Virus record (IMG/VR): IMGVR_UViG_3300012348_000137
Span: 1 to 54,675 of that record
Origin: a virus
Taxonomy: Duplodnaviria > Caudoviricetes
Length of the DNA: 54,675 bases
Reading direction: 5' to 3' (one strand)
Below the pieces are notes generated by a model. That model made no database searches. It saw nothing but the letters and a program-made list of their open reading frames with translations, and was not told where the DNA came from. A program made the translations under genes and the position numbers. This document shows positions 1-54,675 of this stretch, in pieces (within the stretch, counting starts at the first letter, position 1; the number at the start of each line of letters is the position of its first letter).

Positions 1-370
1 CTGCGGCGGCCACTTTGAACCAATCGTCTCCATCCATGCGGTCAATATGCCGCCAGAAAGCCAGCACACGCTGCGCCTGATCGCCCAAAACCCTCTCTGG
101 CTCAGTCAAAACACACGTAGGAGCGCCCGGCAGTCTGTCGTTCACGCGGCGCAACAGCACCGCATGAGCGCGGCTAATGCCCAGCAATTCTGCCGTTTTG
201 CGGTCAGACTCTGCCGGTTTCATCGCGCGCAAGTCATCCGGTGACAGGCCGCCAATGTAGTGCAGCACTTGCCCCTGAGCGCACATGCAGCCGTCTCTGT
301 CGATCAGTTCACCTTTAATCGGAATGTCAGTCGGCCAGCGGGCCAACAGTTCGTCTACGGTCATGCTCAT
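1..370 (-). CDS. N-terminal part of a hypothetical protein that runs off the left end (continues at 54675-54477)
   Basis: Manual translation from ATG 370 (upstream AAGGGAGA): MSMTVDELLARWPTDIPIKGELIDRDGCMCAQGQVLH...WFKVAAA, open to base 1. Confidence 0.75.
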   Translation of the reverse strand, partial: MSMTVDELLARWPTDIPIKGELIDRDGCMCAQGQVLHYIGGLSPDDLRAMKPAESDRKTAELLGISRAHAVLLRRVNDRLPGAPTCVLTEPERVLGDQAQRVLAFWRHIDRMDGDDWFKVAAA

Positions 371-415
371 TGATTGTCTCCCTTCTTCGTTGCGGCCCAC
401 TCGAGGCGCAGCCAC

Positions 416-886
416 TTAGCTGATCCCCCGTCGAGCCCTATCGAGGCGCGACCACTCAGCGAGCGCCACGCGCGCCGCGGTGATGGCGGCCTCACGGGCG
501 CGCCGGGCCTCTACCCAGCGTGCATAGGCGGCCTCCAGTTCAGTGGCAGGATCGGCCGGCACCGGCTTCTCACCGAAGTCGCGGCCGTGGCTCTGCAGGT
601 ATGCCTTCAGGGTGTTGAACGAGATCTTGCCCATGCCCGGCAGCTTGCGCACATATGCTTCGGACAGCGCGGCGACGGCATCGATGTCGCCGGGCGAAAT
701 GCCGAGGCGCTTGAGTACGTTGGCGACGCGGATCGTCAACTGTCCCCGCTTGCGCGCAGTGCTCACGAGGCTGTACACGCGAGCGCGGCTAATGCCGTAC
801 TCATCGGCGAGCTGTGTGGCCGCATCGCCAGCCTCGTAGCGGCGCAGGATCTCGGAGTTGCGTTCAGTCTGTGTGATCGTGCTCAT
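416..886 (-). CDS. HTH plus RNA polymerase alpha-CTD-like protein
   Basis: ATG 886 after AGGAG; HTH (RNSEILRRYEAG..QLADEYGISRARVYSLV), then LTIRVANVLKRLGI...LSEAYVRKLPGMGKISFNTLKAYLQSHG resembling alpha-CTD. Confidence 0.7.
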   Translation of the reverse strand: MSTITQTERNSEILRRYEAGDAATQLADEYGISRARVYSLVSTARKRGQLTIRVANVLKRLGISPGDIDAVAALSEAYVRKLPGMGKISFNTLKAYLQSHGRDFGEKPVPADPATELEAAYARWVEARRAREAAITAARVALAEWSRLDRARRGIS

Positions 887-912
887 GGTGGTGTGCTCCT
901 CTTGGTTGGTGG

Positions 913-1086
913 TTATTCGCTGATGACGCCTTGGGCGATCAGGTTCTGGGCGGTGCGCCCGAACCATCCCTGCAGCCGGTAGGCCAGCCCGCTGTCGTGC
1001 AGGTGCTGCCACGCGTCGATGATCTGCTGTTCGTCGTCCGCCTCGATGAAGCCTTCGGCGAGGCCGGTCGCTGTGTAGTCGTCCAT
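913..1086 (-). CDS. small conserved-type phage early protein
   Basis: ATG 1086 with GGGAGA SD, directly downstream of a promoter cassette; AWQHLHDSGLAYRLQGWFGRTA motif. Confidence 0.75.
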   Translation of the reverse strand: MDDYTATGLAEGFIEADDEQQIIDAWQHLHDSGLAYRLQGWFGRTAQNLIAQGVISE

Positions 1087-1107
1087 GGTCGTTCTCCCTT
1101 GGTTGGT

Positions 1108-1174
1108 GGGGCAGAGCCCCTTGGTTGATGCCCCCTTATGGGCCAATGACCACACCGGGTCAACAGGTTTTTTT
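1108..1174 (-). promoter_or_regulatory. sigma70-type promoter/double-operator cassette, copy 1
   Basis: A-tract, TTGACC(1163-1158)-N17-CATAAG; spacer site TGGTC-ATT-GGCCC; downstream GGGGC-TCT-GCCCC. Confidence 0.75.
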
Positions 1175-3567
1175 CATTCTCCCAACATATCTAAAATGGC
1201 AGCCCGGGCCTCGTTCCGGCGGAAACGTTCCTCGTCGGCCTTGGCGGCGAACAGCGTGTGAACCTCCGGGTTGACCTTCCACGACGGCGCGTCGCTGCGC
1301 TTGTTGATCTGCTCCAGCCAGCCGAACGCCTCGAGCTGTTCGAAGATCCGGCCGCCCTCCTCGCGGGTCAGGCGCCGCATGGTGCGCGAGCCGCGACCCA
1401 GTGTCCGCATCGATATCTCCTCGAGGCGCTTGGCGAGGATGTAGCCGGCGACCTCGCAGATCTGATCCTGATCCTGACTGACGCCGATGGTGGTCGCATA
1501 GAAGGCGAGGCTGTGGCGCATGATGTAGCTGTGCAGGAATTGCGCCACCTTGGCCGCCGTGGCCTCGCTAATCTCCAGCGCCGGCGAGCGCTCGTCACTG
1601 CTGGTGACGTGGTCGATGCAGTGCCAGACCAGACACAGGCGCGGGAACAGGCCGTCGAACTTGCCGATGTGGCTGGCCAGCTTGCGGTTGACGCTCTCCA
1701 TGTGCTGCACCTGCCGGTGGTGCTTGACCTCGAGCTGCTCGCGGATGCGGCGCGCACCTTCGTCAAAGCGCAGCGGCAGATCGCCCAAGATGCTGTGCGG
1801 CGGCGCTAAGTGGAACAGGCGCTGGATCACCGCGTCATAATCCTCCTGAGCCTCGCCGGCCGGCGCATCGGTGCCGACCTCGGACGGGCGCAGGATCACC
1901 GGCAGGAACCGCTGGATCAGGCCGTCGTCGCTGGCCTCGGACACGATGCGCCGGATGGGATCCGGCTGCACGCCGCCCAGCATGGTGATGGAGACGCAGT
2001 CAATCAGGTAACGGCCGCGCCCGATGCGGTCGACCGAGTACTCACCGCCGCCGTATGCCTGCAGCCAGAAGCCGCGATCCTTGGCACCGCCGCCCTTGCC
2101 GCTGTACTTCTCGATGCCGCCGAAGAACGCGCTGAGCTCGTCCTGCAGGCACAGCACGCCGTCGGGGCTGTCTTTGCAAATCTCCTGTGCCGCCTCCATG
2201 GTCGCGTCCTCCATGCGCAGGCGTGGGGAGGCGGGCTTGGGATCGCCGCTCTTGGTGCCGCCATCCTCTTGCCACTGGGCGAGGCGCTTGTTGGCCTCGT
2301 ACAGCAGCTCCTTGTCGAGGCGCTTCACGGCGCGCGTGGCTGCCTTCATGATGGGCGACTTCTTGAATGACGGGTCGCCCACGAGCATCGTCCAGATGCG
2401 GGCGCTCTCGAACCAGTCCTCGTGTTCCTTGACCTTGACCTTGATCCGGTCGCGGATGACGGCCGCGCAGGCGGTCAGGGCCGACATGGCGAGGCCGCCC
2501 GGGTCGACGCCCATCTGGCCGGAGCGACCGACGGCGAATCGCTCGATGACATCTGGCAGCAAGCCGGCCGGGAACGACGGCGGGTCGAATCGCTTCCACA
2601 GGTCGACCGGCTGCGACTCGGCGGCGTCCTCCTCATCGCGGCGGCGCTTCTCCTCGGCGTGCGTGCGCAGGGCCTTCGTGAACGTGGCCAGCACGCTGGT
2701 GACGCCTTGAGCGGCCGCCTGATCGTTGAAATCTTTGTCGACCGTCGGCACCACCACCGGGCAGCCCAGCTCGGCCGCCAGCGCGGTCATCTCTGTAGCG
2801 GCGTTGGTGTCCGCTGCCAGCACGATAGGCCGGCCGGCCGCCGCCAGCTCGCGCGCGACGTGCGTCATGTTGCCCTTGCTGTAGGTGACGCACACCTGAT
2901 CGGCCGTGGCCTCGTGGATGCTGGCGCCGGTGGCGTACCCCTCGCAGACGACGGTGCGCCCGAGGTGGATGCCGATCCACATGCGGCCGCCCTTGGTCGG
3001 CGCGCCCTTCTGAAACATCTTGCCGCCGGCGTCGTCGATGGTCTGGACGGACATGATCTCGCCGTCGGCGTCGTAGATCGGCAGCAGCAGGCGCCCGGCC
3101 TCGATCCGGCAGCTGTGCGCGCCGACGCCCTTGCGGGTCAGGTACGGGTGCCCTTCGCACTCGGGCGCGTCGTCCCAGCGCTTGCTGGCCTTGGCGGTGG
3201 CACCGGCGCGCTGGCGCTCGTGCTCGGCGTCGCGCTCGGCCAGCAGGCTGTCGCGAGCCTCGCGATCCGACGCCGTCATCCGGACTTTGGCTGCGTCGCC
3301 ACGGGCGAGCTGCTCGAGGGCGTCCATGGTGCTGATGCCCTGCGTGCCAGCCACGAAGTCGATCACGTCGCCATGCGCTCCGCAGCCGAAGCAGTGGTAG
3401 AAGCCCTTCTCTGGCATGACGTGAAAGGACGGCGTGCGCTCGTTGTGGAACGGGCACAGGCCCTTGTACTCGCGACCGGCGCGCTTCAGCGGGACGGTGC
3501 GGGCGATCACATCCTCAATCGGGTTCAACGCGCGGATAGCATCCCAGTCGTATCTGTTCCCGGTCAT
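1174..3567 (-). CDS. DNA primase (zf-CHC2 + TOPRIM + DUF3987/YfjI-like C-terminal domain)
   Basis: CPFHNERTPSF..FYHCFGCG zinc finger; VCEGYATG and LAAD TOPRIM motifs; LVGDPSFKKS and LQDEL NTPase-like motifs; ATG 3567. Confidence 0.9.
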   Translation of the reverse strand: MTGNRYDWDAIRALNPIEDVIARTVPLKRAGREYKGLCPFHNERTPSFHVMPEKGFYHCFGCGAHGDVIDFVAGTQGISTMDALEQLARGDAAKVRMTASDREARDSLLAERDAEHERQRAGATAKASKRWDDAPECEGHPYLTRKGVGAHSCRIEAGRLLLPIYDADGEIMSVQTIDDAGGKMFQKGAPTKGGRMWIGIHLGRTVVCEGYATGASIHEATADQVCVTYSKGNMTHVARELAAAGRPIVLAADTNAATEMTALAAELGCPVVVPTVDKDFNDQAAAQGVTSVLATFTKALRTHAEEKRRRDEEDAAESQPVDLWKRFDPPSFPAGLLPDVIERFAVGRSGQMGVDPGGLAMSALTACAAVIRDRIKVKVKEHEDWFESARIWTMLVGDPSFKKSPIMKAATRAVKRLDKELLYEANKRLAQWQEDGGTKSGDPKPASPRLRMEDATMEAAQEICKDSPDGVLCLQDELSAFFGGIEKYSGKGGGAKDRGFWLQAYGGGEYSVDRIGRGRYLIDCVSITMLGGVQPDPIRRIVSEASDDGLIQRFLPVILRPSEVGTDAPAGEAQEDYDAVIQRLFHLAPPHSILGDLPLRFDEGARRIREQLEVKHHRQVQHMESVNRKLASHIGKFDGLFPRLCLVWHCIDHVTSSDERSPALEISEATAAKVAQFLHSYIMRHSLAFYATTIGVSQDQDQICEVAGYILAKRLEEISMRTLGRGSRTMRRLTREEGGRIFEQLEAFGWLEQINKRSDAPSWKVNPEVHTLFAAKADEERFRRNEARAAILDMLGE

Positions 3568-3569
3568 GA

Positions 3570-3749
3570 TCAGGCCGCCTCGCCCACAAGATAAGCGTCC
3601 AGCGCCTGCAAGGTGCTCAGCTTGGGGTTCTCTTGCTTGCCATCCCGGATGGCCGTGATCGTGTAACGGCTCAGGCCAGTCTTCTTGGCCACGGCGGTCA
3701 CCTTCCGGTCGGCCAACGCGGTTCGAATCCGCTCTAGTTCTTGCCTCAT
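3570..3749 (-). CDS. Cro-like HTH regulator
   Basis: VAKKTGLSRYTITAIRDGKQENPKLSTLQAL; divergent from the recombination operon. Confidence 0.8.
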   Translation of the reverse strand: MRQELERIRTALADRKVTAVAKKTGLSRYTITAIRDGKQENPKLSTLQALDAYLVGEAA

Positions 3750-3956
3750 TTTTCGTCTCCCGTGCTTGGATTGCGCCACGTGCGCAAGGCAAGCCCATCT
3801 GCGGCATGCGCGCCGCGCCTGTCAATATGGAATACCGCAACTAACATTTTTTCATAACGGGGCTTGCAATCCCCAAAAAGCGCGCCTAACTTGGCGATGC
3901 AGCGTTTGAGGCCCGTCGCTGCCGGGCATGGCCAATGAGCCGGAAAGGAAATCGTT

Positions 3957-4799
3957 ATGCCAATTGCGCCCCCGCGTCCTGTGGTCAAGGACGCGCCCCC
4001 GATCATCACCATCTGCGGTGATGCGGGCACTGGCAAGACCAGTCTTGCCTCCACCTTCCCCAACGCCGTCGTCATCCGCGCCGAGGATGGCCTGAAGTCA
4101 ATCCCTCCGGCGCAGCGCCCGGACGCCTTCGATCTGCTGAAGTCGGCCGACGAGCTGTGGGAGCAGCTGATCTGGCTGGGCAAAGAGAAGCACGACTACA
4201 AGACGCTGATCATCGACAGCGTGTCGCGCCTCGAGGAGCTGTTCACGGCCGAGTGTCTGGCCAAAGACGGCAAGGCCAAGACCCTGAACACGGCGATGGG
4301 CGGCTACGGCGCCGGCCGGCAGTATGTTGCAGCGCAGCATGCCCGCCTGCGTAAGCTGTGCGGACGCCTGAATGAGGCTCGCGGCATGGCTATCATCTTC
4401 ATCAGCCACGCCGACATCGAGACCATGCGCCTGCCGGATGTCGACGATTATCAGCGCTACTCGCTGCGCCTGATGAGGGACAGCCTTCCGCCGTACGTCG
4501 ACGACGTCGACATGGTGGCTTTCGTCCGCCTGACGGCCGCCCTGCGCGGCGATGAGGGCGACCGCAAGAAGGTGGTGTCGAACGGCGACCGCGATGTCGT
4601 CTGCCATGCCACCGCCGCCAGCGTGTCCAAGAACCGCTACAGCATCACCGAGCCGCTCGACTTCGTGGCCGGCGAGAACCCCTTCGCCAGCATCTTTGGC
4701 TTGAAGCCCAAGCGCGCCGCGAAGTCCGCACCCAAGGCCAGTGAGCCGGATCCGGTCGACGATGAAGCCACCGACCCGGCCGATTACGTTGAAGATTGA
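3957..4799 (+). CDS. AAA_24 family ATPase (Sak4-like recombination protein)
   Basis: Walker A GDAGTGKT, Walker B LIIDS, FISH motif, SKNRY near the C-terminus. Confidence 0.85.
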   Translation: MPIAPPRPVVKDAPPIITICGDAGTGKTSLASTFPNAVVIRAEDGLKSIPPAQRPDAFDLLKSADELWEQLIWLGKEKHDYKTLIIDSVSRLEELFTAECLAKDGKAKTLNTAMGGYGAGRQYVAAQHARLRKLCGRLNEARGMAIIFISHADIETMRLPDVDDYQRYSLRLMRDSLPPYVDDVDMVAFVRLTAALRGDEGDRKKVVSNGDRDVVCHATAASVSKNRYSITEPLDFVAGENPFASIFGLKPKRAAKSAPKASEPDPVDDEATDPADYVED

Positions 4800-4808
4800 T
4801 CTGGAACC

Positions 4809-5408
4809 ATGGCCGGCAAGTTGAAAAGGTGCTCGAAGTGCAAGCAGGACTTCCCTGCCACGGTGCAGCATTTTTACAACCAAAAGGCGACTTCTGATCG
4901 GCTTACTTCGTGGTGCAGAGTTTGCGATCGCGAGGCATCACGCGAAAAGAAGCGCATCCGTCGCGCCATGGGATTGGAGAAGCCAGTGCCGGTCGAAAAG
5001 GCTCGGCAGTACACAAGAGATTGGCGGGCCAAGAACTTGGAGCGCGCACGCGAAAACGCCAGAACGGCTCAGAGGAAGCGTTTGTCCGATGGATCATATC
5101 GCGCTGCGGCATCGATGGGGCGCAGAATAAGGGAGGTGATAAGCAGGGACTTTAAAGGCTCGTTCAGGCATCTTCCGTTCACGCCTACGCAGTTGAAGTC
5201 GCATCTGGAGGCGCAGTTTGATAGTAAGATGAGTTGGGGAAACTATGGGTCGTATTGGCATATTGATCACATCCGACCCGTGTCTTCTTTTTACTTTGAA
5301 GGCCCGAACTGTGCTGGTTTTGTTGAGTGTTGGGCGCTCACTAATTTGCGCCCGTTTGAAGCGAAGGCGAACCTTTCAAAAGGAAAAAAGGTTCACTTCT
5401 TGATTTGA
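4809..5408 (+). CDS. HNH endonuclease, probably homing
   Basis: N-terminal CxxC..CxxC ribbon; WHIDHIRP...NLRP...NLSKG; visibly more AT-rich than its flanks. Confidence 0.8.
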   Translation: MAGKLKRCSKCKQDFPATVQHFYNQKATSDRLTSWCRVCDREASREKKRIRRAMGLEKPVPVEKARQYTRDWRAKNLERARENARTAQRKRLSDGSYRAAASMGRRIREVISRDFKGSFRHLPFTPTQLKSHLEAQFDSKMSWGNYGSYWHIDHIRPVSSFYFEGPNCAGFVECWALTNLRPFEAKANLSKGKKVHFLI

Positions 5409-5421
5409 AAAGGAACAGGAC

Positions 5422-6018
5422 ATGTCTTTTTGGCAACTGAGTGACGGTGAGAGCGCAGCGAATGGCGAGCGCGAATACGAGCAGGAGACCGGCAATCTTT
5501 TGCCGATCCCCGACGGCAGCACGGTGATTGCGATCATCGACGAGGCCAAGTGGGACCAAACCCGCGAAGAGCGTGCCGAGTTTATCTCGCTGCGCTGGTC
5601 TGTGCTCGAGCCGGCCGAGTACGGCAACCGCAAGATCTACCAGAAGCTGTGGGTGACGGACGACGACCCGCGCACCACCGACCCGGTCAAGATGGCCAAG
5701 AAGCGCGACAAGGCCAAGAAGATGCTGGCCACCGTCGACGCCAACGCCGGCGGCAAGCTGGCGCGCAACGCGCGGCAGCCGAGCAGCGATGACCTGACGC
5801 TGGCCCTGAGCAACAGGCCGATGGCCATTAAGTGCATGGTCTGGGAGATCGAGGGCCAGAACGGCACGGCCACCGGCAACTGGATCGCGGGCGTGTTCCC
5901 CAAAGCCAAGGGCGTGAGCATCCCCGAGACTGCCGATCAGCCGCGCAAGGCCCCTGCAGCGCGCCAGCAGGCGCAGAGTGGGCGCGCCGGCGTTCTGGAT
6001 GACGACGTGCCGTTCTGA
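5422..6018 (+). CDS. single-stranded DNA-binding protein (DUF669-like)
   Basis: Acidic DDDVPF C-terminus; position between AAA ATPase and exonuclease. Confidence 0.8.
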   Translation: MSFWQLSDGESAANGEREYEQETGNLLPIPDGSTVIAIIDEAKWDQTREERAEFISLRWSVLEPAEYGNRKIYQKLWVTDDDPRTTDPVKMAKKRDKAKKMLATVDANAGGKLARNARQPSSDDLTLALSNRPMAIKCMVWEIEGQNGTATGNWIAGVFPKAKGVSIPETADQPRKAPAARQQAQSGRAGVLDDDVPF

Positions 6019-6089
6019 GCGGCACATCGTTTGGGGCGGTGCCGGCGGGGATGGAAGACCTCGCCGGCGCCAAACCGCACAGCATCGGG

Positions 6090-6968
6090 ATGGAGAGAGA
6101 CGTGGAGCAGAGATCAGACGAATGGTTCGAGGCGCGCCGTGGCCGGGTGACGGCCAGCATGGTGGGCGCGATCTTGGGATTGGCACCCTACATGACCCGG
6201 GCCGACGCCATGCGCAGCATGGTGCGCGAGGCTCTGGGTGCAGAGCGCGAGTTCACCGGCAACGTGGCCACCGAATACGGCAGGGTCAACGAAGATCAGG
6301 CGCTGCTGGATTTCCGCATCGAGACCGGGCTCGGTATCGAGAAGGTCGGATTTGTCGCGGCCGAGGACTGGGCCGGATGCAGCCCGGACGCCCTGTGCGG
6401 TGACGGCGCTCTTGTCGAGGTGAAGTGCCCCTATGGGATCCGAAACGACAACCCGCCGGCGTTCAAGCCTCTTGAAGAGCAGATGCACTACTACGCCCAG
6501 ATTCAGTTCCAGCTGTGGGTGACTGGCAAGAACGCATGCCACTTCTGGCAATGGTCGCGGCACGGCAGCCACCGCACGATTGTTCGCCGCGACGAAATGT
6601 GGCTGGACGAGAACCTGCCCAAGCTGCGGCAGTTCTACGCCGAGTATCTGCACGAGGTGGAGAATAACGCCGGCGAGCATCTCGCACCCAAGCGGGTGGA
6701 GATCGACACGCCCGAGGCGCGCCGCATGGTGCGCGAGTGGGATGAGCTGCTCGAGACAATCGACAACCTCGAGCAGCGCAAGAAGGATTTGCTGGCCGAG
6801 ATGACCAAGATGGCTGACGGCAAGAGCGCCCTGTTCGGCGGCCGCAAGCTCACGAAGGTCGAGCGCGACGGTAGCATCAGCTACGCCAAGGCCGTCAAGG
6901 AATTGCTGCCCGGCGTTGATCTGGAAACGTATCGCGGCAAGGCGTCCAGCTTCTGGCAGGTGTTCTGA
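6090..6968 (+). CDS. YqaJ/lambda-type exonuclease
   Basis: EQRSDEWFEARRGRVTAS, CSPDAL, EVKCP, YYAQIQFQL; start uncertain (6039-6102). Confidence 0.9.
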   Translation: MERDVEQRSDEWFEARRGRVTASMVGAILGLAPYMTRADAMRSMVREALGAEREFTGNVATEYGRVNEDQALLDFRIETGLGIEKVGFVAAEDWAGCSPDALCGDGALVEVKCPYGIRNDNPPAFKPLEEQMHYYAQIQFQLWVTGKNACHFWQWSRHGSHRTIVRRDEMWLDENLPKLRQFYAEYLHEVENNAGEHLAPKRVEIDTPEARRMVREWDELLETIDNLEQRKKDLLAEMTKMADGKSALFGGRKLTKVERDGSISYAKAVKELLPGVDLETYRGKASSFWQVF

Positions 6969-8854
6969 TGTTCACGCTGCGCCCCTACCAGCAGGACGCT
7001 TGCGACGCCGCCCTGAAGTGGTTGCGGCGCAGCGTCGACCCGTGCCTGATCGATGCCGCCCCGGCGGCCGGCAAGAGCTTCATGATTGCCTACGTCGCCA
7101 ACGCCCTGCACAAGATCAGCGGCGGCAAGCGCGTACTGTGTCTGGCCCCCAGCGCGGAGCTGGTGAAGCAGAACCATGAGAAGTATCTGCTGACCGGCGA
7201 GCGGGCGTCCATCTTCAGCGCCAGCGCCGGCAGTAAGAGCACGCGCCACCCGGTGGTGTTTGGCACGCCCAAGACGGTGAAAAACGCCATCAGCCGCTTC
7301 TGCAAGCAGGGGCAAGAGGGGTTCTGCCTCGTCATCATCGATGAGTGCCACGGCATCACGCCGACGATCAAGTCGATCATCGAGGAGATGCGCGTGGCAA
7401 ACCCCAACCTGCGCGTGCTGGGCCTGTCTGGCACGCCGTTCCGGCTGGGCAGCGGGTACGTCTACCGGCTCTGGCCGGACGACGCCAAGGGCAACTGCAA
7501 GGCCAACGGCGAGGACAAGGCGCGCGACCCGTACTTCGTCAAGTGCGTGTTCCGGGTGTCGGCGCGCGAGATGCTCGATCAGGGCTTCATCACGCCGATG
7601 GTGGTCGGCGAGATCAACGGCGACGGGTACGACACCAGCGGCATCGAGCTGCTGCCCAACGGCAGCCTGAACCCGTCGACGGTGGAGCGCGCCTTCGAAG
7701 GGCATGGGCGCCTGACGTCGTCAATCGTGGCTGACGTGCTGCACAAGGCCCGCGACCGCGCCGGCGGCATCATGTACTTCGCCGCCACCGTGCAGCATGC
7801 CGAGGAAGTGCTGGCCAGCCTGCCCAAGGGCAGCGCCGGGCTGGTGACGGCCGAGGTCAGTAAGCTGGGCACCGGGGAGACCGTCCGGCGCGACCGGCTG
7901 ATCAAGCTGTACCGCGACGGCGAGATCCGGCACCTCGTGAACGTCGGCACGCTCACCACCGGCTTCGACGTGGCGCACACGGAAACCATCGCCATCCTGC
8001 GATACACTGAGAGCGCGGCCCTGCTGCAGCAGATACTGGGCCGGGCGTGGCGCCTGCACCCGGCCAAGGCCGACAGCCTGCTGCTGGACTACGCCAGCAA
8101 CGTCGACCGGCACTTCCCTGACGGCGACATCTACACGCCACTGGTCGAAGCCAAGGGCGCGGCCGCCGGCGGTGAGGGCATCTCCGCCCTGTGCCCGGAC
8201 TGTGGCCACGAGAACGAGTTTGCTCTGGTCGGCGACCGGGCCGAGTTCCAGCGCGACGTTCACGGCTACTGTCTGGACGTGTTCGGGGATCGCATCCAGA
8301 CCGAGCACGGGCCGATGCCGGCGCACTATGGGCGGCGCTGCAATGGCCTGATCCAGACCGGCGCGGCCGGCGAGCACACGCGCTGCGGGTACTTCTGGAC
8401 GAGCAAGCCGTGCGTCCAGTGCGACGCCGCCAATGACATCGCGGCGCGCTTCTGTTGCGAGTGCCGGGCCGAACTGGTTGACCCCAACGACAAGCTGATC
8501 TCTGACTTCAAGGCCATGAAGAAAGACCCGACGCGCCGCCAAACGGACGGCGTGCTGGGCGTGACGTTCCGGCCGGGGATCAGCGGCGCTGGCAACAAGA
8601 CGATCCGAGCGGACTGGGTGACGCCCTACCGGCAGTTCAGCACGTGGCACATGCCTGAGAGCAAGACGCTGCAGGGCATGCAGGCGTGGGACGTGTTCAG
8701 CCGCGCGACAAACGGCGGCACCGTCAAGCCTGACACGATCACGTACAAAAAGGACGCCGACAGCGGCTTCTATCGGGTGCTGGCCTTCAACCAGCCAGAG
8801 GACATTCAACCCCCGGCTAAGCCGGACTGGAAAGCGGAAGCGAGGGCGGCATGA
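6968..8854 (+). CDS. SF2 DEAD/DEAH helicase (RadD/YejH-like) with zinc ribbons
   Basis: LRPYQ, AAGKS, IIDECH, LSGTP, LTTGFD, QILGRAWR. Confidence 0.9.
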   Translation: MFTLRPYQQDACDAALKWLRRSVDPCLIDAAPAAGKSFMIAYVANALHKISGGKRVLCLAPSAELVKQNHEKYLLTGERASIFSASAGSKSTRHPVVFGTPKTVKNAISRFCKQGQEGFCLVIIDECHGITPTIKSIIEEMRVANPNLRVLGLSGTPFRLGSGYVYRLWPDDAKGNCKANGEDKARDPYFVKCVFRVSAREMLDQGFITPMVVGEINGDGYDTSGIELLPNGSLNPSTVERAFEGHGRLTSSIVADVLHKARDRAGGIMYFAATVQHAEEVLASLPKGSAGLVTAEVSKLGTGETVRRDRLIKLYRDGEIRHLVNVGTLTTGFDVAHTETIAILRYTESAALLQQILGRAWRLHPAKADSLLLDYASNVDRHFPDGDIYTPLVEAKGAAAGGEGISALCPDCGHENEFALVGDRAEFQRDVHGYCLDVFGDRIQTEHGPMPAHYGRRCNGLIQTGAAGEHTRCGYFWTSKPCVQCDAANDIAARFCCECRAELVDPNDKLISDFKAMKKDPTRRQTDGVLGVTFRPGISGAGNKTIRADWVTPYRQFSTWHMPESKTLQGMQAWDVFSRATNGGTVKPDTITYKKDADSGFYRVLAFNQPEDIQPPAKPDWKAEARAA

Positions 8855-9276
8855 AGCTGACAGACTTGCCCGAAGGCGTGCAGAGCTTCGGCGACCCTGA
8901 ATGGCGCGGCAAGTGCCCGACGGAGAACGTCGAGCAGGCCAGCTTCTTCAGCCGGCTGCGGCGTGAGTATCCAGACACGTATGGGGCCATCGCGGTACAC
9001 CCGCGCAATGAGGGGCTGAAGTTGGGCGGCCAGCTGGCGCGCCACAGCCTGCAGAAGCTGTCGGCCGAGGGCATGACGAAGGGCGCGGCCGACATCATCA
9101 TCCCCGGCCGCCAGACGTTCGTGTGCGAGCTGAAACGGCAAGACCGCACCCAGAGCAAATGGCAGGACGGCCAGCGCGAGTATCTCGAGGCTGCAGCCGC
9201 CTGCGGCGCGTTCGTGTGCGTAGCGTTCGGCGCGGTGGCGGCGTGGGAGGCGTTCGAGGTCTGGCGTGCCGGTTGA
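8851..9276 (+). CDS. VRR-NUC PD-(D/E)XK nuclease
   Basis: HPRNEG, EGMTKGAADIII, CELK, Q..Y motif. Confidence 0.85.
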   Translation: MKLTDLPEGVQSFGDPEWRGKCPTENVEQASFFSRLRREYPDTYGAIAVHPRNEGLKLGGQLARHSLQKLSAEGMTKGAADIIIPGRQTFVCELKRQDRTQSKWQDGQREYLEAAAACGAFVCVAFGAVAAWEAFEVWRAG

Positions 9277-9568
9277 TCTCTTCAACTGGGCAGACAAGCC
9301 TGCCGGCGGCGTGCCTCCGGAGCAGATGGTCAAGCTCGGCGACATGCCGTCCAAACAACTCGAGGATTACCTGACGGGGCGCGACAAGCTGCCCATGCCG
9401 GCCATCGCCAGCTGGGCGCAATTCTACATTCACGACGCCGCCAAGACGATCCTCGCTTTGCCGTTTGAGCGGCGCGCGCCGGCCATCGGCAAGATCCCGG
9501 ACCACATCCGCCGAGACGTCCAGAAAGAGATCACCAGATTGCACAACATGCGCAAAAAAACCTGTTGA
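9266..9568 (+). CDS. hypothetical protein
   Basis: Overlaps the end of VRR-NUC; last gene of the operon. Confidence 0.6.
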   Translation: MPVDLFNWADKPAGGVPPEQMVKLGDMPSKQLEDYLTGRDKLPMPAIASWAQFYIHDAAKTILALPFERRAPAIGKIPDHIRRDVQKEITRLHNMRKKTC

Positions 9569-9621
9569 CCTGCCGGGCCAGCGGCCCTACAAGGGGGCAT
9601 CATCAACCGGGGCGCTGCCCC
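9554..9621 (+). promoter_or_regulatory. promoter/double-operator cassette, copy 2
   Basis: A7-CCTG-TTGACC(9565)-N17-TACAAG; GGGCC-AGC-GGCCC 9575-9587; GGGGC-GCT-GCCCC 9609-9621. Confidence 0.8.
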
Positions 9622-9641
9622 ACCAATTGAGGGCCACGACG

Positions 9642-9893
9642 ATGGGCTGGACGACAGGCAAAGACGCAGAGGCTCCCGGCAAGTTTGCATACGAGCTGTG
9701 GAGCGACAGCGAGATCCTGCACCGCGTGGGCGGCTTCGACACCGTTCAGGCCGCCGATCAGGCTGGTGGCCGCGCCAACACCAACTGGCTGCTGTACGGC
9801 ATCATCGACCCGGCGCAGTCTCTGGACGACATCCTTGCCCAGCTCAGCGACGACGAGCTAATCGCGGAACTGCTGAAGGGGGGCGACCAGTGA
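9642..9893 (+). CDS. hypothetical early protein
   Basis: ATG 9642 after GAGGG, first gene after cassette 2. Confidence 0.7.
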   Translation: MGWTTGKDAEAPGKFAYELWSDSEILHRVGGFDTVQAADQAGGRANTNWLLYGIIDPAQSLDDILAQLSDDELIAELLKGGDQ

Positions 9894-10042
9894 GTATCAT
9901 CTTGTTCATCCTTGCGTTTATGGCCGGTGCCCTTGCTGTCCTGTTTCTGTTCGGCCACGCGCGGACGGCCTTGGACGACGCGCGCTCTCTCGCCACCGTG
10001 TCAGTTGCGCTAAGCCTGCTCGCTCTCTGGCTGCAGACATAA
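9890..10042 (+). CDS. small two-TM membrane protein
   Basis: GTGA-coupled start; IILFILAFMAGALAVLFLF and LATVSVALSLLALWL. Confidence 0.6.
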   Translation: MSIILFILAFMAGALAVLFLFGHARTALDDARSLATVSVALSLLALWLQT

Positions 10043-10066
10043 CATTACCGATGCGTAATTCAGCAC

Positions 10067-10128
10067 AAAGCTGTTGACCTTCTGGGCCGCTGGCCCTACA
10101 TAGAGATCACCAACCGGGGCGCTGCCCC
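10067..10128 (+). promoter_or_regulatory. promoter/double-operator cassette, copy 3
   Basis: TTGACC(10074)-N17-TACATA; GGGCC-GCT-GGCCC 10084-10096; GGGGC-GCT-GCCCC 10116-10128. Confidence 0.8.
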
Positions 10129-10147
10129 ACAAGCTAAGGAGCATACC

Positions 10148-10549
10148 ATGGGCAACCGTGCAGTCATCACCACCGCGCCGCACAGTGTCAGCAACGTCGG
10201 CATCTACGTCCACTGGAACGGCGGCCGCGCCAGCGTCGAGGGCTTCCTCAAGGCCGCCCGCGAGCTGGATTACCGCGACCCTTCGCTGGACGACAGCTAC
10301 GCTATGGCGCGCCTGACACAGATCATCGGCACTTACTTCGGCGGCTCGGAGTCGCTCGGCATCGACGTAGTGCGCGACCTCGACGCGAACAATGGCGACA
10401 ACGGCGTATACGTCATCGGAGAGGGCTGGGAGATCGTCAGGCGCGTCCATGCCGACGCGGCGCACGACGAGGTTGACGCCGACAAGACCGACGCCATCGC
10501 GGCTCAGATCGTCGCTAGGGTGCGCGCCAGCGAGCAGGTGCCGGCATGA
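10148..10549 (+). CDS. conserved-type phage early protein (MGNRA...IYxHWNGG)
   Basis: AAGGAG SD; motif recalled from phage/ICE leading-region genes. Confidence 0.75.
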   Translation: MGNRAVITTAPHSVSNVGIYVHWNGGRASVEGFLKAARELDYRDPSLDDSYAMARLTQIIGTYFGGSESLGIDVVRDLDANNGDNGVYVIGEGWEIVRRVHADAAHDEVDADKTDAIAAQIVARVRASEQVPA

Positions 10550-10941
10550 GCCAGCGCCGCGCCGTCATCCACAACCGCCGCTTCTATTGGAAAGGCGAGG
10601 ACGGGCGCCTGTCGCCCATCCGCGTCACCGATAGGCTGCTCGCGCAGCTGCGGCAGCCGCACCTACAGACAAAGCAGCCGGTGGCGAACACCTCTGCGCG
10701 CAAGGCACCACCTACGCCGCGCGCGCCGGGCACTGGCCTGACGCTGCCTGCTGCCAACAAAGACATTGGCGATCAGACGCTAGACGAACTGGCCCGCGCT
10801 TATGGTTGGAGCAGCAGCTACCTTTTTGCCAACGCATTGCGAGAGCATCGCTTGGTGATTTATGAGCGAGCATGCTCCAACGGCTTCAAGCGCCGTTCTG
10901 CCAATCTGTTGGCAACGCCTAAGCTGGGAGATCACGCATGA
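10546..10941 (+). CDS. hypothetical protein
   Basis: ATGA coupling on both sides. Confidence 0.65.
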   Translation: MSQRRAVIHNRRFYWKGEDGRLSPIRVTDRLLAQLRQPHLQTKQPVANTSARKAPPTPRAPGTGLTLPAANKDIGDQTLDELARAYGWSSSYLFANALREHRLVIYERACSNGFKRRSANLLATPKLGDHA

Positions 10942-11408
10942 CGACTGAAGATGCGGCGCTGCTGCCGTGCCCGTTTTGTGACGATGCGGCACCTGTGCAA
11001 TACGCGCGTCGATACCCGATAGAGACAGACTGTGACAGCGTGCATGTCTATTGCGGCACCTGTGACGCGGTTGGCCCTGACTATCTGGTTGATATGGGCG
11101 ACACCGATGCCGAGCAGAACTGGCCAGAAGCCCACGCAAACGCCATCGCCGCATGGAACATCCGCGCCGGCCAGTCCGCCAGCGATGCTGGGCTGCTGGA
11201 GGCGTTGGGCGGCTTGATGCGCTGCCTGTTGCCTGTCCACATGGCGTTGATGCAACGCGAACTGGTGGACGATCCCTTGCCGCGCGAAGCCGTGTTGTTT
11301 TCGCACATGGGCAGCGGCTGTTCGGATAGCGTGACGGTTGGCGAATATCAGGACGCTACCGAAGCCGCCCGCGCAGCCATCGCCGCAGCGAAAGGAGAGA
11401 AAGCATGA
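10938..11408 (+). CDS. Lar-family restriction-alleviation-like zinc ribbon protein
   Basis: LLPCPFC...VYCGTCDAVGP...AIAAWN. Confidence 0.7.
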   Translation: MTTEDAALLPCPFCDDAAPVQYARRYPIETDCDSVHVYCGTCDAVGPDYLVDMGDTDAEQNWPEAHANAIAAWNIRAGQSASDAGLLEALGGLMRCLLPVHMALMQRELVDDPLPREAVLFSHMGSGCSDSVTVGEYQDATEAARAAIAAAKGEKA

Positions 11409-11608
11409 CTGATGAACAGATGAAGCGAATGGCCGAACGCTTCCTTGCGTGGAAGCTGCCTGATGATTTTAATCCAGACGGCGGCATTGGTTTTGATCGC
11501 CATGATCGAGAGGCATTTAACCGTTTGTATTGGCCAACCGGCACGAACCTGCTGACCTACACGCAGGCTTTGGCGATGGTAAATCACATGGTGGAAATCG
11601 AGAAATGA
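11405..11608 (+). CDS. hypothetical protein
   Basis: AGGAGA SD; ATGA coupling. Confidence 0.7.
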   Translation: MTDEQMKRMAERFLAWKLPDDFNPDGGIGFDRHDREAFNRLYWPTGTNLLTYTQALAMVNHMVEIEK

Positions 11609-11847
11609 GCGAGCCGGACTTTGCCAAATTAAGATCCACAGATGCACTGGTTTGCCGTCGTCATGTGGCCGGTGAAATGGGTGGCGCAACTGTGTGGTGC
11701 GTGTGCATCGCTGACGGCTTTCTGATCGAGTGTGGCTCAGAGCCTCTCAGTGAAGCCCGCGCCCACGCCTTGGCGCACATTATCAACAATAGCTTGCTTG
11801 CGGACACACTGTCTCGTGATGGGCTTGAAATGTGGAGGCCGGAATAA
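11605..11847 (+). CDS. hypothetical protein
   Basis: ATGA-coupled start MSEPDFAK. Confidence 0.6.
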   Translation: MSEPDFAKLRSTDALVCRRHVAGEMGGATVWCVCIADGFLIECGSEPLSEARAHALAHIINNSLLADTLSRDGLEMWRPE

Positions 11848-12098
11848 ACGAACCGATTGTCTTTCCCTGCCCAAGATGTGGCAGTGATGAAGTTAGCTAT
11901 GGTCACGGCGGGCCGCCCTGGTCGGCTAATGTTGAATGCCACAACGATGAGTGCCGGGCAATCATGTTGGACTATCAGAGCGAAAGCGAGGCAATTATTC
12001 TTTGGAATAAAGGCTTTTGGAACGGCCTAGTCTCCACCGATGATGATGGTTTTAACGTGTTCAATCCTGTCTCCGGTTTTCAGCCAAGAGGATCCTGA
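11832..12098 (+). CDS. second Lar-like zinc ribbon protein
   Basis: FPCPRCGS...VECHNDEC...EAIILWN. Confidence 0.6.
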   Translation: MEAGINEPIVFPCPRCGSDEVSYGHGGPPWSANVECHNDECRAIMLDYQSESEAIILWNKGFWNGLVSTDDDGFNVFNPVSGFQPRGS

Positions 12099-12101
12099 CC
12101 A

Positions 12102-12443
12102 ATGACTGACACAGCACAACTGCGGGCGCTGCTGGCGAAGATGACGCCGGGAGAGTGGGTTCCTGCGCCATATAGTTCGATGGTCGGTGCGCCAATCGTT
12201 GCCAGCCCCAGCGGACGCCCAGTGGCCAAAGTCACATATTTTCACCTTGGCCCTGAGTTCGACAACCACGACAGAGAGAGCGCAGCCAACGCAGCCGGCA
12301 TCGTCGCGCTTGTGAACGCCGCCGAACCGATGCTGGCCGAGATCGAGGCTTTGCGGGCGGAGGTGGCGCGGTTGCAAGCATCATTGGACGCCGCGTGGGC
12401 AGCGGCACTAATCCGCGCCGCCCTCGCAGGAGACCAGCCATGA
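12102..12443 (+). CDS. Ead/Ea22-like protein
   Basis: LRALLAKMTPGEW...ANAAGIVALVN..MLAEIEALR. Confidence 0.6.
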   Translation: MTDTAQLRALLAKMTPGEWVPAPYSSMVGAPIVASPSGRPVAKVTYFHLGPEFDNHDRESAANAAGIVALVNAAEPMLAEIEALRAEVARLQASLDAAWAAALIRAALAGDQP

Positions 12444-12775
12444 CCCCGCCGAATGACGCTGTAGAGCGGTTGCGCGCAATGCTGGCAGAGGACGCGCCTT
12501 GGTTCCAGATCAGCGATAGCGAAATCAGCGCCATCGTCACGCAGTTTGACCGGCTAGCCGCCGAGCGCGATGCCGCCGTGGCGCGGGCTGATGACGAGCG
12601 GGAAAAGGTGGTGGCGTTGCAATGTGCCGCCGTCGTCCACGCTTCAATGCTTCGAGGCAGCGTTGCCAAGCTATCAATGCGTTCATGGGCGCACACCCAT
12701 GCATTGACCAACCACGACAATTGGACGGCAATGACGCTGCAAGAAGCGGAAGATCACATCAGGAGCGCACCATGA
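12440..12775 (+). CDS. hypothetical protein
   Basis: AGGAGA SD; ATGA coupling. Confidence 0.65.
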   Translation: MTPPNDAVERLRAMLAEDAPWFQISDSEISAIVTQFDRLAAERDAAVARADDEREKVVALQCAAVVHASMLRGSVAKLSMRSWAHTHALTNHDNWTAMTLQEAEDHIRSAP

Positions 12776-13161
12776 CCACGGCTGACGAACTCAACGCCCT
12801 GGCGGCGCGGGTGACGCCGCTGGATGGGCCGGATCGGGAGGTTGATGCGGCAATTCAACGCGCTTGCGGTGTTGATGACGGCAGCTATTGGTTCATTGGG
12901 CCGAGTGGTGAGCACACGAAAGACGACATGGCTCCCGCCTACACCGCCTCCCTCGACGCGGCCATGTCGCTGGTGCCTGCCAGCAAAGACTGGAACGCTG
13001 GCTGGCAAGAGGAGGGCGTTTATCCGAACAGGGTAGTGCGCGGCACTGCTTGGGTTGACACTGGCACTCGCGTTTGGGCCGCCACCCCCGCCCTCGCCCT
13101 CACCGCAGCCGCGCTCCTCGCCCGCACAGCCGATCAGGAGAAACAAAATGGACGTTCGTGA
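12772..13161 (+). CDS. phage protein, ABA-sandwich-like
   Basis: GPDREVDAAI...PAYTASLDAAMSLVP...ATPALALTAAALLAR. Confidence 0.65.
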   Translation: MTTADELNALAARVTPLDGPDREVDAAIQRACGVDDGSYWFIGPSGEHTKDDMAPAYTASLDAAMSLVPASKDWNAGWQEEGVYPNRVVRGTAWVDTGTRVWAATPALALTAAALLARTADQEKQNGRS

Positions 13162-13369
13162 GATTGCCGCGAAGCTGACGAAGGCGCAGCGGCGGACAAT
13201 CATCGAAAGCCGTGGGTGTAGTTATTTTTACGCCCGTCGATTGAAAACAATACACTATTTATCGGCTTGGGGTCTATGCACGCGGCGTGGTGATTGGGAC
13301 ATGAAGGGCTATCTCACCCCGCTTGGTCTCGCCGTCCGCGCAGCCCTGCTCGAAAGCGAAACGCCGTGA
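13148..13369 (+). CDS. small wHTH-like protein
   Basis: AGGAG SD; KLTKAQRR...LTPLGLAVRAAL. Confidence 0.6.
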   Translation: MDVREIAAKLTKAQRRTIIESRGCSYFYARRLKTIHYLSAWGLCTRRGDWDMKGYLTPLGLAVRAALLESETP

Positions 13370-13406
13370 GCGGCCTAGACACCATTGAAGCCGGGGAGCA
13401 TCTACC

Positions 13407-13646
13407 GTGAAAGTCGTTCTAAACCCGCGCCACTTTCGCATCAGGACGCGCCCGGACGACGGCACGATCTGGCTGACCCATGAGCGCATAGGCGACCCGG
13501 TGCGCCCGATCCGCGACGTAACTAACGAATTGCTGCTGTGCCTGTGCGCTGACCTGTCAGCCGACAACGCCACGGCCAAGGTGGAGCGCAGCGTGCAATT
13601 CAGCGACGGCTGGCGCTGCAAGGTTACGGTTGAGGTGGAGCCTTAA
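13407..13646 (+). CDS. hypothetical protein
   Basis: GGGGAG upstream of GTG; continues the operon. Confidence 0.55.
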   Translation: MKVVLNPRHFRIRTRPDDGTIWLTHERIGDPVRPIRDVTNELLLCLCADLSADNATAKVERSVQFSDGWRCKVTVEVEP

Positions 13647-13686
13647 ACGGCCAGCGCGGCTACGCCCGCAACGAAAGGATGACCTG

Positions 13687-13878
13687 ATGGACGACGAAGA
13701 CTTCGCATCGCACGAGGAACTGGGCAGGGAGCTCGCTGAAGCAATTGACATGCTAGAAGGCCAGCGCAAGTTCGCCGGCGACATGGAGTGCGTGTTTGTC
13801 GTGCCACTTGAGGATGGCGACGAATACGAAGTCACGGTGCGCCGCAAGATCGAGCCGCCCAGCGAAGGGGATGGGTGA
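13687..13878 (+). CDS. small acidic hypothetical protein
   Basis: AAAGGA SD; ATG 13687. Confidence 0.6.
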   Translation: MDDEDFASHEELGRELAEAIDMLEGQRKFAGDMECVFVVPLEDGDEYEVTVRRKIEPPSEGDG

Positions 13879-14050
13879 TGACGCGGATACGCTTAATCAG
13901 TGACGGATTGCGCTGTTTACATTGCCGGTCTGTCCGCTCTCGTGACGGGACTTGCGGCTGCGACCTTGAAGCGGCGCAGCGAGACAGATTGCCTACCGTC
14001 TACCATGTGCGCGCTAAAGGCGTGGCCACACCCTCACCGGATCCGGCCGT

Positions 14051-14269
14051 TTAACGCGGGCAGTCCTTGTCGCACACGCAGGCCCACGCTGAGTTGTGCG
14101 CCTCGATGGCCTTCACCGTCTCGGCGGTGTCGGCCCGGCTGTCGTAGCAGATGGGCTTGGCGATGCGGCAGTAGTCACTGACCACCAGCGGCGCGGTCGA
14201 ACCGCTTACGCAGGCGCTCGTCGCGCACAGGATCGGCAGCAGCCACAGCCGCTTCAGCTTGCTCAACAC
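14051..14269 (-). CDS. outer-membrane spanin (Rz1-like lipoprotein)
   Basis: Basic N-terminus, LWLLPILCATSAC lipobox; overlaps the i-spanin 3' end in another frame. Confidence 0.75.
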   Translation of the reverse strand: MLSKLKRLWLLPILCATSACVSGSTAPLVVSDYCRIAKPICYDSRADTAETVKAIEAHNSAWACVCDKDCPR

Positions 14270-14393
14270 GTGCCTCCACCTCCTTGACGGCATCCAGCGC
14301 GGCCTCCTTGCGTCCCTGCTCGATGAGCGCGCGCTGCTTCCACCACGTCAGTATGGTGGCCAGCACGCTCAGCAGGGACGCAAGGATCTTCAC
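14175..14393 (-). CDS. inner-membrane spanin (Rz-like)
   Basis: N-terminal TM followed by coiled coil; downstream of the holin. Confidence 0.75.
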   Translation of the reverse strand: MKILASLLSVLATILTWWKQRALIEQGRKEAALDAVKEVEARVEQAEAAVAAADPVRDERLRKRFDRAAGGQ

Positions 14394-14397
14394 GCGG

Positions 14398-14565
14398 TCA
14401 GTCCTTGCGCTCAGCCATCACGACGGCAGCGAGGCCGGCAACGGCCATGACCACCGCAGAGATGGCCTGATACAGGGGCTCAGCGACGCCGAAAGCCGCC
14501 GCCAAGCCGGCGAGGCCGGCGTAGGTGCTCGGCTCACGCAAGCGCTTCAAAGCGAAATCGATCAT
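14398..14565 (-). CDS. putative holin, 55 aa (not in the ORF track)
   Basis: MIDFALKRLREPSTYAGLAGLAAAFGV...VVMAVAGLAAVVMAERKD; two TMs; GAGGAGGA SD. Confidence 0.75.
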   Translation of the reverse strand: MIDFALKRLREPSTYAGLAGLAAAFGVAEPLYQAISAVVMAVAGLAAVVMAERKD

Positions 14566-14598
14566 ATAGTCCTCCTCGTTGTTGACGCAGTACGCAAC

Positions 14599-15099
14599 TC
14601 AACCTTCGCCAGTCGTGTCAGCGGCGCGCACGGCCGCGATCTTCGCCGGCTCACCCATTGCCTGCCCGGTGGGCCAGCGCAGAGCGATCAGCCGGTCTCG
14701 CGTGAAGCGCCGCACATTGACAGCGTCGCCCTGATTGCCGCCAAGGATGTTCAGGCTGCCATCGGCGTTCACCGACTGCACGAACCCGACGTGGCCGCCG
14801 CCCTTGCGCTCGAAGACGGCGATGGCGCCCAGTGGCGGGTGCACTGCGCGGATCGATAATGGCTCACCCCACGTCGCCCATGCCTTGGCGCGGATGGCGA
14901 TGGGTGGCGGCTTCAGGCCGGCCTGATGCACGCACCACGCCGCGAACAGCCCGCACCACGGCACCGAGTCGGCCCCGTAGGCAATCCCCAAGATTTGAGC
15001 GCCGAGGCGGTTGCCCCACGTCATGATCGCCGGGTTGTTGCCCGCGCCGGGCACCTCGCGCTGGCCGATCAGGCTGCGCGCTTCAGTCATCCATCGCAT
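14599..15099 (-). CDS. endolysin, CHAP/NlpC-P60 (TIGR02594-like)
   Basis: VPWCGLF (Cys), GHVGFV (His), LGGNQGDAV; GGAGG SD before ATG 15099. Confidence 0.9.
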   Translation of the reverse strand: MRWMTEARSLIGQREVPGAGNNPAIMTWGNRLGAQILGIAYGADSVPWCGLFAAWCVHQAGLKPPPIAIRAKAWATWGEPLSIRAVHPPLGAIAVFERKGGGHVGFVQSVNADGSLNILGGNQGDAVNVRRFTRDRLIALRWPTGQAMGEPAKIAAVRAADTTGEG

Positions 15100-15150
15100 G
15101 CTCGCCTCCGAATTGAGCCTCGGGGGCACCTTACCACAAAACGACATACT

Positions 15151-15218
15151 GGGCCAACAGCCCACGAAATGGGCTTGACCGGGGTGGCCCAATGGCCCAT
15201 CTGGTGGCCATTGACCAC
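15151..15218 (+). promoter_or_regulatory. promoter of the XRE gene with three operator-like sites
   Basis: TTGACC(15175)-N17-CATCTG; GGGCC-AAC-AGCCC, GGCCC-AAT-GGCCC, TGGCC-ATT-GACCA. Confidence 0.6.
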
Positions 15219-15233
15219 CAAGAGGAGCAAAAC

Positions 15234-15461
15234 ATGGAAGCACCAATGAAGCCAGACGAGGTGCGCGACGCGCGCCATCGACTTGGGATGACACTTCATC
15301 AGCTGGCCTTGGCCTTGCGCATGGGCACGGACGGCAAGCGCGCCGTGCGGCGCTGGGAAGCGGGCGACCGCCAGATCAGCGGCCCGGCGAGCGTGGCGAT
15401 AGAGGCATTGCTGGCGGGCTGGCGCCCGGCGCATTCGGCATTGAACGAAGAGGGGGAGTGA
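15234..15461 (+). CDS. XRE-family HTH regulator
   Basis: VRDARHRLGMTLHQLALAL...VRRWEAGDRQISGP; GAGGAG SD. Confidence 0.85.
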   Translation: MEAPMKPDEVRDARHRLGMTLHQLALALRMGTDGKRAVRRWEAGDRQISGPASVAIEALLAGWRPAHSALNEEGE

Positions 15462-15826
15462 CAATGACGAAGTTCCACGACGAGCGCCTTGCGTGGCGCG
15501 ACATCCCGGTGCGCAGCGTGTTCGGCACGAGCGGCTCTGGGCACCATCTCGAGATGGCCGGCTACACGACACTGGGCGACATTCTCGCCGCGACAGACGA
15601 GGAATTGATCAGCCGCGTTATGAGCGTCGGCCCAGTGCGCGTCTCACGTATTCGAGCGCGCGCCCTTGCGGTTGCTCAAGTGGCGACACCGAAGGCGGTG
15701 CAGGACGCCGACGCGCCCCAGCTTGTATTCGATCCACCCCGGCCCGCATTAGATCCGCTGCTCATCATACCCGCTTTGCTGGCGGCCACCGCCGGTGGGT
15801 TTTTCCTCGCCCTATTGATTACATGA
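15458..15826 (+). CDS. alpha-CTD/HhH-like domain with C-terminal TM anchor
   Basis: HLEMAGYTTLGDILAATDEELISRVMSVGPVRVSRIR; LLIIPALLAATAGGFFLALLIT. Confidence 0.6.
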   Translation: MTMTKFHDERLAWRDIPVRSVFGTSGSGHHLEMAGYTTLGDILAATDEELISRVMSVGPVRVSRIRARALAVAQVATPKAVQDADAPQLVFDPPRPALDPLLIIPALLAATAGGFFLALLIT

Positions 15827-15833
15827 GGCGGGC

Positions 15834-15899
15834 AAAACCCTGTTGACAGGTGGGGCCGCTGGCCACTATAAGATGGCATCGACCACGGGGCAGCGCCCC
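15834..15899 (+). promoter_or_regulatory. promoter/double-operator cassette, copy 4
   Basis: AAAA-CCCTG-TTGACA(15843)-N18-TATAAG; GGGCC-GCT-GGCCA; GGGGC-AGC-GCCCC 15887-15899. Confidence 0.8.
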
Positions 15900-15918
15900 A
15901 CCAAACAGGGACTACATC

Positions 15919-16143
15919 ATGAGCTACTACAACATCGACGCCGACAAGGCCCACCGCAGCTTCAAGCGCCTCAAGGGCGGGCAGGTACGCATCCTGCAGC
16001 GCCACCTGCTGCGGGCCGTGGATCTGTACATGTCCTCACGCCATCTCAACGATGGCAGCGTCAACGTGTTGGCCCTGCGCCAGATGTCGGCGGTCTACGC
16101 CCTCGTTGCGCTCAAGCGCGAGCTGCAGGCTGAAGGATACTGA
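15919..16143 (+). CDS. hypothetical early protein
   Basis: ATG 15919 after AGGGA, first gene after cassette 4. Confidence 0.7.
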   Translation: MSYYNIDADKAHRSFKRLKGGQVRILQRHLLRAVDLYMSSRHLNDGSVNVLALRQMSAVYALVALKRELQAEGY

Positions 16144-16202
16144 GAGGAACACGGCATGGCCTTCGACATTGAGTATAGCTTGATCAGTCAGGTTCGCGCC
16201 GC

Positions 16203-16454
16203 ATGAGGGCGGTTGTCCCAGAGGGCATGACCCTCGGCGAGCTGGTCGACGAGTCCATCAACAACGCCGCCCAGTACGAACGAGACATGGCCGCTACATA
16301 CCTGCGCCGGGTCGCCGGCGAGTTGCCTGAGCTGCAGATCTTCCCGCCAGACATCACCGGCTTGGTTTCCGATCTGCTGCTCGACCTCGCCGACGACCTT
16401 AAGGCGTGTGAGCACTACGATGAAACTGCAGAAGAAGGAGTAACGATACAATGA
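16203..16454 (+). CDS. acidic hypothetical protein
   Basis: ATGA coupling on both sides. Confidence 0.6.
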   Translation: MRAVVPEGMTLGELVDESINNAAQYERDMAATYLRRVAGELPELQIFPPDITGLVSDLLLDLADDLKACEHYDETAEEGVTIQ

Positions 16455-16657
16455 GCCAGAGAAACCCCAACGAGATCCTGCGCGATGCGACCGAGGCCTT
16501 TGCCGAGCACGACAGGATACACGCCGCCATGTGCGCAGCTGAAGCCCGCGTGCAGGCCTTGTGCAGCGAATACGGAGAGGCGACCCGCCGCTGGGGCTAC
16601 GCGCCTCATCACCTGCGCCGGGCCGTCGACGTGCACGCCGGCAAGGTCGCGGCGTGA
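16451..16657 (+). CDS. hypothetical protein
   Basis: AAGGAG SD; coupled to neighbours. Confidence 0.65.
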   Translation: MSQRNPNEILRDATEAFAEHDRIHAAMCAAEARVQALCSEYGEATRRWGYAPHHLRRAVDVHAGKVAA

Positions 16658-16929
16658 TGGCTGAGCTCACAGGCGGCAGCGTCGACTACTACAAAGTGCA
16701 GGTGGCGCGGCCGACGTCTGGCGGCGAGCCATACATGGCAGAGTGCAACGACATCATCGAGGCACTGCGGATGGAGGCCGACGTGTCGAACGTCTTCAAG
16801 GCGGCGTGGCGCGTGGCCGCGCTGCGACAGGGCCGAGGCAAGCCGGGGCAGGAAAGCGCAGTCTACGACGGAGAGAAGATCGTGTTCTTCGGGCAGCGTA
16901 TTGTGGAGCGGGCGAAGGACGCGGGTTAG
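16657..16929 (+). CDS. DUF3310/SaV-like phage protein
   Basis: GGSVDYY...ECNDIIEAL...NVFKAAWR...K...YDGEKIVFF. Confidence 0.6.
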   Translation: MAELTGGSVDYYKVQVARPTSGGEPYMAECNDIIEALRMEADVSNVFKAAWRVAALRQGRGKPGQESAVYDGEKIVFFGQRIVERAKDAG

Positions 16930-18437
16930 CCTCCGTATTTCTTGGCCAACGCCGCGCTGTCTACCTTGCCGCCCTTCGCCAGAAGCGGGATGTCGCCCTT
17001 CAGATACATGTCGAGCACGCGCTCGGGGTCCATGCCGAGAGCGTCGGCGGTATACCGAACGCGCGCCTCGACCGTCTCCAGAAACGGCTCGGCCGCCGAG
17101 CCCAGACCGGTCTGTTCGCCGCCACCAAGCCACATAGAAGCCTGATACTGCGCCGGCGAGATGCCCATCTTTTTGGCCTGATCTTGCTGCCACGCCTCGT
17201 AGTAACCGTACTCGTTGTCCTTGGGCTTGGCGTCCCAAAACGCTGGGCGGTCGATCAGTTGGTCCAACGACATCTCGCCGCTCTTGAGCATCTCCTGCGG
17301 GCGGTACGGCGCGGCACCTTTTTCCGGCACGATAGACGTCGCGAGGAAGCGAGGATCTTGCGCCAAGATGCCCGGCAGGCGGAAATTGTGCGTGTCGATG
17401 GTGACGTTCCGCTGGTTGCCCTGCAAGTTGGTGGAGAACGACGCGGGCTTGGGGTTCTTGAACACGTCCCAGCCACCCATCCCCGCGACGTTTTGCACGT
17501 TCTGGGTGTGCAGTTTCTGGGCGACCGACCCGTAACCGGGTGCCGGCTTCTCGGGGATAGGCAAGCCCTTTGACAGCAGATAGTTGTAGTAGCTCGCGGT
17601 GCGGACGTTGTCCGGCACCCGCGCGCGCGGGCTCGTCGCGGCCACGATGTCCATGGCGCGTGCGTAGTTCGGGGCGACGTCTCCTGAAGGCATCAGAGAC
17701 CGCATCCGCTCCATCATGGGGTCGGTATTGTACCACTCGAGGCCGCCGCCCGCGATGCCGCGCTCGACGGTCTCGTTGATGCCTTTCTCGACTTCGGGGT
17801 TGGACAACGCTGACACAATGCGCTCCGACGGCCCGGGCGGCGGGTTGTAGCGAGGCATCTGGGTTTGGGGCACGTCCGGCACGGCGCTGAGATTGCTGTA
17901 ATCGAACAGCTTGCCACGCTCTGGGTTTTTGACACGGAACTCTGCGTAAGAGCCGCGCCCCTTCGAAGGCTTGGCGGCCTCGCGGAGCACGTCGGCCGCT
18001 GTGGCTTCAGGCGTGCCTGAGCGGGCAGACAGGATGGCAGGCGCTTCAGCAAGCAGCGCCTTCTCTGCCGTCTTGGCACCCTTCTTGACAGGCCCCGGCA
18101 GCGGCAACGCAGCCATGGCCAGTGTGGCCGCCGCCTCACCGCGCTTACCTTCTCGGGCAGAGAGAGCGGCCTCGTTGCCCATAAACGCAGCGCCGGCAGG
18201 GGTGAAGTCCATGACCTGCATCAGTCGCTCGGCGTTCTTGCGGCCGATGCGCACCGCCAGCTTATCCTTCAGCTGATCGCGCCACGACGCCTCGCGCCCC
18301 TCAATACGCCCTCGGCCGACCATGCCCGTCGGGTCGAGCAAGTCGGCGACATCGGCGCTGGGCGCGGTGTAGTCTGGCCGGCCACCGCGCTGCAGGCGCT
18401 GCGGCATCACGGCGAACGGGAAATCGGTGCTGCGCAT
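16926..18437 (-). CDS. putative ejected cargo protein with HhH-GPD glycosylase-like domain
   Basis: Last gene of the translationally coupled ejection operon; WY..AATSP..N..A..K..F..NL..VTIDTHNFR..QASMW. Confidence 0.65.
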   Translation of the reverse strand: MRSTDFPFAVMPQRLQRGGRPDYTAPSADVADLLDPTGMVGRGRIEGREASWRDQLKDKLAVRIGRKNAERLMQVMDFTPAGAAFMGNEAALSAREGKRGEAAATLAMAALPLPGPVKKGAKTAEKALLAEAPAILSARSGTPEATAADVLREAAKPSKGRGSYAEFRVKNPERGKLFDYSNLSAVPDVPQTQMPRYNPPPGPSERIVSALSNPEVEKGINETVERGIAGGGLEWYNTDPMMERMRSLMPSGDVAPNYARAMDIVAATSPRARVPDNVRTASYYNYLLSKGLPIPEKPAPGYGSVAQKLHTQNVQNVAGMGGWDVFKNPKPASFSTNLQGNQRNVTIDTHNFRLPGILAQDPRFLATSIVPEKGAAPYRPQEMLKSGEMSLDQLIDRPAFWDAKPKDNEYGYYEAWQQDQAKKMGISPAQYQASMWLGGGEQTGLGSAAEPFLETVEARVRYTADALGMDPERVLDMYLKGDIPLLAKGGKVDSAALAKKYGG

Positions 18438-20662
18438 TATTGGGGTATCCTCGGCATGGTGGAGAGGCCGTCGCGGATTGACGGGATTTCCAGCTCGAAG
18501 TCTTCTTCCTCCTCGCGCTCCGTCTCAGGCGACGGCGCGATGGTACGCGCACCGGCGGTGCCGGCCTGTGTGGCGCGACCCTCGAAGGCTCGCTCGCGCT
18601 TCGCACGTGCCGGGGCGGCGCGCTCCAGCTGCTGCAGCACAGCCTCCGCCTCCTGCGGCGTGGACGTGTTCAGCATCTTGGACAGCTGGCTGTAGGTCGA
18701 GCGCGACACGTTGGCGTTGCGCATGTCGCCGAGGATCTGCGCCGTGCGGCGGAACAGGTTGCCGGGCGTCGGATTGAGCATCATGTCGACAGCGGGCGAG
18801 ATCTCGCCGCCGGCGATGGCGTTTTCGACTGCCCGCGCCTCGGCACTGCGCTCGAACGTCTGGCTCCCGGTCATGACGCGACTGGATTGCTCGAACAGGT
18901 CGGCCTCGCGGCGCAATGACGCCTCCAGCACCTTGAACTCGTCCGGCGGCGTCAGGACGCGCAGCTTGTTGCGCAGGTTGTCGTTGTTGATAATCTCACG
19001 CGCGAAGTTGCGACGCTGCGAGCTGTCCTCAAAGCGCTGCATCAGGTTCTGCATGAAGCCCGTGGTGAGCGCGGCCTGCTCGCCGTCGGACGCCTCACGC
19101 GCCGTCTTGGCGACCTCTTGCCAGCGCAGCTTGTTGCCTGCGGCTTGGCGGCCGAGCTCCAGAGCGTCGCGGATCTCGATGTCGCCCTTGTACTGCGCGC
19201 GGGCAGCTTTGTATTCGGACGGCCCCACCTGATCGAGGCGGTTCACGAAGGCGTCTCGCACCTGCCGCAGGGCCGTGGCGTCGCCGCCCTGCCCGCTGGC
19301 GTACAGGCCGCTGATGCGACGGTCGAGCGCTTGCTTGATCTGATCGAGCGAACGCAGGTCGGGGATCTTCTTGCCCGTTGGGTCAATGCCGACGAGGGCG
19401 CCTTCAGCGTCGAGCCTCGGGGTGAACAGCTCCGACATGGCGTACTCAGCGGGGTCTTCACCTCGCAGTGCCGCCGCCTGCATTTCGCGCTGTGAGTTCC
19501 TCACGGCGTCCACGTAGGCTGCTTGGATGTCCGGCGAGTCGAGCGCCTTCATAATGCGCGGGTCGCGGATCTCCGGCGCGGCGGCGTACGCGGCCCTATA
19601 AAGCTGGTTGGCGTTCCGGCGCAGCGTGCCGGTGACCTGATCTATCGACGCGAAGTAGTCCGGCGTGGGCAGCGCAGTGCGCAACGCCTGCTGCGCCCGG
19701 CCCGGCGCGCCGGCCTGCTGCCGAGCGATGGTTTCGGCCAGCGCCTCGCGCCCTTCGGACGGGGCGCGCAGCACGACGTCAGCCAGTCGGCCAATCTCAG
19801 GCGTGGCAGTAGCCAGCGTCGTCGGCGCGCCGAGGGCTGCGTCGTCGGCCAGCTGCTGGCGAAGCGCGGCCGGGTCTTCCACGCGGCCTGCAAGGATGTC
19901 AGCGGCTGCGTCTTCTGCGTTCGCGCCCGTATCGGCCCGCGCGGCGCGCACGTCCCGAGCGAACTGCCCGGCACGCCCTGCACCGTACATGCCCGCGCCC
20001 AGCCCGGCACCGAGCGCGCCGCCGGCCAAGCCCATCGTGAAACGCTCTCCCGCGTTCTCGCCGGCACCGACGCCGGAGATGGCACCCTGCGCGGCACCGC
20101 TGGCGGCCGTGCGCGCCAGTGGCGACGCCAGCTTGCCGATGCCTGTAGCGGCACGCAAGGCCTGCCCGGCGACGCCCGCGCCGGGAATGAACATCGATCC
20201 AATGCCGCCGGCCATGTTCAGGCCCATGGCCGCAGCGGGCTGCTCTTGGCCAAAGCGGGCACGGCTCTGGCGGATCTCGCGCACGATCTCGTCGAAGCTC
20301 TTGTTCGAGAACGGCGCGCGTGCGGCCGCCTCGGCTTCGTCGGCGAACTCAAACATTGCGCCGCCAGCCAGCTCGCGTGCGCCGCCGGCAACAAGCTCGC
20401 CAGTGCTGAGCGGTTCCTGCGGTGCCGCGACATTAGGCGGCGCGCCCGGATCCGCAGGCGGCTCTGTGGCCTTTAGCATCGTGTCGAGGTCACGGTCGTC
20501 GAGCGTCTGCAGCTCGCTCTCCATGGCATCGTACTGCCCGAGGATGGCATCGAGCTCGTCGTCCGACAGCGCCTCGATCTCGGCCGGAGTGTTGATGGTG
20601 ACGCGCAGCGCACCCGTCTTCGGGTTGAACTGGTCACCGGGCGCGCGAGGATTGAGCGCCAT
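18437..20662 (-). CDS. internal virion/DNA ejection protein
   Basis: FEFADEAEA, Gly/Ala-rich membrane-like segment, long helical body; synteny after tail genes. Confidence 0.7.
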   Translation of the reverse strand: MALNPRAPGDQFNPKTGALRVTINTPAEIEALSDDELDAILGQYDAMESELQTLDDRDLDTMLKATEPPADPGAPPNVAAPQEPLSTGELVAGGARELAGGAMFEFADEAEAAARAPFSNKSFDEIVREIRQSRARFGQEQPAAAMGLNMAGGIGSMFIPGAGVAGQALRAATGIGKLASPLARTAASGAAQGAISGVGAGENAGERFTMGLAGGALGAGLGAGMYGAGRAGQFARDVRAARADTGANAEDAAADILAGRVEDPAALRQQLADDAALGAPTTLATATPEIGRLADVVLRAPSEGREALAETIARQQAGAPGRAQQALRTALPTPDYFASIDQVTGTLRRNANQLYRAAYAAAPEIRDPRIMKALDSPDIQAAYVDAVRNSQREMQAAALRGEDPAEYAMSELFTPRLDAEGALVGIDPTGKKIPDLRSLDQIKQALDRRISGLYASGQGGDATALRQVRDAFVNRLDQVGPSEYKAARAQYKGDIEIRDALELGRQAAGNKLRWQEVAKTAREASDGEQAALTTGFMQNLMQRFEDSSQRRNFAREIINNDNLRNKLRVLTPPDEFKVLEASLRREADLFEQSSRVMTGSQTFERSAEARAVENAIAGGEISPAVDMMLNPTPGNLFRRTAQILGDMRNANVSRSTYSQLSKMLNTSTPQEAEAVLQQLERAAPARAKRERAFEGRATQAGTAGARTIAPSPETEREEEEDFELEIPSIRDGLSTMPRIPQ

Positions 20663-21384
20663 TACTGTCCCCCTGCCTTCAGTGCGGCGCGGCGCTGCTT
20701 TTCGGCCATCAGCATGTCGCGGGAGTACGGCACAGGCTGAATGTTGGCGGTCTTCTGCGTGCGGTCGTAGCCGCGCTTGATGACGTCGAGATACGCCTGC
20801 ATATTCTTCTTGAACTGCTCCTCGCTGACCGACGTGTCGAGGTTGGCAAGCGCCTGCGTAGCGGCCTTGCCTTCTGCCTCAGTGATGGCGCCGGCGCCCT
20901 TGAGAGACTCAAACGCCTGCACAAAGGCTTGCGCCTTTGTGTTGTCGAGGCGGCTGGTGAAGTCGCGGGCACGTGAGCCGGGGAAGGTGCCGAGCGGCCC
21001 GAAGCCTCCCTTGAACGGGTTAGGCGCGCCGACAGTTGCCTCGAAGCCGGGGTGCTCAACAAGCTCGCGCCCGGCCGAGAACGCCATCTCGGCCTGATCG
21101 GCAAGCGTCGGCAGTTTGGTGCGTGCGGTCACAGCGGCGTTAGTCAGGGCCTCGCCTGACTTAAGCACGGACTGCTCGCGCAGCTTCTGCCCGATGTTCT
21201 TCGGCCCTTCCGGCAACGGCTTGGCCTCCTCGCGCTCCAAGCGGCGCCGTTCAAGGTCAAGGCGCTGGCGGTCTGCGTCCCTGCGGGCATACTCAGACTG
21301 AAGCTCAGATAGCGTCTTCTGCTCGCGCAGTGTGGGCTGAGCGGGGGCAGATCGTTTGTCGAAACGGTCGTAAGGGTTGTCCAT
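20662..21384 (-). CDS. internal virion/DNA ejection protein
   Basis: NPYDRFD start; AFESLKGAGAITEAEGKAAT motif typical of podovirus ejection proteins. Confidence 0.7.
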   Translation of the reverse strand: MDNPYDRFDKRSAPAQPTLREQKTLSELQSEYARRDADRQRLDLERRRLEREEAKPLPEGPKNIGQKLREQSVLKSGEALTNAAVTARTKLPTLADQAEMAFSAGRELVEHPGFEATVGAPNPFKGGFGPLGTFPGSRARDFTSRLDNTKAQAFVQAFESLKGAGAITEAEGKAATQALANLDTSVSEEQFKKNMQAYLDVIKRGYDRTQKTANIQPVPYSRDMLMAEKQRRAALKAGGQ

Positions 21385-22052
21385 TATCGCCCTCCGAGGT
21401 ACTGCGCCGATGCGCCCGCGCCGTATTTGGCATCGAAGGCGGCGGCGGTTTGGGGATTAGCTTTAAGATACGCCACCGCTTCTGCAGGCGCGCCCTGCGC
21501 AGGCGGCTCAACCACCGCGCCGGTGTCAAGGTCATAGATGCGGCCGTCCACCGGGCTGATTGCGGTGCGCCGGGCGGCCGGCTTGTTCAGACGCGCCTGC
21601 GCCGCCTTCGCCGCTTCCGTCCGACTGTAAGTCTGGCCGGCTTGGTCGGCAGCGGAGGTCAGCATGCGCAGCCGCTTGTCTTCGATGTCCATGCCGTACT
21701 TCTCGAGCAGCATCTGCTTCTCTTCTTCAGCGCTGCGCCTGCCCGAGGCCTGCTTCAAGAGCGCGCCTGACAGGTTGCCCATAGTCTCGCCGAAAGAGCC
21801 GGTGCGCGTGGGCTGCCCGAGGGCGGCGGCAATGGCGAGCAACTGTTCAGCATCAGAAGGACCCACGCGCTGCTGGCGGATACGGTTCCGCGCGGCGTTG
21901 AGCAGATCGAGGTTCTGCTGATTGCCCTGCGCGACGAGCGCCTGCGCCTGCTGCCAAGCCGCCAGACCATCCGGCGAGCCAGCAGAAGGCACAGCACCCA
22001 ATCCGCCCATGGCGGTATCGGCGTAGAGTTCGTCTTCGTCGTCTTCAAACAT
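21384..22052 (-). CDS. internal virion protein
   Basis: Helical; C-terminal AVAYLKANP....FDAKYG. Confidence 0.65.
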   Translation of the reverse strand: MFEDDEDELYADTAMGGLGAVPSAGSPDGLAAWQQAQALVAQGNQQNLDLLNAARNRIRQQRVGPSDAEQLLAIAAALGQPTRTGSFGETMGNLSGALLKQASGRRSAEEEKQMLLEKYGMDIEDKRLRMLTSAADQAGQTYSRTEAAKAAQARLNKPAARRTAISPVDGRIYDLDTGAVVEPPAQGAPAEAVAYLKANPQTAAAFDAKYGAGASAQYLGGR

Positions 22053-22058
22053 AGGACA

Positions 22059-25030
22059 TCACCCAAACAGGCCGAGCTTCTGGAGCGCCGCAATCGTCGC
22101 GGCCGTGCTGCCGGCGGTGGCCAGCGGCGACGGCTGCGAGCCGGGGAACTCGATGCCTTCTTTCGTCTTGGCAATCGGCACGCCCGGCGCGACGCCCTTG
22201 AAGGTCTCGAGCATAGCGTTGATCTGCTCTTGCGGGTAGCCCTGCTGCCGCAGGAAGTCTTCGCGAGCTGCGTCGAGGTTGCGCTGATCCAGAGTCTGCT
22301 GCTGCGTGCCAATCTGGTTGAGCGCTCCGGCACCGGTCAGTGCCGCCGTCTGGCGCTGGCTGGAGAGGCCGCCAAGCTGTTCGGCGGCACGAAGCTGCGC
22401 CGAGGTGTCTGCGCCGTACAGAGAGCCTGCGTCGCGGCCGAGGCTGGCGAGTAGCTGCTGCTGCGACGTCGTGAGAGCGCCCTGCGTCTGGCCCACGTCA
22501 GCGAGACCGCGACCGGCGTTGGCCAGCGCCTGCTGCTGACCCGCGCCAAGGCCTCCCGCCGCCTGACCGATGTCGGCCAGAGCGTTGCCCGCGCCGAGCT
22601 GCAGCTGCTGCTGGCCCGCGCCAAGCGCACCCAACGCCTGACCGGCGTCGCCCACCTGACGCGCCGCCGCAAGCTGAGCCTGCTGCTGCGACGTGCCAAG
22701 ACCGCCGGCGATCTGGCCGATGTCGGCGAGGCCGCGTCCGGACGTAGCCAGAGCCTGTTGCTGCGCCGTGCCGAGCTGACCCAGCGTGCCACCAATGTCG
22801 GCGATGCGCCCGGCCGCGCCGAGCTCTGCCTGCTGCTGCGCAGTGCCGAGGGCACCAGCAGCCTGACCGATGTCGGCAACGCCGCGCGCCGCATTGGCCA
22901 GAGCCTGTTGCTGGGCGGTCCCGAGCTGGCCGAGGGTGCCGCCAATGTCGGCGATACGGCCGGCCGCCGCGAGTTCTGCCTGCTGTTGCGCGGTACCGAG
23001 CTGACCAATCGCCTGCCCGACGTCCGCCGCGCCACGGCCAGCAGCGAGCTGAGCCGCCTGCTGCGCCGTCCCGAGCTGGCCGAGTGTCCCGCCGATGTCC
23101 GCGATGCGGCCGGCGGCGGCAAGTTCTGCCTGCTGCTGTGCGGTGCCCAGAGCGCCGCTGGCCTGACCAATGTCCGCCAGAGCGCGACCGGCACCAAGCT
23201 GGGCCTGCTGCTGTGCCGTGCCGAGACCACCAAGAGCCTGACCGATGTCGGCGATGCGGCTGGCGGCAGCGAGCTGGGCCTGTTGATCGGCGGTGCCCAG
23301 AGCACCACGAGCCTGCGCCACGTCGGCGAGGCCGCGACCGGCGGCAAGCTGGGCCTGCTGCTGCGCCGTGCCTAGGCCACCAAGGGCCTGACCGATGTCG
23401 GCGATGCGGCTGGCGGCAGCGAGCTGGGCCTGCTGCTGGGCACCGCCAAGGCTGCCTGCGGTCGACGCCAGCTGGGCACGGCGAGCGAGATCCGCCTGTG
23501 CCGCTTGCTGCGCCTGACCGAAGCCGGACTGGAGCGCCGCAGACTGCTGAGCAGAGATGCCTTCCATCGTGTCGCGAATAGCGCGGCCGGTAATTTCGGC
23601 CTGCCGGCTGCCGCCGAACTGGCCGGCGCGGATCATCTCCGCCTCGATGCCCGGCAGCAACTGCTCGCGCAGGCTGCGCGTGCCAAGCTGGCCGATGCGG
23701 TTGACCACAGCGTCCTGAAACGGGTTCATGTACTGGCTGAGCAGGTCAGACGAGCCGCGAGCGGCCTCACTGATCAGCGGCTGCGCCATCTGGAGGCCGA
23801 GGGCGTTGGTGCTCTGCTCGGCGAGGCCAGTGCCGCGCTGCATGAGCGACTCGGCGCGGCCGGCTGCAGCCGGATCGGCGCTGCCGGCGATGCTTTGAGC
23901 GGCCTGCTGCAGCATCGGGTCTGCAAGAGATAGGCCGCCCTGACCGGCGCTCTGCTCGGCGAGCGCAGCGCCGCGCTGCAGGAAGGGCTGGCCCATCTGC
24001 AGGCCGAGGGCTTGCGTGCTGGCGTTTACGTTCTCTGCGCCCTGCTGCATGAACGGCTGTGCCGCCTGCATGCCCAGCGCGTCGGTGCTCTTGGTGGCGA
24101 GGCCTGCACCCTGTTGCAGGAGCGGCTGTGCCGCCTGCATGCCGAGCGGGTTGGCGCTGCTGGTGATCTGATTGAGGCCCTGCTGCAGGATGGGTGAAGC
24201 GAGCGATAGGCCGCCCTGATCCACGCTGCCGGCAGCCATCTGCATGCCCTGCTGCAGCGCCGGCTGTGCCGCCTCCATGCCGAGCGCCTGCGTGCTCGCG
24301 CCAAACTGCTGCGCGCCCTGCTGGAAGAAGGGCGACGCCATCTGGATGCCCATCGGCGTCATGCTGCCGGCGGCGGTGGCCGCGCCCTGCGCGAGCAACG
24401 GCGTGCCCATCTGCAGACCGAGCGCTTGGCCGCTTTGCGCAAGCTGGTCCGCGCCCTGCGCCAAGAACGGCGATGCCATCTGCATGGCGAGTGGATCAGT
24501 GCTCCCCGCCGCCATCTGCGCGCCCTGCTGGATTAGCGGCGAGCCCATCTGGATGGCGAGGGGACCGGCTGCTGCGCCAATCTGCTGAGTGCCCGCGTCA
24601 AAGTACGGCTGCGCGGCCTGCATGGCGAGCGGAGACGTGCTCGCGTTGAACATGTTCGTAGCGTTCTGCAGGTTGCCTGCAGCGGCACCCGTCGGCGACA
24701 TGCTGGCGGCGGCACCAAAGTACGGCTGAGCCGCGCCAAGTGACGAGCGGTTCAGCGTGCCCTGCGTGGCGGCCGACGCCGCGTTGAGCTCGGGCTGAAA
24801 CGAGAAAGCACCTTGGCGCGTAGCCTCAAATGCGGCCTGCTGATCAGGCGTGAACTCTGCAATAGGAGGGCTTGGGGCCGTCGTGTACGGGCGCTGCGCC
24901 AAGGCCTGCTGGCCGGCGAGCATGTCCATGGCGTAGTTGCTGTACCACTCGGGCAGGATCGTCTGCTCGGTGGTCGAGACGGGAACGCCCTGCACGGGTT
25001 TCCCCTCTGTCAGGAAATCCAAAACGCCCA

Positions 25031-25031
<1 letters not shown>
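22059..25031 (-). CDS. pilot/ejection protein with two tandem-repeat arms
   Basis: LPEWY, TPDQQAAF, YMNPF, GQFGGSR core; Q/A/G-rich repeats. Confidence 0.75.
22464..23438 (-). repeat. 13 x 75-bp (25-aa) coding tandem repeat
   Basis: Unit QQQAQLAAAxRIADIGQxLGxLGTA, with largely alternating A/B variants. Confidence 0.9.
23745..24641 (-). repeat. 13 x 69-bp (23-aa) coding tandem repeat
   Basis: Unit STxALGMQMAQPhLQQGAxxxAx. Confidence 0.9.
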
Positions 25032-27864
<2,833 letters not shown>

Positions 27865-27865
<1 letters not shown>

Positions 27866-28098
27866 TATCCGGGCCCTTCTAGCATCGGGTAGACGCGCAT
27901 CGCCCACTCGCGCCAATCATCAAATTGATATGGGTCCGGTATAACGCGCTGCGTAAAATCGGACGCGCGAACAAATCCTACGGCCCAGTTTTGCCAGTCG
28001 TCCTCGCTCGTCAGCGTGCCGAACGACCATGCGTCACCAACGGACAGTATAACCGAATCTGCCCAGTCTCGTAAAGACATGCCGCGCGGGTCGATCAT
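27865..28098 (-). CDS. small Trp-rich virion-module protein
   Basis: Coupled on both sides; PDPYQFDDWREWA. Confidence 0.7.
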
Positions 28099-29714
28099 CC
28101 GATTACCGTGCCGTCGCCGGGCTGTACGTGCGCCAGCACCAAGCCCATCTGGTAGTCGCCACCGATGGCGTTGCTCTCAAAACGGAAGCGCAGCTCGCGG
28201 CGCTGCGTCTTGAAGTACACAACCTGATCCTGCGGCGTAGGCGGCGTCTCGTAAATTGTCTTGACCTCGCTGGAGATCTCCGGGGCTTTGGCGTTGGCGC
28301 GCCCCGTAACCTGCATGGTCATGTCTCCGCTCTGCACAAAATCTGGTTCGATCATAAGCACTTGCAGGGCTTTGTTCTCTTGGCTCATCACCGGCAGCGA
28401 CATGTCGGCCGTCTCGAAATAGCTGCGCACGGGCTGGATGTTCAGGCCGTCGATCTCGTCCGCGCCGACCTCATGAATCCACAGCTTGTACAGCAGATCC
28501 TCGCTGTCCTCCGTGGCGCGCACGTTGCCATCCTCAGTGATGCGCGTGTCGCTCGCCTCGGTGACGCGGATCTCCTCGGGCCCGACGGTTGGCGTCACGC
28601 CGGTCATCAGCGGCTTCGGGAAGACGGTCGGCGACACGGCGGCGCTGCGGCCTTCGTTGGGCAGCTCGCAGTCGTACCACGTGTTCTCGCGGATGTTGTA
28701 GATGATGGCGTGCGACGGCTCCGTTGCCTCGCCACGCGGATAGCACCACCAGATCTCGCCATAGCGCGGCACCTTCATCGCGAACACCTTCTGGCGATAC
28801 TGCTGGTTCAGCCCGTCGAAGAAGTAGTTCAGGTTCAGGTTGTTAGGCACCTCGCGCACCACGCCGTTGAACGACAGGAAGCGGTCGGTGCCGATCCAGT
28901 AGAAGATGCCGTCATACTCGATGACCGTGTTGGCCCCGAGGATGGACGACTGGGTGCTGATGGTGTCGAACTGGAACAGCGCGTTGCCGCCGACAAACGA
29001 CGTGCGCACGATGGCGTCAGCGGACCAGAACAGGCCCGACGGCGCGTTACCCGGACCGCCACGCAAAGGCATGGCGCGCACGATCTTCTGGCCGGTGATG
29101 TTGGCCGAGCCGGACCCGAGGCTGGTGTAATCCGTAGGGTCGCCGGCGACAGACCACGCCACGTAGCCGTCGTTGCCGAAGATGAACGTGAACGGGTGCA
29201 GCACCACGACGCCGCCCGTCAGGCTGTAGCCCGTGGGCAGGTTCGTCACCTCCTGCAGCGGCGCGGTGCCAAGCAGGTCGCCGTAGAACAGCTGGCCGCC
29301 GTCGTTGTTGCAAATGCAGTCGAGGTTCGGCGCGACTTGCGCCACGATCTGATTGCCGCCCAGACCGGCTGCAGCCACCACGTCGAACTGCCACATGTTC
29401 AGCGGATCGACGGCGAGCGAGATCGGCGTCCTGTTAGTGATGATCGACGTGTTGAAGCTGTTGTCGATGTAGAAGCGCTCGACAAAGTTGGCAGAACCGC
29501 TGTGAATGTAGGTCAGGCTGTTCTGCGTGTACTCGTGCAGAGCCCGCCCCGGCTCGCGCAGGTATTTGCTGATCGAGCGGTAGCCACCCATCTTGCGCGG
29601 CAGTCCGCGCTGAAAGCGCACCCACTGCCCGTCGACATAGTTGTCGCCCTCAAAGCGCGTGCCGTCGCGCTTGATGCCCGGCTCTGAGCGTATCGGGACG
29701 ACGCGCTCGGCCAT
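28095..29714 (-). CDS. tail tube/nozzle protein (P22 gp10/T7 gp12-like)
   Basis: PGIKRDGT..DGQWVRF..K.GGY; EIWWCYP..IYN..ENTWY; beta-rich; TAATG start at 29714. Confidence 0.7.
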   Translation of the reverse strand: MAERVVPIRSEPGIKRDGTRFEGDNYVDGQWVRFQRGLPRKMGGYRSISKYLREPGRALHEYTQNSLTYIHSGSANFVERFYIDNSFNTSIITNRTPISLAVDPLNMWQFDVVAAAGLGGNQIVAQVAPNLDCICNNDGGQLFYGDLLGTAPLQEVTNLPTGYSLTGGVVVLHPFTFIFGNDGYVAWSVAGDPTDYTSLGSGSANITGQKIVRAMPLRGGPGNAPSGLFWSADAIVRTSFVGGNALFQFDTISTQSSILGANTVIEYDGIFYWIGTDRFLSFNGVVREVPNNLNLNYFFDGLNQQYRQKVFAMKVPRYGEIWWCYPRGEATEPSHAIIYNIRENTWYDCELPNEGRSAAVSPTVFPKPLMTGVTPTVGPEEIRVTEASDTRITEDGNVRATEDSEDLLYKLWIHEVGADEIDGLNIQPVRSYFETADMSLPVMSQENKALQVLMIEPDFVQSGDMTMQVTGRANAKAPEISSEVKTIYETPPTPQDQVVYFKTQRRELRFRFESNAIGGDYQMGLVLAHVQPGDGTVIG

Positions 29715-30922
29715 TAGAACGTGCCGCCGTTCACGTTGCCAGACTGGGCCGGCCCCAGCGTCGACCACACCGTCGCGGCGTTGGGGGCGGTGAAGATGGC
29801 CGTGCCGACGGCCGTGCCGCCCAGATTGATCAAGGCAGAGCCGGCCGACGTGGCACCGGTGCCGCCGTCGGAAACGGACACGGGAACGGCGATGCCGCCA
29901 GTCTCGGCGTCAACCACGCTGTTGCCGTCGCAGTACAGGATGGCTCGAGCGCCGCGAGCGACGTTGATGCCCGGCGACTGGGTGTTGGTCTTGACGCGCA
30001 GGGTGAACGTGCCGCCCGTCGTGTTGTTGTAGACCCAATACTGCTGCGTCGTCTTAGGCACGACGATCTCGATGTTGCCAGTGATCGTGCCTGTGAACTG
30101 GTAGGCGATGCGGTTCAGCTCCGCGCCCGTTAGGGTGTAGTCGCCGCTCAGGCCGCCGACGTTGACCGACGTGTAGTCGAAGGCGAACACGGCGCTCTGG
30201 CCGAGACCCAGCGTGTACCACGACACGCCGTCCGTCACGACGGTCGCGCTGTCACCCGGCGAGAGCGTCAGGTTCAGGTCGCTGTTGATTGTGTCGAGGC
30301 CCTGCGGCGTGACAACGAGGTTGCCAGTGCCCTCGTTGCGCACGGCCACGAACCAGTTGTCGCCGGCGTCGGAGGCCGGCGGCAAGGTGAAGGTGCCGAG
30401 GCCGCCAGTCCACACGTACATGCGGGCGCGGTCGGGGGCGGCCGATATGTAGTTGGCGTTGAAGAGCGTCACAGGCGAGGATTGCGACAGCGTCGATCCG
30501 GTGGCGGTCAGACCGAAGCCGGCGAGCGCCGAGGCCTGCGCCTGCGCGGTGGAGGCACCGTAGCGGAACGTGCGCCACACGCCGGCCGCCGTGCTGTTGT
30601 CGGTCAGGTAGATCTGCCACTGCTCGCCCTGCGCAATGGACAAGAGCGTGGCACCGACGCTGTTCTTGACGGTGACGGTGGACGGGCCGAGGTTGTTGAA
30701 CAGGATCGTCTGGCCGGTGCCGGTCTCGTCGGCGGGCGGCATGACGATGTCGTACGCGCCGGTCGGCGTGATGTCGATGATGCGCGCGGCCGGCTTGGTC
30801 GTGTCGCTGCTCTCCATCGGCCACTCGAGCGTGATGTTCGCCGTGAGCGCCAGAGGCAGGTAGGACACGTCCGACGGGTAGATGGTGTTGCCACCAAAGA
30901 CTTGCGTATAGCTGTTGGTCAC
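29714..30922 (-). CDS. virion structural/tail protein
   Basis: Beta-rich S/T/G composition; DGGTGATSA fibre motif; ends in GGTF. Confidence 0.65.
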   Translation of the reverse strand: MTNSYTQVFGGNTIYPSDVSYLPLALTANITLEWPMESSDTTKPAARIIDITPTGAYDIVMPPADETGTGQTILFNNLGPSTVTVKNSVGATLLSIAQGEQWQIYLTDNSTAAGVWRTFRYGASTAQAQASALAGFGLTATGSTLSQSSPVTLFNANYISAAPDRARMYVWTGGLGTFTLPPASDAGDNWFVAVRNEGTGNLVVTPQGLDTINSDLNLTLSPGDSATVVTDGVSWYTLGLGQSAVFAFDYTSVNVGGLSGDYTLTGAELNRIAYQFTGTITGNIEIVVPKTTQQYWVYNNTTGGTFTLRVKTNTQSPGINVARGARAILYCDGNSVVDAETGGIAVPVSVSDGGTGATSAGSALINLGGTAVGTAIFTAPNAATVWSTLGPAQSGNVNGGTF

Positions 30923-31576
30923 TTATGCCTCCTTGCGCACGGACGAGCGGTCGAGAACCTTGGCCAAGTCCTCGCCGTTCAGCATGGCAGCGGCACGGTC
31001 GTACATGCCCTGCCAGACGGGCATGCGCTCGTCGTTCTTCAGGAACGGGGTCGCCTCCAGCAGCGTGCCGTACAGCAGCAGCTGTGGGGCGTATTCGGTC
31101 AGCCAGTTGGTCTGGATGGTGTCATCGAGCAGCGGCGGCAGTTCGTAATACAGGATCTCGAACGGATAGTCCGCGTCTGGCGTCGGCGCGATCAGCCAGT
31201 GCGTGTAGTCGTAGTCCGAGTAGAAGATGGGCTGTTCGGTCTGCGTCCGGTCGGGCCAGTAGCTGAGCAGGTACTCGTACGCGCGCGTGAACAGCACCTT
31301 GCGCGTGTTGCTCTGGTTGCCGGTGCCGATGTTGATCGACACGGTGTCGCGCCAGCGGTCGGGCTTGGGATAGACCGAAACGCCACTCTGTAGCGTGCCG
31401 GTGACGACGTTGATGAAGCCTTGGATCTTGAGCTCGCGCGCGATGCGGCGCTCGGCCAGATTGATCAGGCGGGGAATCTGCTCGAATACGACGGGGTCAG
31501 CCGCATACGACGTCCCGCGCTCGAGGTAGCGCCGCACGTCCTGCTGGAGCGTCGTGAAGGTCATCGTCGTGGCCAT
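30923..31576 (-). CDS. head-tail adaptor protein
   Basis: FTTLQQDVRRYLER..IP..INLAERRI; APTPD..Y; NWL..AP.LLLYGTL.EA. Confidence 0.75.
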   Translation of the reverse strand: MATTMTFTTLQQDVRRYLERGTSYAADPVVFEQIPRLINLAERRIARELKIQGFINVVTGTLQSGVSVYPKPDRWRDTVSINIGTGNQSNTRKVLFTRAYEYLLSYWPDRTQTEQPIFYSDYDYTHWLIAPTPDADYPFEILYYELPPLLDDTIQTNWLTEYAPQLLLYGTLLEATPFLKNDERMPVWQGMYDRAAAMLNGEDLAKVLDRSSVRKEA

Positions 31577-31627
31577 GACGTCTCCTTATACCACAATCGG
31601 CTGGATTGCACAGCGACAACGCCGCCT

Positions 31628-31933
31628 TCAGCCCAGCCCTAGAGCTTTGCCCACCAACACTGCGCCGGCGCCGGCCAACGCGACGAGACCCCGGTCCACC
31701 CACTTCGCCACCTCGGTGTGCGTAGGGGCCGCCTGCTCGAGCACAGTCAGCCTGTCCTCGAGCTTGCTGATAGCCTTGAACGCCCTCTCGAGCGCCGCCG
31801 CGATCTGGCCCTGCTGCTGCTCGACCAGCGCCAGCTTGGTGATGGCGTCGGACAGGCGGTCGAGGGCCGACTTGATGTCGGAGACGTCTGTGTGCAGCGC
31901 CTCGAGCTTTACGGTGAGGATCTCCGGGCTCAT
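31628..31933 (-). CDS. coiled-coil protein with C-terminal TM (XhlA/holin-like)
   Basis: Heptad pattern, then GLVALAGAGAVLVG. Confidence 0.55.
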   Translation of the reverse strand: MSPEILTVKLEALHTDVSDIKSALDRLSDAITKLALVEQQQGQIAAALERAFKAISKLEDRLTVLEQAAPTHTEVAKWVDRGLVALAGAGAVLVGKALGLG

Positions 31934-31937
31934 GGCG

Positions 31938-32291
31938 TCACTTGAGGTTTTCGAGCTTGTAGATCGTCGAGAGGTAGACGGCCGTGACGTTGTCGAGGAG
32001 ATTGGCGAGCGCACGGTTCCCTCCGCAGATGTTCTCGTGGTTGGTTTCGATCCACTCGGCGTCCGCCTTGAGGGTCTTCAGGCAGTCGCTCTTGGTGTCG
32101 GTGGGTGACGGGATGTTGCCGATGATGCCGTTGACGGCCTGATGCGACTCGACGAGCGCGTCCAGCGCCTCGATGATGCCGTCGTAGAACTTGCCCAGCG
32201 CCTTGTGCTGGGCGTAGCTCTTCGTGCGCCAGTGCTCGAAGTGCGCGAGGTTGCGGGCATAGAAGACCCGGCTGATCAGCTGCTCGATCAT
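31938..32291 (-). CDS. ferritin/Dps-like protein (DUF5856-like)
   Basis: AHFEHWRTKSYAQHKALGKFYD...DALVE; final Y.L..L. Confidence 0.75.
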   Translation of the reverse strand: MIEQLISRVFYARNLAHFEHWRTKSYAQHKALGKFYDGIIEALDALVESHQAVNGIIGNIPSPTDTKSDCLKTLKADAEWIETNHENICGGNRALANLLDNVTAVYLSTIYKLENLK

Positions 32292-32301
32292 GCGTTACCC
32301 C

Positions 32302-34839
32302 TTACCACGTCGCAATCGCCACGCGTTTCCACGTGTTGGTCGCAGTGCAGATGTAGATGTAGTTGGCGTCGGCACGGATTTCTCCGGCTTGTCCAGAGGC
32401 TGATGCGCTGGCAGGGGCAGTTGTTGGAATGTTCAACCTAGTCCCAAAAGAACCGGTCGTGAACAAGCCGCTCGTCGCAAATATAAATGAAGTGCTTAAT
32501 CCTGAAGAGGAGGCACTAAACGACGTGCTGCCACCCACGACAAATACCATGTCGCTATTGCTGGTGCGGTAATAAAGTCCAGTGGTAGGGTAGTTGGTGA
32601 AATATAGGGATGGGCTTCCACCGGGGCCGGTGTCACTCAGCCCAAACGTGCCGCCCAGCGCCTGCGACACCCACGCGGTGCCGTTCGAGGTAAGGACGTT
32701 GCCCGACGTGCCCGGCGATGTGAGGCCGGTGCCGCCGTTGGCCGGCGACAGCGCAGTCCCCGACCAATTGGAGTTGTTAATGCTGCTGAGCGTCGCAAGC
32801 GTGCCCAGCCCGAGGTTGGTGCGCGCGCCGGCGGCCGTCGTGCTGCCAGTGCCGCCGTTGGCGATAGCGAGCGTCCCAGAGAGCGTCAGCGTCCCGGTCG
32901 AGGTGACAGGGCCGCCGCCGAATGTGAGACCGGTCGTCCCGCCGCTCGCGTTGACGGACGTGACGGTGCCGCTCACCGTGCTGGTCACGGTGAACGTCGG
33001 ATATGTGCCGCTGACCGCGATGCCCGTGCCGGCGAGGAGCGTGACGGTCTGATCCGGCGCACTGTTGGTGACGGTGACCGACCCTGCGCCGTTTGTGATT
33101 GAGATCCCGGTGCCCGCCGTCAGGTTAGCGGAGGTGTACCCGGTGCCGTTGCCAATGAGTAGGCGCCCGTTGGTGGGTGTCGTGGTGACGCCCGTCCCGC
33201 CATTGGCGACGCCCAGCGTGCCGGACAGCGTTAGCGTGCCGCTCGAGGTGATCGGTGAGCCGGTGAACGACAGGCCAGTCGTACCACCGCTGGCGGCCAC
33301 AGAGGTGACGGTGCCCGACGCGGCTGAGATCCACTCGACGTCGGTGCTGCCGCTGTTGACGGCGAGGACGCGGCCGTTGTTGCCGGTGTAGCTGGGCAGC
33401 AGGCTTGTGCGCGCGCCAGAGGCGGTCGCAGCGCCTGTACCGCCATTGGCCACCGCCAGCGTGCCGCTGAGCGTCAGCGTGCCGCTTGTGGTGATTGGCG
33501 ATCCGCTAAAGGTCAGGCCGGTCGTGCCACCCGACGCGGCAACGCTCGTGACGGTGCCGCCACTGGCAGTCGAAGCGACGGTGAAGTTCGGGTATGTGCC
33601 GGTGACGGTGATGCCGCTGCCGGCCGTGAGCGACACGGTCTGATCCGGGGCGGTGTTGGCGATGGTGATGGTGCCACTGCCGTTCGTGACAGAGACGCCC
33701 GTGCTCGCAGTGAGCCCGGCGAGGGCGTAGCCGCTGCCGTTGCCAATCAGCAGCTGCCCGTTGGTGGGCGTGGCCGTCAGGCCGGTGCCGCCGTTGGCCG
33801 GGATCAGCGTGCCAGCCAATGTGATCGTGCCGGACGAAGTGACCGGGCCGCCCGTTGCCGTCAGGCCGGTTGTGCCGCCGCTAACGTCGACCGAGATGAC
33901 GGTGCCCGTGCCGGTGCCCACGCCGATGGCGGTGCGGAAGTCGGCCGCATTGAGCGCGCTCACGCTGTTGTCCGCATTGATGCGCGGGAAGGTGATGGCG
34001 CTGGGGTTGGCGAGGGTGAAGAAACCGTCGCCGACCGTCGTGGATCCAAGGCTGGTGCGGGCACCGGACGCCGTTGTGGAGCCAGTGCCGCCGCGCGCCA
34101 CGGTGAGCGTGCCGGTCGTGCCGGCCACAATCGGCAGGCCGGTGGCGTTGGTGAGCGTGGCGGCCGATGGCGTGCCGAGATCCGGGGTGACCAGCGCCGG
34201 GCTGGTGGACAGGACGACGCTGCCCGTGCCGGTCGAGGTGGTCACGCCGGTGCCACCGTTCGCCACGGCGAGCGTGCCGGTGAGCGTCAGGGTGCCGCTC
34301 GAGGTGATGGGGCTGCCGGTGAAGGAGAGGCCGGTCGTGCCGCCAGAGGCAGCAACGGACGTAACGGAGCCGCCGCCTGTGCCAGCGCCGATGGCTGTGC
34401 GGAATGTGGCGGCGTCCAGCGCGCTGACCGTGTTGTCCGCATTGAAGCGCGGGAAGGTGACGGCGCTCGGGTTGGTGAGCGTGAACAGGTTGGCGCCGAT
34501 CGTGGTCGCGCCGAGGTTGGTGCGGGCCACGCTGGCGGACGTTGCGCCCGTGCCACCATTGGCGACAGCCAGCGTACCGGACAGCGTGAGGGTGCCGCTC
34601 GAGGTCACCGGGCCGCCGGTGAAGGACAGGCCGGTTGTGCCGCCGGACGCGTTGACGGACGTCACGGTGCCGTTGGCGCGGTCGATGGACACGACGGCGC
34701 CCGAGGCGTTCTTGAAGTAGAGCTTCTCGTCGGCGGTGTTGAGCGCCAGTTCGCCGTCTGCCAGATTGCCAGCAGTGGGCGCCACGCCGGGCGACGCGCT
34801 GCGGTAGTGCTGGATCGGCGTGAAACCGGTCTGAGCCAT
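32302..34839 (-). CDS. tail fibre with GTVTSV/ANGGTG repeats
   Basis: N-terminal GELALNTADEKLYFK; five GTVTSV/GSVTSV-type and one GTVISV repeat; C-terminal YIYICTATNTWKR. Confidence 0.85.
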   Translation of the reverse strand: MAQTGFTPIQHYRSASPGVAPTAGNLADGELALNTADEKLYFKNASGAVVSIDRANGTVTSVNASGGTTGLSFTGGPVTSSGTLTLSGTLAVANGGTGATSASVARTNLGATTIGANLFTLTNPSAVTFPRFNADNTVSALDAATFRTAIGAGTGGGSVTSVAASGGTTGLSFTGSPITSSGTLTLTGTLAVANGGTGVTTSTGTGSVVLSTSPALVTPDLGTPSAATLTNATGLPIVAGTTGTLTVARGGTGSTTASGARTSLGSTTVGDGFFTLANPSAITFPRINADNSVSALNAADFRTAIGVGTGTGTVISVDVSGGTTGLTATGGPVTSSGTITLAGTLIPANGGTGLTATPTNGQLLIGNGSGYALAGLTASTGVSVTNGSGTITIANTAPDQTVSLTAGSGITVTGTYPNFTVASTASGGTVTSVAASGGTTGLTFSGSPITTSGTLTLSGTLAVANGGTGAATASGARTSLLPSYTGNNGRVLAVNSGSTDVEWISAASGTVTSVAASGGTTGLSFTGSPITSSGTLTLSGTLGVANGGTGVTTTPTNGRLLIGNGTGYTSANLTAGTGISITNGAGSVTVTNSAPDQTVTLLAGTGIAVSGTYPTFTVTSTVSGTVTSVNASGGTTGLTFGGGPVTSTGTLTLSGTLAIANGGTGSTTAAGARTNLGLGTLATLSSINNSNWSGTALSPANGGTGLTSPGTSGNVLTSNGTAWVSQALGGTFGLSDTGPGGSPSLYFTNYPTTGLYYRTSNSDMVFVVGGSTSFSASSSGLSTSFIFATSGLFTTGSFGTRLNIPTTAPASASASGQAGEIRADANYIYICTATNTWKRVAIATW

Positions 34840-34909
34840 TAGATCGTGCCTCCGTTAGCGCAACGCACCATAGCCGAAGGCGGGCGCGGCGGCAATGATT
34901 GTGCGGCGC

Positions 34910-35281
34910 TCACGGCTGCTCGGGCCACTGCACGAACGTCGGGAAGGTGGGCTGCTCGGTGATGTCGCGCAGGGCTTGGCGGTACGCCGCCCACGCGTCG
35001 CGGTCGACGGGGGCGTCGGCTACCTGTGTCCAGTCGCAGGCCGCGAGGCGCGCGTTGCGATCTTCACGGATCGACGCGGCAAGCCCGTCCATGTCAGGGC
35101 CAGCCATGAAGGGCGGCGGCTCTGCGGCGCGCGGATGCCACACGCCGGCCACCCACTCGTGCGGGCCATCGCCGGGAGGCGGCGTGTACGTCCAGTTTGG
35201 CCCGACGCCCTTGCGCGGGTCGATCTGCTTGGACTGGCCGATATGGCCGTTGGGCTTGATTTCATAGACTGTAATCATCAT
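34910..35281 (-). CDS. tail fibre assembly chaperone
   Basis: R..RNARLAACDWTQ..DAP..WAAYRQALRDIT.Q..FP..VQWP; ATGA-coupled to the fibre gene. Confidence 0.85.
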   Translation of the reverse strand: MMITVYEIKPNGHIGQSKQIDPRKGVGPNWTYTPPPGDGPHEWVAGVWHPRAAEPPPFMAGPDMDGLAASIREDRNARLAACDWTQVADAPVDRDAWAAYRQALRDITEQPTFPTFVQWPEQP

Positions 35282-38200
35282 GGCCCCGCATAGATGTAGG
35301 CGATCTGACCGCCACCCGCAGACTGCGGCGGCACCCAGAAGGTCGTGCCAGTGTCGTACGAGTAGAGCGGGCACTCAGCAATGAGGAAGGGCAGCGCCGC
35401 AGTCGCGCCGTTCATGGCGAACATGAGCGTGCTGCCCCTGACAGGGTACTCTTTGCCCGTCTGCACTACTGTAGAGGGTAAAAGTCGCCCAGCGGGGACT
35501 GCGAAGGTGAACTGCGGAGCGCTATTCACTTGCGACAAAATCCGGTTAGTCGCCGTGGCAACATTATAAACCAACTTGCTGTTGTGTACGTAAAAACTGT
35601 TGCTCTGAGTAAGCCCGCTAGACAGCGTAACCTGCTTGTCGAGGTCGTCGGTGACGTAGGTGTTTATCAGCCAAACGCCGCTAGAGTAGCCCATGTTGGG
35701 AATCCCAAACGGTGTCGACGCAAAAACGTTCCATGTCACGCCCCCGTCAGAAGAGCGGATAATGCCGGCGGGAGAAGCGACAGATGACAGCAACGTAGTA
35801 CCGTCTGAGGCCATGGAAGCGTTCCCAGAAAAGCCACCGTAGGGCAGTAGGCGCGGCGTCCACGTGATGCCGTCGGGAGACGTGTACGCGCCGCCACTGA
35901 GGCCAGCGCTGGCAATCACAACGGAGCTAACCCCAAAAATGAAATTGCCGCTGGCATACACGCAGTCGGTTACCCCCACCGTGATCGACGATGTCGACGT
36001 CGGGTTAAAGAGGTCGGCGGACTTGGTCCACGTCGTACCGTCCGTCGACTTGAAAACAGCAGACGCCGTAGCGCCACTCGCTGCTGCGAGGACGATCCAT
36101 GCCGACCCGCTGTAGGCCACGCCTCTCGGGAAGTTGGCAGCCGGTATCTGCCTCACTGCCGAGAAGGTAATACCATCGGACGACTGGAACATGCCGTTCG
36201 CAGTCAAGGCGTAATACATACCACCGATCTTCTGAAGACGGCTTACGGTCGTAACAACGTACTGAACCTCATCGGAAGCGCGCCATGTCAGGCCGTCGGT
36301 CGACGTCTGAATCCAGCCCGAAGCGCCGACTGAGATGAACTTGCCGCCGATATACGAGGTGCGGCGAGTGCTACCGCTTGGCGCGGCTTCGAAGACGCGC
36401 GTCCACGTGATCCCATCGGTAGACGTCCACGCGCTGGTGTTCGTCGTATTGGTGACGATGAAGCGAGTACCGCTCCAAGCAACGCTCATCAGCGTCACGG
36501 AAGTGTCGCCCGGCGTGCGCGCCGTCCACGTCGTGCCATCTGGCGATGTGGTGATAACGCCACTGGCCCCAACCGCGCAGAAGATGCTGCCGTTCCAGAC
36601 GACGTCGTTGAGGGCCCCTGCGACGTTGCTGGTGCGGAGTGTCCACGTGACACCGTCGGCAGACGTGTAAATGACGCCGCTATTGCCGACCGCGACGAAA
36701 AGGCTGTTGTCGTAGATGATTCGGTTGAACTGCGTGGAACCAGCCGAGCGGCTTGTCCAAGTGACGCCATCTGGCGATGAATAGACAGTGCCCGCGTTGC
36801 CCACCGCGACGAACAGGCTGTTGGCGAATATGACGTCGTTGAAAGTTTGCGCGCCAGCCGACCGCGAAGTCCATGTAGCCAAGTCGGCGCTGGAAAACAC
36901 CGCGCCGGAAGCGCCGGCCACGACATACGTCGATGCGCCGAAGGCGGCGGCGTTAAAAATCGCCGTACCCGCCGTGCGGGCCGTCCACGTGACACCATCG
37001 GCAGATGTGACGAGGTTGGTGCCGGAGCCGCTTGAGCCGATACCGATATAGTTACCATTAAGGTAGAAAACGCCATTGGTAGTAAGATTGATGCCAGACC
37101 AGCGGCCAGTCCACGAATTGCCGTCCGCCGACGTGAACAACCAGCCGTTGTCCCCACCAACAACATACTGGTTAGAGCCGTTGTACGCGACAGAGCGGGG
37201 GTTGGGGGCGCTCGTCGTGCTAACCGCGTAAGGCCAAGTGCCGCTGAGGAACGGCACCGTGCGTGAAGCGCCCGCGAGCACAACAGATGCGGTGTTGCCG
37301 AAGGCGACTGTCTTGCCGTTGATAACCTCAACTTGGAAAAAGTTGGCCAGAGATTGGTCTAGCGCGGGCGTCCACGTAACGCCGTCAATCGAGGTGAAAT
37401 AGCTGCCCGTTTCTCCGACCACAACGAAGTTTGAGCCGTTCCATGCCACGCCATAAAGGAAACGTGAGCCGGCACCACTAGTCTGGGCTGTCCACGTGAT
37501 ACCGTCGGCGGACGTGCGGATCACCCCTGAGTTGCCGACTGCAACAAACAGGCTGTTGGCGTAAATGATCTGGTTGAACGTGCTTGCTCCCGCCGAACGG
37601 CTCGTCCAAGTGACGCCATCCGGCGACGTGGAGATGACGCCGTTTGCCCCATAAGCTACGTACAGCCCGTTAGCGTAAATGACGTCGGTATACGTGCCGG
37701 CGGGGATCGTGCGGCTCGTCCACGTAATGCCGTCCGAGGACGTGAAGCATGAGCTGATGCCGACTGCGACAAACAGGCTATTGGCGAAGATCAGACGGTT
37801 GATGGTGTTCGCCGTGCTCGGGAAGCTGCCCTGCGTCCAGTTTATGAGATCGGTCGAATATGCCACGCCGCTCGCGGAAAAGCCATTAATCGCGACATAC
37901 CTCCCGCTACCATAGGCAACGGAGACCGGGTTGTTGGTGTTGGTTGGCGTGCCCGTGTATGTCGTCGTCCAATTCAAACCGTCGGTCGAGTAGATCAGGA
38001 CGACGCCGTTACTGCCCGGACCGCCGACAGGCGAAGCGATGAATGTGCTGTTCAGGTAGCGCACTTCGCGGATGTTGGTAGTCCACGGGCTGATGACCGG
38101 CATCCAGTTGACGCCGTCAGTCGTCTTGCGGAGCGCGCCGCCGGTGCCGCCCAGAACCGTTGTCGTACCGTCAGTCGCGGTGACGTAACGCGCCCCCGGC

Positions 38201-39618
38201 GCGGCCAAAGTGCTGAACGCAATCGGCAACTGCGCCTGCGGCTCTACCACGGGCGCCCCGATGTCAGGCACGTCACCCACGACCGAGGCCAGCGACGAGT
38301 ATGTCGCCTTGCTGTAGTAGCTGCCGGTCTCCAGCCATGTGCCGGTCGAAGGCGGATCCGTTGCCACGACAATCTGACCGACCTCATAGGACGCGCCGCC
38401 GCCGCCGCCGGTTGCGGCAATCGTGATGGCACCGTCGCCGTTCGTGATGGTGACATTGCTGCCGGCCGTCAGCGTGGCCTTGGCCAGCGTGCCGTCCGTT
38501 TTGCCAATCAGCAGCTGGCCGCCCGTGTAGCTGGTCTGGCCGGTGCCGCCGTTGGCCGTGGCAAGAGTGCCGGCGAGCGTGATCGTGCCGGCAGTCGTGA
38601 CGGGGCCGCCAGACGTCGTCAGCCCGGTTGTGCCGCCGCTGACGTTGACCGAGGTCACCGTGCCGCTCCCGGCGCTCGGAGAGATCCACTCGACGCCCGT
38701 TGCGCCGCCGTTGACGGCGAGGATCTTGCCGGCGTTGCCGCCGTAGCTGGGCAGCAGGTTCGCCAACGCGGCCGCAGCCGTCGTGGCACCGGTGCCGCCG
38801 CTGGTGATGCCCAGCGTGCCGCTCAGCGTGTAATTACTGCCGACGAAGCCCATGGTCAGGCCGCTCAGCGACGTCGAGATCGTGTGCCACGTGGGCGCGC
38901 CGGCACCGTTGCCGAACAAGGCCTGCCCGGTCGAGCCGAGGGTCGTCAGGTCAAACTTGCTGCCGTCGCTGTAGACGAGGGCACCGGCGACAGGGCTTAG
39001 GCTGCCGCCGGTGCCGCCACGAGACATGGGGAGCACGCCAGAGGTCTCAGTGGTATCGGACAGATCCACTGCCGGGTGGACGTGATCTTCGCGAGCCGCA
39101 ATCGTGCCGCTGCCCGCGCTCGGCACGCCGCCGGGCTGCGGTGCCGCGCTCGACAGGGTCAGAGAGATGGTGCGGTCGGCCGCCAGCGTGCCGCCGCCGC
39201 TCAGCCCGGTGCCGGCCAAGATGCTGCGGCTGGTCGGCACATAGGCCGACAGGTCAATCGGCGTGGTTGAGGCGATGGTGACGCGCCCCTTCACGTCGAC
39301 GGTCAGAACCGGGATATTCGCCGAATTGCCGTAGGTGCCTGCGGCCACACCGCTATCAGCAAGTTGACCAAAGCCAACACCGCCAGCAGCAATAGAAATG
39401 ACCCGATCAGCAGAAAGGTCGCCGCCGCCAGTGAGGCCGCTGCCGCCAGTGATCGTGCGCGACGACGGCACAGCGCCCACAGCCGCGATGTTGCTGAACT
39501 GAACCTTGTAGGTGATGCCGTCGATGACATAGGGCAGGTATCCAGCCGTGCTGGCACCCTGATACTCAGGGAGCTGGGTGATGCGGGTCGGGATCAGGTT
39601 GCTGGGTACGGTGGTCAT
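35278..39618 (-). CDS. large tail fibre with BNR/Asp-box beta-propeller array
   Basis: About 20 S.DG.TWT.R repeats; N-terminal fibre shaft repeats. Confidence 0.85.
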   Translation of the reverse strand: MTTVPSNLIPTRITQLPEYQGASTAGYLPYVIDGITYKVQFSNIAAVGAVPSSRTITGGSGLTGGGDLSADRVISIAAGGVGFGQLADSGVAAGTYGNSANIPVLTVDVKGRVTIASTTPIDLSAYVPTSRSILAGTGLSGGGTLAADRTISLTLSSAAPQPGGVPSAGSGTIAAREDHVHPAVDLSDTTETSGVLPMSRGGTGGSLSPVAGALVYSDGSKFDLTTLGSTGQALFGNGAGAPTWHTISTSLSGLTMGFVGSNYTLSGTLGITSGGTGATTAAAALANLLPSYGGNAGKILAVNGGATGVEWISPSAGSGTVTSVNVSGGTTGLTTSGGPVTTAGTITLAGTLATANGGTGQTSYTGGQLLIGKTDGTLAKATLTAGSNVTITNGDGAITIAATGGGGGASYEVGQIVVATDPPSTGTWLETGSYYSKATYSSLASVVGDVPDIGAPVVEPQAQLPIAFSTLAAPGARYVTATDGTTTVLGGTGGALRKTTDGVNWMPVISPWTTNIREVRYLNSTFIASPVGGPGSNGVVLIYSTDGLNWTTTYTGTPTNTNNPVSVAYGSGRYVAINGFSASGVAYSTDLINWTQGSFPSTANTINRLIFANSLFVAVGISSCFTSSDGITWTSRTIPAGTYTDVIYANGLYVAYGANGVISTSPDGVTWTSRSAGASTFNQIIYANSLFVAVGNSGVIRTSADGITWTAQTSGAGSRFLYGVAWNGSNFVVVGETGSYFTSIDGVTWTPALDQSLANFFQVEVINGKTVAFGNTASVVLAGASRTVPFLSGTWPYAVSTTSAPNPRSVAYNGSNQYVVGGDNGWLFTSADGNSWTGRWSGINLTTNGVFYLNGNYIGIGSSGSGTNLVTSADGVTWTARTAGTAIFNAAAFGASTYVVAGASGAVFSSADLATWTSRSAGAQTFNDVIFANSLFVAVGNAGTVYSSPDGVTWTSRSAGSTQFNRIIYDNSLFVAVGNSGVIYTSADGVTWTLRTSNVAGALNDVVWNGSIFCAVGASGVITTSPDGTTWTARTPGDTSVTLMSVAWSGTRFIVTNTTNTSAWTSTDGITWTRVFEAAPSGSTRRTSYIGGKFISVGASGWIQTSTDGLTWRASDEVQYVVTTVSRLQKIGGMYYALTANGMFQSSDGITFSAVRQIPAANFPRGVAYSGSAWIVLAAASGATASAVFKSTDGTTWTKSADLFNPTSTSSITVGVTDCVYASGNFIFGVSSVVIASAGLSGGAYTSPDGITWTPRLLPYGGFSGNASMASDGTTLLSSVASPAGIIRSSDGGVTWNVFASTPFGIPNMGYSSGVWLINTYVTDDLDKQVTLSSGLTQSNSFYVHNSKLVYNVATATNRILSQVNSAPQFTFAVPAGRLLPSTVVQTGKEYPVRGSTLMFAMNGATAALPFLIAECPLYSYDTGTTFWVPPQSAGGGQIAYIYAGP

Positions 39619-39921
39619 TTATGGCTCCAGATACTCGTCGCTGCCTTCGTTGATCAGGAACTGGTCGCCGTTCTCGGCAATCGTCCCCGCCGGGTCGGTC
39701 GCGATGGATGTGTCAGGCCGGGCAAAGCGCAATGCGATCTTCTCGGGCTGGCGGGCCGGCAGGCGGTACGGGTCGTAGTCGTCCATATCCGCCCTGCAGA
39801 CCTTCAGGCCGGGGTAGTTCGGGTCGCTGTACAGTTCGTCGAGGCTGAACTTGCGACTGCACCGGCCACAGATGCCGATGGCCAGCGTGCTCTTGCCTCG
39901 CGTGTCGAGGTAGACGCTCAC
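39619..39921 (-). CDS. small virion-module protein with CxxC
   Basis: GICGRCSRKF..L..VC..D.D.YDP; coupled. Confidence 0.7.
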   Translation of the reverse strand: MSVYLDTRGKSTLAIGICGRCSRKFSLDELYSDPNYPGLKVCRADMDDYDPYRLPARQPEKIALRFARPDTSIATDPAGTIAENGDQFLINEGSDEYLEP

Positions 39922-40904
39922 CGGGTGTACATCGCAATGTTAGGCGCGATCATCATCGGGCTGTTGTCGCGCTCTTCCGCCTGCGCGGTGTAGAGCGCGG
40001 CCGCAGCCTTCTGGTCGAGCAGCGGGATCATCGACGGGTCGACCTCGGCAATCTCGAGGGCCAGCTTCGACGCCAGCATGGCCACGATGGCCTCATACCA
40101 GCGCTGCGGCACCTCAATCTGCTGCGTCATCGTCCCGACGTCCATGATGTAGCGCTGCACCCACAGCACGACCTGTGACGTAGTGGCGCCACTGTTCGGC
40201 ACGGGCCAGAGCCGCATCACGGGGTTCGGGATCAAGCGGTCAAACCAGAACTGCAGCGGCCGGTTCGATTGAAAGCTCTTGTTCGGCAGGTTCGTGTAGT
40301 CGTCGCGGTTCATGCGCGCCAACGGGATCTCGGTGGGTGTGTTGCCGGTGTAGATGTCGAGGTAGCTTAGGTTGCCGGCGGTGGCCCGCACGCGGAAATA
40401 CGCCGTGGCAACGCTGCTTTCGAGATCGTACCAAGTCCACTCCCCTGCGGTTGCGGTCGGCGTTTCGGTCTGAACCGTCGTCCAGACGATACTATCGACT
40501 GAGCGCTCGATTGCAATAGGGACGGACGCGCCGGCCCAGCGGATGCCGACCGTCGTCACGAAGGTGTCGCCGCCAAACGCGATGGTGTGCGTGGTGGCCG
40601 TGTCGGTCACGGTGCCGCTGACCCGCTGGAGCTGGCGCAGGTTGCTGTTCAGGACGTCGACGACCTTGGTGTCGAGCGTGAGGTAGCCCACGCCGTCATA
40701 GATCGGCAGGATCTGCTTTTCGATGCACCACAGCGGCGAGCCCATGTTCGCCAAGTCGGACAGCAGCAGGTAGAGCTGGTCATTGGCGATGTCGACGTAT
40801 TCGGCCGAGATCTGTTCGGCGCGCACACGGCAACGCCGGAAGGCATTTTCCATGACCTTCCGGGTGTTGAACACCGTCTGCGATACCGTGTTGCTGTACG
40901 CCAT
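39918..40904 (-). CDS. tail adaptor/ring protein with inserted beta-sandwich
   Basis: AF.RC..LLL.DLAN.G..LW; NR.DY.NLPNK..RP.QFW; WPVP; P.RWYEA. Confidence 0.7.
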   Translation of the reverse strand: MAYSNTVSQTVFNTRKVMENAFRRCRVRAEQISAEYVDIANDQLYLLLSDLANMGSPLWCIEKQILPIYDGVGYLTLDTKVVDVLNSNLRQLQRVSGTVTDTATTHTIAFGGDTFVTTVGIRWAGASVPIAIERSVDSIVWTTVQTETPTATAGEWTWYDLESSVATAYFRVRATAGNLSYLDIYTGNTPTEIPLARMNRDDYTNLPNKSFQSNRPLQFWFDRLIPNPVMRLWPVPNSGATTSQVVLWVQRYIMDVGTMTQQIEVPQRWYEAIVAMLASKLALEIAEVDPSMIPLLDQKAAAALYTAQAEERDNSPMMIAPNIAMYTR

Positions 40905-41015
40905 CAATCCTGCTCGCTGGGTTCATTCAGCAGCCTACTAGCGTGAGCAGGCATCTCTGGCTGGGCGACTATACCCGATGGGACGTCCGGCAACAAGCCA
41001 GACGCCTCTCGGAGA

Positions 41016-41543
41016 TTAGCACTTGCCCTTCTTGGGCATCGCGGCGAGGCCGCCCTTTTGGTACACGCCCATGAAGCGAGCCTCGTCGCCTTCCGCCTTC
41101 GACATGCGGTTGCCGCTGGCCACGCTGTCGCCGATCAGCGGCTTGCGGCGCGGCACAGGCACCGCCTTCTTCATCTCGCGCATCTCGCGCTCGGTCATGG
41201 AGCCCCTGCCGGGGAGCTTGCGGGCGAGCATGCGCTCTTCCTTGGCTTCCGTCTCCGACATGCGGTTTCCGCTTTTCGCGCTCTCACCAATCGACGGCAT
41301 CATGCCGCCGGCGGCCTTCTTGACCGGGGCCTTGCGCGCCTCGCTCATGGCGATGGCCTTGGCCTGCGCCGGCTTGGTCACCTTGGCACCGTCCTTCGAG
41401 CCGCTGTGCAGCTCGCCGCGCTTGAACTCACCCATGACCTTGGCGATCTTGGCCGCGCCCTTGACGTTGCCGCCCTTGGCGTAAGCGTCGCAGGAGCCGC
41501 CCTTCATGTACTGGACCCGAGTGCTGTCCTTGAAATCCTTCAT
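41016..41543 (-). CDS. basic small protein with DUF6496-like domain
   Basis: KIAKVMGEFKRGELHSGS..KV....QAKAIAMSEARK. Confidence 0.75.
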   Translation of the reverse strand: MKDFKDSTRVQYMKGGSCDAYAKGGNVKGAAKIAKVMGEFKRGELHSGSKDGAKVTKPAQAKAIAMSEARKAPVKKAAGGMMPSIGESAKSGNRMSETEAKEERMLARKLPGRGSMTEREMREMKKAVPVPRRKPLIGDSVASGNRMSKAEGDEARFMGVYQKGGLAAMPKKGKC

Positions 41544-41544
41544 G

Positions 41545-42621
41545 TCACTTTCCCTTCTTGCGCGCGGCAGCGATGTTGTCGACCATGTTCGGGTATGGGC
41601 GCCCAGCCGCCTTGGCGCGCCGCTTAGCTGTTGCCTTCTTTTTGACGGAAAGCGACTTCGGCTTGCCAAGATCCTCGGGCCGTTCCTTGTCCCAGACCGG
41701 CTTCACAGCGAGGCCGCCCTCAGCAAACTGTAGGCGACCACCGACGCCGATGGAGCCGCGCCGGCCGGGGCCGGCCGACACTTGGAAACGATCACCGCGC
41801 AACGCCGGGCCGACGTAGCCGGCCGTGCTGGCGAACGGCATCTGGGATCGGCCTTGCTGTGGGGCCGGCATGGGTGCCATGCGCTGGCTATACCCGCCGC
41901 CACCGCCGCCGCCCTGTGACGGCATGTCGAAGCCTGTCATTTCCTGCAAGGAAAGCAGATCAGCGCTAGGCATAATCCGCCGCCCTTCGACCTCGATCAG
42001 GCCACCCTCGGCTCGGCAGTCCCACTTGCGCAGCGCCAGCGCCTTGCGCGTCGGCTTGCCGTTCTCATCCTTCATCGGCCCTTCCATGCCACCCATGCGA
42101 GCGCAGAAGCTCTTGCGGCGGGCGGCGGATTTAGGCGATTTCTTGGCCTGCTTGGCGCTGACAGGCGGCTTGATGTCTTGGCCCTGTGCCTTTAGCGACG
42201 CCCGGCCCTTGGCGTTGAGACCGCCCTCCGGGTTTTTGCCCTCTTTGCGCGTCCACGCGCCCTTTACGGAGCCGCCTTTGGCATATTGCTGCGGCGTGAC
42301 GGCAAAAGCGCTCTGCGGGCCCATCGGAGGCTGCATCGGCTGCGCCATCGGGGCCTGCGGCGCCATCGAAGGCTGCATTTGCTGCTGAAATCCGCCCATT
42401 TGCGGTTGTTGCATGCCCATCTGGGGCTGCATTTGCTGTTGGGCACCCATCTGCTGCGGAAATCCGCCCATTTGGGGCTGCATTTGCGGCTGAGCGCCCA
42501 TCTGGGGTCGCTGCGGCATCGCCATGGGCGGCATCGACGGCGGCCGGTACACGCTCAGGACGTCATTCAGCTCGTCCCGAGCCTGCATGGCGTTCTGATC
42601 GAAGGAAAAGCCGCCGTTCAT
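41545..42621 (-). CDS. modular protein with DUF6321-like domain
   Basis: AWTRKEGKNPEGGLNAKGRAS..RRKSFCARM..ALRKWDC; M/Q/P-rich N-terminus. Confidence 0.75.
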   Translation of the reverse strand: MNGGFSFDQNAMQARDELNDVLSVYRPPSMPPMAMPQRPQMGAQPQMQPQMGGFPQQMGAQQQMQPQMGMQQPQMGGFQQQMQPSMAPQAPMAQPMQPPMGPQSAFAVTPQQYAKGGSVKGAWTRKEGKNPEGGLNAKGRASLKAQGQDIKPPVSAKQAKKSPKSAARRKSFCARMGGMEGPMKDENGKPTRKALALRKWDCRAEGGLIEVEGRRIMPSADLLSLQEMTGFDMPSQGGGGGGGYSQRMAPMPAPQQGRSQMPFASTAGYVGPALRGDRFQVSAGPGRRGSIGVGGRLQFAEGGLAVKPVWDKERPEDLGKPKSLSVKKKATAKRRAKAAGRPYPNMVDNIAAARKKGK

Positions 42622-43247
42622 CAGGCAATCCTCTGCGCGACGATCAGCATGGAAGGCACCTCTGGGCGGCTATACGGGGAAACGGTTGCACCTGTGTAAT
42701 CGAGCGTCACGTCCACGTCTGCGACAGCGACGACGACCTCAACGTACTGCCCGGCCGTCACCTGCAAAATGCCCTGCACCTGATAAAACGTGGTCCCGCC
42801 GTCTGCGAGCTTGGGGACGTTCACAAGGGTCGCGGAATATGGGATGTCGGTGCCGTCTAGGCGAAACCAGATGCTGGCGGTATGGCTCGCGCTGTCTACG
42901 TTTGCGAACTGCGCGTGGACAGCGACCTCGAAGGTGCCAGCGTTGGCGAACGTCACCCGAGTAGGGTTGCCGCCGCCATCATTCGCGACGGAGATGCCAC
43001 TGGCAATGCCGATACTACTGAAGGGTATAGTCTCCGGCGTGTTGACCGCGAACGTCACGTCGCTGGTGCTGTAGGCGATGATGTGGTCGCGGCCTACGAC
43101 AGACGCAAAGGGCACCGCAGTGGCGCTGTTGCCGATAGCGCTGGCGGCGACTTTACGGCTGCTGCCGGCCTGCACGATCTCCAGCACTTCCGTGCCGACG
43201 AGCGGCGTCGTGGCGGCCGTGAGGTCAGTGATCTTGACGTTGGCCAT
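42621..43247 (-). CDS. short fibre with C1q/TNF-like head
   Basis: MANVKITDL anchor; AGTFEV...GQYVEV beta-sandwich. Confidence 0.65.
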   Translation of the reverse strand: MANVKITDLTAATTPLVGTEVLEIVQAGSSRKVAASAIGNSATAVPFASVVGRDHIIAYSTSDVTFAVNTPETIPFSSIGIASGISVANDGGGNPTRVTFANAGTFEVAVHAQFANVDSASHTASIWFRLDGTDIPYSATLVNVPKLADGGTTFYQVQGILQVTAGQYVEVVVAVADVDVTLDYTGATVSPYSRPEVPSMLIVAQRIA

Positions 43248-43259
43248 GCTGGGAGCCTC

Positions 43260-43595
43260 TTAGGCGGTGGACTGCTGGACGACAGTGACGCGCAGCGTGC
43301 CGGTGCCGCTCGCCGTGTTGACGCGCACCGCGCGCATCAGCGTGGTCGTGAAGTGCGTCTGGTCCGTGGTCGCGCCGGTGAAGGCACCGCCTGCCGCCGG
43401 GTGCGCCACAGCAAGGCAGTCTGCCGCCGGCAGATTGAAGATGTCTTCGTTGGTGTACTCGATTGAGTAATTCGCGGTGCCGCTCAGGATGTTGGCCGAA
43501 ATGGTCGTGACCTGATTCGGCGTGTAGATGTCCAGCGGCCACCATGGGCCGGTCGACGCGCCGTCAACCGTGATCGTCTGCTGAATTGGACGCAT
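43260..43595 (-). CDS. virion structural protein
   Basis: GAGGA SD; beta-rich; in the head-tail region. Confidence 0.65.
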   Translation of the reverse strand: MRPIQQTITVDGASTGPWWPLDIYTPNQVTTISANILSGTANYSIEYTNEDIFNLPAADCLAVAHPAAGGAFTGATTDQTHFTTTLMRAVRVNTASGTGTLRVTVVQQSTA

Positions 43596-43692
43596 CGGCG
43601 TGTCCTCTGATCTGGTGGCCGCCCACTTCGGGGGATCGAGAAATGGACGGCCACGAACTTCATATCACAGTATGGCGCGAACGCCACACCGA

Positions 43693-44100
43693 TTAGGCGA
43701 CGGTGCCGCCGTAGTTGGCGACGATCATCCAGCCCAGCGTGGTGAAGTACTGCAGGGTCACGGCGTTACCGACGTCGGTGAACGTCACGGTCGCAAAGCC
43801 GGTCTTGGTGGTCGGCGTCAGGGTGCCGTCGCCGCCGTCAACGACCATGACAATGGTCAGCAGCTGACCGTTGACACCGTTGGCCAGCGTCAGGGCGTTG
43901 GCGCCGGTGGTGGTCAGACGGACAGTGGCGGCCGTGATCGGAACAGCGCCAGCGCCCGAGCGGGTGGCGACCGTACCAATGGCACGGCCGGTCAGGTCAC
44001 CCGTGACGTTGCCCGTCACGTCGCCAGTGACGTTGCCAGTGGTGGTGCCGATGAAGCCGTTGGTCGAGGTTACCGGGCCGGAAAATGTGGTCGAAGCCAT
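43693..44100 (-). CDS. capsid decoration/head fibre-like protein
   Basis: MASTTFSGPV.S.NGF; G(N/D)VT collagen-free repeats; directly after the MCP. Confidence 0.7.
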   Translation of the reverse strand: MASTTFSGPVTSTNGFIGTTTGNVTGDVTGNVTGDLTGRAIGTVATRSGAGAVPITAATVRLTTTGANALTLANGVNGQLLTIVMVVDGGDGTLTPTTKTGFATVTFTDVGNAVTLQYFTTLGWMIVANYGGTVA

Positions 44101-44107
44101 GGGCTAG

Positions 44108-44182
44108 TCCTTATGCACAAGTAGCTCGTCAGTCTGTGCATCGTCCGCTGGGCCGGTCTGACAAGCTGGGGGTCTCCCAGTT
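44108..44182 (-). ncRNA. structured RNA element downstream of the MCP (candidate Mu-gpT-DE motif)
   Basis: 10-bp stem AGCTTGTCAG/CTGACGAGCT crossed by 8-bp ATGCACAG/TTGTGCAT (pseudoknot), abutting the SD. Confidence 0.6.
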
Positions 44183-44210
44183 CAGGTGCAACATAACACA
44201 AGGGCGGCGC

Positions 44211-44250
44211 AACAAAAAGCCCCCGACGCGGGCAAGCGCCGGGGGCTCTC
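44211..44250 (-). terminator. Rho-independent terminator after the MCP
   Basis: AGCCCCCGGCGC...GCGTCGGGGGCT followed by TTTTGTT. Confidence 0.85.
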
Positions 44251-44272
44251 GTTGGACCTAAGCTTGGGAAAG

Positions 44273-45187
44273 CTAAATTCCAGGTGTACCATAAACTCCG
44301 CGCGGATCAGTCCATCCGAATGCGTAGCGCTCGGTTGCCTTGTAGCGCATGGAGTCGGTTTCGAAGTCGCCTTCCATGGACTTTTCGAGCCCACGGCGCA
44401 TGGCCAGCTTCAGGCCTTCCGGCGCGTCAGTCTGCACCCACCATGCGGTGGTTGAGGTGATACGCGACAGGTTGGCCTGACCTTCCGTCAGCAGCCCCAT
44501 GCTCTTCACGGGGTTGATGTCGTTGTCGGCGGTGCCAGCACGCAGCACGCTCTTCAGCAGCACTTCGGACTGGAACACGTTCGACGGACCGGTGACGATC
44601 TTCTTCGGCGTCAGGCGGATACGCTTGCCGTTGTTGTCAACGGCGTTGCGGATCTGGATCAGCAGCTGCTCGAGCGACGTCTGCGACAGGGCCGCAGAGA
44701 CGTTCAGACGGTTGCTGAAGGTGCCGTTCACGATGGGGTGGGCATTGCTCACCAGTTCCACACCGTCACCACCCGCATACGTCGCGTTGAACGCTCGGTT
44801 GAGGATGTTGGCGCCAAGGGTTTCCTTGGTTTCGATCAGCGACTGCGCGAGGTGACGCGCGTAGGTCTGACCGATACGGATGTGGTCGCCATCTTCCACC
44901 AGCACCTTGGTCAGGGCGAAGGCCAGACCGTAGACGCGGTAGACGTAGCGCTGGATGAACAGCACACCGCCCGACTGGTAGGTTACCGGCATGCCATCCG
45001 GCAGTTCGGGGGCAGCCCCGAAGCCGTACAGGACCGGCTCTTCTTGGTAGTTCCGGGAGATGCCCTTGAACTCCTTGAAAACCTGAGACCATTCGTCAGC
45101 ACGCTGGTCGTAGATGCCATTGAACTCTTCGTTCAGAATCGGTTCGACGATTGAACGAAAGTCGGTTGAACGCATCGGCATAGCCAT
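44273..45187 (-). CDS. major capsid protein (Mu gpT-like, HK97 fold)
   Basis: P.LN..F; DGVEL.S.AHP; C-terminal EGDFETDSMRYKATERYAFGWTDPRG. Confidence 0.9.
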   Translation of the reverse strand: MAMPMRSTDFRSIVEPILNEEFNGIYDQRADEWSQVFKEFKGISRNYQEEPVLYGFGAAPELPDGMPVTYQSGGVLFIQRYVYRVYGLAFALTKVLVEDGDHIRIGQTYARHLAQSLIETKETLGANILNRAFNATYAGGDGVELVSNAHPIVNGTFSNRLNVSAALSQTSLEQLLIQIRNAVDNNGKRIRLTPKKIVTGPSNVFQSEVLLKSVLRAGTADNDINPVKSMGLLTEGQANLSRITSTTAWWVQTDAPEGLKLAMRRGLEKSMEGDFETDSMRYKATERYAFGWTDPRGVYGTPGI

Positions 45188-45204
45188 AGTTCAAGCCCTC
45201 CTAA

Positions 45205-45780
45205 TTAAATGGCAGCTTTGTCAGCAACGAACTGATGTTCGCTGATCTGAACCTGCGCGATGACGTAAGTGTCGCCGAAGGCGTTGTCTGGGCCGGGCGT
45301 GATGCCGACAAGACGAACCGAGGCGTTGGCGGCCGACGAAGCAACGTCGAGAGCCTGAGACGACAGGCCGGTAATGGTGTTACCAGCGATGGCGGTCAGG
45401 TCGTACTGCTTGCCGATGTCTGCGACGGTCAGAGCGGCGTTGCTCTGAACTTCGTAGAAGATGGTCGGATCGAGCGTGACATAAGCCACGACATCGGTGC
45501 CGACCTGAGAGGCGGTCCACTTGTTCGACACGCGGCGGCGACCGTCGCTGTCGGTGAACTCCACGCCCTGAAACACGCCGACAAACGGCGAGCCAACAGC
45601 GGAAGCCACAATGGTGCCCTCGGTTTCACCGCCGGCGGTAGCCGGGGCGATACGAACCGGCTGGTTCTGGAAGATGTTCTGGGCATAGCCCGACGCACAC
45701 GTGAAGGCAGTGGGACGAATCACACCGCTGGGCGAGTACGCGGGGCGCAGACCGAACGGTGCATTTACCGTCATGGACAT
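45205..45780 (-). CDS. capsid-associated structural protein
   Basis: APFGLRP..GVFQGVEF..DP...YEVQ; immediately upstream of the MCP. Confidence 0.7.
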   Translation of the reverse strand: MSMTVNAPFGLRPAYSPSGVIRPTAFTCASGYAQNIFQNQPVRIAPATAGGETEGTIVASAVGSPFVGVFQGVEFTDSDGRRRVSNKWTASQVGTDVVAYVTLDPTIFYEVQSNAALTVADIGKQYDLTAIAGNTITGLSSQALDVASSAANASVRLVGITPGPDNAFGDTYVIAQVQISEHQFVADKAAI

Positions 45781-45820
45781 GAGCCAATTCCTTCATGGAA
45801 GGTTGCGAGGATCTCCACCG

Positions 45821-46333
45821 TCAGCTGAAAATGCCTCGGGTGGAGTTGTTCTGGCGCAGCATCTCCGACATACCGTCGCCCTCCCGCATCAGTTCTGCGG
45901 TTTCGGACAGCTTGTCCTCCTCACGGAGCGGGGCGTCGTGGTGAGCTTCCTGCATGTACTTGTAATACAAGGACAAGGGCAGCTTAGCCGCGATCATCTC
46001 GTTGATGGCAACACACCCTGCATATTCGCCGGTCTTCTGCGTCACGAGTTCCATCCCCGGAACGTCTTCGGCACGAACGAGTTCGTAGCCCAGACGCAAG
46101 CGGTGCTGGATCGTGTCGCCCTTGTTCGTGGTGGTCAGCCAGCAAACATGGTAGCCCGGAACATCAGGGATGTCGGGAAGTGCGTCGTTATAGAGGTGGA
46201 GTCGGAACATTTCGAGCCGTTCATCTTCCGAGAACTCGCGGTTCTGCGTGACCGCGCGATCCTGCGCTTCTCGGGGCTGACGACTATTGCCCAGTTCCTT
46301 CTTGAGGCGATCATCCATACGTTCTTCAGACAT
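45821..46333 (-). CDS. conserved-type head-module protein
   Basis: PGYHVCWL..N......R..LGYELV; AGGAGA SD. Confidence 0.7.
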   Translation of the reverse strand: MSEERMDDRLKKELGNSRQPREAQDRAVTQNREFSEDERLEMFRLHLYNDALPDIPDVPGYHVCWLTTTNKGDTIQHRLRLGYELVRAEDVPGMELVTQKTGEYAGCVAINEMIAAKLPLSLYYKYMQEAHHDAPLREEDKLSETAELMREGDGMSEMLRQNNSTRGIFS

Positions 46334-46346
46334 TAGCTCTCTCCTA

Positions 46347-47288
46347 TCAGCGAGCTGAGTTGCGGTCGTATTCTTGATACGCCTTCAAGTAGCGCTTGCG
46401 AGCGACAGGGTCGTCCCAAACACCAGCGTCGATCATAGCCTGTTTGCGTTCGGCTGTCACTACCACTTCATTCTTGGTAGTGGCAGGCGCGTACTCGCGG
46501 CTATTGCCCGTCGGCGGAGCCTTGCGGCGGCCGGCATTGCGCGATCCGGTGTCGGCTTCGGCGGGGCTCAGGCGATTGGCAACGCGGCGGGTGAGCTCGT
46601 GCCAATACTCCTCAGACGACGGGTTCCAGCCATCACGCGCCATGGCGTTGTCGATGGCCTTGGTGACGGCGCTGTCCTCGTCGCGGCCCGACGGATCGTA
46701 CCACGGGTTGGCCTGCAGCCACTGCTTCGCATAGTCGCCCACGCGGGGATCGACCTGCGGCTGCGTGGCCTGCTTGGCGGCCGTCTCGACGCGCTGCTTG
46801 TAGGCGTTGAGCTGGCCGGCGCGGGCGCGGGCATCGTCGCGGATGCGCAAGGCCTGCGCGACGTCGTCGCCGTTGCCGGCCTCGACTGCCTTGGCCAAGA
46901 TCATCTCGGCCTGCTGCGCCTCGTTCAGCGCCTGCTGCATTGCAGAGGCGATGCTGGCGGCGTTCTGCGAGAGCGTGTTGCCCTCGACGGCCGACATGCG
47001 TCGCATCAGCTCGCTGTTTTGCTGCCGCAGGAAGTCCAGCTCGCGCTGTGCGCGCTCCTTGGCTACCTTCTGCAGCTGGCGCCGCTTGACGCGGCTCTCG
47101 CGGTTCTTCTTGGTCTTGTCGACGATTTCGTCTTCCGAGTCGTCTTCCGACGTACCCATCCGCTCTTCGTAATCGTCATCGTCCTCGTCGCCGGCGTCCG
47201 GTGCCTCGGCCGAAGCCTGCCCGTCGCTGTCGGTTTCGATGGCGACAATGTCGTCCTCGTCGTCGCGTTCATTCATCAAGTCAGCCAT
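46347..47288 (-). CDS. scaffolding protein
   Basis: Acidic N-terminus, coiled coil, W..ANPWY, S.EYW.EL. Confidence 0.75.
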   Translation of the reverse strand: MADLMNERDDEDDIVAIETDSDGQASAEAPDAGDEDDDDYEERMGTSEDDSEDEIVDKTKKNRESRVKRRQLQKVAKERAQRELDFLRQQNSELMRRMSAVEGNTLSQNAASIASAMQQALNEAQQAEMILAKAVEAGNGDDVAQALRIRDDARARAGQLNAYKQRVETAAKQATQPQVDPRVGDYAKQWLQANPWYDPSGRDEDSAVTKAIDNAMARDGWNPSSEEYWHELTRRVANRLSPAEADTGSRNAGRRKAPPTGNSREYAPATTKNEVVVTAERKQAMIDAGVWDDPVARKRYLKAYQEYDRNSAR

Positions 47289-47313
47289 GACCGGCTCCTT
47301 TCAGCCTTATGGA

Positions 47314-47742
47314 TCAGACAAACGCCTTCATGGCGAGCGGGTCGCCCGTCACTGCGCCGATCAGATCCAGATCGTTGAGAATTACGAAGATGACCTCTTG
47401 ATCATCATCGATCTTTACCGTCCACTTGTCGCCGCCGTACTTGGGGACGCGGACGAAGTCCCCCGGCTTTGCCCACGCACCCTCTGGCCAAGGCTCCTGC
47501 GTGTTGCGGTTCTTGAACGCCAGATCTCCAGCGGCCACGACCATGGCCACCTGCGTGTTCCACGTCTCGGTGTCCTTGGCGTCACCCGTGAGGATGATGC
47601 CGCCCTTGGTCTTCTTCTTGGCCAGACGGATCTGGCACAGGACGCGGCTGCCGAACGGCTTCACGCCCGGATCGATTGCCGGGAACGCTTCGCTGATGTC
47701 GGCGTAGCCAAACTCTACCTTGTTCAGTACATAGTCTTGCAC
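47314..47742 (-). CDS. groES: co-chaperonin GroES (Cpn10)
   Basis: KPFGSRVL..KTKGGIIL..VVAAG..GDFV..PKYGG..ILND.DLIG; GGAGGAG SD before GTG. Confidence 0.9.
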   Translation of the reverse strand: MQDYVLNKVEFGYADISEAFPAIDPGVKPFGSRVLCQIRLAKKKTKGGIILTGDAKDTETWNTQVAMVVAAGDLAFKNRNTQEPWPEGAWAKPGDFVRVPKYGGDKWTVKIDDDQEVIFVILNDLDLIGAVTGDPLAMKAFV

Positions 47743-47763
47743 GGGTGCTCCTCCGCTCAAGGG

Positions 47764-47958
47764 TTACAGGTCAAAGTCCCTTCGCTCTTTCTCCGCCACC
47801 GTGTCGAGTAACACGGTCTTGGCAAGCTCGAGACCTGCGTAGATGCCGACGACGCGCCCGTACTCGAACGTGTCGCGGCCTTGAGGCTGCTGCAGCGCAT
47901 CGCGTGCCAGATCGGCCTGCGATTGCTCCAGTCGCTGCAGCAGAACCTCAATTCTCAT
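47764..47958 (-). CDS. small head-module protein
   Basis: EY...VG...GL..A motif; ATGA coupling. Confidence 0.7.
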   Translation of the reverse strand: MRIEVLLQRLEQSQADLARDALQQPQGRDTFEYGRVVGIYAGLELAKTVLLDTVAEKERRDFDL

Positions 47959-48095
47959 GCGGGCGTTTTGGACGAGCTCTTGCCGCCCATTGCGCCCTTG
48001 CCAGCGCCCGTCTCAACAGCGTGGCCCATCTTCAGGGCTTTGTGCATGTTGATCGGGCCCTTGCCCATTTCTTTACCTTTGGTGTCCTTCGCCAT
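47955..48095 (-). CDS. 46-aa basic K/G/M-rich protein (not in the ORF track)
   Basis: GAGGAGG SD; MAKDTKGKEMGKGPINMHKALKMG...KTPA; ATGA-coupled to the next gene. Confidence 0.7.
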   Translation of the reverse strand: MAKDTKGKEMGKGPINMHKALKMGHAVETGAGKGAMGGKSSSKTPA

Positions 48096-48109
48096 CGTTG
48101 GCCTCCTCG

Positions 48110-50671
48110 TTACGGGTTAATGCCGGTGCCGGTGGAGACGCCGAAGCGCTCGCCCGTTTCGACCTCGAGCTTGGCGAGCTCCATCGCCGTCAGGTTGTCC
48201 TGCGTGTTCATCGCCTGACGGACCTGCATCTCAGCCAGCTTGCGCTCGGTCTCGGAGCGCTCCTCGGCTTGCGCCTGCTGCAGCTTGGCACCTTCGATCT
48301 GGGCGTCCTGCTGCAGCTTGAGCTGATCGACCTGAGCGCGCTGCGCGTCGGCCTGAGCCTCCTGCTGCATCTTGGCGGCGTTGAGCTGCGTCTGCTGCTG
48401 CAGGCGGGCCATATCGACCTGCATGCGCTGGGCATCGGCCTGTGCCTGCTGTTGCATCTTGGCCTGCTCGATCTGCGCTCGCGGGTCTGCCACGGCCTGC
48501 GGCTGCTGCATCTGCTGGAGCAGCTGCTGGGCCTGCTGGATGACGGGCGGGAGTGACGAGAACACGTCGACTGCGCGTTGCGCCACCATCTGCGAGGCCT
48601 CGGCCAGCATGCCGTCGAAGGCGCGCTTCTCCTCGGGCGTCTTAATCTCCTTGAGCATGTCGCCGATGTCTTTGCCCGTAGCCTCGTTGCCCACCTCGAA
48701 TACGCTGTAGGCGTACCACAGGGCAACGTGCTCCTTGATGTGGTTGAGCATCGTCGGGATGAACGTCGGGGCGATCAGCGGGTTCATGCCCAGCGCCGGC
48801 GAGAGCATGTAGGCCAAGTGCGCCTTGAGGTGCGCGATGTGGTCCTGCTCTGGGAAGGCCACGATGGGCCGGCCCATAGTCGCGGCCACGTTCTCGTTGA
48901 CGGCGTTCTGCTCCTTCGGCTCCATGGCCGGGTTGAGCAGATCCTTGGCGTTGGGGATCTTGAGCGTCTCGAGGATGCGCTCCTCGACCTTGCGCAGGTT
49001 GTAGAGCTGCGGCAGCTGGGCCGCACGCTGGGCCACGGCCTGCACCTGAGCGAAGCGCTGCGCCTCGCTGAAGATGTTCGGGTCGCTAACCGGCACCACG
49101 TCGAGCGGGCCGTCGAAGTCGGCGCGTGTGGCCAGCTCCTCGCCGACCTCGGCCTCCACGTCCCCGTCGTCGAGGTACATGCCGTTGAGGCGGTGCAGGA
49201 TGCCCAGCATCTTCTGCATGGCGTTGTGCATGCGCGCGTGGATGGCGCTGAACACGACCATGCCCTGCTCGATCTTGGCGAGCGTGGTGCCGACGGGCGC
49301 GTTCGGGTTCTGGTCGGCGATGTCCTCCATCGCCGTGCGGACGACGCCCTTGCCGGCGTCAACAAGGAAACCAAGCAACTGGAACAGCACCGCCGACGGC
49401 GGATTGTACGGCAGCGGCATGACCAGCTTGCGGATGTCGTCCGCCGCCAGTCCGCCCTCGATCTCCATCACCTGCGTCGGCTGGATCTCGAGGCTCTGGC
49501 CGCCCTTGCTGCCGCCCTTGAGCTTCAGCATCGTCTGGCTGTTGCTGATGTGGGCGCTGTCAAGCAGGGCGCGCAGGGCACCGGTGGCGGCAGCGCTCAG
49601 GCCGCCAACCATGTGGGGCAGGCCGATGGGGTACGCGCCGCGCCACGGGATGAACGGGAACTCGACGAACCACTGCAGCTCTTCCTGCGCCTCGTCGAGC
49701 TCGTCCCAGTTGCGGTAGATGCTGAGCACCTTGCCGGACGTCTTGTCGATGCTGATGATGTAGGGCAGCGGCTCGTCGCCCTCGATGTCGGCGATGGCGT
49801 AGACCTCGTAGACGGTGCGCAGGCCGTCCTCGTTGTAGCTGGTCTCGTTGCGGCCCTCGATGCGGTTGTTGGCCTTCTCGACGATGCTGGCCTCGGGCTC
49901 CATCGTGACCGGACCGATGTCGATGTCGCGGTACATGCCGCTGCGCACGCGCCGGTTGTAGTCCAGCGCCGTCAGGTACTGGACGTGCGTCTTGCGCTGC
50001 GCCGAGTAGAAGTTGGTGGCGGCGAACGGCAGGTACAGGTCGTCGATGGCGACGAACAGGAACTCGGGCCGGTTGCGCGGCTCGTTCCATGTGACCTTCA
50101 TGTACTGCACGCCGCCCAGCGGCACCTGCGTCAGCAGCTGCTCGAGCTCTGAGCGGAACTCGGGCGACTGCACGGTCAGCTGCCAGTTCATGAACTGGGT
50201 CTTGCGCTGCGCCTTCTTGACCTTATCGCCAGTGGCTTCGCCGGGGATGAAGTCCTTGACCGGACCGTCAGGCGGGAACAGCTCCTTGATGGCGCGCGCG
50301 GCGAAATCAACGCAGGCCTCGGTCAGCAGCGGGTGCACGACCTTGGTCGCGCCTTGGAACTGCGCACCGCCGGGAGCGTCGTCGCCCAGACCGGTGCGGC
50401 GCAGGCCTTCCTCATACTGCTCGTCGCGCTTCTTGCGCGCTTCCTTGTCCTTGCCAATCAGGTCGAGGTAGGTCTGCCCGATGTCCTGCAGCTCGCTGTC
50501 CGACAGCGTCTCGGCGAGGTTGGCGTAGAAGTCCTCGGAGCGCGGCTGCAGATCGTCGTCGTCGTCATCGAGGCGCACGATGGCGCCGCCGTCTTCGGTA
50601 TCGATCACGTCCGGTTCATCGTCGCCGTCAAGCTCGATGATCTCGGTTTCGGGCAGCTCGTCTTCGTCCAT
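48110..50671 (-). CDS. portal protein (podovirus-type, long C-terminal coiled coil)
   Basis: Follows TerL; HP.L.EA.V.F.ARA..ELFP; PVGTTLA; VPVSDPNIFS. Confidence 0.9.
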   Translation of the reverse strand: MDEDELPETEIIELDGDDEPDVIDTEDGGAIVRLDDDDDDLQPRSEDFYANLAETLSDSELQDIGQTYLDLIGKDKEARKKRDEQYEEGLRRTGLGDDAPGGAQFQGATKVVHPLLTEACVDFAARAIKELFPPDGPVKDFIPGEATGDKVKKAQRKTQFMNWQLTVQSPEFRSELEQLLTQVPLGGVQYMKVTWNEPRNRPEFLFVAIDDLYLPFAATNFYSAQRKTHVQYLTALDYNRRVRSGMYRDIDIGPVTMEPEASIVEKANNRIEGRNETSYNEDGLRTVYEVYAIADIEGDEPLPYIISIDKTSGKVLSIYRNWDELDEAQEELQWFVEFPFIPWRGAYPIGLPHMVGGLSAAATGALRALLDSAHISNSQTMLKLKGGSKGGQSLEIQPTQVMEIEGGLAADDIRKLVMPLPYNPPSAVLFQLLGFLVDAGKGVVRTAMEDIADQNPNAPVGTTLAKIEQGMVVFSAIHARMHNAMQKMLGILHRLNGMYLDDGDVEAEVGEELATRADFDGPLDVVPVSDPNIFSEAQRFAQVQAVAQRAAQLPQLYNLRKVEERILETLKIPNAKDLLNPAMEPKEQNAVNENVAATMGRPIVAFPEQDHIAHLKAHLAYMLSPALGMNPLIAPTFIPTMLNHIKEHVALWYAYSVFEVGNEATGKDIGDMLKEIKTPEEKRAFDGMLAEASQMVAQRAVDVFSSLPPVIQQAQQLLQQMQQPQAVADPRAQIEQAKMQQQAQADAQRMQVDMARLQQQTQLNAAKMQQEAQADAQRAQVDQLKLQQDAQIEGAKLQQAQAEERSETERKLAEMQVRQAMNTQDNLTAMELAKLEVETGERFGVSTGTGINP

Positions 50672-50680
50672 CGCTCGCTC

Positions 50681-52144
50681 CTACGCAGCGTACGGGTTGG
50701 CAACGGGCTTCGGCGGCGGGCCACCCTGCTCGTCTTTGCGTGCTTGTACTGCATCCAGCAGGCGCTTGTCCATCATCAGACGCAAGGCTTGGCTAGTGCT
50801 GTCGACGTAGTCGTCGTGCTTGATGCTGCCGGGCCCGGTGTAGCTGCACAGCTGGTGCAGCATCGGATCCACCCAGTTGCGCGGCTTGCCGGGGTGCTTG
50901 GAGCTTTCGGGCAGCCAGACCATCTTGCGCGCGAAGATCGGCGAGACGATGTGCAGGCGGGTCAGCTTGTCGGCGCGGCCGGGGTTGTAGGCGTATGCCT
51001 CCAGCCCCTCGCGCTCGAGCATCTGGCGCAGCGAGATCCCGCTGCCCTTGTCCTCGATCAGCAGGATGTCGGGTTTGCGGCCAGACGTCGACGGCTTGCT
51101 GCTGCCGAACAGGGGCTTGATCACGGCCGTGTCGTCGTCGTCGCCGTAGGCGGTGTTCATCTCGCGGCGCACCTTGCGCAGCAGGTCGGGCAGGCCGAGG
51201 TGCTCGTCCCAGCAGTCGAGCAGCATGACGTTGTTGCGCTTCTCGTGGTGGAACACGCCCCACACGGTGCAGGCCGTCGGGTCGGCGTCGCCGGTGCGCT
51301 TGTCCATGGTCTGCTCGGTGAAAGCCGTGTCGAGCGACAGGACCACGAGGTCGAAGCGGGGCAGGGGCTTGTCGTGCGGCCACAGGCGGAAGTGGCTGCG
51401 CTTGACGATGCCGCTCTCCTCCGGGTCGATCAGCTCGCCATACAGTTCCTGTCGGCCGAGCGTCGTGCCCTCGTACTGGGCGAGCTGGTCGAAGAAGCTG
51501 TCGGGCAGGTTCGCCTTGTTGTCGTAGGTCGCGCCGGTGACGAGGATGCGGCCCGGCTTCTTGGCCACCAGCCGGCGCACCAGCTCCTTAGGCTTGGGCG
51601 TCGTGGTCCACAGTACCTGCGGATACTTGCCGAGACGCAGGCCCATCATCGCCATGTCCCACACGTCGTCGTACATCCACGCCGCCAGCTCGTCGCACCA
51701 GATGCGGACATGCTGCGGACCGCGCAGGCGCTCGGGCTTCTCGGCGGTGAAGCCCCGGATCGACGAGACGCCGCCGGCAGCGTTGTACATCTCGATCACG
51801 AGGTCCGACTTGTTGTAGGCCTTGATCAGCTCGGTGGGGATGACGTTGAGCAGGCCGCTCTCGCCCTCGAAGCAGGTGAACTTCACGTCCTGATAGGTCG
51901 GCGCGATCACGGCACTGTCGTAGCCCTCGGCGTCGAGGTAGACGGCCCTGCCCAGCCACTCGGCACCGACGCGGGTCTTACCGAAGCCCCGGCCGGCAAG
52001 GTAGCCGCACTCGACGAAGCCCTTCGGGGCCACCAGCTCGGGGATCTGGTTGGCGCGCGCCGTCTGCGCCCAGCGGTTCTGCCAGAGCAGGAAGGCAGCC
52101 TGCTGCGGGTTGAGCTGGCTCAGTATGGCGGTGTCGACGCTCAC
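50681..52144 (-). CDS. terL: terminase large subunit
   Basis: AGRGFGKT, LRGPQ, WCDELAAW, TTTPKP, DTAF, HDDYVDS. Confidence 0.95.
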   Translation of the reverse strand: MSVDTAILSQLNPQQAAFLLWQNRWAQTARANQIPELVAPKGFVECGYLAGRGFGKTRVGAEWLGRAVYLDAEGYDSAVIAPTYQDVKFTCFEGESGLLNVIPTELIKAYNKSDLVIEMYNAAGGVSSIRGFTAEKPERLRGPQHVRIWCDELAAWMYDDVWDMAMMGLRLGKYPQVLWTTTPKPKELVRRLVAKKPGRILVTGATYDNKANLPDSFFDQLAQYEGTTLGRQELYGELIDPEESGIVKRSHFRLWPHDKPLPRFDLVVLSLDTAFTEQTMDKRTGDADPTACTVWGVFHHEKRNNVMLLDCWDEHLGLPDLLRKVRREMNTAYGDDDDTAVIKPLFGSSKPSTSGRKPDILLIEDKGSGISLRQMLEREGLEAYAYNPGRADKLTRLHIVSPIFARKMVWLPESSKHPGKPRNWVDPMLHQLCSYTGPGSIKHDDYVDSTSQALRLMMDKRLLDAVQARKDEQGGPPPKPVANPYAA

Positions 52145-52193
52145 CCACCCACAATGGGGGTCATTGGGCAGCGGCGCAAGAGGCCCCGGCGTG

Positions 52194-52466
52194 TCAAGCC
52201 CGCTCGTAATACTCGGCCTCGATCAGAGCGTACTCGTGGCTGTCGCTGCCGTAGTAGCCGGCACTGCCATCGATCCAGTACTGCGCGTCGATGCGGCCGC
52301 GATACTGGATGCGGCCGGCGAGACGCTCGGCCTCGTCGCGGGTGAAGTAAGCGAAGTTCTTCGGGCCCTGATGGCGAAACCAAGTGCCGCCCACCGTGCG
52401 GACATCGACCGCGAAAGCTCCGTCAATGACTTCAACGATGGTGACGTAAGTGACGATGCGAGCCAT
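52194..52466 (-). CDS. hypothetical protein (moron under cassette 5)
   Basis: AGGAGA SD; own promoter. Confidence 0.7.
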   Translation of the reverse strand: MARIVTYVTIVEVIDGAFAVDVRTVGGTWFRHQGPKNFAYFTRDEAERLAGRIQYRGRIDAQYWIDGSAGYYGSDSHEYALIEAEYYERA

Positions 52467-52485
52467 TTGTGTTCTCCTGTCTGGC

Positions 52486-52550
52486 GGGGCGCTGCCCCTC
52501 GGTTGATGACCCCTTGTACGGGCCAGCGGCCCTCCATGTCAACAGGAAAA
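52486..52550 (-). promoter_or_regulatory. promoter/double-operator cassette, copy 5
   Basis: TTTT-CCTG-TTGACA(52542)-N18-TACAAG; GGGCC-GCT-GGCCC; GGGGC-AGC-GCCCC. Confidence 0.8.
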
Positions 52551-52748
52551 CTCATCCCCCGACAGCTCGTCGAAGCAGACGATCAGCTCGTGGCGCTCGA
52601 GGTCTCGCTCGCAGTAGAACAGCCCGGCACCCTCCCTGCTCAGGATCTCCATGGCCCAGTGCACCAGCCCGAGGAACTCCCAGCTGCCGGCCGCCGGCTG
52701 CGGGTCATCGTTGATGTCGCGCTCGAGGATGTACAGCCGGGAGATCAT
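52539..52748 (-). CDS. hypothetical protein
   Basis: ATGA-coupled to the end of terS. Confidence 0.55.
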   Translation of the reverse strand: MISRLYILERDINDDPQPAAGSWEFLGLVHWAMEILSREGAGLFYCERDLERHELIVCFDELSGDEFSC

Positions 52749-53248
52749 TTGCCGTCGCCCTTCGTCGCCGCGCGCTGCAGCAGCGCCTCCGTGAGCTCGC
52801 GCATGGTGTCGGGTGCCACGCGCGTCTCGGTCTCGGTCTTCACCGTGCCGCCATCGTGGCCAGCCAGATGCAGCTTGTCGCCGTACTTCTTGGGGCTCCA
52901 CTTCGCCAGCAGCTTGAGGCGCGTCTCGATCCGCAGCTTGCTGCGCTGCACGTGCTCGCTGTCGATCACGGTGTCCGTCGAGCCGTCCTGCTTCTTGCGC
53001 TCGATCCAGTCGTTGGTGCCGTCGTCGGCGATGTCGAGGATGTCCTCGGCGATGGCGTCGAAGCCCATGTCTCGCGCGTGCGCGATCCGTGCGGCGAGGT
53101 CGTCGTCGGCACTAATCCAATCGTACACCGTGCGCCAGTTTGGCATGCCGTCCTGCCGGCAGAGCTCTCGCAGTGGGATGCCGTCACACAGTCCGTGGAT
53201 GATGCGCTCTTCCACCTCCGGCGTCCGCTTCGTTGCCCTTTCAGCCAT
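52745..53248 (-). CDS. terS: terminase small subunit (Sf6-like)
   Basis: G.PLRELCRQDGMP...TVYDW; ILDIADD; RSKLRIETR..LLAKW.PKKYGDK. Confidence 0.9.
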   Translation of the reverse strand: MAERATKRTPEVEERIIHGLCDGIPLRELCRQDGMPNWRTVYDWISADDDLAARIAHARDMGFDAIAEDILDIADDGTNDWIERKKQDGSTDTVIDSEHVQRSKLRIETRLKLLAKWSPKKYGDKLHLAGHDGGTVKTETETRVAPDTMRELTEALLQRAATKGDGK

Positions 53249-53381
53249 GCTCCCGCTCCTTCCCTTCCCAATGGCCTCCGTGTTGCGTCAGGATGGCCCA
53301 CGAACGTCTCTAGCACACTCTCCGCCCCGACACACCAGTCACCACCCCGACGCGCTCTACGGCCCTTAAAATCGCTGGGCC

Positions 53382-53834
53382 TCACGAGTGCCTTGTGATG
53401 AGCGCGCCGCCGTCGATCTTGTTGACGCTGAACTTGAGGCCATGATCCTTGGCGTAGCTGGTCACGGCCGCGCGCAGCCGGGGCATTGCCTTGGCCTCCA
53501 TGTCGATCTTGTACGTTTGGCCGACCCTGATCCCGTGCAGCCCATAACGTGACACCGGCAGGGCAGACTTGTTGGCCTCGCCCTCGAACAGGTGAACCTT
53601 GTAGCACTGGTCACGCTTCACCTTGCCGAAGGCGTTGCGCTTGTCTGACGATGGGTCGAACCAGCCATAACCCCGGCCGCGTTCGATGGCTGCCCTGATG
53701 GCGCTGTCCAGCGCCCGAACCTCCTGTCGGGAGATGTCCTCTAGCTCGATGCCCATCTCATGGGCGTAGGCGCTCACGGCCGAGACGATCACGCTCGAGT
53801 TCAGCTTCAGGTTCTCATGGCCCCGCACAGTCAT
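53382..53834 (-). CDS. hypothetical protein, possibly DNA-binding
   Basis: GGAGGG SD before ATG 53834; SRY.L..I.VGQ..F.V.K..G..ITR C-terminal domain. Confidence 0.55.
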   Translation of the reverse strand: MTVRGHENLKLNSSVIVSAVSAYAHEMGIELEDISRQEVRALDSAIRAAIERGRGYGWFDPSSDKRNAFGKVKRDQCYKVHLFEGEANKSALPVSRYGLHGIRVGQTYKIDMEAKAMPRLRAAVTSYAKDHGLKFSVNKIDGGALITRHS

Positions 53835-53987
53835 CCGACATCCCTCCAAGCGCAAACGCCGCCCATGGGCAGCAGAAACACAGATATAGGCCAATTTGAT
53901 GACCGTCAACCCTTGTCCTTACGTGCGCGCGCGGGGTGCGGATGTCCGCTTTATAATAAAAGAAGAGTTCTTTTTTATCTTTTCCTA

Positions 53988-54073
53988 CGCAAGGGCAGGG
54001 GTGGACAGTCATCACGCCACTTAATGCCACTTACTATTAAGAATGGGCATGACTGTCCGCCCTTGCCCTTGCG
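53988..54073. repeat. 25-bp inverted repeat (2 mismatches) around a 36-nt loop
   Basis: CGCAAGGGCAGGGGTGGACAGTCAT / ATGACTGTCCGCCCTTGCCCTTGCG. Confidence 0.85.
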
Positions 54074-54119
54074 CGCGTAGCCGCTCATTCGCCGAAAACG
54101 TATCCGTACGGTTTTGTGC

Positions 54120-54158
54120 AAGAAAGAAGGCCCACCCAGTTCCCCGGATGGGCCTCTT
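54120..54158 (-). terminator. putative Rho-independent terminator
   Basis: AGGCCCA..TGGGCCT stem followed by TCTTTCTT. Confidence 0.65.
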
Positions 54159-54180
54159 GATGATGCGTTGGCACCGCCAC

Positions 54181-54480
54181 TCAGCGGCAGACATCCCGCC
54201 AGCGGCAGATGCCGTCGTCGTCGCAGACGTAGCGCGGGCTACAGGACGACGTGCCCACCGGCGGTATCATGGGCGGCCGGATCGGCCGGATGCTGGGCGG
54301 CGCGATGGGGCGCACCGACGGCGTGCGCGGGCCCGGTATGTCCAGTGCATCGTCGCACAGCGGCACCTGCCGGCACTGGCCGTAGCTGCAGTCCCACTGC
54401 CACGTGCACGCGGCGCGGGCGGGCTGGGCGGCGAGCGCGGCCAGTGCCAGCGCGGTGATGGTGATGATGCGTGTCGTCAT
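54181..54480 (-). CDS. secreted 8-Cys, Pro-rich small protein
   Basis: Signal peptide ending ARA-A; GAGGAG SD; ATGA-coupled to the upstream gene. Confidence 0.75.
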   Translation of the reverse strand: MTTRIITITALALAALAAQPARAACTWQWDCSYGQCRQVPLCDDALDIPGPRTPSVRPIAPPSIRPIRPPMIPPVGTSSCSPRYVCDDDGICRWRDVCR

Positions 54481-54675
54481 TCCGTGATCTCCTCTGGCGT
54501 TGCAAAGCCAAACATCGGCAGAAAAAAGAACGGTTGCCCACGCTTACGCATGACTGCCGCGCCTTGTATTTCGTTCGTCGCCCCTGCGGCGGCCCATGCG
54601 GCGTCCCATGCGGCGTCCCCTGCGGCGGCCCTTGCGGCGGCCCTTGCGGCGTCCCCTGCGGCGGCCCTTGCGGCG
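54477..54675 (-). CDS. C-terminal part of the end-spanning gene, with AA[RGW][AD] repeats
   Basis: AARAAAGDAARAAARAAAGDAAWDAAWAAAGATNEIQ...FATPEEITE*. Confidence 0.75.
   Translation of the reverse strand, partial: AARAAAGDAARAAARAAAGDAAWDAAWAAAGATNEIQGAAVMRKRGQPFFFLPMFGFATPEEITE
54581..54675 (-). repeat. 12-bp coding tandem repeat GCC GCA [A/G/T]GG G[A/C]C, at least 8 units
   Basis: Directly visible; runs off the window end. Confidence 0.9.

Follow-up and report, generated by a model that had tools for sequence, protein, structure and literature searches.

Two unrelated repeats, present in equal number, flank the non-repetitive core of a 990-residue protein encoded in the window (the whole stretch of viral DNA analysed here, 54,675 nucleotides), and the locus raises the question of what structure such a chain would build and what its length would do for the phage. 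Few virion parts are as poorly understood as the ejection proteins of short-tailed phages: particle reconstructions fail to show most of them, and only for a few phages is it known what they form once assembled in the envelope. We consider it probable (about 0.7) that the protein, here termed P0001, is a virion protein whose two arms fold back into a modular antiparallel helical stalk. It would stem from the ejection-protein gene block of a short-tailed phage of ~55 kb. The N- and C-terminal domains would join as a base, the conserved core with the YMNPF and GQFGGSR motifs would form the far tip, and the N arm, consisting of short helices broken at prolines, would pack antiparallel on the C arm, a long and nearly continuous coiled-coil helix. 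This packing of base, stalk and tip is what we infer from the comparison of homologues and from structure models.

The gene, its repeats and its neighbours

P0001 is encoded on the minus strand at 22059..25031 (ORF list and translation; ATG start, stop codon included), and its N-terminus, MGVLDFLTEGKP, agrees with the N-termini of homologues. The preliminary description had placed a repeat-bearing protein at 22464-24641, which corresponds to aa 131-856 of this minus-strand ORF; the plus-strand frame over the same interval is interrupted by stops, so the gene lies on the minus strand. The chain opens with a conserved domain (aa 1-90; 24762..25031, minus strand), the proposed first half of the base, of which aa 3-90 are spanned by the N-anchor HMM and for which AF2 gave a pLDDT of ~78-93 (aa 21-100). 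The N arm follows (aa 91-430, 340 aa; 23742..24761, minus strand), as delimited by the register cut, anchors, shuffles and the length rule described below. It holds one short unit of 16 aa, one degenerate unit and 13 clear units of 23 aa, which an in-register cut places at aa 132-430 (23742-24638, minus strand). The conserved core, the putative tip, occupies aa 431-528 (23448..23741, minus strand), the exact span of the core HMM, with YMNPF at aa 434, GQFGGSR at aa 470 and invariant or near-invariant columns Y434, M435, P437, R452, P460, G470 and R486. In the C arm (aa 529-886, 358 aa; 22374..23447, minus strand; register cut, anchors, shuffles and Tandem Repeats Finder), 13 clear units of 25 aa (aa 532-856; 22464-23438, minus strand; in-register cut) are followed by an 18-aa short unit and then by degenerate sequence. 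The C-terminal conserved domain and tail (aa 887-990; 22062..22373, minus strand), the candidate second half of the base, are covered by the C-anchor HMM over aa 887-954, and AF2 pLDDT was ~85-94 at aa 860-950. The repeats noticed earlier, 13 x 23 aa and 13 x 25 aa around the YMNPF...GQFGGSR core with degenerate units at the outer edges, are thus real.

The unit consensus is tdpLGmQmAqPlLQQGAqqaagS (23 aa) in the N arm and QQQAQLAAARriADIGQAlGaLGTA (25 aa) in the C arm, and both arms are rich in Q, A and G with few charges. Self-identity at fixed lags was tested against 2000 shuffles, none of which reached the observed values. The N arm gave 0.366 at lag 23 (shuffled 0.115, z 13.5) and 0.435 at lag 46 (z 16.4), and the C arm 0.583 at lag 25 (shuffled 0.163, z 20.7) and 0.742 at lag 50 (z 26.6). 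The higher values at the doubled lags indicate a super-period of two units in both arms (46 and 50 aa), a feature absent from the preliminary description. The two unit types are unrelated, local alignment of one arm against the other scoring at z 0.03. At the DNA level, Tandem Repeats Finder reported 5.2 copies of a 150-nt period for the C arm and 2.9 copies of a 69-nt period for the N arm. DNA identity between units reaches 90% in the C arm and 73% in the N arm. The greater likeness of C-arm units is not predicted by simple simultaneous co-duplication. No Pfam or PHROG family matched P0001.

The surrounding genes lie on the same strand. The upstream neighbour (961 aa; 25031..27916, minus strand) is a probable ejection or internal protein with weak PHROG tape-measure matches at aa 869-919; it contains a Gly/Ala-rich hydrophobic stretch, a Pro-rich region and a tape-measure-like C-terminal motif, and a homologue lies upstream in 70/73 related loci. 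Beyond it are a nozzle or tail-hub protein (557 aa; 28095..29768, minus strand; phrog_3287), which among PDB sequences matched a 9nwi chain deposited as 'Capsid and scaffold protein' (E 1e-14) and the 8zkk 'nozzle gp16' (E 3e-10), and a head-to-tail adaptor (217 aa; 30923..31576, minus strand) recognised by Pfam SU10_adaptor (E 9e-30) and the PDB 7z47 adaptor (E 8e-7). Adaptor and nozzle constitute a short-tail module in a genome of ~55 kb, and PHROG scans covering 34 of the 66 candidate ORFs returned no tail-tube gene. Four downstream genes (222, 240, 741 and 503 aa; 16926..22052, minus strand) probably encode further internal or ejection proteins: the 240-aa product matched phrog_2534, 'released from the phage upon host infection' (E 3e-21), the 741-aa product phrog_5880 and the 503-aa product DUF7178. 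The order adaptor, fibre, nozzle, 77-aa gene, large hydrophobic protein and P0001-family gene is conserved. Two fibre-like proteins (845 and 1446 aa) are also encoded in the window, as is a variable gene of 402 aa beside the adaptor; a tRNA scan of the window found none, and megablast of 20 kb of it against cultured phages gave no match.

Matched arm lengths across the family

The family counts 1603 cluster representatives at E<=0.001. Arm lengths were taken between three HMM anchors and were measurable in 292 of the 308 collected proteins, with arms of 2-358 aa and a difference, N minus C, of median 6 (IQR 4-8). The preliminary description had proposed counting the repeats of both arms across homologues, and the equality of arm length expected of a hairpin stalk is near-perfect: Pearson r=0.992 with a slope of 1.07 in the 292 homologues, and r=0.999 in a second set of 74 viral loci (72 from IMG/VR). 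As a phylogenetic control, a tree was built from the anchors only, giving 91 sister pairs. The N arm differed by at least 8 aa in 48 of these, and the C arm had shifted in the same direction in 47/48; sister-pair differences in the two arms were correlated at r 0.998 with a slope of 1.09. Standardised independent contrasts gave 0.43 and were set aside for raw contrasts and sister pairs, because near-zero branch lengths dominate them.

The arms are built of two unit types, a short one (N16/C18) and a long one (N23/C25). The resulting two-unit length rule is exact in 198/292 proteins and holds within 2 aa in 255/292, compared with 13% of random pairs. Repeat periods are likewise paired, as N16-C18, N22/23-C25, N32-C36, N39-C43, N46-C50 and N55/59-C61. 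P0001, the longest-armed member found, fits the rule exactly with 15 units per arm, one short and 14 long. As judged from the homologous sequences, the arms change in lockstep and equal counts are a rule of the family. Each layer of the stalk would pair one N unit with one C unit, as a short layer of 16+18 aa or a long one of 23+25 aa, giving P0001 a stalk of 15 layers (1 short, 14 long). A change of unit in a single arm would be viable only with its counterpart, so that unit counts would stay equal.

A hairpin also predicts that changes are mirrored about the turn, and this was seen both in indel positions and in unit order. Among 20 sister pairs with a single indel block per arm (27 multi-block pairs were excluded), core-to-indel distances in the N and C arms were correlated at r 0.89 under the mirrored model and at 0.18 under the parallel one. 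When both arms are followed from the core outward, their succession of short and long units agrees in 105/115 units by a wildcard comparison, adopted after automated parsing, whereas parallel readings agree in only 71/101 and 78/107. Automated parsing had left 73/263 proteins without ambiguous spacings, 10 of them with equal counts, and in these the informative patterns were mirrored in 4/4. The mirror is perfect in 20 of the 23 mixed patterns; P0009, P0013 and P0167 depart from it, and P0009 fits on hand parsing. The unit-for-unit antiparallel pairing suggested in the preliminary description is therefore well supported by covariation, mirrored indels, mirrored unit order and the fold models presented below. 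A more specific form of the idea, that similarities among the N units of P0001 itself would mirror those among its C units, failed: the mirrored unit-similarity matrices gave r -0.02 to -0.12, and the matrices show a weak tendency towards the parallel arrangement (r 0.27-0.34, permutation p 0.03-0.06).

If fully helical, the 358-aa C arm would measure ~54 nm. After ejection, the stalk length may set the distance from base to tip and hence the reach of this DNA-delivery part. We go one step further with marked reservation: the family could be a natural length series, from no stalk to ~54 nm, in which a two-letter layer code and mirrored changes allow rapid retuning of the reach of the ejected assembly through the envelope. 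If so, the length of a trans-envelope conduit would be readable from sequence, and the window phage would carry the longest version found. A serious contender, although on balance we do not favour it, is that the stalk is a mere spacer whose arms match for the sake of folding, with replication slippage changing the units, selection purging unmatched forms and length having no tuned function. Phages that share the conserved tail module differ in arm length, from 0 to ~358 aa, and the complete-sized contigs among those listed are ~55-57 kb. Arm length correlates neither with G+C, taken as a proxy of host clade (rho 0.10), nor with how long the upstream neighbour is (rho 0.07), and a search for a length-matched partner gene gave 0.26 for the nozzle and -0.36 for the 77-aa gene. 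Such a range, matched by neither neighbour length nor G+C, fits poorly with a precise ruler. Forms one unit off the match exist (P0123/P0101, P0121/P0119 and P0146), and arm length differs in more than half of the sister pairs (48/91), so turnover is fast, which we count for the spacer. On the other side, some length classes are strongly over-represented, one example being one short plus two long units, the make-up of 82 of the 255 proteins lying within 2 aa of the rule, an excess for which sampling bias could account; and contigs with long arms span G+C values as different as 0.35-0.65, a hint of repeated selection.

Fold models and known helical hairpins

Structure prediction agrees with an antiparallel hairpin stalk that self-associates. 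The AF2 model of a 417-aa relative, P0046 (mean pLDDT 78.7), has a single helix on the C side (205-380), three helices of 13-19 residues each in the N arm, and only two beta strands, 21-25 and 384-388; being the only ones, the strands would have to pair with each other, so that the predicted termini meet. The AF2 model of P0001, built on a 149-row alignment, repeats this pattern with strands at 21-25 and 954-958 and no others. Its mean pLDDT is 63, and the values of 30-45 in the N arm, being below 50, make it unusable for unit-to-unit contacts. Three copies of a 331-aa relative were folded together with an ipSAE of 0.66, the best control reaching 0.00; at least 89% of contacts were shared between runs and partner pLDDT was at least 74. 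In calibration, the ipSAE mark was reached by 20/30 solved pairs and 1/23 single chains. Among the contacts listed, residues 57-97 of one copy pair with 259-213 of another, i+j remaining at ~316-317, which in the model is antiparallel packing of N side on C side. Copies would thus probably associate side by side, forming a bundle or a tube.

These contacts lie between copies, and they are the only residue contacts reported, which raises the alternative of a domain-swapped, head-to-tail oligomer whose arms pair between chains instead of within each chain. We think this unlikely, since the monomer models bring the sole two strands, one N-terminal and one C-terminal, together. Pairing within and between chains is also compatible, as in a bundle a C helix can contact both its own N arm and that of a neighbour, and the mirrored indels fit both.

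Searched by structure, the modelled stalk resembles antiparallel hairpins, the best matches being PrgA (Z 10.3) and the chemoreceptor 2ch7 (Z 10.0), followed by cohesin and Smc arms (Z 8.7-9.2). These scores, with Foldseek E values of at least 0.017, are within the range common for long helical proteins; Foldseek found nothing in the PDB at E<=0.001, and a profile search of PDB sequences with the family returned a chance Cas7 match only (E 0.39). A parallel in behaviour is the cytoplasmic hairpin of the chemoreceptors (MCPs), in which Alexander and Zhulin (2007) reportedly described symmetric heptad insertions and deletions in both arms. Here too a long antiparallel helical hairpin would gain and lose matched pairs of segments, and 301 residues were aligned with 2ch7. 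The likeness does not extend to sequence kinship, and no Pfam match, the MCP signalling domain (PF00015) included, was found for P0001 or 7 relatives. The units of the P0001 family are 16/18 and 23/25 aa, compared with 7/7 in the MCPs, the N unit is two residues shorter than the C unit, the N arm is broken by prolines, and the length range is far larger and the turnover far faster. SMC, Rad50 and MukB proteins share the proposed plan of a head formed by both termini, a long antiparallel two-helix arm and a distal domain, with P0001 having ~300-350 residues per strand (matches to 7ogt, Z 9.2; 5xg2, Z 8.7; 7zr1, Z 7.7), but P0001 has neither an ATPase head nor sequence kinship with them, and its arms arose from recent tandem repeats. 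For protein engineers, the family offers a repeat system in which two different units would jointly define one layer of an antiparallel coiled coil.

A putative place in the virion

A virion or ejection role for P0001 is plausible from a PHROG label, gene order and one remote profile match. In short-armed relatives the entire sequence is matched by phrog_4287, 'DNA ejection protein' (E 4e-11 to 3e-14); individual matches are P0156 (E 3.8e-11 over 19-300 of 331 aa), gp065c of Caulobacter phage RW (E 1.6e-9) and an ORF of locus L063 (E 3.1e-14). P0001 itself, whose arms interrupt the alignment, does not match PHROG 4287 at E<=0.001 and would belong there through homology to the matching members only. 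The family profile (A3) also aligned with the 313-aa Pa222_053 of a Bruynoghevirus over 159 columns (hhalign probability 70.7%, E 3.8e-5), pairing YMNPY with YLGPY and AGQFGGSR with AGQYGSSR in this single comparison of moderate probability. From its size and gene position, Pa222_053 is presumed to be the equivalent of Pa223 gp56. In a preprint on Pa223, gp56 is detected in virions by mass spectrometry, is not visible on the particle surface in cryo-EM, has five predicted membrane helices and is proposed to be an ejected, T7-gp14-like outer-membrane channel protein (10.1101/2025.06.11.659172). Like the P0001 family, this gp56-type protein is all-helical and rich in Q, A and G and is encoded after the nozzle among genes for large internal proteins; the profile alignment with Pa222_053 runs from the core to the C domain. 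It differs in having 313 aa and no visible repeat arms, its N-terminal 100 residues are unaligned, and the sequence kinship is weak.

A weak match to the core came from VPp1 gp17, annotated 'particle protein' (hhalign probability 30%; HMM E 7.8e-7 against 3 loci), and none of the cultured-phage homologues found bears a functional annotation. One fused relative carries a GH108 lysozyme domain, peptidoglycan-binding fusions also occur, and some relatives in the structure library (ranks 3, 7, 10 and 25) are fused to fibre-type 'intramolecular chaperone auto-processing' domains; the C-terminal extensions of fused relatives had no Pfam family in 11/12 cases (one DUF3106) and in 10/11 of a further scan. 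Several known ejection families were set aside. The P22 gp7 family (PF25688) matched nothing in the window at E<=10 and profile A2 against P22 gp7 gave an hhalign probability of 0.5%; comparison of A2 with P22 gp20 (PHROG 917/2534) gave 0.2%, and by hhalign Pa222_052, the gp54 equivalent, is unrelated to the family. The sole hint of PF25688 is an Atlas cluster (score 0.89) in which 13% of members carry that family.

The preliminary description had gone further and called the protein a podovirus 'tape measure', whose co-expanded length would adjust how far the ejected tube reaches to how thick the host envelope is. The ejection-protein context, the remote link to the presumed equivalent of gp56, for which a channel has been proposed, the predicted self-association (ipSAE 0.66 against 0.00, three copies folded), the composition of the arms and the modular, mirrored stalk are consistent with this idea. 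We nevertheless consider it quite unlikely. Among cultured phages, the close relatives are confined to the Caulobacter RW group, and their arms (26/15 aa) are almost the shortest in the family; a ~54-nm stalk would be about twice as long as the usual Gram-negative periplasm is wide. Classical tape measures fix how long the tail tube assembled with them becomes; a tube gene did not appear in the PHROG scans (34 of 66 candidate ORFs), and the lengths of neighbouring proteins do not track the arms. The likeness to the tape measures of long-tailed phages is that of a helical virion protein with repeats, the length of which could fix a dimension and is altered by tandem duplications. Those tape measures consist of one extended helix bundle in a tail tube of matching length, whereas P0001 would be a fold-back hairpin in a short-tailed phage, and it matched no tape-measure PHROG or Pfam family.

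By our own estimate of capsid size, a capsid with a 55-kb genome would offer little length inside for a straight stalk of ~54 nm and the constant parts. A rod of at least 50 nm would sit more easily outside the particle than inside, and an external fibre or whisker, with the coiled-coil hairpin as shaft and the conserved core or base docked on the tail, would also suit the chaperone-domain fusions typical of tail fibres and spikes and the annotation of two distant homologues ('tail fiber domain-containing protein' in Ochrobactrum phage vB_OspP_OH, 'peptidase S74 domain-containing protein' in Planktothrix phage Pag-Yong1); it is improbable, however, given that both protein ends are the most conserved parts, unlike receptor-binding tips, that the window already has its fibre-like 845- and 1446-aa proteins and variable 402-aa gene, and that the PHROG label, the link to gp56, and the GH108 and peptidoglycan-binding fusions point to the periplasm.

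Full-text searches on ejection proteins with repeats or coiled coils, and a review of ejection proteins searched by terms, turned up no mention of matched repeat arms. For the fold-back stalk that we favour, sequence alone yields a putative architecture of base, stalk and tip, together with an exact rule of modular length and dozens of matched length changes that arose independently, and structural virologists would have at their disposal a natural series of length variants with which to ask what determines the reach of a DNA conduit. Among known conduits, the phiX174 H protein forms a DNA-pilot tube that, according to Sun et al. (2014), is reportedly a Gln-rich coiled coil mixing 7- and 11-residue periods. 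This tube belongs to a tailless ssDNA phage and is made of ten single helices in parallel, with no sequence kinship found to the P0001 family, whose C units can be decomposed in the same manner, the short one as 18 = 7+11 and the long one as 25 = 7+7+11 residues.

Arm lengths and a modular rule

The repeats lie in a minus-strand ORF (22059..25031) that encodes a protein of 990 aa, of which nucleotides 22464-24641 represent residues 131-856; a plus-strand reading of that interval was rejected because its frame is interrupted by stops. The preliminary description of two repeat arms around a non-repetitive core was borne out by cutting the arrays in register and by shuffling. The N arm holds 13 units of 23 aa (aa 132-430; 23742-24638, minus strand) and the C arm 13 units of 25 aa (aa 532-856; 22464-23438, minus strand), separated by a core that contains YMNPF and GQFGGSR, and, compared with shuffled sequence, self-identity at the unit lags is raised by 13 to 27 SD, a level reached by none of 2000 shuffles. 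N and C units are unrelated in sequence (z 0.03). Each arm has a two-unit super-period (46 aa in N, 50 aa in C), and the arrays are also visible in the DNA. The window represents an entire viral record, with an estimated completeness of 97% and a G+C content of 64.5%, and a tRNA scan of its 54,675 bases found no tRNA genes.

A set of 308 homologues was collected from the window protein, its counterpart in Caulobacter phage RW, two word-index searches and an exhaustive HMMER search, which contributed the best 150 of 1603 cluster representatives. Arm lengths were scored in the 292 proteins with all three HMM anchors (N domain, core and C domain), the other 16 being either fragments or long proteins whose C domain has diverged (P0028, P0030, P0285). 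The equal repeat counts had been taken as meaningful, and counting both arms across homologues agrees: N-arm and C-arm lengths are correlated with a Pearson r of 0.992 (Spearman 0.985, slope 1.07) over a range of 2 to 358 aa, with a median N minus C difference of 6 aa (interquartile range 4-8). In a second set of 74 viral loci, comprising the window, RW and 72 of 80 fetched IMG/VR loci that had all three anchors, r was 0.999.

Kinship was controlled for with a tree built from anchor columns only, which yielded 91 sister pairs. Of these, 48 had N arms at least 8 aa apart, and 47 of the 48 also showed a C-arm difference of at least 8 aa in the same direction; C arms differed in two of the 43 pairs whose N arms were similar. 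Differences in the two arms were correlated at r 0.998 (slope 1.09). Relatedness does not explain the covariation. The exceptions amount to exactly one unit (P0123/P0101, 16 versus 0; P0121/P0119, 0 versus 18), and a single protein of the 292, P0146, has a mismatch above 25 aa. P0146, with an N arm of 2 and a C arm of 76, is encoded on a 1350-nt contig. Such out-of-match forms could be intermediates, mismatches that are tolerated or artefacts of assembly.

The best repeat periods pair as N16-C18, N22/23-C25, N32-C36, N39-C43, N46-C50 (the window protein) and N55/59-C61. These pairings point to two basic layers, each of one N and one C unit: a short layer of 16 + 18 aa and a long layer of 23 (22 in some clades) + 25 aa, the N unit being 2 residues shorter in both. 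With s short and l long layers, and a single optional heptad, N = 2+16s+23l and C = -10+18s+25l. The rule is exact in 198 of 292 proteins and within 2 aa in 255 (random pairs, 13%), and among the 74 loci it is exact in 50 and within 2 aa in 68. For the window protein the rule is exact at s=1 and l=14; the resulting 15 layers agree with the one or two degenerate units noticed earlier besides the 13. Its arms are the longest in both sets among proteins with all anchors, the longer P0030 (1115 aa) and P0285 (1083 aa) having no recognisable C anchor and standing outside the arm-length comparison.

Direction of the proposed pairing and structure models

The preliminary description also proposed that the arms pair unit for unit in antiparallel fashion, for which indel positions and unit order in homologues argue. 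In 20 sister pairs with a single indel block in each arm, 27 pairs with several blocks being left out, the distances of N and C blocks from the core were correlated at r 0.89 (fractional r 0.62, p 0.004), compared with 0.18 (fractional -0.62) under a parallel model. Short and long units stand in mirrored order where a protein mixes both: by hand, P0050 reads N 16,16,23 against C 25,18,18, and P0009 reads N 16,23,16,23,16,16,23 against C 25,18,18,25,18,25,(18). Automated parsing with wildcards, which is imperfect because many spacings are ambiguous, matched 105 of 115 units and 20 of 23 mixed patterns perfectly under a core-anchored mirror model, versus 71/101 and 78/107 units and 7/23 and 11/22 patterns under two parallel anchorings.

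The mirror did not extend to unit similarity inside the window protein. The similarity matrices of its 13 N and 13 C units were not mirrored (r -0.02 to -0.12) and gave a weak parallel signal (r 0.27-0.34, permutation p 0.03-0.06), and C units share up to 90% DNA identity, N units at most 73%. Given the failed mirror test and this identity gap, the duplication history is not simply one of paired units copied together. Any unit of either arm may have been copied, or the C array homogenised; the greater likeness of C units would reflect either homogenisation or expansion of the arms at different times. Among the C units, 1 and 3 share 90% DNA identity, and 5, 7 and 9 share 82-85% in DNA and are identical or 96% alike in protein.

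An AF2 model of a 417-aa relative (125 aligned sequences, mean pLDDT 78.7, pTM 0.40) was all-helical, with one 176-residue helix (205-380) on the C side and an N arm in which gaps of three residues divide helices of 13, 19 and 13 residues. Its two beta strands (21-25 and 384-388) are the only ones in the model and must pair together, which would bring the two termini together. The AF2 model of the window protein has a matching strand pair (21-25 and 954-958); its N-arm pLDDT of 30-45 is uninformative on contacts. The top structural matches, all of them antiparallel hairpins, are PrgA (Z 10.3), the chemoreceptor 2ch7 (Z 10.0), a Tsr fusion (Z 9.2) and cohesin and Smc arms (Z 8.7-9.2), values below about 13 being common among long helical proteins. 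Foldseek found no match in the PDB at E<=0.001.

When three copies of a 331-aa relative were modelled in a second predictor from 43 rows of a family alignment, ipSAE was 0.66, and the highest of three controls scored 0.00. The mark on this scale, calibrated with two copies and with the tool's own alignments, was reached by 20 of 30 solved pairs and one of 23 single chains. Runs shared at least 89% of contacts, with partner pLDDT of at least 74. The listed contacts join residues i (57-97) to j (259-213) of another copy with i+j close to 316-317, so that N-side and C-side helices are predicted to pack antiparallel. This supports, short of showing, self-association. If helical, the 358-aa C arm would span about 54 nm at 1.5 Å per residue. 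Overall, we give the reading as a paired-arm hairpin a probability of about 0.85.

Chemoreceptors and SMC-type arms are antiparallel coiled-coil hairpins that tolerate only symmetric length changes, a principle that the present family would share. What is new is the setting in podovirus virion proteins, which form a large and uncharacterised family here, together with a code of two units in which 'N = C minus 2', arms that span 0 to about 358 aa, and how fast they turn over. No description of matched repeat arms was found in searches of main texts or in a review of ejection proteins.

Arm length, relatives and probable role

None of the features measured (neighbour lengths, G+C, genome size) follows arm length: rho was 0.07 for the upstream neighbour, 0.26 for the nozzle, -0.36 for the 77-aa gene and 0.10 for contig G+C, and the listed contigs of complete size measure about 55-57 kb irrespective of arm length. 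The 'tape measure' matched to envelope thickness, as first proposed, is therefore kept as a conjecture, and a tuned ruler seems rather unlikely. A serious rival is that the arms are a neutral spacer, kept foldable through matched changes.

The window protein itself matched no Pfam or PHROG family. Short-armed relatives match phrog_4287 ('DNA ejection protein') over their full length (E 4e-11 to 3e-14), and the family profile aligns with Bruynoghevirus Pa222_053 (313 aa) over 159 columns from core to C domain, including both signature motifs (hhalign probability 71%, E 3.8e-5). The Pa222_053 gene is followed by a small-gene-sized gap and genes of 504 and 1055 aa; by size and position it would be the equivalent of Pa223 gp56. 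According to the Pa223 preprint, mass spectrometry finds gp56 in virions, the cryo-EM map does not show it, it is proposed as a T7-gp14-like outer-membrane channel of the ejection machinery, and AlphaFold3 predicts a hollow channel for a nonamer only (10.1101/2025.06.11.659172). Comparisons with P22 gp7, P22 gp20 and the gp54 equivalent revealed no relation. The pointers from fused relatives are mixed: a GH108 lysozyme domain in one, the name 'peptidoglycan binding-like' for one, and a fibre-type auto-processing chaperone domain in several. We somewhat favour an ejection-protein role for the window protein, an external fibre being less likely.

P0327 (1263 aa) joins the hairpin module to a GH108 lysozyme domain (aa 569-642, E 1.7e-13). 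Several short-armed members carry 350-700 extra residues that matched no Pfam family (L063:7151-9913, L056:9145-12243, L049:9977-12613, L017:6873-8960, L070:9977-12127), mostly at the C terminus, and at the N terminus in L017/L018. The L063 extension occupies the place of a separate downstream gene in its close relative L047, which suggests gene fusion. Cultured relatives are few: four Caulobacter RW-group phages (arms 26/15 aa) and, more distantly, cyanophages, an Ochrobactrum phage and a roseophage. In Vibrio phage VPp1, gp17 (L084:15029-15658; 209 aa, 'particle protein') resembles the family in the conserved core alone, with an HMM E of 7.8e-7 when three loci were searched and an hhalign probability of 30%; it may represent a minimal relative that lacks base and arms.

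Gene neighbourhood

The conserved gene order is adaptor (Pfam SU10_adaptor), variable fibre-like gene, nozzle (akin to the PDB 9nwi and 8zkk nozzles or hubs), 77-aa gene, large protein, hairpin gene and more large genes. Of 73 related loci, 70 carry a homologue of the upstream neighbour, 64 one of the nozzle and 57 one of the adaptor. The upstream neighbour (961 aa; 25031-27916, minus strand) has a long hydrophobic stretch rich in Gly/Ala at about aa 230-390 and a Pro-rich region. It also contains the segment 'PLLETTLNDI[IV]RQYE' in duplicate, 9 consecutive Gly and a C-terminal motif, 'SDGEYVIDAETV', with weak tape-measure PHROG matches; its homologues measure 200 to 961 aa and precede the hairpin gene in those 70 loci. 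A 240-aa protein (20662-21384, minus strand) aligns with positions 234-408 of the profile phrog_2534 ('released from the phage upon host infection'); P22 gp20 covers positions 1-247, a different part of the same PHROG. Upstream of the adaptor, a 1446-aa protein with DUF6242 (35278-39618, minus strand) and an 845-aa protein with tail-fibre PHROG matches (32302-34839, minus strand) are probably receptor-binding fibres or spikes. The gene adjoining the adaptor encodes 402 aa in the window and 352 to 1376 aa among relatives.
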